A program made the position numbers and the translations under genes. The notes beneath the pieces are model-generated. The model was given only the letters and a program-made list of their open reading frames with translations. It had not been told where the DNA came from and ran no database searches. Positions 1-50,558 of a DNA stretch of 50,558 nucleotides are shown piece after piece. Source of the stretch: Pelomyxa schiedti (lineage: Eukaryota > Protista > Evosea); contig JAHLWZ010000612.1 in NCBI GenBank assembly GCA_020536535.1, positions 1 through 50,558 of the forward strand, in the 5' to 3' direction. Every line of letters starts with the position of its first letter. The stretch's first letter is position 1.

Positions 1-280
1 CTCCCAAACTACACCTTACACCCAGCCTAAGGGAACAAAAAAAAAAAGGAATAAAAAAAAGCTAGCACACCACCGATGTACACAGAATGGGGTCCACTCT
101 GGGCTCCCACCTCCCAAACTGGGGCCAGTTTGACTTCAGGGTGAGTGTGGTGCTGGCCCCAAGTCCTTCCTTCAAGGGAGTTCCGCGTGTAAGAACAACC
201 AAAAAATTGAAGGCCAATGTGTTGGTATTAAAGTTTCGCAGAGCCGATGCACAGAGCACAGCTTGTTGTTGAATAAACCA

Positions 281-1295
281 TCATTCGCTAATATTTTTGA
301 CATCAGGGAGGGTTGGGTCCATGATGAACTTGTAGGCACTTGGGCGGCAGCACATGTTCACAGTTGGATACAGTGGCAGTGATGTGTCAATGTCGTTGCA
401 TCTCACAAGTGGCTGCATGTTCCTGAACACATCAACATGTCCTCGCTTCTTGTCTGCTGCCTCAAATGTCAGCATGAACGAGAACTGGTCTGTGGTGGCT
501 GCTGGTGCCTTGTCAGTGATAACCAAGTCAGGCACTGTGCTGCCTTGCACTCTGGTTGCCACAGGACCAAAATTGAATGACAAGCCAAACGAATTGACAC
601 CACGCTTGCTGAGTGATGGGAATGTGATTGGGTAGTAGTCTCCACCTCCACTAGTCGCGGAATCGAGAACCATTCCCATGAGTGTGGTGCTGGCTCCAAG
701 TCCTTCCTACAAGATGCCCCACATGTGAGAACAAACAATCATGATTTGATGAAGAGTGGGGGGGCACAACAAACCTGACATGCACCTGGTGTTAGCATGA
801 CAACTTCAAATGCCCAGTAAACCCTGTCACTTGGGCCTGCTATTTCTTGCAGTGATGGTTCCAGCCATGCTATTCTCCCTCCAACACTGCTGCCACAGCT
901 ACCATCAGCAGGGATCCACTGTGGAGTGTCATCAACAACTTTGATTCCCTTCCCAATTGTCTTCCACGTTCCACTACGATACACACAAATGTCCCCTGCG
1001 AACAAAAAGAGTCAACAACTTTGCTTGTGCTTAACGTGGAAGACAATTGGGAGGGAATCAAACACACACCCAGCAGGAACTCGACGATGATTCTTGCCAC
1101 AGACAAGGGCGACGATGACGTCATCATGACGCTGCGCGCGCCGGCTCTCTCGTGCCACCCCGCCAAAAACGCAACTGCTTGTTGTTTCGTTGTATACTTA
1201 TTGTGTAGGTAATGTTCATTTACGACCGTGGTTGTTGTGGGAGTTGCTGCCGTGGGGGTGTTGCTTCTAATCTTTTTCTTCAACAGCCTAAGCAT
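281..1295 (-). CDS. Family A hypothetical protein, copy 1 (3 exons; N-terminal QAVAFLAGWHERAG motif, SPRY/B30.2-like C-terminus)
   Basis: GT-AG introns at about 1069-997 and 774-707 join FLLG|DIC and ACQ|EGLG in frame. Four paralogues occur in the window. The C-terminal GHVDVFRNM...LPLYPTVNM resembles the end of a SPRY domain. Confidence 0.75.
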
Positions 1296-1341
1296 TTGTT
1301 TCTGTTTTGATTGAAAAAGGAAACCAACGGATCAACCGTTG

Positions 1342-1644
1342 ATGTCGATCAACGAACCGTTGCCGATACGCTCCACGAGCATCGCTCTCGACGCCGCAAG
1401 CCAATTTATCGCCCTGGCGTGTTGTTCATTGCGATCCCACAATTCCGGTGGTTTCAACCGCGGCGTGGCACCTTCGTCGTTGCGTGAGATCGGCCAGCAG
1501 TGGGTGTGCTGCACGGAAAGGCTGGCGTACATCAACCTCACTCGATGTTGCTCAGTGTCCTGCCCCGACATGTTCGGTGCCGCGGACGACGATTCCGGGG
1601 CGTCGTGGGAGACCGAGGTGCGGAGCAATTGTGGGATCGTTTTT
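1342..1644 (+). CDS. Family B hypothetical protein, 5' part, truncated by gap
   Basis: Near-identical to the start of the 9949-11169 ORF (MSINEPLPIRSTSIAL...); runs into the N gap. Confidence 0.75.
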
Positions 1645-1744
1645 NNNNNNNNNNNNNNNNNNNNNNNNNNNNNNNNNNNNNNNNNNNNNNNNNNNNNNNN
1701 NNNNNNNNNNNNNNNNNNNNNNNNNNNNNNNNNNNNNNNNNNNN
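1645..1744. other. Scaffold gap (100 N)
   Basis: Run of N; the sequences on either side belong to different genes. Confidence 0.99.
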
Positions 1745-1867
1745 CCGCGAGATTGCTACAGGGTGGGCAAGATGAGCACGATCATGCACCTGTTCGATTA
1801 CATGCCATTCTGGCTCATCAAACCAATGCTGTCCCGCAACTACGGGATCATCCCGCACAAACACTAA
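1745..1867 (+). CDS. 3' end of a gene, possibly a short-chain dehydrogenase C-terminus
   Basis: PRDCYRVGKMSTIMHLFDYMPFWLIKPMLSRNYG resembles the P..RY.VG...LP..+.D tail of SDRs; only about 40 aa are visible. Confidence 0.35.
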   Translation, partial: PRDCYRVGKMSTIMHLFDYMPFWLIKPMLSRNYGIIPHKH

Positions 1868-1969
1868 TCCTCTTTTGAATGTCCGAAAAAAATTCTCTTT
1901 CTGGCCTTATCGATAAGGGTCCCAACAAAGAACCAAGCCTGAGCCATTCGACCGTCGCATTTCAAAGCA

Positions 1970-2984
1970 TCACAATCCTTCAGGGAGGGAAGGGTCCATG
2001 ACGAACCTGTAAGCACAATCACGGCAGCACATGTTCACAGTTGGATACAGTGGGAGTGATGTGTCTACGTCGTCATAGCTCACAAGTGGCTCCATGTTCC
2101 TGAACACATCAACATGCCCTCGCTTCTTGTCTGCCTTCTCAAATGTCAACAGGAATGAGAACTGATCCTTTGTGGTCACTGGTGACGGGTCAGATACCTC
2201 CCGGTCATACATTGCACTGCCCTGAACTCTGTTTTGGACTGGGCCATAATTGAGGGACAGACCAAATGAATTGACACCACGCGTGCTGAGTGACGAGTAT
2301 GTGATTGGGTAGTAGTCTCCACCTAAGCTGGAATTAGAATCAAGAACCATTCCCATGAGTGTGGTGCTGGCTCCCACTCCTTCCTGTTGTTGGCACAGTG
2401 AGAACACAAAAGGTGAAATGAAACGTGGTGTAACCTGGCATGCACCCCCCATGTACTTTACGACATCAAATGCCCAGTAAACCCTGTCACATGAACCTGA
2501 GCGTTCCTGCAGGGATGGTTCCAGCCACGCTATTCTCCCTCCCACTGAGTTCCCACAGGTACCACCATCGGCAGGGATCCACTGTGGAGTGTCATCAATT
2601 ACTTTGATTCCCCTCCCAATTGTATTCCACGTTCCTCTCCAATACACACAGATGTCCCCTGGAAACAAACAAAGTGTTTGAAAAAAAAACACGTGGGAAA
2701 TAATACCGCAATCGCCAACAACACACACCCAACAGGAACTCGACGATGATTCTTGCCACAGACAAGGGCGACGATGACGTCATCATGACGCTGCGCGCGC
2801 CGGCCCTCTCGTGCCACCCCGCCAAAAACGCAACTGCCTGTTGTTGTCTCGTTGTGCGCCCGCGATTTCTATTAATATTCACAGGGGGTGTTGCGGTGGG
2901 GGTAACTGTCAAGGTTGACGTGGCTTCATTCGGGTCGGCGTTGTGTTCTTCTTGCTGGTGGTTTTTCCACAAGAACGACAACAT
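1970..2984 (-). CDS. Family A hypothetical protein, copy 2 (most divergent)
   Basis: Same motifs and the same two intron positions as copy 1; starts MLSFLWKNH and ends DPSLPEGL*. Confidence 0.75.
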
Positions 2985-3100
2985 TCCGCGTTGGGATCGT
3001 TTCTGGTAATTAGTAAAATAACTCCGAAACAAAGCAACAGGCTTTCCTTACTGTTTTACGATCGTTCTGCACTACTGTTCCCCTTACTTGTATTCCTCCA

Positions 3101-3165
3101 CAGGAAGGACTTGGAGCCACTCGGGAATTAATCTTGATGCGGGTACCTACTATCCAATCACGTAG
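3101..3165 (+). pseudogene. Inverted degenerate fragment of family A exon 3
   Basis: cag|gaaggacttggagcca...tactatccaatcac matches the exon 3 acceptor, EGLGA and YYPIT, in opposite orientation to the genes. Confidence 0.55.
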
Positions 3166-3479
3166 TTTCGAGTGTTTAAACTAACTATCGATGCGTAGCG
3201 AGATAAGGAGGGAACAAAGTATTTATTTATTTTAATTGATCTGGTGGAGTTTGTGGTGAGAGTGGTGTTGCTTATTCGCCCTGAATTCCGACTTCTGAGG
3301 GTATCACTTTCACACAACAAGTTTCAGCTTCTGTGACAGTACCTTATGATCGAAATCAACAACAACCCCCATGAACCAGGAGCATCACGACCGCTAAGTG
3401 CCTAAAAACAAAGATCTACTATCACTGAAGAAAAGACTAAGCACTCCCGTTCATGGCTCTTCTACTAGACAAAGTTCAT

Positions 3480-4593
3480 TTATTCACTAATATTTTTGAC
3501 ATCAGGGAGGGTTGGGTCCATGATGAACCTGTAGGCATTCGGGCGGCAGCACATGTTCACAGTTGGATACAATGGAAGTGATGTGTCAACGTTGTCGTAT
3601 CTCACAAGTGGCTCCATGTTCCTGAACACATCAACATGCCCTCGCTTCTTGTCTGCTGCCTCAAATGTCAGCATGAACGAGAACTGGTCTGTGGTGGCTG
3701 CTGGTGCCTGGTCAGTGATAACCAAGTCAGGAACTGTGCTGCCTTGCACTCTGGTTGCCACAGGACCAAAATTGAATGACAAGCCAAACGAATTGACACC
3801 ACGCTTGCTGAGCGATGGGAATGTGATTGGGTAGTAGTCTCCACCTCCACTTGATGCTGAATCAAGAACCATTCCCATGAGTGTGCTGCTGGCTCCAAGT
3901 CCCTCCTTCAAGGAAGCCCCACATGTGAGAACAAAGAATCACTTGATGACGATTTGATGAAGAGTGGGGGGGGGGGCACAACAAACCTGACACGCACCTG
4001 GCGTTAACTTGACAACTTCAAATGCCCAGTAAACTCTGTCGCTTGGGCCTGCTATTTCTTGCAGTGATGGTTCCAGCCACGCCAACCTTCCTCCAACACT
4101 GCTGCCACATCTACCATCAGCAGGGATCCACACCGGAGTGTCATCAACAACTTTGATTCCCTTCCCAATTGTCTTCCACGTTCCTCTCCGATAAACACAA
4201 ATGTCCCCTGTGAACAAAAAGGGTGTTGAAAGAAAAACCACAGGCGATGAGAGACACAACAATCAAACACACACCCAGCAGGAACTCGACGATGATTCTT
4301 GCCACAGACAAGGGTGAAGATGACGTCATCATGACGCTGTGCGCGCCGGCCCTCTCGTGCCACCCCGCCAAAAACGCAACTGCTTGCTCTTTCGTTGTGT
4401 GTTTGTTGTGGTTGTATTTGTAGTCGTTTTTGCTGCAGTTGCTTTTGTTGTTGTTGATGGGGGTGGCTGTGGTTGTGGCTGTTGCTGCTGTTGTAGTTGT
4501 TGTGGTGGTGGGTGAGGGGGCACCAGTTACACTGATGACAGGTGCTGATGGTTTATTGTCGGTTTTGCGCTTTGTCTTAAAGAAAGACCACAT
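3480..4593 (-). CDS. Family A hypothetical protein, copy 3
   Basis: Starts MWSFFKTKRK with a T/N-rich N-terminus; same 3-exon structure; ends DPTLPDVKNISE*. Confidence 0.75.
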
Positions 4594-6889
4594 CACCGCT
4601 GGTAAAAAAACCAACTGAACAACTTTCCTTTGTGATTATCATTTCACGGAACAACCCTCCTTCTTGAGATCAGAGATCAGTCTTCTGGAAAAACAAAAAC
4701 GACAAGTGGTGCTACGGCTACGCCGTTCGCTGCGCGTCGTGCGTCGGCTCGGTTCATGTCCGGTGTTTGTGGAGTTGTTGTCATTGAGATAACGAAGTAG
4801 TTGGTGAGTCTGTACTAGTATATCGGACCAGTGATTCACTGTGCAGAAAATGCTATGGCGGCCAGAATAGAGTTGCTACTGATTCAGGTTTGTGAAAGCT
4901 GCCTGATGCACAGAAATTTCTCCAGGTATGTGATGCAATTCTAGCTACCAGGCAAACTCAGATACAGATGTGTCATAAGGATTGATGCTGATGTCTCCTG
5001 CGCCTCAGAAAGTACTTTGTATGCTTGCCTAGAACCTTTGGTAAGTCCAGAATAGTTGCTATTCTGCGTCTGACTTCTGACAGAACAAGGGACTCTTGTG
5101 GAACTGAAATTGGGTATTTTCAGGCTTGAAGTGACTTGCCAATTCGTTCTGCAGTTGTTGGGATGCTGTTTGCTCATTGCAGTGATTAGTCTGGATGTTC
5201 TCCTTGGAATCTGCACTGCCAGCTTCCAGCTTGGATGAATTGTTCCCAAGTATGATTCCATTTTCCATAGGATGATTCCTTACTCATGGCGAAGGTAGCA
5301 AAAACTGCTGTTGTTGCCAACTGCTCCTAGCTTGTGCAGCTTGGATGCTTTAGCATGCTTTGAGCTGTGATGATGTACTTCTTGCGTTTTGCTGGATCAA
5401 GTTTGCTTGTATCCTTTGTATCAACATCTGGAGCAAGTGCTAGATTGCTCACAGTGCTCTCATTGCTGAGCTTCAGGATGTTTGGCAATATAGGTATGTT
5501 CAGTTCCATGAAGGCACGCCTCACTACTGTGTTCCTGAGGGCACCCTTCCCTAAGGTTGACACAGTGTGACATAGTAATTCCATTACTAACGATATCTCA
5601 GATGGTGTCACATGATCCAGAGGGTTCTGCAATCCCTGTGCAGAAATGTGAAACATAGGTTCAAGTAATCTTTACTTGTAAATTCGAATTGACTAACAAA
5701 TCATTCAGGGTTGATAAACTGATTTTATGACAATTCTGAGAGTGGAAATTGATACGTAGCTAATCCATATGCACAGAGTGCAATCAAAACATTGGGTATG
5801 TATTCCTCATTCAAAATAACCATGACTATTTCAAAAATTTCTATATAATAGAGTGAAATTCAATAATCCCAATGCATTAACTGCTTAATAAAGCGCAAAT
5901 ACAAGCCAATAAACCAATAAATACAACCGTAATGAATAAATGGAGTGGTAATAATTCTACATAGCTTTGGATGATTTCTGAGCTTCAATTCTGCATATCT
6001 AGCATTCCCGCGTTTGTATGAACGTTTGCCGGATGTCGTATGCATGATTCCCATCATTTCCGTACTAATCCTGTTGCAGGATGCATGTTGCCAGTGCTGG
6101 AAATGTCCGCTTCAGAGCCAGTAATATCCTCGAAAATGCCGGTTGAGAGCACAATTCTGAAGTATCACTCTCATAGTGCAATCACGATTCCACCATGCCG
6201 GATTCTCTCATCACTATGCCTGTATCTCCGCATGCCGTGATGAGGCAAGAGATTCCAGATTAATAGAACTGATGCTTTCTTCGTCGAAGTTCTTTTTGTG
6301 ATTGCTTCATTGATGACGATGACGCGGTACAGAAGTGACAACGATGCCAATGTCGAGCGTGTGCAAATGGTGTACGCGTTGTAGTGCTCGCGTTGCGGCG
6401 ATGGTGATGTCCAAGAAGTCGTTCTAGTTGTACATGTCAGCAATGAGGTATGGTTGTTGTTAGAACGCAATGATCAACAATCCACATGGTTGAGATGTAG
6501 TGCTCAAACGTGGTCTCGTCGTACAATGTTGAGGGTGACGCGATCTCAGAGATCATGTCAAGAATCAACACTGCAAAACCACCACCAAAATGTGTGCTTG
6601 CAAAAGGTGCTGGGTTTTTTTACTATTGGCTGGGAGGGTGTGTTTGTTTGGTTGCTTGCTTGCTTGCTTGCTTTGCTTGATGTTGTTGGGGAACACTGTG
6701 GTGTTGACCTGATGCATTGATCAAAAATGCAAAACAAACCAAGTGAACCTCACTGAGGTGGCACAGCAATGTTGCCTTGTCACTCCTCACACCTGACCAT
6801 CCTTTGTGCACACAGCACAATGTAACCATATCCCTCTCAGCAGTAACTTCTATGTTGTAAGTCCAGTCCATCTGTGTTCTGTTCACAAG

Positions 6890-7289
6890 AGGCTTTTTTA
6901 AAAAACGGCAAAACCTCCATCACGTGGCTCGAGTATGCCCTAATTCTGACAAAGTTGCGAGTGTGCTTCGGAAGCACCTCATTCAACAGAACATACCAGT
7001 TCATCCCTCCACCCACATCATCTTTGTTGACAACCAGCCTTCGAGATTTGTCACCGACTCAAATTCAGAAGTGTTTTTCGTCAAGTCCTTCCGCCTGAAA
7101 AATCCCTCTGAGAACGATGTGACGTACATGTCTAAGATTGCCGCGAAGCTGCAGGAGAAAGTGAAGCAGCTACGGTACATACCATGTACAGATCCTCAAC
7201 TTAACCCCCCAGCACCAATTCCACAGTTGCTTTCGCCAGAAAATGGGCAGCAAGCAGACTATAGTATATTGTACTATAGTATGCATTGA
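6890..7289 (+). CDS. Possible exon or fragment of an FCP1/NIF-like HAD phosphatase
   Basis: HIIFVDNQPSRF...VFFVKSF...END resembles the C-terminal VDN motif region of NIF-family phosphatases. No DxDxT-bearing exon was found. Confidence 0.3.
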
Positions 7290-7467
7290 TCTAGGTTTGC
7301 TTTTTTTTTTTTCCACGCAGCAGAGGGAGGAGCGTGGAAGGGAGTGCTGTGTGATTTGGACCAGCAACGAGAGGGAATACAAGGAATGTGAAATCAAAGA
7401 ACTACTTCCTGGAATCAAAATTGACTACTGTGTCGCAGTACTTGATGAGTCACTCTGTTCCCAGCCT

Positions 7468-7701
7468 ACGTGCTCCCCATCCAGAGACGCGCGCGCAGCC
7501 CCCCCACAATCACGCCAGCGACGGTGGTGGTTGTGTTCGGCGTCGGTGGCGTGCTCGTCAAAGACGACGTGATGGGCCCGCCGATCGTGAACAACGCGTG
7601 CCCCACCATGTACACGAGCACGCCACCGACGCCGAACACAACCACCACGGTCGCTGGCGTGATTGCGGGAGGGGGCGGGGCTGCTCTGGATAGGGAGGAC
7701 G
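7468..7701. repeat. Imperfect inverted repeat (hairpin 1)
   Basis: 7507-7558 is the reverse complement of 7614-7665 with one mismatch. An outer stem (gtgctccccatccagag / ctctggatagggaggac) extends it. Confidence 0.9.
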
Positions 7702-8281
7702 CGGTGCGGCGGGGCGGCGCCCGCGAGGAGGGGGGCTGGCGCGAGGGGGCGTTGGTGGCGGGGAGCGAGGCCGCGGCTGCGGGGGCGCGGGCGGGGACTC
7801 GTCGTCAAGATCAATTGCTTCGGGGTTGAGCGGGGCAAGGCTGGGGGCGGGAGATTGCTGTTTGCGCGGGGGCGCGACGTGGCGCACCGGCGTTGAGGGG
7901 TCTGGGCCTTTTATAATATTTTTTAAACAAATGATGGTGAAGAGGCTTTTTTTTTTAAAAAAAATTATAACCTTGACTTCTAGACAATCATGATGTGATG
8001 TGATCAAATCCCAGGGATGTGTGATTGGGATCTGGTTGGGTGGTAACGTGGAGGGCGGGGATTTGTGCATTTGTGCTTTAATACAAGAACGGCGTGACAC
8101 AGGTACCCGGCGGACGCCAAACACAAGTGTTTTCTTTATCTTTTTTGCAGTTTTACATGTCAAGTGCCGGCTCAGACCGCAATGGGTGCAAGGCACGTCA
8201 TCACAAACCACAATTACCTCGTTCTTAATCTCCTTTAGGAGGACCTTGACTCCATGGCTGCAACGAGCCGGACACCGGGGC

Positions 8282-8556
8282 TCGCAGGACGCAACGGGAG
8301 GGAGAAGGAGAAGACGACTACGCACGCAAGAGGTCGGACAGAACACCCGACAGCCGCGACGAGGCGGCGACGAGAGCGAGGCCCCCGCGGACACCGTTCC
8401 TGCGTGCCTCGATGCCCTCGAAGTTATACAATACGCAGGAACGGTGTCCGCGGGGGCCTCGCTCTCGTCGCCGCCTCGTCGCGGCTGTTGGGTGTTCTGT
8501 CCGACCTCTTGCGTGCATAGTCGTCTTCTCCTTCTCCCTCCCGTTGCGTCCTGTGA
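8282..8556. repeat. Long near-perfect inverted repeat (hairpin 2): 124-bp arms, 27-nt loop
   Basis: 8282-8405 is the reverse complement of 8433-8556; I count three mismatches. Confidence 0.95.
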
Positions 8557-8877
8557 AAGTGTGCACACAACACACTGGACCTAAGGGGGTTCTGGTTATT
8601 CTCCTAACTTTACTTCATTCCTGAGCCTGGGTCATGGTGACGTAACATCTACTGTGGCTTGGTAGACATCCTCCCCAGGTCCCTCTCCCAGCTCGAATAA
8701 CAATTAAAAGATCTCTGTTTCAACGAGATCACAATGGTCATTAAATTGGTTGAGAAAACGAGTGTTGAACCGAGTCAGGCACTGCGTTGCCTTGCACTCT
8801 GGTTGCCAACGTGTTGGTATTAAAGTTTCGCAGAGCGGATGCACGGCAACAATAGGGCTGGACTTATGAATAAACCA

Positions 8878-9914
8878 TCATTCGCTAATATTTTTGACAT
8901 CAGGGAGGGTTGGGTCCATGATGAACTTGTAGGCACTTGGGCGGCAGCACATGTTCACAGTTGGATACAGTGGGAGTGATGTGTCAATGTCGTTGTATCT
9001 CACAAGTGGCTGCATGTTCCTGAACACATCAACATGCCCTCGCTTCTTGTCTGCTGCCTCAAATGTCAGCATGAACGAGAACTGGTCTGTGGTGGCTGCT
9101 GGTGCCTGGTCAGTGATAACCAAGTCAGGAACTGTGCTGCCTTGCACTCTGGTTGCCACAGGACCAAAATTGAATGACAGGCCAAACGAATTGACACCAC
9201 GCTTGCTGAGCGATGGGAATGTGATTGGGTAGTAGTCTCCACCTCCACTGGTCGCGGAATTGAGAACCATTCCCATGAGTGTGGTGCTGGCTCCAAGTCC
9301 TTCCTACAAGATGCCCCACATGTGAGAACAAACAATCATGATTTGATGAAGAGTGGGGGGGGCACAACAAACCTGACATGCACCAGGTGTTAGCATGACA
9401 ACTTCAAATGCCCAGTAAACCCTGTCACTTGGGCCTGCTATTTCTTGCAGTGATGGTTCCAGCCATGCTATTCTCCCTCCCACACTGCTGCCACAGCTAC
9501 CATCAGCAGGGATCCACTGTGGAGTGTCATCAACAACTTTGATTCCCTTCCCAATTGTCTTCCACGTTCCTCTCCGATAAACACAAATGTCCCCTGTGAA
9601 CAAAAAAGTCAACAACTTTGATTCCCTCCGATAAACACAAGCAAAAAAAGCATGACGGGAACACCAAGCAAACACACACCCAACAGGAACTCGACGATGA
9701 TTCTTGCCACAGACAAGGGCGACGATGACGTCATCATGACGCTGCGCGCGCCGGCCCGCTCGTGCCACCCCGCCAAAAACGCAACTGCCTGTTGTTGTTT
9801 CGTTGTATACTTATTGTGTAGGTCATGTTCATTTACGTTGTGGACTGTGGTTGTTGTGGGAGTTGCTGCCGTGGGGGTGTTGCCTCTAATCTTTTTCTTC
9901 AACAGCCTAAGCAT
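8878..9914 (-). CDS. Family A hypothetical protein, copy 4 (near-identical to copy 1)
   Basis: Starts MLRLLKKKIRGN, has the same exons, and ends DPTLPDVKNISE*. Confidence 0.75.
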
Positions 9915-9948
9915 TTGTTTTGGTTTTTGATTGAAAAACCAACCGTTG

Positions 9949-11169
9949 ATGTCGATCAACGAACCGTTGCCGATACGCTCCACGAGCATAGCTCTCTACG
10001 CCGCAAGCCAATTTATCGCCCTGGCGTGTTGTTCATTGCGATCCCACAATTCCGGTTCCAACCGCGGCGTGGCGCCTTCGTCGTTGCGTGAGATCGGCCA
10101 GCAGTGGGTGTGCTGCACGGAAAGGCTGGCGTACCTCAACCTCACTCGATGTTGCTCAGTGTCCTGCCCCGACATGTTCGGTGCCGCGGACGACGATTCC
10201 GGGGCGTCGTGGGAGACCGAGGTGCGGAGCAATTGTGGGATCGTTTTTGGCGTGTCGCCCACCCTCGGCGTCACAGTTGCTCCGGTTTGCGTCGGCACCA
10301 AAGTTTTCGGCGTGACGTCATCGAGGGTGGCAGTTGTGGACACTGGGAGGCCTGGAAGTGACATGCCTGATGGAAAGAGGGTGTGTGCAATTGATGTTGT
10401 CACTGGCCAGGAGGTGGCTTGTCTTGCTGAAGACCACGTCCAGAGGAAATATGTGTGCAATAGCCAGTGGGTGGTGGCTTGGAGCCCCATTGGGTCCATT
10501 GATATCTGGAAGGTTGTGCGCTCTGTGCCTTGTGATCGGCACACTGTTCCGTTTGAGGTTGGCTCTGATGTGAGGTTCTTTGGATTGACCAGTGGAAATT
10601 CTGCAATCGGAAGTGGTAACGAGCTGTCAATTCTGACGAGCCACGTTTTCTTACAAATCGACATTGAGGAGGCATTTAATGTAAACAGTACTGAGCGAGA
10701 GTGGCCGAGGGCGCGGTACGAGTTGACTCTTGGATTCTCTATTGATCCAGGACCTCCAGAAGTTTCAGTGACCAAGAGCAAGGAAGGAACAGGGAACCCT
10801 GAACTGTACTTGATTCAGTGCGGTGGCGGTACTATGTGCCACGCGAACACAGGGCATAGCAAATGTGTGGGGTGGGGGCACAGGGTGCATTTCGTTGATG
10901 ACAACCACCTGTCCTTGTCCCAATGGACCCCCGAATCCACCTCTGTCAACATCAAGGTGATTGATAGCCCTTGTGATTATGATAATGGTCCATGCTGTGC
11001 ACAATTCGCCTCACCAGGGACGATGCATGAGGTTTACAGTTCACAGGGATTCGTGTTTGTTTGCTTCGAAGAACGGCCACAGATCATGGTATACGATGCA
11101 CTTGCTGGGACACACCTCCTTACCCTCACAATAGAGGGACAAATCACCTCCCTCGACCTCTGGCGATGA
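9949..11169 (+). CDS. Family B intronless hypothetical protein (~406 aa, beta-rich)
   Basis: Long uninterrupted ORF. Shares the N-terminal SQF.A motif, the central NSQWVV/NSKWLV motif and the C-terminal V.DAL.G motif with 31477-32679. Confidence 0.8.
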   Translation: MSINEPLPIRSTSIALYAASQFIALACCSLRSHNSGSNRGVAPSSLREIGQQWVCCTERLAYLNLTRCCSVSCPDMFGAADDDSGASWETEVRSNCGIVFGVSPTLGVTVAPVCVGTKVFGVTSSRVAVVDTGRPGSDMPDGKRVCAIDVVTGQEVACLAEDHVQRKYVCNSQWVVAWSPIGSIDIWKVVRSVPCDRHTVPFEVGSDVRFFGLTSGNSAIGSGNELSILTSHVFLQIDIEEAFNVNSTEREWPRARYELTLGFSIDPGPPEVSVTKSKEGTGNPELYLIQCGGGTMCHANTGHSKCVGWGHRVHFVDDNHLSLSQWTPESTSVNIKVIDSPCDYDNGPCCAQFASPGTMHEVYSSQGFVFVCFEERPQIMVYDALAGTHLLTLTIEGQITSLDLWR

Positions 11170-11439
11170 TAAAACACAAATCATTTCTTCCGGGAAGAAA
11201 TGGTGGTAGACAGTTGTAGAGTTTCGTTCCGAGCTTCAGGCGAAAAAACTTGCGTTCGGCGGGTCTTTTGATCTTTCAATTCATCAAATACCATCAATCT
11301 TATTGCAAACCAACGGTTGGTGCCGTGAATCTCAGGCATTTTGGCGGGCAAATGATTGTGCCAATTGGCAACAGACACATGCCAATGTGTCAAAGGAAAC
11401 TTGTGACAAATACAAGAGCAGTGCGAACGGTGACCCAAG

Positions 11440-13768
11440 ATGAGCGCACATTGTTGTTGCGAGGAAATGACATCGAACGTGCGTGCGGAGATCTGTGTCG
11501 CTCTATACTCGTACCACGCAAGAAAGGACACGCAGCTATCTTTCAGAAAGGGTGACGTGATCACCATTATGTCCGCTGTATGTATGCTTGAAAATCCTTA
11601 CCCCCTTGCGTAACACAAAAAAAGAAGGGAAAGTGGTGGACGGGGCAACTACGTGGAGTCACAGGGAAGATCCCTTCTAACTTTGTGTCCCGCGTGACTG
11701 CAGACCCCGATCTCATGACAGAAGTTCAGAAACCGACCGATGCAACGGATCCACCACCGTCGGGCTCTCCTTCGACATCGTGGACTTCTACCTCGCCTTC
11801 TCTTTCTCCGTCTTACGAATCAGCGAATCCCATGGAACCTCCCCCACTTTTTTGCCTTGCATCAGAATCTCCTTCTCAAGGACTTGCTATCCTTCATTGT
11901 AGTAGTGAGCCGGATTCACCTTCCAACTCTTTGTTGCACGTTCCGCTACACCAAGCAGAGAGCGTTGCACATCTTATGCCTGTTGTATCTAACGACCAAT
12001 TGCCAAATATCACTGGGATCAGTGTAGAGAAGCTTATCGAGAATATGACAATACCTGGAAATACTGGTACGAGATATTTTTTTGTTTTGTTACCTGGTTC
12101 ACCACCTTCAAGATTTTGTGTTGGAGTTTCTTCTTACCTACCGAAGTTTCATTAGTCCAATAACTCTGATCCAATCACTCATTGCACGATACAACAGTAC
12201 AAATACGTATAACTCTATCACTTTGCCACTGTTGACAGACTATTAGGATTTTTGGAGTAATAACATTGTGGGTCACTTCTGACTTTGATGATTTCTTGCA
12301 AGATAAGATTCTCCTGGACACACTCATGGACTTCCTGGACTCGATTGAACAATGTGAAGCCTCATCACGATTGAAAATCTTTATCGCCAAGGTCATATCA
12401 ATACCTTTGTCCGTTGGTGACCTAACTTCCACAGAAAGGGGTCTTATCCCATCCCCAGTCTTCCTTTCCATGGAAGGTAACTTTGAATTCCATCACAGCC
12501 AGAATATAATGATCTCAAGGGCGGAAATTTTACCCTTTGTTCTTCTGAAGCACCAAAGGGGATTTTACCGAAGGGAAGAATAGAGACAATTTTGGATATA
12601 CACCCACTTGAAGCTGCAAGGCAACTTACACTTATGGAGTGGGAAGAGTTTCGAAAGATTAAACCCCGAGAATTCTTTGGGCTTGCCTGGCAAAAAAAAG
12701 TAAGTATGCTTCATTTCTCTTTGACAAATGTTAGGATGCTGCCATCAAAGCTCCGAATCTCTGTCATTTCATTACATGGTTCAACAAGGTGGGGAAAAAG
12801 GGTTACAATTCCTGTTGAAGTAAACAAATTTAGGTGGGCAAGTGGGTTTTATGTTCTGTGCTAGAATCGGACCAAGGAGCAAAGCAAAGGGAGCTCACAA
12901 TATGCCACTTTCTGGCAATCGCTAAGGTATGTGTTTGTGCAGGGATTGTGAAGTCTAACTTAATGACCAGGAATGCATGGATCTTGGCAACTTGAATGGG
13001 ATGATGGAAATTACGGCTGCAGTAGGAAATTCTGCGGTTATGTGGGTTCTAGACAATTTCCTATTAAAAGATACCCACCTTCAAACAGGAGACTAAAAAA
13101 AACCTGGACAGTACGTTTCCTCCATTAGTCTATTCCTGCAGCAACGAATTTCAGCCTTTACTGGCCGAAAAATACAGGGAATTTGAAGGCTTAATTGACA
13201 AAAATTTCAAGGCTGTCAGAAGTATGGCTATGAATAAGTCACCTTGCATTCCTTGTAACTTTTCCTGTGCCATTTACTTCCGACTCTCACCATGAAACAG
13301 ATATGGGAATATTTCTCTCTGATCTCACCTTTATTGAGGTATCAACTAGGTATTGGGTGGTTCTTCTAAATTTTTCCGCAACAGGAAGGCAACCCCGACG
13401 TCGTTCCAGATTCCCCTGGGCTCATCAATTGGTCAAAAATGAAGATGACAGCCAAAGTACTTAAAGAAATCCAGCGGCACCAAAGCGTCCCGTTTGTCCT
13501 ACAACCAGTGACATCTGTACAAGCATTCGTATTGTTCCCTCCCCAAACTTACAACTACTTACAAAACCACAAAAGATATCAGACATCGAAACCCGGCCGG
13601 GAATGACCGACGACGACGCATATGAGCGTTCTCTAGAGTTGGAACCAAAGGAGCCTGATTCGCACAGGTAACATCCCACCCATTCTGCCCGGTGACTCAC
13701 CATTTCACAGGAAAGGTTCCTGCGCCAAGTGGCTGCACAACATCACAAGAATGCTGTGGCTACCATAG
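11440..13768 (+). CDS. SH3-REM-CDC25 Ras guanine nucleotide exchange factor (multi-exon)
   Basis: SH3: VALYSYHARKDTQLSFRKGDVITI|KGKWWTGQLRGVTGKIPSNFV. REM: ISVEKLIE...FLLTYRSF. CDC25: DIHPLEAARQLTLME, GNLNGMMEI, PCIP|YMGIFLSDLTFIE|EGNPD, LINWSK, SLELEP. Confidence 0.92.
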
Positions 13769-13905
13769 AATAGACCCCCTGCCTTTGTGAGCAGCACACT
13801 CTTCGTGTTACATTTATTGTGAAATAGAGAATATCATCTCTGTAACGTAAAATCCAAATAAACAAACACTGGTTTTTCTTTTTCTTCACTGTATGCAAAC
13901 ATTAT

Positions 13906-16130
13906 CTAAAGGACAGAGCCAGTGCACGTGATGCCGTTATATAAAAAGATGCCTGAGAGTGGCACAAAGTGCCTTGTGACCACTTTCACGAGCTCTTGTG
14001 CCGCAACACCACCGATGAACGCGGATACTGTGTGTAACTCTGACCCGCCATACCGGCACCTGTTTCAGGAGGGTCAGCTGAAAAGGTATATACCGGAAGT
14101 GGTGGTGCCTACAATTCATAGAGTATATCGTCAGTGGGCTGGCCGGCCTTGAGCCCTCGCTCCCCGAGCACGAGGTTAAAGCATTTACGTAATTCCCCAA
14201 TGTCGGCTTCTATCTGTTCACAACGTTAGTGTGTTGGAGCACGAGAATTATTGGAGGGCTTACTTGGTCATCAAATGCACCGGGAAGTCTGTGGAACTTG
14301 GAGGAGAACGAATCGACAGCATGTAATCCGCAATACCAAAGTATACTGGAACAAGAGTCATCTATTTGGCCAAGGTGACTGAAATCCTCATTCCCGAGAC
14401 TGTTTTTGTTGTTAAAAGACAAAAACAAAATAAAAGTCTGACCGATATCGCAGTACTTTCAGGTTGTATGCATTTTTGCAATAAATTCGCACTGTGTCAA
14501 GAGGTATTCTTAACTTTCCTCGAAGAGGGCCAAGTGATTCCAAAAGAGAGTCTACATGCTTCGCCACAGTTTGAGCATCTTGCTCGGCTTTTTCTTGGTA
14601 CCTATTTGATGGATTTATTTTAGTTGAATTAATCCAATCGGGTTAAGACAAACAATTTCTGGAGCGTGACAAAGTGATCAGTTGTGGTTGTGAGGTCTGG
14701 GACAGAGCCTATAAGCGGGAGGGTTCCTTCGGAATCAACAAACTCCTAGTACAAAAACTTAGTTATAGTTGGGTGAGTAATATTGTACTTTCAGTGCCTT
14801 AGATACAATCCAAAACTCCGAAACCTCACTTGAGGTGGGGGAACATTTTGGATCCGCAAAAATTTGTCGCACATCGCTTGGAATCTGCAACAACTAAGAA
14901 AAAAAAATTGAGGGCCAATACTGTACTGAGGTGGTAGCCCAAGCCCTGTAAGCGGATGCATGTGCTTCCTGAAAATTAAGCTCATCTTGGTAATCTCTGG
15001 CCGCTTTCAGTATCCCCTGCTTGAACTGGTCTTTTTCAGCGGAATTTGCAGGAACGGCGTTGGAATGCATCTCCCGCCAGCGTTGCAAATGTTGGGCAAG
15101 AATCACGATGTAAGGGACGTGGGAGTGCTGTGCAGAGTCGAGGGTCTCCATCCGGAAAGACCTGATAAATTCCTGCAGTGCTGGCCAAGGGTTTGCTATA
15201 CGTAAGTCGAGGGTTGGGTTGTCTGGGTGAGTCTGCACAACTTTGGGGGAGCAGTTGAGTAAAAAACCGAGATGTGAGTTTGTATACCTGTGTGCTCTTC
15301 TGTGACAATCTTTGTGAATCCAATTAATCCATACGAGCGAACTAAAATAAGGGGGATGTGTCTGGGAAGCAAGACTGTAGAATAGAAATCCAAGAGGGAC
15401 TCTTCGGGAATTTGAGCTGCAACTACAACAGTAAACTGCTCAAAGAATGTAGGCGTCCTTTCTATGAATGTCAGTGGTTCCTTTGACCCTACATGTCAGT
15501 TCTTATGTGAACAAAGAAAAGGCACCACATATACCTCTTCGACAGAATAACCACGAACTCTGCTATTCAACTCCTGCAGAAGTTCAGTGACAACAAGTGC
15601 ACGAGATTTGCCTAAGACGCAACATAAGCCTATCACGAAAAACGGAAAAGCCTAAACAACATACCTATACAAGAAGGTGCAGTGAAAAAGTTGGAACCAA
15701 TGTCAGCAGGGGTAACTTTGCAGCCATCAACAACAGTGAATGCCCCAACGCCTATCAACAAATCAATCAGGTGTGTATGTATGATGTATGACGTATGATT
15801 TAAGGGAGATCGCAACAAAGTTAAATCAAGCAAGCTAAGCTTATTGGCACAAAGGCCAGGGCAGCCAACCTGGTAAAACCAGATTTTTGAGCACTTCAGT
15901 ACCGACGGCGCTGCCATTCAACAGACAAATGTGCGCCCCTTCCAACCTCCCTTGTGCCTCCTCGCCCCACAGCCTGTGTGCGCACGCACGCGCGTGTACC
16001 AGTCAGTGCTAGTTACCTACCCACACCCACTAACACACACACAGTGTCGCGCACATACACGAGCTATGATATGATATGGTATGACAGGCTACCTGATCTG
16101 CCTGTCGTACTTCTCCGGATCGGCGCTCAT
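13906..16130 (-). CDS. NAE1: NEDD8-activating enzyme E1 regulatory subunit (multi-exon)
   Basis: KYDRQIR|[18 protein letters not shown]|[49 protein letters not shown]. Confidence 0.93.
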
Positions 16131-16901
16131 CTCCTGATCGTACCACCCCTCAATTTTTCCTGAAATTGCGGATCCCTCGAACAGTCCGAGACCAACCCAC
16201 AAGTGCACCCCCCACCGAGTGTGGCCTCGTATACGGAACGATGTGCCCCGAACCTGCTCGAAAGAACTTCTGGGAGACTTAAATGATCCCACAAGTTTCC
16301 GCCAGGTACTCTTTTTGCTTTCATCTACTTGGGTCCTGCACACTACCATTGCCCTCCTTTTACAGGTGGGTGGCAATGCCACTGATGCGTGGAAGCTAGG
16401 GGTTCCCCCTCTACCAACCACATTAAGCTGCAGCCAATGTCGACTACAGCAATCACATCATCTGCTGGACGCAGTGACACCTGTCTCTGGGTCCTCTGCA
16501 ATTCACCCTCCACTCAAAGTGGTCAGTAAGTTGTATTGGTATTGTTTTTTTGCACGAAACGGGTGCAAGGGACTGGAGGGGGCAAAAAAAAAAAACAATA
16601 GGTACAATTACATGAAACTAACCCTGCATGCAGGCTAGCCGTGTATGTGAAGAGGTACCTTCCCCACATACACGACCACCCTGCATGCATTGGGCTTTTA
16701 ACCCAGGTTAGGGGCATTAACTGTAAATATTGTTACCAACAGATTTTTCTGCTGGTAGAGAATGGGAGAAATCAACACCGGAAATAAGCAAAGACTTTTT
16801 GGGAACCAGCCTTATGGGAGTGAACAACAACTCCTCAAAAGTCCCAGCACACCGATCCTAGTTGGAGCTTTTTTTTTTGTTATTTGTTGTTTGTTTTTAT
16901 T

Positions 16902-17897
<996 letters not shown>

Positions 17898-18097
17898 TGT
17901 TATTTGTCACTGTCACTATCCTATCACCGCCCGGTTGCAAAAGACCTTGTTTGTTTCTTTGATTTGTTTTTGTTGTTGTGTAAAACGCTTGAACCAGCAA
18001 TAGAAAAAGAAAGAGCTTTTTTTTTAATCACAAACAGCTGAGGCTGTGTCTGGAGAGGATGGGGATTTATACCCATAATGAGCAGGTGTATGTACTA

Positions 18098-20464
18098 CTA
18101 CCGCATAGAGACCCACACGGCTGAGTTGCACTTTATTCCCGAGCCAAATGCGATCTGCCATATCTTGTCGCCAGGGTGCAGCCTCCCTGTGCGCTCAATG
18201 AATGCCAGCTCATACCACACCGATGACGACGAGGTGTTGCCCCACCGGTACAATGTAGCCCGCGACGGTTCAACGTCCTATGTTGATTATGGGTGTTGGT
18301 TCTAGGGGGAAGCGGAGATAGAGCGGTGCGTAGATAGTCTATTACTGTTATTAATAGACTAGCACATATTATTGTAGTATATTAATAGGTGTGTTAATGT
18401 GTGTGAGTTGAAAGATTGGATGATATACCCTTTCGGATAGATTGAGGTTCTCTTGTAGGCCATCGATGATTGCGCGCCCGCCGGCATGTATGCCTTGGAA
18501 TGAGTAAGATAAGGAAACGATTACGTGATACGGTACAGAAGTGTTGGAATGCTTTTTTGAAGTCCGGGATGTAGGGAGGATGGGTCTTGGCATATGCACT
18601 GCTCCATTTTCGGCGCAAAAGAGAAAGTAGGAACTTAAATTGCTCAGAGAATGGGAGGACCTTGTGTAAATACAATGAGATAGAAAACACCCCGAAATTA
18701 CTTGCCTGAGGGCCAAGAATAGTCAAGTTGGTTTTTAAAGCTGCACCAACAATTTTTGGAAGTTCCCTCGACAAGCGGACTCCTGGTGAAAATGTTAATA
18801 ATAATCGATAAATGCTTCAACCTTTATTAAGCTGTGAATCCTCCATTTGGTAAATTGCAGAATAGGCTTCCTCGTCAGCTCCCTTGTGCACGCGAACTGT
18901 GGTAAGTAACTTGTATTTTGCAACATGACGGCATGAAGACTTGTTTGAAAGTAGCAATGCACAGCCACCAACACGGAACAGAGTGTTTGTTATGAGCATC
19001 CCCTTCTGATTTCCACGGTACCTATAGAGTGTAAGAGAAGGATAATTACAGGAAATTTAACCAATTTTGGGTGATATTTTCATGACTGAAAATCACACAA
19101 TTGCAGTTTTTATGCACCCTCTGGAGTAAGTCTTTGGCAAGATCTACAGCAATTATACCAGCACTGCAACCCATGCCAGACAGGTTGAAGCTGCGAATAG
19201 TACTTTTCATCTAAACAATATGACCGGTACTTAAACAAGGAACTAAATACCTTGTATTTTCGAATAATCATCGATGATATAGAAGGTGTCTAACAGAAAT
19301 GAGTATTGTTCATAAATACTAGAACTCCGGACACACAGGGTTGAACAGACTGCAGTTAACAATAAGTATGTCGACTTGACTTGGTGATATATGGGTTTTG
19401 GCAAACAATTCATCTAGGCACCCAGAGAACACCTGCAAGTCATCAGAAGGAATAACTAGCCATAAATAAAACCTGTTCACACTCTTCTCTTGCCCTCTGC
19501 ATTGTTGTCTCAGGTGGAATGGCCAAAATCCCATCAGGGAAGTAGGTTTCCTCACCCAGCCCATTATGTTCTAAAAGTTTCATCTGGAAATCAAGGGATT
19601 CCTGAGAAAACCACTTTGATACAATGGACTGACTGCGAAACCTGGGTTCATTGCGTGAATGGAAATAAAGAAAGTAACCTTCTTCACCTATCAGTACCAC
19701 ATTTATTTTCATCTTGTGCCGTATATGTAGCAAAGTCAATCAAATATACAGGTCGCCGCACCACTACAGTGTACATAATCATCAAGAAGACCAAGGTTAC
19801 ACAGGAGCAACTGAAAATAACTATCTGCGCCACAAACTTGTAGTCCTGCAAGTAGTGGTCGCTGGTCTTCAGCTACAAGAGAATTCTAAGTGATCACCCC
19901 ACCAACAGGGAAAAAGAACCTCCGAGAAGACACTCCAAACAGCTTCCGTGATAGGATTAGTTCTGAAGAAATATATTGCCAATACTACAAATGGAACCCA
20001 CGCCAAGTATACAAGCGACATCCCAACAGACTTGCGATACCCAAGTGAAACCTAGTTCATGAAAGAATAGTCAATACATTAAATAAAGAGATCAAAAAAA
20101 AAAAAAAAAAAGTCTTTATATTGATTGTTTACCTGGTTGTTTTTTTGGGTTTTTTTTGAAAGGTTGGATCGCGTACCTCTCTAAAGTCGCTAGTTCTGTC
20201 AGGGTACCAATACGTCTTCTTCTCAGCCTTTGCCTTGGGCGTCCCCCCCGACGCCGGCCCGCCGCCACCACCACCACTCGTACTACTACTAGTACCGCTA
20301 GCGGGAGTAGTAGTCGACGTTGCTGTTGCTGCTGCTGTGGTTGTCGGCGACGCGACATTAGTGTTGGCTGTGGCACCGATGGCCGACGGCGGCTGGGCCG
20401 TGGCGGGTGTCGCCTGGTGTTGTTGTTCGCCCTCCTCCTGTACCACCGTTGCCGCGTCACTCAT
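18098..20464 (-). CDS. KCS: 3-ketoacyl-CoA synthase, FAE1/CUT1-type very-long-chain fatty acid elongase (multi-exon)
   Basis: N-terminal TM segments, [30 protein letters not shown], catalytic [57 protein letters not shown]. Confidence 0.93.
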
Positions 20465-20650
20465 ACCCCCCCGCCCCAAAAAAAAACGAAATGTATGTAG
20501 ATCAAATAATAATGGAATGTGACGATTTGGTTTTGATCGTTGAAGGCACCGAAAAGACATGACAAAGTTTGGGGATTGACCGGGAGCCCTGGCCGCTTGC
20601 TTTGCTTGGAAACCCCTGTGTATGTGCGGGCCATTGTAGTGTACTTGCTC

Positions 20651-21164
20651 TCAGAATTCTTGTGGGGATGTTCCCTCCTTGTTTGGTTCCAGGGGGTCCG
20701 TGGCGGTAGGTAGTACACCCCCTGACGAGATTGTGCAGGATTCTCGAACGAGGGGGCTAAGCTGACTGTCGCCGAATAAAGCAAGGAACAAGAGCCGCGG
20801 GACTATGCGCACCTTGTGCATGTCCTTGGCTGATTGCCCCGCGACATCCAGTACTTTGCGTACAAGGAATTCCAGCACCGCGGCGAGGTAAACACCAGAG
20901 GCTGTTGTGTGGGGAATTAGTAGGGAATTGTGGCATAGAGGGAGGGATTCGCGTTGGGAGGAGGAGCGGGAAATGGGGGAGATTCTAACTTGGAGCGGTT
21001 CTCTTGGAGTAGTGCCCTTCCCTGAGCATTGTATTTATACGCCCAACAGGAAACAGGAGACCTGCTCTCTCTGATTGTCCTACAACCCTCCTTGTGCTCT
21101 TCTTTTTGAGTTTGGGAATAGCAGGTTCTTCATTTCCGCTAGGAGCTGACCTGCTATTGTACAT
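20651..21164 (-). CDS. H2A: Divergent histone H2A (one intron, ~20989-20903)
   Basis: SERAGLLFPVGRI, GVYLAAVLEFL, RIVPR, TISSGGVLP; ends SPQEF*. Confidence 0.9.
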
Positions 21165-21272
21165 GGTGACAGCCTTATTTTTTTGTTGGTTTTTTCCTTT
21201 AAAAGAGTATTATTTAATTTTTAAATTAAATAAATAGTAAGGTTGCTTTTACTTTATGAAGTAGTAAACCTT

Positions 21273-21719
21273 TTATTTGGAATATACCTTGACTCCCTCA
21301 GCCACTGCCGTTCGCTGGAGTTGTGATAATAATACAAGACGAGTAGCTGTCTGAACCTACACCAGAGTTACCAGAAAACAAACATGGACAGAATATAAGA
21401 AGCACACGTGCCTCCCTAGACGTGAGAGTGCACCTGCGGTTCACCCTGCACAACAGAGCCGCCTCCTTGGCCACCCTCCTGAACATGTCCTGTACCAAGT
21501 CATCCATCACCTGTTCAGTTATGAAACACACATGTAGTTTGAGTTGCTGCTGCTGTTGGCATTTGCCAAACTTACAGCCATTGCTTTCTTGGATATTCCG
21601 ATGTCAGCGTGCACTTGGCGCAACACCCTGTAGATGTACGAACTGAACGGCGATTTGTTAACGACATGCCGACGATTATTCGAGGTCGCCGTCCCGCCCC
21701 CTTGCTTGCTCCTGTTCAT
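21273..21719 (-). CDS. H2B: Divergent histone H2B (two introns, the second GC-AG)
   Basis: FSSYIYRVLRQVHADIGISKKAM|VMDDLVQDMFRRVAKEA...TLTSRE|VQTATRLVL...AVAEGVK. Confidence 0.88.
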
Positions 21720-21849
21720 CCTCACCCAAAAAAGAACGTTTCGGTGAACATCATTGAGTGTATTTGCTGTTGTTTAGTGTGGCGAACTCAAGGCGTGTTG
21801 ACGAAAAAATATTATCTTTCTATCCACGCAAAGGTGGTTACAATGGCAA

Positions 21850-23237
<1,388 letters not shown>

Positions 23238-23356
23238 TCAGGGGCCGTTTTGTGGGTGCGACGTCGATCAATTCCGCCAACTTGTACCCAATTGAATAAT
23301 CAATGGGCCGGCACAATTATTTCTCCTTCAACAGAATTAATTCGGGGCAAACGACT

Positions 23357-23545
23357 AGCGTGAGGCTGATGGTGGATTGTTAGCCTTGCTCTGTCACTGC
23401 GTCGTGATGTGGGCACATGGTAATATGTAGACATTCTCATATTTTTCTGAGGGAATGTGTGCAAGTTCCCCAGTGACAGTGTTGTTGATCGTTTGTACAG
23501 GTATTTTACACAGGAAACACCCCACACAAAACCAAGTCAAAGAGG
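23357..23545 (-). pseudogene. Deleted remnant of the 3' end of family B gene 31477-32679
   Basis: Blocks ggctgatggtggattgttagccttgct, gtgatgtgggca..tggtaata.gtagacatt and caagttccccagtgacagtgttg match 31480-31810 with internal deletions. Confidence 0.7.
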
Positions 23546-23546
23546 C

Positions 23547-25885
23547 TTAGTGCCTTGCTGAGGACTGTGGTGTGCTTGTGGCGGCTACGGGTTTCTTGGG
23601 TGGAGCGGCTCTCTCTGTGTCTTTCTGTTGTGTGTATGAGTGGGATGAATGGAGCTTGGCGGACTTGTTGCACTCAATGCATAAGACCGAGCGGGCTGCC
23701 GCTGCTGCGGCCGATGCACTGCCACTGCCGGAAGAATTCGCGGCGGCAATGGCGGCGGCTGGTGACACTTGCAGCGGCAGTGATATTCCGAGTACCTTTT
23801 GATTGGATCAGTTAAATAGTTTTAGGGGGTTTAGATTTTTGAATCGGTAGCACACCTCATACTGACTGCGGAGACAGCGTGTATGGTACGAGTGTGGGCA
23901 GGTGAATATGCACACATCTTCAAATGGTCGTTGGCCAAAGAGAAACCCAGAGCATACACAACACCTTAATTTAACCGTTATCAGCAAAAGAATTAAGTCG
24001 GTTCCCACATACTTTATTTGCAGTGCTTTGGCACCTTTTTTGCGTGCAGTAAATAAGGTATCAAAAAGGCGAACGCAGTCAGCCTGTAGAATTGTGGTGC
24101 AACCCTGCCGCAGAGACATCTTGATGCAGAGTTAAGTTCATTACTTCAAATGATGTAATGGAGATTACCAAATTGTGATCAGCGAGTATTTTTACAAGTC
24201 TTTTCTGGAGGTTCTCAATATAAACGTGATCGGGAATCCTTCAAAACATAAATTCGTAGATGGAGTGGAGGGGAAAATACTGGCTTATCAAAGTGACGGG
24301 ATCAAGAGGTCCCATATTGTCAAGAAGTGCTCCCAGGAATTCCCCGCCAGAGACTCCCTGAGACAGAAAAAAAAATTACGGTATGAGTAACAGTGTATAT
24401 AGGCTCGCACTCACATGAACTGAAGCTGCCTTTGCCGTGAGGTCGATTGCACGTTTTACCTGTGAGTTTGTTTAGGACTTATTTTTCGATTTTCCTTTTA
24501 TCCGTACAAAGAGGTTCCACAGCTCGGGGTCGTTTTGGGATTGTACAAATTCGAGGGCCTTGGCAAGGAATTAGTTGAATTTGGCTACTACAAAATAATG
24601 AGCACCTCTTTTACATTCTGAACTTGGTACATCAAGATGACAAGGGCATCTTCAAAATTGCCCATCCTTGAAAGAAGTAAAGCTTGCTCGGGGTACAAGT
24701 TTAACTTCTTGCATATTCCCAATGCTGGAAGGGTTATTTCATTAACTCACAGGCACTGCTAAGTCAAGAAGAACATTCAGGGGCGCACCCTCATCCAAGT
24801 CATAATGCACACTGTGAATGAGAAACGGTCTCAGTGCCGGGTACTCATATTTTGCATAAAGCTCCACTTGTAATTTGTGGTATTCTTTCGTGGAATTTGG
24901 TTCCCGTTGGAAGAGTGTGTGTAAGTACTCATGAAGCAGTTTCTGATCGAAACGGCTCAGTTGTTGAACTGCTTGTGGAACCTGTTCCAGAGATTGTGAG
25001 GTTTTAGGTACTTTGTGCAGAATCTACATACTGCGATTTTGTCAGTGTTTGAGATGAGTAAATTCATTGTTTCTTTGGCATCGACTTGGAGAAGTTTTCC
25101 AATCTGGTTGGACACTGATTCATAGAGGTGATGTCTGCGAGAAAATATTAATACGACTATTGCCAGAAGGAGACCTACTTTTCAATAAAATTAAACACGC
25201 CTCGATGCCTGATGTCCAAGTAGATCTCAAGAGCTTTCTTTGGTTCGTTGTTGTTGGTGTACCTCAAGACAAGTGAGAGTCCGGAAAAAAAACTAACACA
25301 TACAATTGAGCAAGACCTAATTTATGTTTTTCAGTTGGAGTGATAGTTTTCATAGCAATTAAGATTTCTTTAACGTCAAACAGGGATTCCCAGGCTGAAA
25401 TTAACTGCAAAAACCTATCTGGATCACCTGTTTATATTATGAGAGGCAATAAAGAGGGGAAGGTTGCTCACATCGAAGGAAGTATATAATTACATTGGTG
25501 TACGTGACAGTTTTGAGTGTGGGATTTCTGGTCGGAATATAATCAACTAATCTCTATATACACAAATTGATTGGTCCACGATTGATTGGTGGTGGAATTT
25601 ACTGTCATCTGTCCATGCTCTGTAAAAGTTATGATCCATTTTTCCCAGAGTTCTGGATCAGAGCCTAAAGTTTCTACACAAACTCTTACGGCCTTGGTGT
25701 AATCTTGTTTTGCTGTTAAGTGTTAGACTAATTAGCACCCGTGAAGGTAAACTACAAATCAAGTCATTCAGATAGCTCTCCACAATTCGGGCATATTTCT
25801 TGGCGCCTTCTGGAGTGGTCTTTTCATGTTCGCACTCCATAAGTGCTTCAGCAAATCTAGAAAGGGTAGAAAATTGGCCCAACCA
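23547..25885 (-). CDS. VPS41: VPS41 homologue copy A, 3' part (clathrin/CHCR repeat and RING-H2), truncated by gap
   Basis: Near-identical to 26520-28875. LLSRMGN, RING CCVC...FTCPHSYHTRCL...CIEC. Confidence 0.82.
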
Positions 25886-25903
25886 GGGGGGGGGGGGGGG
25901 GGG

Positions 25904-26003
25904 NNNNNNNNNNNNNNNNNNNNNNNNNNNNNNNNNNNNNNNNNNNNNNNNNNNNNNNNNNNNNNNNNNNNNNNNNNNNNNNNNNNNNNNNNNNNNNNNN
26001 NNN
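25904..26003. other. Scaffold gap (100 N), preceded by a poly-G run
   Basis: Run of N. Confidence 0.99.
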
Positions 26004-26277
26004 TTGCCACTGGTCACAACCTGATTATGAGGTGTGGGATTGCTGGAACCCCTCCTCACCATTGAAGGTCTCACCAGTCCCAATGATAACCCCCGATTGT
26101 GCCTCCACTGAGGATGAAAAAGTGGCTCCACAAACACGGCCTGAATCATGTTGTGTGGTTCAAGCTGTCGGCGATAATGAGGTCATTGTTGTGGATGCAC
26201 TCTCTGGGTTCACAGTGCTCACTGTCACCGTCCCTCTGTGGAACACCGTGATCCTCGACAATACATGTTCATTCTAA
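26004..26277 (+). CDS. 3' end of another family B gene
   Basis: YEVWDCWNP...VIVVDALSGFTVLTV matches the family B C-terminal motif (IMVYDALAGTHLLTL; LTIHDALTG). Confidence 0.6.
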
Positions 26278-26519
26278 GGAGGGAATCCAATGAAATAATG
26301 AAGAGCCATTGTGCAAGCTTTCATTGTAGATAAAGTTTCCCCTTTTCGTGGTCTCACTACCAAAACCTTTGAAGATAGCGTCACTTTAATTGTTTCACAC
26401 AATAGTAAGAAAAATGCAACCAGTCGTCGCCTTAACCCAGCGGGGTCGGCGCTGTTCCTCTTCATTGTGGGTAAGACTTTTGTTTGTTTAATCTGTAAAT
26501 ATTTTTGCCTTGTTCTCCA

Positions 26520-29500
26520 CTACAGGCTTAGTGCCTTGCTGAGGACTGTGGTGTGCTTGTGGTGGCGGCTGCGGGTTTCTTGGGTGGAGCGGCTCTCTCT
26601 GTCTCTTTCTGTTGTGTGTATGAGTTGGATGAATGAGCTTGGTGGTATTGATACCTTGGCGGACTTGTTGCACTCAATGCATAAGACCGGGCGGGCTGCG
26701 GCTGCTGCGGCCGATGCACTGCCACTGCCGGAAGAGTTCGCGGCTGCAATGGCGGCGGCTGGTGATATTTGCAGCGGTAGTGATATTCCGAGTACCTTTT
26801 GATTGGATCAGTTAAATAGTTTAGATTTATGAATCGGTAGCACACCTCATACTGACTGCGGAGACAGCGTGTATGGTACGAGTGTGGACAGGTGAATATG
26901 CACACATCTTCAAATGGTCGTTGGCCAAAGAGAAACCCGGAGCATACACAACACCTTAACCGTTATCAGCAAAAGAATGAAGTCGGTTCCCACATACTTT
27001 ATTTGCAGTGCTTTGGCACCTTTTTTGCGTGCAGCAAATAAGGTATCAAAAAGGCCAACGCAGTCAGCCTGTAGAATTGTAGTGCAACCCTGCCGCAGAG
27101 ACATCTTGATGCAGAGTTAAGTTCATTACTTCAAATGATGTAATGGAGACCTACTTCCAAATTGTGGTCAGCGAGTATTTTTACAAGTCTTTTCTGGAGG
27201 TTTTCAATATAAACGTGATCGGGAATCCTTCAAAACATAAATTCGGAGATGGAGTGGAGGGGAAAATACTGGCTTATCAAAGTGATGGGATCAAGAGGTC
27301 CCATATTGTCAAGAAGTGCTCCCAGGAATTCCCCGCCTGAGACTCCCTGAGAGGAAAAAAAAATTACGGTATGAGTAACAGTGTATATATACTCGCACTC
27401 ACATGAACAGAAGCTGCCTTGGCCGTGAGGTCGATTGCACGTTTTACCTGTGAGTTTGTTTAGGAATTATTTTTCTATTTTCCTTTTTATCCGTACAAAG
27501 AGGTTCCACAACTCGGGGTCGTTTTGTGATTGTACAAATTCGAGAGCCTTGGCAAGGAATTAGTTGAATTTGGCTACTACAAAATAATGAGCACCTCTTG
27601 TACATTCTGAACTTGGTACATCAAGATGTCAAGGGCATCTTCAAAATTGCCCATCCTTGAAAGAAGTAAAGCTTGCTCGGGGTACAAGTTCAACTTCTTG
27701 CATATTCCCAATGCTGGAAGGGTTATTTCATTAACTCACAGGCACTGCTAAGTCAAGAAGAACATTCAGGGGCGCACCCTCATCCAAGTCATAATGCACA
27801 CTGTGAATGAGAAACGGTCTCAGTGCCGGGTACTCATATTTTGCATAAAGCTCCACTTGTAATTTGTGGTATTCTTTCGTGGAATTTGGTTCCCGTTGGA
27901 AGAGTGTGTGTAAGTACTCATGAAGCAGTTTCTGATCGAAACGGCTCAGTTGTTGAACTGCTTGTGGAACCTGTTCCAGAGATTGTGAGGTTTAGGGACT
28001 TTGTGCGGAACCTGCATACTGCGATTTTGTCAGTGTTCGAGATGAGTAAATTCATTGTTTCTTTGGCATCGACTTGGAGAAGTTTATCAATCTGGTTGGA
28101 CACTGATTCATAGAGGTGATGTCTGTGAGAAAATATTAATACGACTATTGCCAGAAGGAGACATACTTTTCAATAAAATTAAACACGCCTCGATGCCTGA
28201 TGTCCAAGTAGATCTCAAGAGCTTTCTTTGGTTCGTTGTTGTTGGTGTACCTCAAGACAAGTGAGAGTTCAGGTAAAAGAAAAATCTAACACATACAATT
28301 GAGCAAGACCTAATTTATGTTTTTCAGTTGGAGTGATAGTTTTCATAGCAATGAAAATTTCTTTAACGTCAAACAGGGATTCCCAGGCTGAAATTAACTG
28401 CAAAAACCTATCTGGATCACCTGTTTATATTATGAGAGGCAATATAGTGGGGAAGGTTGCTCACATCGAAGGAAGTATATAATTACATTGGTGTACGTGA
28501 CAGTTTTGAGTGTGGGATTTCTGGTCGGAATATAATCAACTAATCTCTATATATAGACATTGGTCCACGATTGATTGGTGGTGGAATTTACCGCCATCTG
28601 TCCATGCTCTGTAAAAGTTATGATCCACTTTTCCCAGAGTTCTGGATCAGAGCCTAAAGTTTCTACACAAACTCTTACAGCCTTGGGGTAATCTTGTTTT
28701 GCTGTTAAGTGTTAGACTAATTAGCACCCGTGAAGGTAAACTACAAATCAAGTCATTCAGATAGCTCTCCACAATTCGGGCATATTTCTTGGCGCCTTCT
28801 GGAGTGCTCTTTTCATGTTCACACTCCATAAGTGCTTCAGCAAATCTAGCAAGGGTAGAAAATTGGCCCAACCAGGGAGGGTAGGATGATACTTGTGCTT
28901 TTCAAGCAACCAGTCAATGTGGTCATCCATGTCTCGGGGTCTGGCAACAACGATATCCTTTGGTGCCACCAAAAAGAACATGGCCTCCTCTAGTGAATAC
29001 TCGAGTCTGTATGCTGTTGCCTACTTTTTGTTTTAAAATCGAAAAACCGTCGATTTTGTCACAAACGTGATAGTCCTTATATCCTTCAACTGGTACTGCA
29101 TCAGACACAAATTCCCTACCACCTCTTGACATAACTCTGAGTTCTGGGTGGTACCTGTAGGCATGTAAATTCGAACTTAATTTGTTTGCCGGTAAACCTT
29201 TCTGGTACCCCCACAACAGGTCTTCCCTCTGGATCGGTATTCTCTTCAATGTACGCCAGTAGGACAAGCTGACTTCCATATGGAGCGACTCCGCTGATGA
29301 AAAAGTCCGTCTTAAACCTTGAATGTCATTAAGGGGGAAATTATGTGAAGAGAATAAACTTGGCTGATATTTGCAAAAAGAACCCTGCTTGGTCTGTTGG
29401 GGGTCTCTCCTTGGAAAAGTTGTTGGTATAAAGTGTGTGAGAAGGAAAATGTAACCTTGACTTCGCAAATTTTAACACCATCGGCCCATCCAATAATAAG

Positions 29501-31186
29501 TGTGCGCTCATCTTCCCAACACAAACAACACCTGAGATGGTTGGGAAATAAAACAGTTACAAGTGAACAACGAACCGATATAAATCTGGGCGAGGAGAAC
29601 CTGGTTCCCTCGGAACAGTTCCAATTTGTTGATTTGAGGAGACATCCCAGACACGGATGCCTGTGTCATTTGCCCAAGCAATGAACTGTCTGTGTGTTTT
29701 ATGTAATTGTATACAATAAGCGAAAAGCGTACCCCTTCCACTTGATTGTGTGAATTGCACCTTGCCCCTGGTGTATCACACAATCTTGTGTCGTGAGCAC
29801 TCCTGAAATGTTGAGTGAGACATTGCACTATAGAAAGGATCTTTCACCTTTTACATTTACCATCAAATGTCCAGATGACCCACCCACACAATACTGGCGG
29901 GTATTCTTTCGACCATAATTTGGGTCTATTGAAACCGCCTTTATTGGCCTATGGTACTCACACATAATAACTTCTTTTGCCATCAGGGCATTAATCACAA
30001 CTCGACCTTGGTGAAGAATGAGTGCAGTATAACAGGATATGATAAACAGTACCATCTTCTGAGCAACTTGCGAGGTAGGCACCGGTGCCATCAATACTAA
30101 TTTCGTTTACAGTGTAGTGGTGGCTCCTACGAACTATTAGCACTAAAACCTTTAAGAAGAATAAAGAAAATACTCAAAAGAGCTGGTTTGATTGCCTTGA
30201 AAATCGAGGATGAAAATCTTTCCTGTGTGCGTTCCCAAGGCCTGAATTTCTTGGTGAATGGAACATGGGGAAAAAAGTGAGCACATACAAGAAATTTAGC
30301 ATGTATGGCAATACAAGAGGCATTATTACTCCTAAGAATTTCGGGAACATTTCCTCCCTTCAAGAGTAAGGTTTTTCTTTTCGCCTTCAACGGCACATAC
30401 CAATCTTGTGTACTTGAGCTGTGGCTCAAGTTCCTCTTCATCCTCTTCCCCTTCATCATCATAATCGTTGTCCATGGAGTCTGATTCCTGGGGAGGGAAG
30501 AATTATTATGAAGAATGAGTTTTTCCCAAACATACAGGAAGAAACCCAGTCGTTAGAGAAGAACCGACACTTGGTAAGCCCAGAGACCCCAGGGACGGCG
30601 GTGGATTGGAGGTAGTTGGTGTTGTTGAAGTAGGAAGAGACGGCCCGAAGGCCTTCGAAATTGCTGGCTGTGCCGCAGTCGGATTTACTGCCGTTTGAGG
30701 GGCACTTGCAGTCGCAGTCACAGGTGCCGGTGTGTACTGTGTCGTTTGTGGTAGCGATTGCACAGCCAGCGGCGAAGGCGAAGGTCTGGAATACGCAGCA
30801 CCTCCGGGAGTTGTGTGTGTGTATGCAGCAGTATATGCCGGTGTGCTGTATTGCACTGGCGCGGTCGTCGTGGTCCTCCTCACGCCCCCGGGAGGCTGCT
30901 GGGAGGTCGTGGATGAGAGACCGACACGAGTGGCGGCTGGTGTGGTGGTGCTGCTGTGGACTGCAGTGGGTGTGTTTGTTGTTGTTGTTTGCTGTGCTTG
31001 TGCCGCCGGCTGCGGAGCCGATACTACCGGTCTTTGTTGAGGTGTGGAGCCGCTACTACCGGTGCTGCTGCTCGCGGCAACGAGGGGGCTGCTCGTGGGC
31101 GTTGCGCGCGGGTGAGTGGCGGTTGAGTGCGTGGTGGTTAGGCCCGCCGTAGCACGCTTGAACGCATCTGCTGCTCCTTTGAACAT
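26520..31186 (-). CDS. VPS41: VPS41 homologue copy B, full length (HOPS subunit; S/T/P/Q-rich N-terminal extension)
   Basis: EEEPEPQLKYTRL, LGTHTGKIFILDFQGN, LASCSEDG, IAWANDTGIRVWD, LIIGWAD, FFLVAPKDIVVARPRDMDDHIDWLL, C-terminal RING-H2. Confidence 0.9.
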
Positions 31187-31476
31187 GATGATCTTTACCG
31201 GTTAAAACTTTACCAAGTTAGTTTTCCTTTCAGTTAACTGGCGCAGGGGAAACAGGGAATAGGATTAGAACTCACACACCGCACTCCTTCTATCCGCCTT
31301 TCTAAACTCTTCTTTAACGAGGCTGTTCCATGTGATTCGGATAGCAAATCTGATAGCTCGTATAGAAATCCATCACACCTCGCCACACAGGGCGAATAAA
31401 AACGAACTTCCTCATTGTGGTGTGGAAGGTCTTGTGGTTTGATCTCTCTCTATCTTTCTGAGAATCCAGCATGAGG

Positions 31477-32679
31477 CTATGGCTGATGGTGGATTGTTAG
31501 CCTTGCTTCTGCCATTGGTTTGCCTGTCAGGGCGTCGTGAATGGTGAGCGTAATGTTGTTTGAAGATCTTTGCAGGAGTGAAGGGTAGATCGCTTTACAT
31601 GTGGAGTCCAGAAACACCTTTGTTGGGTAATTGTCAGGGGGTACCGCGAATGAAGGTTGTTGTGCCCAAATAGATGAAGCACAGGAATACACTTCACAAA
31701 TCGAGCAAGAACTTCTCAAGGCAGTGATGTGGGCATGTGGTAATACGTAGACATTTTTGTATTTTTCGGAGGGGAATGTGTGCACAAGTTCCCCAGTGAC
31801 AGTGTTGTAAACCTTGTAAGTGCCACTCAGGCAGTGCAGAGTGACGATTGTTGTTGGTGAAGACCAAAGCAAGTCAAAGGCATCTCCGTACGGGAGACAA
31901 ACTCTTCTCTTGCTCTCCACAGTTCCCCCACTTTCAATGCTTTTCTCCAGGTCCACGAAGGAAACCCGTGCCCTGTCACTACAACCAACAATGAGCAGCT
32001 CATCACCAAAAGGCTCAAACGGAGAGAACCCGCCACCTGCACAATTCTTCAGCGCAGTGCCCTGCACGCCCACGCCGTCACTCACAGGAAGTCCATTTCC
32101 CATCCTCCACACAATCAACTTGCTCTCCGAATCAACATCATATTGAATCCACACAAGCCACTTGCTGTTCACAACCCAAAACCCTAACGGGTCCCGCTGT
32201 TGCTCGCCATCAAGCGTTGCAACGGTGCGCCCATTTCTGTCAACAATGACTGCACTCCCCTCGTAGGAACTGGCCACGAACCTGTTCTCACCCACACACG
32301 CCTCGATGTCCCTCAGCATCGACGAGCCCTCGTCCAGCCACGTGCACCACACCACGCCCAGTGTTGCACTCACGCCCATGAACATATGAACCTGCACGCT
32401 TCTGGCCTCTGGGTCAGTCCCATCGGTGGGCGTACCAGTGCCGGCAGCCACTGGGAACGACACAGTTGTTCCAAGCTGCCTGCAGCAACCGACGACCCAG
32501 TCGCGGCCGAACGACTCACACAAATCGCGATTGTGGGACAGCGACCTTGCGGGGCTCCCGACACCGCACCTCTCGATGCCCGAACTCGCAAACGCAACGA
32601 ACTGCGATCGTGCGTCGATCACGACGTTACTCGCTGTCACTGTTGCTGTGGGCATTGTGCCACTGCTCCGACGTTTCAA
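31477..32679 (-). CDS. Family B intronless hypothetical protein (~400 aa)
   Basis: Uninterrupted ORF with IDARSQFVAFASSGIERCGVGSPARSL, GVSATLGVV, NSKWLV and HDALTG. Confidence 0.82.
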   Translation of the reverse strand: MKRRSSGTMPTATVTASNVVIDARSQFVAFASSGIERCGVGSPARSLSHNRDLCESFGRDWVVGCCRQLGTTVSFPVAAGTGTPTDGTDPEARSVQVHMFMGVSATLGVVWCTWLDEGSSMLRDIEACVGENRFVASSYEGSAVIVDRNGRTVATLDGEQQRDPLGFWVVNSKWLVWIQYDVDSESKLIVWRMGNGLPVSDGVGVQGTALKNCAGGGFSPFEPFGDELLIVGCSDRARVSFVDLEKSIESGGTVESKRRVCLPYGDAFDLLWSSPTTIVTLHCLSGTYKVYNTVTGELVHTFPSEKYKNVYVLPHAHITALRSSCSICEVYSCASSIWAQQPSFAVPPDNYPTKVFLDSTCKAIYPSLLQRSSNNITLTIHDALTGKPMAEARLTIHHQP

Positions 32680-33664
32680 ATTCCCACTTCTGGAGAAAGA
32701 GAGCTCTTGTAGTATTGGATTAAGAGAAAAGTATCTTTTCTTTCTAAACGAACGTTGAGACTGTGGGAGTTTGGGTGATGGAACCCCAGAGAAGAGACTG
32801 GGGAACCGTGAAGAGCCTCAATAACCGGTTGAATTAGCCTGAGTGCGGTGTTTGTTCCCGAAGGGTCAAGTAACCAATGCATATGTGAAGGGAAGTCAGA
32901 AGAGTGGTAAGTAATTTGATTGGGGCATTTACTTGGGGGATTGAGACCCCCCAGAGTTCCTACAGCCTGCTTGCCAAAGTAAGGGCTTCTTGTGTGGAAG
33001 CCAGCCTGACACAAAATAATGGATTGTTGTTGAAGAACAATCCAACCACTCACCAACACCGTCCCCACCGCCGCCACCATGATCATCCTCGGCAGCATGA
33101 ATGCCAATCAGCACACACCAGAGAGTATCAAACATCATCGTCGGCACCACCAGCTCATATCCTGAAACCTGGCATGGGGAAAAACCCAACTGAGAAAGAA
33201 ACACGACACACAACGCGACAAACAAATGAAAAACCCAAAGCAGAGGGAACACGTCGTGAGACCCCCACAGCACAGCACAGCACAGCATGACACTGGTCGC
33301 AGCCCCGCATGACTTCTTTATTGTGTCGGTAATTCTCTTTGGAAATAGAGATCTCCTTTGTTTTTCACTTCATGAGTCTCAGCCTGTGGTGCTGCTTTGT
33401 GGTGACGCTGAACAACAGGGTGTGTGAGTTGCTCTCACTCACACCAACCAAACAGGAGCACACAAGGAACGGTTCCCGTCATTACAGCACTTTTTATCAC
33501 AATTTCAGTTGTTGTGTAGCCGGGGACGCGTGGCGTTGTGGCACCGACGCCAATAACACAGTACAGTAACTGCAACGGCATACAAGGACAGGGACAGGAG
33601 ATCCCCACATACATACGTACATCACAGATCGTTTGTTGTTGATAGGGAGTAGCTACTAGTAGAG

Positions 33665-35024
33665 ATGCTGTGCGAGGAAGTGTTTTGCGTAGGCATGGCG
33701 TGGTTTTTGTCGCTTGGGGGTTTCGCGAGCGTAATCGCGTGTGAGTGGGTACCCTGGAGAATGTGGAACTCATGGTTCGGCCTCGCTAACATTATTTTCA
33801 TCACTGGTTTGTTGATGTAGTGTTGTACTGTGAATAGTATAAGTTGTAATTACCAAAGTGTTGGTTGTACTTTTTTTGTTTGTCTGTGTGTATCTCACTT
33901 TTCTTTGTCTTGTAGTTGTTGAATCATTGAATGTGTATTCGTATTACAGTGCTATTATGACTGAGCCTGGAAGAGTACCTCCGGGATGGGCACGTATCCA
34001 TATTTTTTCCAATCCTACCTAATTGAAAGCTACGACTCAGAGACCCGAGGCAACAGAGGAAGAAATGGCCACGGCTCAAGCAGCTGCATTAGCTTCACTT
34101 ACGGAGAAGGTTCAGTATTCCCATATTTTGGTTTACCTTACTCTATTAGAAAAGAGAAAAGAAATTGGGTCTTCGTGATCCTGCGTCCTTGGTGAATCGT
34201 CTGCGGTATTGTACAAAATGTTCACAATGGAAACCTCCCAGAGCCCACCACTGCAGTGACTGTGAACACTGTGTTTTGAGGATGGATCATCATTGCCCTT
34301 GTATTCAGTCTCTTCAACTTCCTCTTTTAATTGTCCAAAAGGGATTGGGAACTGTGTTGGTCATTACAATCACAAGTATTTCGTTCTATTTCTATTTTAT
34401 GCCAGTCTTGGGTTGGCCTACGGCGTTTTGAGCCATATTGTTGGAATTGTATCCTTTTTGGCTCACCAGGTTTCTTACTCGAGTAAACCCTTTCAATTAA
34501 CCCCTTTCCAGGACAAGCATGCACCTTTCGATGTAACTGTAATTTTCATGGTTGTCAGCATTACCATTATGTTTCCTCTTACAATGGGGCTCAGTAGGCT
34601 TGCCCATGAAATCTATTATTAATTTACCCAATGCACAGTGTCCCTCCTTTTTTGGCAACTGTCTCTGGCCTGGTCTAACATGACCGGAATTGAAGATATG
34701 GTGCGAAAAAAGCTTCCCTTTTCTTGCACTAACCTTAGTACAGTACAATGATAGTGCAATACGAGTAGCAAGACGCGAAAACAAAGTAATTACCTCATTA
34801 TTTTACCAATATTTCTTACTTTTTACAGAAATACTTCTTCCCCTATGATCTGGTACATCAGTCCTTCGTCTTGTTTCTTCTAACTGGTTTTGCAGGGAAT
34901 AACACAGAACCTATATGCATTTTTTGGTTCCACCGTTTGGATGTGGTTTCTCCCCACAAAACCTAGTCCCGGGACAGGAACAAGCTACAAACTGAACCCA
35001 AACTACAGCTTTCATGATGCATAA
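33665..35024 (+). CDS. DHHC-type protein S-acyl (palmitoyl) transferase (multi-exon)
   Basis: TM segments, [41 protein letters not shown]|[24 protein letters not shown]|GITQNL...FG...WFLP. Confidence 0.95.
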
Positions 35025-35072
35025 CACTAATTGTGTCTTTTCTGGTAAATGTACACAAAACCGTTTGTTTGT

Positions 35073-38000
35073 TTATAAATTGCCATGAATTACAGTAGTT
35101 TTTTGTTGTTGTGAGTGAATCCTTGATATAACTTTGGTGTGACAAGAAGGGCACAAGAACCTGTCCCTCAATCTGGTAAATGAAGACGTTTTATCTCCAA
35201 AAGGCACCTATATTTCCTGTTAACAGCAATCACCATAACCACACTATCTCCTTCATTGAAATAATTTCGAATTTATGTAGAAGCTATCTTTTTCTAGTGT
35301 CATACCTGGCACAAGGAGCAACACAAGCAGACAGTGTGACAGTATCTACCATCAATATTAACAGCAAAGGATCCCCCTGGTATTGTCTTCTGACATACAA
35401 AGCAATTTGTGTCCTGCAGTGGTCTGTTATTGTTGTTGTTACGGGAATAACACCCGGGGCAGTAGAACCGGCCCTGTGTCTGTGTTTGAGGGTTAGTCGT
35501 AAAGGGGAATTATGAAGGAGAAATGATACTATTCCAAAGCTAGAGGGTGTGTTGGAACCGCAAGTGTGACATACAATACAGTCACTGTGTACTTTCATGT
35601 TCCGGCCTGGAATCTGGGTGCCGGTTGGTTTGTTTTGTTTTGCTTTGCTTTAGTAATATATGTATATGGGGAAGAAGCTACATACAAGCTTGTGGGGGGT
35701 AGCGGGTGTGATTGCGGTGTTGCATGCCATGCAGAGGTCTTCTGGAAACGGAGGAGGTGGTATGAATGCGGATTCCGGAGTGAGAGAGGGGGGAACGGGG
35801 CTGGGGCAGGGAGGGGGACTGTCATTCCGCGTTCCTTGTTCTTCATACGGCGTTGTATCTGTCTTTGGAAGTGGTGGAGGATTGAGTGACAGTGCCGTTT
35901 GGAGCATTTGGTCATATGACTGTAGTTCTCGTGGGGATTCTATCGGTGATGTGTACTCCATATCTGGTGAGAGCTCTGTTTCTGCGGGCAGAGGAAGGTC
36001 TGTCTCGGGAAGAGAGAGATCCGCATCTGGAAGAGACTCTGTGAATGACTCGGGAGAGTTCTCCATGACGGTTAGAAGTTCCATCAAGTAAGATTGCATG
36101 CGTTCCTGCTGCTTGAGTGCTCTGTTTCTCGTTCTATTTTCCTTGAGTAGTTGGTGGTGAAGCCTTTGGCGTTCTTCCTGTTGCTTTCGGAGTTCGTGGA
36201 ATTGTGCTACTGCTTCTTGCTTTAACTGTTCATCAGACAAATGGTTAAGAAGGCTTGATCTTCGCTTTCGTTGTTTTTGCAGTTCGTTTTGCTGTTGTTG
36301 GAGTTGCTGAATCACTTCAAGCTGGGCATCAATTGGAATAGTCTCCCCTGATGAAAAGTCTTTGTCATTAATTGGCGGTGATATGTGATCGAAGCCAGGG
36401 CTTCCTTCCTCACAGAGAACTGGTGGTTTGAATTCACCTTGCAGAACAGTGCTCTCGGGGGGCGGAACTTGTTCACTGGAAATTTTAGGTGGTCCTTCCG
36501 CTGGCGGGTTCTCTGATAATGCATCCACTACTTGGTCTGATGGGGGGCCAAGAAGTGAATGACAAGGGGCAGTAGGGCACGAGAGTTGTGGCTTACGACA
36601 TCGGGTGTGAATGCATGGTGGGGCCACCGGGGAAATCTCCGAGGGAGAGGTGGGTGGGTCTAGGGGAGGACGTGGGCTCCTGGTTTGTGGGAATTGTGGC
36701 TTAAGTACTTGGAGGCATTCAGGGAGAGCCGGGCTGGATAAGCAAGGTCTCACGGGGCTCTGAGTCAGTATGATGATGGATAACTCCAGTAATACTGGTG
36801 GTGTGGGAGTTCCAAGAGGGGGCCTGGTGGAACTTGCAATTGCTCTTCTCGTTTGTCTGAGGCACTGAACTGCGGTAGGGGTCACTCTGGTTGATATAAC
36901 TGAGAAGCTCCGTAGCCGTTGTAGGTCCATGGGCTTCTCAGGCTCAGTTTTTTTAGAGAGATGGTCCATTGGACCACATGGACAGGTTGCCTCACTAGTG
37001 CATCAGTTATTTGTATAAATATTGATTTGAGATTACCCAAGGATGCAACTACAAACAGGTACTGGTGTATCCTTCTGTGTGAGCATAGGAGGACAGATAA
37101 CACAAGGAGTCAGTGTGGGTTTTGGGGGTGGAGTCCTGGGAGGGGGTTCGGGGTGAATGCAGTTATTGTACAACACTATTTCGGATAGGCAGGGTCTTTG
37201 GGACCGAGAAATTTGCGGCATCATCTCCGGAATCAGTTGCACTGGAAGTGTGGGAGTACAAAGGGCCGGTCTCATCTGGAAAATTTCGGGTCGAATCTCT
37301 GTAAATAATGTTAAATTGAGAATTACAGGGATATTACTTAGGAGGAGTACTTTTGGGAGTGAGAAAGGGAGTAACACTGCCAGAGAGGTGTTCCTTACAA
37401 AACATAGACATCTCTGAGAGGCAAAACTTAATCTAAGCACGAATGATTTGCTATTATTATTTATCCTTGGCAGTACTTGAATTGCATGATCAAATGGATA
37501 AGGAAGTGCTAATTGGGAACCAGAGGGACCACAGGCACTACAAATAAAGCACTCATTATGCCAAAAAAATCTTTCCTCCAGTTTTTCCCCAATTCGTCTC
37601 ACAATGTAGTTTTCATCTTCTATCAACTGATCACATGCCAGGCACGAGGGAGTCAAATCTTGCAAAACCTAGTGTTGTTTGAATCTCATTTTTCGAAGAC
37701 AGGGAGATACTCTTTTATTATTAGCTTGCAGAGCTGAAACTTTGTAGTTAAATCCCTGTGCCGGTATTAATTGTTTTTACTAATGACAACAGGAAAATTA
37801 CATCGCAGGTAGAGCACCTCGGAAACTTCTGAGTGTAATCATCGGCGGGAAGAGGAGTGTCACAGTGAATACAAGAGATGCACCCAGCGTGCCTGTTTCA
37901 TAGTGAGCTCACAAACTGCCACAATAGTTACCATAGAGAATCTTTTACAATGCAGGTTTTGCTACCGGCTGTGACTTCGGTGAGGCATTTTGGACATACC

Positions 38001-39238
38001 GGTACTATGGTAGTATCAGAGATCTCAGGCTCTGGCCATGTTACTGATACAAAAAGAGGAGACGAAGACAGTACCAGTATCCACAATAAGTGGTTGCGTG
38101 GAAAGAAGGACCTTGAGTGTGGGGGTCACTAAAAACTGCTGAAATGAATCTAGATCATAGATCAGAGCGTTGACAGAAGTTGAAAAAAAAGTACCAGACT
38201 GCATCATTTTTTTCATTTCTTCCTGTGCAGAATCGTATATATCCACAGGAAAGTTATCTAAAAAAGATGATAAATGGAAATTTATTGTTAAGGTAGTGAA
38301 ACTTGAGTTGACTTGGGAGGTGATTTCCATGAGAACGGTCCCCGGGATGTTGATTTGTTGAGGGGAATCTTCACATACGAAGTGTGTATAAATATCCATT
38401 ACCATTTCTTTCCAAGAATCGGAGGTGCCTAACTTTTGTTACCAAGCCAAACTGCGGTGAACAGGAAAGTGCACACCACACCAAGCAGGAGACGTACTCA
38501 AGTCAGCATCTGGTGACTCACTGTTGAATAAATGGGCAGTAGACTTGAGTAACTCTACTGCATCATAGAAGTCCATCACTTCACTGCATTTTTTTGTTTC
38601 AAGGTACAATGAATATGCCTCCTTGTAGACAGGGTTTCTAAGAACCTGATTTTTTTTTTTACAAGGCAAATTAAGTGAAGGATAAATAAATCAGACACGC
38701 TCTCCCCAGAACGCAGACTTCAAAACATTTTAAAAAAAAGGAAAAAAAAAAAAAGCCTAGTAACCTGAGATAGAGTAACACTCTTAGGATTGGGATTTGA
38801 AATAGCAGCACTGTTTTGTTTAGCATCGCCCCGTGGTTCCATCAATGGTTGCATAGTCAAAATAGTACAACACCCGTCCCCATTTTCTCCCCCATAATCC
38901 TCCCCCGTCCCACCCCCACTCCCACCACCACCACCACCCCCGCCCCCGCTACTATCAACAACACCAGCACGCCTGGGAGCCGGCGGCGGCGACGCAGACG
39001 CGTGCCACTGCGAGTGCGGCTGCGGCTGCGGCTGCGGTGCCGAGGACGCCGCGAGGGACAGCGGCGGCGGGGGCGGAGGAGGGGGCGGCGACGACGAGTA
39101 CGACGGCGGCGGGGGCGTGCTGGCCTGCGAGGGTCCGAAGGGTGGCGTGGACTGCGGCGGAGTCGACTGAGACTGGAAGAGGGCCCCGACAACTACGGCT
39201 GGCGCCGCGGCCTTGAGCTTGTTGCGCAGTCCCTTCAT
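35073..39238 (-). CDS. RGS domain protein with four LIM domains and a central Pro-rich/coiled-coil region (multi-exon)
   Basis: RGS: YSLYLETKKCSEVMDFYDAV, DIYTHFVCEDSPQQINIP, IYDSAQEE...DSFQQFL. LIMs: CPKC..HAGCISCIHC; CLAC..WHNECFICSAC; CMAC..HSDCIVCHTC..YCPGC; CFVC..CHTVCLCCSLC..LCPSC. Confidence 0.85.
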
Positions 39239-39729
39239 CACTACCACACCTCCTCAGCTTCGGCTTAGGGGAATTCCAACGGCTGGTTTTCTGTGTTGCT
39301 TCCAGAATGAATGGCATTGAACCGTGGATCGGGGCACCGAGTGAGCAAGAAGATGACGATGAACCACCACTCCATTAATGGACTAGGCTGCAAGATGAGT
39401 GTTCAATGGGTTTTTTAGCTGAGAGTGATGTGTTCGTCTCAAATGCTCTTTCAAGGATGCCTTTTCGTTCGGTCCGGTCTTTTCCCAAATGTGACAAGTC
39501 CTGACATCAGTGGTTGTTTCGTGCATCGCAATTGGAACCCGCCTAATGCCAGATCCACTTCCCAATCAGAGAAGCCCTTCACATTCACCTAAGACGGGCG
39601 CCACAAAGGCAACAAACAGACCAACACGAACAACGGTTGACACTTCTCGGCCACCAATCACGCAATCCAAAGGGGACCAGGGGGCACAAAGGACACACTG
39701 GGGAGACACCAAAACACGCGCAATTCATT

Positions 39730-42700
39730 ATGGGAGCCAAGTGGCGGCGGGGAACCGGGGGGAAATGCTGTCTTTTTTGTGAATTGTTGTTCAAGTTTGC
39801 CCTGTGTGCGTTTTTGGCAGTGACGGGTCAGTTATTTCCCTTTTTTCCTTTTTCTTTGCTTTTGTTTTCCTTTTTTTTTTTCCCCTGCTTGCTTATTGTT
39901 GATATAGGTGTGAATGGTGGGAAATGGGCAGTGTGCACACTTGAGGGTCTTATTTCCTTGACAAAGAATGCTGTTATGGAGATACAACCGCCTTACATTG
40001 AATTGCAACATGTGCACCCTCCTTTATTCTCACTACTATTTATAAGTTTGGTGATTGTTTTTGACTGTGTTCCACTATCAGCAAATCGAATCTGTTGCAG
40101 CTGCACTTTCATTTCTTGAGGAGCATGCAAATTCTGAGGAAAGATTGCTCTGGAAGAGCTGGTTAGCAGATAAAATGACTATTGTAACAGATGGAGGCAT
40201 GCCTCCTCGAATTGCATATGCACTCTAACTTTTTCCCCAACAGATGTTGCTGGGTGTGCAGTTGATTATGACCCCAACAGATACGTTGAGGTTTCTTTTG
40301 TGAACCCTTTCGTTTGTAGTTTAAAAAAAACCTAGTCAGGGATCAGGAGCTCTGCCCTTGTACCACAGCCAGTCAATCGCTCAGAGCCTTGCCCCTGCAA
40401 TCCCTTTTGGTTGCAGTGGCTCAACTCAAACTATCCTGGTAACAACATCTCCCTCTGCTTTTTCTTATTTGTAACAGACCCGAACACTGGAATGCCATGT
40501 GACACTTACTGCACAGTGAGCAAGCACTTGGCCCTGTCCAGACATATAGCTGCTGTAGCAACAGCAAACACTGAAGAGCTTAAGTACATGCCCAGGATGT
40601 GGGGCTCCAGTACCAATTTCTCAGTTTCGTATGAGTCCACACTAAGTGAAAATGCAGTCACCATGTAACAGATCTGTCCCTTCACCTTGGTCAGTCTGGG
40701 TCGTGCTCTACAACACTACTTCTATGCATGTGACGCACAACCCTGACTTCAAACCCCCCTACATGCACTTGGTGGAACCACAAAATGACCCAGGAAAGAC
40801 TTCAAAATGGTCTGACCCATTTTACCCTCTTTATGGTTTGTGACCCTCCTTTTTTTTCACCCCTTTGTTACCATCCACTCAGATATGCAAATACAAGTGC
40901 TGACACCATTGTACCTCAGTAGTGGTAAGTTTGCATTCGTATTAATGTCGACAATTTCAATGGCGGACACAAGTAAATACATCATGGATAACATCATTTC
41001 CACTCCTAATGGTATGCGGGTAATACTTTCTGTGTTATCTAAAATTACTAGGATTCAATTTATTGCTGTCGAGCACAGGTTGTATTTTGTCAGCAAGCGG
41101 CCTGGGTTATACAACTTTATTTGGGTCATCACTCAATCTTACCGTTAAAAGCCAAGTCTGCCTCTCGAAAGCCACGGATTGGGATTTCACTGAGGTTGCT
41201 TAACTGTCTTTCAACGACTCTAACCACAACAGTTTTTGCTAGGCTTGGGAACCAGTGGCACAGACACAATCATCCACGGCAATGAGACATGGGTGTTCTC
41301 TCGTTACCCCCTTGATTTACTTCCTTGGACCGTTGTTATTGCCGTTCCTGCTAGTGACATCACATCAAGTGGGTTTTTTTTTGAGGTTTTCCATTTTGTT
41401 AATTGTCTTTTTTGAAAGGTGGGGAGTTCTCTGTCTCCCCAGAAGGACTTGTTGCAGAAGTACTTCCAACAGACCTCCATGCATCTTTTATTTTGCATGT
41501 CAACAATACCGGCGTTGTACCACTGATGTTAGAAGCCGTCAACATCTCTTCTTTCCTCTTGTGTGAGTATCGAAATCCCTGTTGAACAGAGTCTAATCGA
41601 TACCACAGACAACCTTACCGGGGTTCTTTACCTAAATGGATCAGAATCGGCAACGATACTGGTTCAATACATCGGTGATGAGCTACCGTTTTCAGGACGA
41701 GTCCAGCTCTACGTCCGAGATGCTGTCACTGAGTTGGGTCTCTGTTTCAATACGGAAATTTCCGTGCCAGTCACCATTTCAAGTGTGTTGAATAACAATG
41801 ATGTTCAAGATTCCTGTATCTCACTCAATATCAACCAAGAGTCACAAATTGCCTTCAAAATTGGAATCAGCATTGGAGCTGTGATTGCTTGCACTCTTAC
41901 TGTTGCTGTTGTAGTTCTGTTACTTGTAATTCGGCATTTCAAAAGAAAGGTTCAATTCTCTCCTATATCATTTAACTCAAAGGCTCAATAGATTTCGATC
42001 TTGTCACAACCACTGTCAACACACTTGATGAAGACACCGGCTGAAGCGGCAATCAAGAAGCTAAAAGGAATGCAGAAAAAGAGAAGTTGTTCCCTTCTCC
42101 CTTTCTTCAAAGAAATAAATGCACCACACTTTTTCCCTGAGTCGCATAGAACCTATTTTTGGCAAAATCCCGAACTCACCTCAAAAATAAATCAGAGCTG
42201 ACGAGAGAGGATTCTCTAGTTTTGGACAAAATCATCCAGTTAATTGCCTGCAACGGCTTGCACAGAGTTGATTTCACGGCGCAGAAGAAAGCTAGACTCA
42301 ATGAATGTGAGTTTTATTTTCCTAGCATAGCCTCTGCTGAGATTTTACAGGCTTGGATGATGAAGTTGATAAATACCTCTTAGAACATATTTCACCTTAT
42401 TCAAATGAAAGCAAGGCGTCGGATGACCAACACTCAGCTGTAATTGTGGAGTACTTTCCCAAAAACCAACTTCTTCAAATAATTCGTCTGACAGACAATG
42501 GAACAACATGCCACTTCCAATGAGCAATCTGGACGACTGGAACTTTTGTGTGTTCAAATACACTCCTGGTAATTTCCAACACTGTTACATTGTACTCACT
42601 GAAATCCCTAGATAAGGTTCTACAGGAAGTTGCACTTCCGATTTTCAAGACCCATGGGCTGCTGGAGAGGTTCCGTATCAACCAAGATTTATTTACAAAT

Positions 42701-44391
42701 TGGTTGGTGGGTATCGCTAAGGGGTTTGTTTTCTTCAAAAATAAATATCCTGTTGAATCCTCAATAGATACCTGAGTAATCCATACCATAACGTAATACA
42801 TGCTGCAGATGTTCTTCAAGCAGTTCATGTTCTGTTATTGAACTTTGCACCCTCGGTTTATGATAAAATTCCAGCCCTCTCTTTATTGGCACTCTTCTTT
42901 GCAGTATCCCTCTCTGAGTTTATTCATTACCTAATGCATTTCTTTATTTTTGCTCTAGGCAGTTATTCACGATTTTGGGCATCCTGGTGTGACGTACGTA
43001 TACAATTCCATTATTATTGACTGACAAACCACAGGAACAACTTTCTTTACCGGATACTTGATCCACTTGCATTGACATATAACGGGATATCGGTGTGGAT
43101 CATTTCCTATGTTGCAATAGCGCTCATTTCGTTACCAAACCAGATTCTAGAAAACATGCACCTGAAGGAAGCCTTCGAATTTACACTTCACAATTGCAAT
43201 TGGTTGTCATTCATGACTCAGGTTTCCTTTTTATGTGACTTTGATATTGTTATCTAAGTTACTTTCAACTGCAGCAAGAATTTTTGGAATTCCACCAAAT
43301 GGTTACAAACATAGTGTTGGCCACAGAGTACCTTATTCTCAAATCGTTTTCTTACTAATTTTTGTGTAGTATGTCCAAGCATGTGGAAGTATTAAGTCAA
43401 TTCAAGTCCAAGTTGACAGTGGATGGATTTGACCTCTCAAAAACAGTTTGTACAATTTTTTCCACGCTCTCCACTTACTTCCTTGCTAGGGAGATGTAAC
43501 ATTGATATTTCAAATGATACTGAAGATGTCAGACATCAACAACCAGACGCGGCCATGGGAAACAGCAAGAACCTGGACCGATCTCATCATGGAGGTGTGC
43601 GCGTGCGTGTGCGCGTGTTTGTGCAATCAAACAAAAAACTGAGCAATCTGCACTCACCTCCAACAATCCCGCAAACACACTATCACTCGCACTCGCACCC
43701 CACGAACCTCGCACTTCACTCAATCGGCTACAATGGGAATTCACGTCCACTGAACCACCCACTCGACAACGAAACAAACAATGCAAAGTTGAATTGGCAA
43801 TCATTCACGCACATATACATTATTTGTACAAACACTGAATTGCAATAGTTCGTCGCATACATACATATTATTATTTACACAAACATGCAGGAATTCTACC
43901 GGCAAGGAGACCAAGAGGCAGAGAAGTCACTTCCCAAGTCACCGTTCATGGATCGTGGCTCGACCAGGGTCCCCACCTGTCAGAGTGCCTTCATCAAGTT
44001 CTTTGTCTCCCCTGTCCTAGACGCCGTCTCCAAGTACATTGACAGCCAGTTCAAGTCCGAACAACCAACACACAAGAAGCCCACAATAACCCCCAATGGC
44101 AGCTCCCTCCTCCAAGTAGTAGTGGACCATGGCCACACCGCCGGGGGGCCATCATCCCCATCATCATCATTTGCCCACCAGCACACATCACACCTACCAC
44201 ACACCACATCATACAAGAAGCACAAACTGTGCACACTGCACGAGAACCTGGCATTCAACCAGAGCCAGTGGGCTCAAATGTCAACCGCAGCTTCCAAGCC
44301 CTCAACACCAGTAAACAACAACAAAAGGGACAGCCGGGCATCATCCAAGCCATCCACACCAATGTCCCACACCAACAACAACCAAACCTGA
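39730..44391 (+). CDS. Receptor-like class I cyclic nucleotide phosphodiesterase, copy 1 (signal peptide, Cache-like ectodomain, TM helix, PDEase)
   Basis: Hydrophobic N-terminus; WSDPFYPLY..TPLYLSSGKFAFVL; PWTVVIAVP; TM IGISIGAVIACTLTVAVVVLLLVIRHFKRK; PDE motifs YHNVIHAADV, HDFGHPG, LENMH, ATDM, KMSDINN, EFYRQGD, CQSAF. Confidence 0.9.
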
Positions 44392-44716
44392 AACCTGCAA
44401 GCCAAACCACAGTGGTGTGCCTAAAGCAAACCTCCTCCACTCCCAGATAGCAGCACACACAACCAGTCACCAATTACAAACACACATACATGCATGGCTC
44501 ACTACCACACTTACACAGGTAGCGAGTCCGTGACTCCATCATCACAATAACAAGAAAAAACATTGTTTGTTTAGTGTTCAACCCAATTGTTGTTAGGAGA
44601 ATTGTTTGATGTGACTTACGTGAACAATCACTAGTGAACGTGGGAGAAAAGGAGCTCGTACATGCGAAACAGCAACATTTTAGAAGTGAAGGTTCTAATA
44701 ATCAGTGCCATCAGCA

Positions 44717-47700
44717 ATGAAATGGGGCGTGACGGTGTGGGTGATTATGGGAGTGGTCATTGCACCAGCATGTGAGTTTGGCAACAACCAACACCACCAA
44801 CATTTTTTTGCTGACCCTTCTGTTCATTTTGATATCTGTCTGTTATAGTAATAGGAGTGAGTGGGGAATGGGCAGTGTGCACACTTGAGGGTCTTATTTC
44901 CTTGACAAAGAATGCTGTTATGGAAATACAACCGCCTTACTTGGAAATGCAACACGTGCGCCTAGAACAGAGTTTACTTTCACTCCTTTTTTTTTCTTTT
45001 TTTTCCTATCACTCTGAAGCTAAAACTCTTATTGACGGTCCTACAGCAAATTGAGACCATCGCGGCTGCTCTTTCGTTTCTTGAGGCTCAAGCTAGTGAT
45101 GATGAAAAGTTGTTGTGGAAAAGCTGGGTGGCTGAGAGAATGACCATTGTCACAGAAGGCGGTTCGTTCTCTCCTTCTTGTCTTCTGTTTGTTTGTTTCC
45201 CTTCGCTACATACCAACACATACCTTCCAGAGGTAGCTGGATGTGCTGTCGATTACCACTCGGACAGAGTAGTGGAGGTTTCCTCTGGATAGTCCGGTTC
45301 ATTTTCATTAACCAACAAACAGTCAGGAATCAGGAGCTCTGCACTTGCACCAAAACCAGTCAATCGATCAGAGCCTTGTCCCTGCAATCCTTTTTGGTTG
45401 CAGTGGCTCAACTCGAATTATCCTGGTGCTCAGTTTCTGAGACAATCCCCTCTCACATTCTGTTAATATTTATAATAGACCCAAACACTGGAATGCCTTG
45501 TGACATATATTGTACGGTGAGCAAGCATCTTGCATTGTCCCGACATCTAGCAGCGGTCGCTGATGCCAACTCCGTGGAACTTAAAAACGCTCCAAGAATG
45601 TTTGGAACTACCTCTAATTATTCACTCTCGTATGACTTTCCAAACTGAATTAGAATTACTTCTGACCCAATTAATTGCAGATCAGTGCCTGTCCCCTGGG
45701 CAAGCTGGATTAGGCTTTACCATACCACAGCAATGACAGTAGCACACGATTCGGACTTCGACCCCCCATACAGGCATTTAGTGGACCCACAAAATGACCC
45801 TAAAAAAGAGGCCAAGTGGTCTGAACCTTATTGGCCTCTTTATGGCATGCATTCAGAACACTGTGTCTCTCTTAACAACTATACAGATATGCAAATACAA
45901 GCACTGGTTCCATTATATCTGAGCGACGGGGATTACATGGGCGCAGTGATGTCTACAATTTCAATGGCCAAGACAAGCAAATATATTATGGAAAAGATCA
46001 TTTCGACTCCTCATGGTTTGGAGATTGGTTCCCATTGTCTTTGCAATGACCACTCAAGGATTCAATTTACTATTGTCGAGTGCTGGATGCATTTTATCAG
46101 CAAGCGATAGGGGTTGGACCAATCTTCTCGGCCATTCATTCAACAGTACAATCAAAAGTGAAGTTTGCATTGCAAATGCCACAAATTGGGACCTTGACGA
46201 GGTTATTGCTTGTAAGTGTTGTAAAGGCTAATCTACTCTTTCTGTTTTCTACCAACAGCTTTTGTCCAATTTGGGAACCAGTGGCACAAACACAATTATT
46301 CACAACAATGAGACATGGGTGTTCTCTCGTTACCCCCTTGACATGCTTCCCTGGACCGTTGTTATTGCCGTTCCTGCCAGTGATATCACGTCAAGTCCGT
46401 TTATCGATACGTCCATTTTCTGCTCACTCTTGTTCAGGTGGTGTATTCTCGGTCATCCCTGATGGTCTGTTTGCAGAAGTTCTGCCAGCAGATCTCCCTA
46501 TAACATTTTTGTTACATGTCAAGAATACTGGTGTTATTCCTGTGCTGTTTGAAGCTGAAAACATTTCCTCTTCCCTCTCCTGTGAGATTCTGCTTAACTT
46601 CACATCAAACTGCTTACAAATAATTCCTAGATAATATCACAGGCACTTTTGCTCTCAATGGATCAGAATCGGCAACGATACTGGTCCAATACATTGGCGA
46701 ACAGCTTCCATTTTCAGGAAGAGTTCAACTTTACGTCCGAGATGCTGTCACTGAGTTGGGACTTTGCTTCAAAACAGAAATATCAGTGCCAGTAACTATT
46801 TCTAGTACGTGATGGTAACCAGTGTGCCGCTTGACAAACTTTTCATAGAATCACAAATTGCCTTGAAAATTGGGATCACCGTTGGTGCCGGTTTGGGTTT
46901 CACGCTCATTGTTGCAATTGTGGTTTTATTAGCTGTTATAAGGCACTTCAAAAGGAAGGTATGCTGGCCTCTTGGCTCAAATTTAGTACCCAATAACAAA
47001 TAGATTTCGATCTTGTCACAACCACTGTCAACACACTTGATGAAGACACCAGCTGAAGCGGCAATCAAGAAGCTAAAAAGAATGCAGAAAAAGAGAAGTT
47101 GGTCCATTTCCTTCCCTTTTTTAATTTCCACTGCTCCTCGTTTGGGGTAATTTTCTCACTTACCAAAAAAATATCTCAGAGCTGACGAGAGAGGATTCTT
47201 TAGTTTTGGACAAAATCATCCAGTTGATTGCTTGTAACGGGTTGCACAGAGTTGATTTCACGGCTCAGAAGAAAGCTGGCCTCACCGAAAGTATGTTAAT
47301 CTATTCAGCGTTTAGTCATCTTCCACCACTATCAAGGTTTGGATGCGGAAGTCGACAAATATTTATTGGAACACATTGCGCCTTATTCAACTGAAACAAA
47401 TTCAGGTGAATCATCTGCTATAGTAGAGTAGTTCTCATTTAAATTGCTCAACCCCTCACACCTTTCAAGGGAATTGAACAATATGCCGCTTCCAATGAGT
47501 ACTCTGGATGACTGGAACTTTTGTGTTTTTAAGTACACTCCTGGTATGCCTTATCCATGTCCGACACTTTGTTTACTCCTATTTTTTCCTCAGATAAAGT
47601 GCTACAGGAAGTAGCATTTCCAATATTCCAGACTCATGGGTTACTAGAGAGGTTCCGCGTGAATCGAGATGTCTTCACCAGTTGGTTAGGGGGGATCTCC

Positions 47701-48864
47701 CAAGGGCAAGTTCTTTCCTCTATGCTCCAAAAGTAACTGAAATGTAGATACCTTAACAACACATATCACAGTGTGGTTCATGCTGCAGATGTTGTTCAGG
47801 CAGTCCACGTTCTCATGTTGAACTTTTCACCTGTTGTTTACGACAAGATTCCGGCACTCTCTTTGTTGGCACTGTTCTTTGCAGTTTGTTATTTATTCTA
47901 CATGTACCTTTTCATCATCCCCGTTTTCCATAGGCCATCATACATGACTTTGGCCACCCGGGTGTCACGTAATCCATGCTTCAACTTGGAGAATTTTAAC
48001 AAAAAACAGAAACAACTTTCTGTACCGGATACTTGATCCTCTTGCCCTTAATTACAATGGAATATCAGTGTGCTATTTCTTTTTCTCCTCTACCTATTAA
48101 TTAACGCAAAGAATTCTGTTGTAAAACTAGATTCTAGAAAACATGCACCTGAAGGAAGCCTTCGAATTCACACTTCACAATTGCAATTGGTTGTCATTCA
48201 TGACTCAGGTTTCCTTTTGATGTCATTTCAGTCTGACCATTTACACACAGCAAGAATTTTTGGATTTCCACAAAATGGTTACAAATATAGTGCTGTCGAC
48301 AGAGTAATACTATCGCTTACACATTTGCACCTAAATAATAATCACAGCATGGCTAAACACATTGAAATACTGAGCCAATTCAAGGCCAAGCTATCTGTGG
48401 ATGGGTTTGATGTCACAAAACCAGTTTGTTGGGAATTCTTTTTGCGTGCAATTAACACCCTCATTCATTAGGCTGACCTCACGTTGATATTTCAAATGAT
48501 ACTGAAGATGTCAGACATCAACAACCAGACGCGGCCATGGGAAACAGCAAGAACCTGGACCGATCTCATCATGGAGGTGTGTCCATTTATATGTAACAAC
48601 ATAAACAAACACGCAGCAACGCCAAACACCCCCGGCAACATTCTCGCACTTCAACCATGTCCATGAAATATACTTCCCAAGCACATCCACTCAACCACCC
48701 ACTTCATTGAACCAAACAATAGCAATCAACCAGTTGCAATCGCTCGCATACATACATATTATTATTTACACAAACATGCAGGAATTCTACCGGCAAGGAG
48801 ACCAAGAGGCAGAGAAGTCACTTCCCAAGTCACCGTTCATGGATCGTGGCTCGACCAGGGTCCC
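44717..48864 (+). CDS. Receptor-like class I phosphodiesterase, copy 2 (3' end lost in gap)
   Basis: Paralogue of copy 1 with the same exon order; WSEPYWPLY, TM IGITVGAGLGFTLIVAIVVLLAVIRHFKRK, YHSVVHAADV, HDFGHPG, EFYRQGD. Confidence 0.88.
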
Positions 48865-48964
48865 NNNNNNNNNNNNNNNNNNNNNNNNNNNNNNNNNNNN
48901 NNNNNNNNNNNNNNNNNNNNNNNNNNNNNNNNNNNNNNNNNNNNNNNNNNNNNNNNNNNNNNNN
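48865..48964. other. Scaffold gap (100 N)
   Basis: Run of N. Confidence 0.99.
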
Positions 48965-50558
48965 ACACCATCGGCCCATCCAATAATAAGTGTGCGCTCA
49001 TCTTCCCAACACAAACAACACCTGAGATGGTTGGGAAATAAAACAGTTACAAGTGAACAACGAACCGATATAAATCTGGGCGAGGTGAACCTGGTTCCCT
49101 CGGAACAGTTCCAATTTGTTGATTTGAGGAGACATCCCAGACACGGATGCCTGTGTCATTTGCCCAAGCAATGAACTGTCTGTGTGTTTTATGTGATTGT
49201 ATACAATAAGCGAAAAGCATACCCCTTCCACTTGATTGTGTGAATTGCACCTTGCCCCTGGTGTATCACAACATCTTTTGCCTTGAACATTCCTTTAAAA
49301 TGTTGAGTGAGACATTGCACTGTATTAAAGGATCTTTCACCTTTTACATTTACCATCAAATGTCCCGATGACCCACCCACACAATACTGGCGGGTATTCT
49401 TTCGAACATAATTTGGGTCTATTGAAACCGCCTTTATTGGCCTATGGTACTCACACATAATAACTTCTTTTGCCATCAGGGCATTAATCACAACTCGGCC
49501 TTGGTGAAGAATGAGTGCAGTAAAACCAGGATATGATAAACAGTACCATCTTCTGAGCAACTTGCAAGGTAGTCACCAGTGCCATCAATACTAATTTCAT
49601 TTACAGTGTAGTCGTGGCTCCTACGAACTATTAGCACTAAAACCTTTAAGAAGAATAGAAAATACTCAAAAGAGATGACTTGATTGCCTTGAAAATCGAG
49701 GATGAAAATCTTTCCTGTGTGTGTTCCCAAGGCCTGCATTTCTTGGTGAATGGAACATGGGAAAAAAGTGAGCACATACGAGAAATTTAGCATGTATGGC
49801 AATACAAGAGGCATTATTACTCCTGAGAATTTCGGGAACATTTCCTCCCTTCAAGAGTAAGGTTTTTCGCCTTCAGCGGCACATACCAATCTTGTGTACT
49901 TGAGCTGTGGCTCAACTTCCTCTTCATCCTCTTCCCCTTCATCATTATAATCGTTGTCCATGGAGTCTGATTCCTGGGGAGGGAAGAATTATTATGAAGA
50001 ATGAGTTTTTCCTAAACATACAGGAAGAAACCCAGTCGTTAGAGCAGAACCGACACTTGGTAAGCCCAGAGACCCTAGGGACGGTGGAGTGGAGGTAGTT
50101 GGTGTTGAAGTAGGAAGAGACGGCCAGAAGGCCGAAATTGCTGGCTGTGCCGCAGTCGGATTTACTGCCGTTTGAGGGGTACTTGTAGTCGCAGTCGCAG
50201 TCACAGGTGCTGGTGTGTACTGTGTCGTTTGTGGTAGCGATTGTACAGCCGGCGAAGGTGAAGGTTTGGAATACGCAGCACCTCCGGGAGTCGTTTGTGT
50301 GGCAGTATATGCCGGTGTGCTGTATTGCACCGGAGCCGGGGCCGGGGTAGGGGCCGGCGTGGCCTGCACTGGCGCGGTCGTGGTCCTCACAGCGGGGCTC
50401 ACGCCGGGCTGCTGAGAGGTCGTGGATGAGAGACCGACAGTAGCGGCTGGTGTGCTGTGGACTGCAGTGGGTGTGTTTGTTGTTTGCTGTGTTTGTGCCG
50501 CCGGCTGCGTGGCCGCTACTACCGGTCTTTGTTGAGGTGTGGAACTACTACCGGTGCT
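48965..50558 (-). CDS. VPS41: VPS41 homologue copy C, N-terminal WD40 region; partial at both ends
   Basis: Near-identical to 29475-31066 (EPQLKYTRL, LGTHTG, LASCSEDG, IIGWADG). Confidence 0.82.

Follow-up and report, generated by a model that had tools for sequence, protein, structure and literature searches.

Gene Models of the Tandem Locus

Class I phosphodiesterases (PDEs) are described as being regulated by cytosolic modules, namely GAF, PAS, receiver, UCR and calmodulin-binding modules (PMC10865986), or by light in choanoflagellates. In the anaerobic amoeba Pelomyxa schiedti, two adjacent genes, which will be referred to as A and B, raise the question whether such an enzyme can also be governed by a chemical outside the cell, sensed by a domain on the same polypeptide chain. 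Both are located on the plus strand of contig JAHLWZ010000612.1 (assembly GCA_020536535.1), positions 1 to 50,558 of which constitute the window analysed here. As judged from sequence comparisons and a predicted structure, A and B probably belong to an old and expanded family of single-pass receptor phosphodiesterases, in which an outside chemical would govern the PDE.

Gene A (39730..44391) was modelled from its coordinates as 26 exons that form one open frame and encode 1049 aa; the product is identical with KAH3760410.1 (P0018), a protein predicted independently. All introns are bounded by GT..AG or GC..AG and are 38-110 nt long, except for one of 296 nt. Gene B (44717..48864) shows the same 26-exon structure with matching phases, and KAH3760411.1 (P0002, 896 aa), which lacks the last exon, agrees with it over the first 867 aa of B. 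The 3′ end of gene B is lost in a scaffold gap of 100 N (48865..48964), which interrupts the gene 27 codons into the last exon, ahead of the invariant PDE glutamine. The sequence beyond the gap is a duplicate of 29475-30856 and is probably not the 3′ end of gene B. An earlier note on this DNA had proposed that each receptor is encoded by a single gene, and the gene models bear this out; the motifs quoted there were found in both of them. The assembly derives from MDA-amplified single-cell material, and the NCBI annotation splits the paralogue on C564 and merges the one on C693 with its neighbour, so the possibility was considered that a Cache gene and a PDE gene had been fused erroneously in gene prediction or assembly. 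This appears next to negligible, as the open frame in A is continuous with ordinary short introns through the transmembrane (TM) segment and the linker, the NCBI model is identical, DNA read contigs (four runs of one DNA sample, introns retained) tile the stretch from the ectodomain via the TM helix to the PDE, and about 20 loci in two organisms show the same fusion with matching trees. The NCBI name "regA" for the product of gene A is wrong: no receiver domain match was obtained at E up to 10, and a signal segment and a TM helix are present.

Domain Order and Membrane Topology

The predicted layout of both proteins is a signal segment, a dCache ectodomain, an Ig domain, one TM helix, a helical linker and a class I PDE domain. 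Exon 1 of A (39730..39826) encodes a basic N-terminus followed by a hydrophobic stretch (aa 13-31, hydropathy peak 2.23), either a signal peptide or a signal anchor; exon 1 of B (44717..44771) encodes a signal-peptide-like segment with a peak of 2.29 at aa 4. Such an N-terminal hydrophobic segment occurs in all five family models having a complete start. The single TM helix is encoded by exon 13 (41840..41949 in A, aa ~514-533; 46849..46958 in B) and is followed by a basic cluster, in line with the positive-inside rule. N-glycosylation sequons are found at 1.5-1.9 per 100 aa ahead of the TM helix versus 0-0.95 behind it, and conserved cysteines are confined to the ectodomain. Indirectly, these features argue strongly for Cache and Ig domains located outside the cell or in the lumen of an organelle, glycosylated and disulfide-linked, and for a PDE facing the cytosol, as the type I topology proposed earlier had it. 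The inverted arrangement, an ecto-PDE with a cytosolic Cache domain, has a precedent among amoebozoan class I PDEs in Dictyostelium PDE4, whose catalytic domain is extracellular (PMC11988041). For A and B it is highly improbable, given the signal-like N-terminus, the basic residues past the TM helix and the location of sequons and conserved cysteines on the Cache side.

The Ectodomain and Its Putative Ligand Pocket

The ectodomain of A (exons 2-10, 39908..41368, aa ~36-396) was assigned to the dCache_1 fold using AF2, Foldseek, VIA-align and profile matches. Its AlphaFold model (pLDDT 91.5) consists of a long stalk helix, an insert of ~80 aa holding the conserved C140, C142, C163 and C167, a distal module and a proximal module. 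The long N-terminal helix and the two stacked PAS-like modules typical of dCache_1 are thus present in the model, which matched ligand-bound bacterial dCache domains with Z 16-18.6 over residues 8-365 (Foldseek, VIA-align), the comparison with 3lib yielding Z 18.6 and an rmsd of 3.1 for 232 aligned residues. Atlas structure matches (TM scores 0.58-0.72) were mostly bacterial dCache receptors, and all 14 PDB matches of the family profile were dCache sensors (best E 6e-5 with A3 and 3e-7 with A5). The corresponding region of B (exons 2-10, 44849..46394) is 75% identical to that of A and matched dCache_1 at E=0.014. The curated PF02743 cut-off of 45 bits was missed by A (11 bits) and B (15 bits), and paralogues reached up to 34 bits (E 3e-8); single ectodomain exons gave no Pfam match, the dCache family being reached only by whole database proteins and family profiles. 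On the strength of the predicted model, A and B are divergent dCache_1 members by fold, not by Pfam threshold, and the Cache-like fold postulated in the earlier note is thereby substantiated. A VWA insert, sought in A by Pfam scans and in the predicted model, is absent, only 19 residues being present at the insertion site. HAMP domains were not found in A and B.

The putative pocket lies in the membrane-distal module (exons 7-8 of A, 40672..41011) and, by sequence mapping rather than superposition, comprises Y236, F256, Q265 and T284. Mapped in the same way, the positions of PctA R126, W128, Y144, D146 and D173 are occupied in A/B by P/P, Y/Y, F/Y, P/P and T/T. The dCache_1AA motif (PctA R126, W128, Y144 and D173) is consequently replaced by P234, Y236, F/Y256 and T284. 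The amine sensors of the dCache_1AM type carry a strict Asp at the position of PctA D173 and McpX D208 (10.1101/2023.10.26.564149), which is absent in A and B (T284) and retained in five deeper-branching relatives. The dCache_1PU motif (McpH W140, F167 and D169) is likewise missing, Y236, Q265 and L267 being found when mapped through PctA W128, T155 and A157. Purine binding, prompted by McpH as top Foldseek match, was rejected on these motif grounds, the match reflecting the fold only. Since the Asp used by amino-acid and amine sensors is missing in A and B, our guess is a neutral ligand for both.

Different ligands for A and B had been proposed on the basis of pocket differences (WVVLYNTT..DFKPPYMH versus WIRLYHTT..DFDPPYRH). 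Some of these residues precede the pocket strands and belong to predicted helices, and the core pocket positions inferred here are common to both proteins. Faster divergence of the pocket was not found between A and B by dN/dS, which is 0.17 for exons 7-8 and similarly 0.13-0.18 for the rest of the ectodomain. The proposal is thus not supported.

The Ig Domain and the Juxtamembrane Linker

The region described previously as beta-rich is present in both genes and can now be named: it corresponds to a predicted Ig-like domain of the PapD/ASH/MSP type, encoded by exons 11-12 of A (41419..41782, aa ~397-503, conserved C490) and of B (46438..46804, 78% identity with A). VIA wide comparisons yielded Z 11-12.5 and rmsd 2-2.9 across ~100 residues, and weak ASH/DUF1573 matches were obtained. 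This domain of ~105 aa stands between the Cache domain and the TM helix, where a dCache_1 domain would be expected to lead directly into the membrane helix; bacterial piston-type receptors have no such spacer, and sensor and TM helix may be uncoupled by it. In the relatives C61, C813 and C291 the Ig domain is lacking, and the TM helix follows the Cache domain directly.

Behind the membrane, exons 14-15 (41992..42306 in A, 47004..47290 in B) encode a conserved helical linker (aa ~540-607 in A) that is 94% identical between the two proteins, which fits direct coupling of sensor and enzyme. As the linker is also found in Pelomyxa TM-PDEs carrying other ectodomains, its role may be that of a general dimer element and not that of a transducer. 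The linker was predicted with low confidence in our model. We presume a resemblance to the PDE8 pre-catalytic or the PDE4 UCR2 region; comparison of the linker with PDB and Pfam yielded no significant match, and homology to the PDE8/PDE4 regulatory helices is not demonstrated. The glycosylated Cys-rich insert and the Ig domain offer surfaces for protein binding, and dCache-TM-class III cyclases occur in the same genome. A ligand or protein partner might accordingly act indirectly by clustering, relocating or internalising the PDE or by pairing it with a Cache-type receptor cyclase, altering the place and not the rate of cAMP breakdown. Because the juxtamembrane linker is so strongly conserved, we regard indirect action as quite improbable.

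The Class I PDE Domain

The PDE domain of A (exons 17-26, 42495..44282) matched PDEase_I (PF00233) with E=7e-68 and 229 bits, and the incomplete domain of B (exons 17-26, 47470..48864) with E=8e-47 and 160 bits, both well above the cut-off of 24.8. The catalytic residues of A align with those of PDE3B and further class I PDEs (E about 1e-52). The metal ligands (His, His-Asp, Asp), the catalytic His, the invariant Gln and the Phe clamp are all present in A, the relevant positions being H710, H714, H752, D753, E782, H785, D863, N866, Q914 and F917; a low-complexity insert of 54 codons (44045-44206) precedes the last helix. In B the metal ligands are present, whereas the Gln/Phe region falls in the gap. 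The notion of an intact PDE in both genes consequently holds for A, and B is cut before the invariant Gln. cAMP is the likelier substrate, because N866 occupies what we take to be the position of N321 in PDE4 (PDE4D) and because of the receptor-type cyclases of the same genome.

An Expanded Family under Purifying Selection

At least 12 receptor-PDE genes were detected in the P. schiedti genome and seven in a second, metagenomic eukaryote. The exon order of A and B is repeated in seven further P. schiedti loci as well as in C414, C830 and C496, and the members of the second eukaryote show the same layout with ectodomain identities of 25-35%. A Vps35 exon of this second eukaryote is 68% identical to that of Pelomyxa; the scores against mammalian-type PDB chains are similar. 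Word-based ectodomain searches, limited in extent and thus weak evidence, retrieved, apart from a single fragment of the second eukaryote, nothing but Pelomyxa proteins, with none from Mastigamoeba or Entamoeba; a JGI metagenome scan for the family found nothing. The family alignment is too variable for pattern scans.

The Cache tree and the tree of linker plus PDE share the same main clades and largely agree, which argues that the fusion of the two domains is old and shows that sensor and enzyme have been stably inherited as a unit. Comparison of A with B yielded dN/dS values of 0.16 outside and 0.11 inside, indicating purifying selection on all parts. Among eight paralogues, identity amounts to 36% for the ectodomain, 54% for the linker and 53% for the PDE, a divergence that fits varied input and fixed output as in receptor families.

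These findings bear on the possibility that the proteins are simply membrane-anchored PDEs, with a Cache-Ig ectodomain for dimerisation, sorting or adhesion and an activity that is constant or set from inside by phosphorylation or expression. The Ig spacer and the loss of canonical ligand residues in A and B would suit such anchoring, and most apicomplexan TM-PDEs are without a defined regulatory domain and thought to be phosphorylation-controlled (PMC10865986). Nevertheless, purifying selection has preserved a full two-module dCache fold in about 20 genes from two organisms, although this part diversifies more rapidly than the output domain, and the Ig-less relatives link sensor and membrane directly. 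We therefore consider a mere anchor rather unlikely.

Proposed Mechanism and Comparison with Known Systems

Taken together, we lean towards ligand-gated receptor phosphodiesterases, in which an outside metabolite would switch a class I PDE via one TM helix, and towards their use by anaerobic amoebae as a chemoreceptor family with a dozen or more members. The receptor would work as a dimer. Binding of a small metabolite to the membrane-distal Cache pocket would induce a change that travels via the stalk helix and the Ig domain to the pair of TM helices, which would turn or shift, and the conserved linker would then alter the accessibility of the two PDE domains or the way they pair. Local cAMP breakdown would follow the outside chemical without a G protein, and receptor cyclases and receptor PDEs of the same genome would form a push-pull set. 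By this means anaerobic amoebae possibly sense metabolites from the sediment or from their endosymbionts.

If true, a chemical sensor outside the cell on the same chain would represent a new control of eukaryotic cAMP/cGMP breakdown and the counterpart, on the degradation side, of receptor guanylyl and adenylyl cyclases, and protists would sense chemicals by bacterial-type domains without G proteins. The design is known so far from two organisms, neither of which is genetically tractable. dCache domains fold on their own and lend themselves to thermal-shift screens, and PDE tools switched by a chemical could be built on a validated member. In the literature searched, which covered few subscription papers, no description of a receptor combining Cache and class I PDE was found.

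Human alpha2delta is a eukaryotic dCache protein acting mainly as an accessory subunit, which counts against the proposed receptor function. Its likeness, and that of CACHD1, to A and B is the extracellular dCache_1 fold (Z 17.4 of the A model to 3jbr_F), whereas both carry a VWA insert and no PDE, and A and B a PDE and no VWA. All eukaryotic dCache_1 proteins analysed in PMC8915833 (alpha2delta, CACHD1 and others) were stated to carry this insert; A and B form an exception, and the "regA" annotation is likewise corrected. Dictyostelium RegA is a soluble protein that carries a receiver domain, and PDE4 of the same organism is membrane-bound, having two TM helices and its catalytic domain on the outside (PMC11988041); both are amoebozoan class I PDEs like A and B, but have no Cache domain. 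Bacterial dCache_1 one-component receptors comprise c-di-GMP PDEs and cyclases, adenylate cyclases, MCPs and histidine kinases (PMC4822843, PMC8915833). They share with A and B a dCache_1-fold sensor outside, a TM helix and a cytosolic signalling enzyme on one chain. The bacterial PDE receptors use EAL or HD-GYP domains, in contrast to the eukaryotic class I cAMP/cGMP PDE of A and B, in which moreover a signal segment replaces a proven TM1, a Cys-rich insert and an Ig spacer occur, and the known ligand motifs are absent. The Naegleria Cache-adenylate cyclase (PMC4822843) and Dictyostelium ACG (PMC11988041) also combine an ectodomain, a TM segment and a cyclic-nucleotide enzyme, but produce the messenger that A and B are predicted to destroy. 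In the rhodopsin phosphodiesterase (Rh-PDE) of Salpingoeca rosetta, an 8-TM rhodopsin senses light and is coupled by a linker to a class I PDE without a G protein (PMC7644710). It provides a precedent for the coupling proposed here. A and B resemble it in joining a putative membrane sensor by a linker to a class I PDE, over which the sensor would presumably exert direct control, and differ in having one TM helix and a folded putative chemical-sensor ectodomain in place of the 8-TM microbial rhodopsin domain.

Gene Structure of the Tandem Pair

Two tandem genes on the forward strand of the Pelomyxa schiedti contig, gene A (39730–44391; KAH3760410.1) and gene B (44717–48864; KAH3760411.1), had both been read in the earlier note as full receptor-phosphodiesterase (PDE) genes. 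Gene A is complete: the model built from the coordinates comprises 26 exons, introns all of the GT..AG or GC..AG type and 1049 open codons, and it is identical to KAH3760410.1, an NCBI prediction that came from Augustus, PASA and EVM and drew on transcriptome data. The genome (52.4 Mb, 5337 scaffolds) has 1.6% GC-AG introns (PMC8887013). Gene B starts at 44717, with exons and phases as in A and 867 aa equal to KAH3760411.1, but is cut by a 100-N gap in exon 26 after 27 codons. The DNA 3′ of the gap repeats 29475–30856 at 94% and is therefore probably not the end of gene B. A read contig with a depth matching that of the contig with B-type variants crosses the Gln/Phe region with no variant listed there and extends as far as the final PDE helix; it presumably belongs to gene B. 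The four public runs used are DNA from a single sample, and the splicing given here for both genes is a prediction from genomic sequence. Databases were queried with individual exons first and with the deposited proteins afterwards; the joined model was used for frame checks and comparison.

The copied segment (48965–50558 versus 29475–31066; 94%, then about 81%) encodes a Thr/Pro/Ala-rich protein on the − strand and reflects either duplication or mis-scaffolding. Exons 2, 14, 22, 25 and 26 of A and B are near-identical at synonymous sites (pS 0–0.19) despite an overall dS of about 1, as seen in the synonymous-site comparison of 43850–43973 and 48740–48864. The near-identity runs into the end of intron 25, and read contigs break near several such stretches; gene conversion in patches between the two tandem genes might explain this, as might local assembly collapse.

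Elsewhere in the window are a polyubiquitin-like locus (21853–23184, − strand) made up of canonical ubiquitin units and one or more divergent ones, a 2.4-kb tandem duplication (23543–25892 and 26524–28881, 95% identity), tandem copies, at least four, of an unannotated gene family (213–4400 and 8800–10250) and a LIM-domain exon (37036–37665, − strand).

Domain Architecture and Topology

Pfam searches with single ectodomain exons gave no match, and the scores of whole proteins stay under the dCache_1 cut-off (11 bits for A, at most 34 bits for paralogues), which is why the ectodomain is unannotated. Nevertheless, the dCache-like sensor proposed in the earlier note was borne out by a family-profile search, which retrieved dCache sensors from the PDB, and by the predicted fold. 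The AlphaFold2 model of aa 33–397 (pLDDT 91.5) has a long stalk helix and two PAS-like modules, as well as an insert of about 80 aa. The top structural matches were bacterial and archaeal dCache_1 domains, namely mmHK1S-Z3 (Z 18.6), Tlp1 (Z 18.3), TlpQ (Z 18.2) and Mlp24 (Z 18.1), with an rmsd of about 3 across 220–243 residues; Foldseek agreed, and Atlas matches reached TM 0.72. In the adjoining aa 397–503, previously noted as a beta-rich region, structural comparison of the prediction identifies a PapD/ASH/MSP-type Ig fold (Z 11–12.5).

Hydropathy analysis gave an N-terminal segment and, as expected from the first reading, a single strong transmembrane helix (aa ~514–533) with a basic cluster after it. 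Across seven proteins, N-glycosylation sequons are ~3 times denser N-terminal of this helix than C-terminal of it, and C42, C140, C142, C163, C167, C314, C340 and C490 are kept in most family members. Taken together, these features predict that the Cache and Ig domains face the cell exterior or a lumen. Since C42 and C490 are both close to the membrane-proximal end and usually appear together (the paralogue on contig C496 is seemingly exceptional), they might form a disulfide between the stalk helix and the Ig domain.

The class I PDE domain recognised earlier in gene A matches PDEase_I (E 7e-68) and aligns with PDE3B, PDE1B and PDE4 (E about 1e-52), and the listed catalytic residues are all in place (H710, H714, H752, D753, E782, H785, D863, N866, Q914, F917); cAMP is favoured as the putative substrate. 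Because the protein contains no receiver domain, its NCBI name 'regA' is a best-hit label (RegA is defined in PMC11988041). An in-frame low-complexity insert of 54 codons (44045–44206) lies ahead of the last PDE helix in A, and a related read contig carries 73 codons at the same site.

Comparison of A and B

A and B share 75% of residues in the Cache domain, 62% across aa 190–290, 86% in the PDE and as much as 94% in the linker. With dS near 1, dN/dS is 0.13–0.18 in every ectodomain part and 0.09 in the PDE; purifying selection thus acts on both copies, and the pocket exons are unremarkable. The pocket was mapped by sequence, via Mlp24/Mlp37 and a canonical Pelomyxa dCache, which places R126, W128, Y144, D146 and D173 of PctA at P234, Y236, F256 (Y in B), P258 and T284. 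None of the dCache ligand motifs for amino acids, amines or purines (10.1101/2023.10.26.564149) was found in A or B at the mapped positions. The core positions, as mapped, are common to both proteins, and this, along with the inconspicuous dN/dS, gives no support to the earlier suggestion of different ligands for A and B; ligands plausibly differ across the wider family.

Distribution and Age of the Family

Exon-wise searches recovered the same arrangement on contigs C564, C633, C796, C812, C127, C693, C874, C414, C830 and C496, so that P. schiedti has at least 12 Cache-PDE genes with the full layout, A and B included. On C61, C813 and C291 a related Cache domain is joined directly to the transmembrane helix without an Ig domain, and C912, C821 and C1066 carry dCache-PDE genes of other types. 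The same genome encodes dCache-transmembrane-class III cyclases on C751 and C516, as well as canonical dCache genes on C1162 and C387 that are truncated by contig ends.

Under the name 'exocyst complex subunit 4', KAH3759353.1 (P0003; L006 on C693) combines an integrin-beta/SIB-like VWA protein with a Cache-PDE gene and probably represents two merged genes. At L001 (C564), NCBI divides the paralogue between Pelo_7094 and Pelo_7095, and the model goes out of frame within the PDE; the homologous exons are nonetheless present in order. The copy at L020 (C508) apparently lacks the Ig domain, the transmembrane helix and parts of the PDE and is possibly a decaying or internally deleted gene. L027 (C475) and L028 (C721) encode transmembrane PDEs with the linker of A/B and another ectodomain, which on C475 looks by eye like a periplasmic-binding-protein fold.

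When 1.8 billion proteins were searched with a profile, exon fragments also came up from an intron-rich eukaryote (ENA ERZ21831265), whose contigs hold seven full-layout genes, two of them in tandem, and a further gene that is partial and has no Ig domain. These contigs (L012–L017, L031–L034; runs ERR12015700/01) reach 378 kb at 39% GC; they have the receptor-PDE family in common with Pelomyxa, along with several intron positions, and may represent an unrecognised archamoeba genome. Trees were built separately for the Cache domain and for linker plus PDE from exon-wise profile matches placed in columns. The main groups were shared by both trees: A+B+C564+C633, C127+C812 and the metagenome trio L012/L014/L016. 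One clade of 15 genes mixes both organisms, with support of 96/99 in the PDE tree and 90/95 in the Cache tree. The matching trees and the mixed clade argue that the Cache-PDE fusion probably predates the split of the two organisms.

Proposed Mechanism and Relation to Known Systems

By analogy with bacterial dCache receptors and Rh-PDE (PMC7644710), the protein would act as a dimer, in which ligand binding at the distal Cache module would be relayed via stalk, Ig domain and transmembrane helix to the conserved helical linker, which in turn would gate the PDE. Such a dimeric receptor is our preferred reading, and we consider it somewhat likely. Room for an anchoring role or for indirect control of the PDE is left by the Ig spacer between Cache domain and transmembrane helix and by the fact that transmembrane PDEs with other ectodomains have this linker too.

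In Cache surveys, the eukaryotic proteins listed with a Cache domain are alpha2delta, histidine kinases, a Naegleria cyclase and a streptophyte kinase; class I PDEs are not among them. The Mastigamoeba genome paper describes expanded cyclases and PDEs, with Cache unmentioned. Our literature search, of limited coverage, found no description of Cache combined with a class I PDE. The eukaryotic dCache_1 proteins of PMC8915833 carry a VWA insert, whereas the dCache ectodomain of A and B has none. The receptor-PDE design proposed for Pelomyxa would be comparable in its working to known one-component receptors and to Rh-PDE, but it belongs to neither of these named families.
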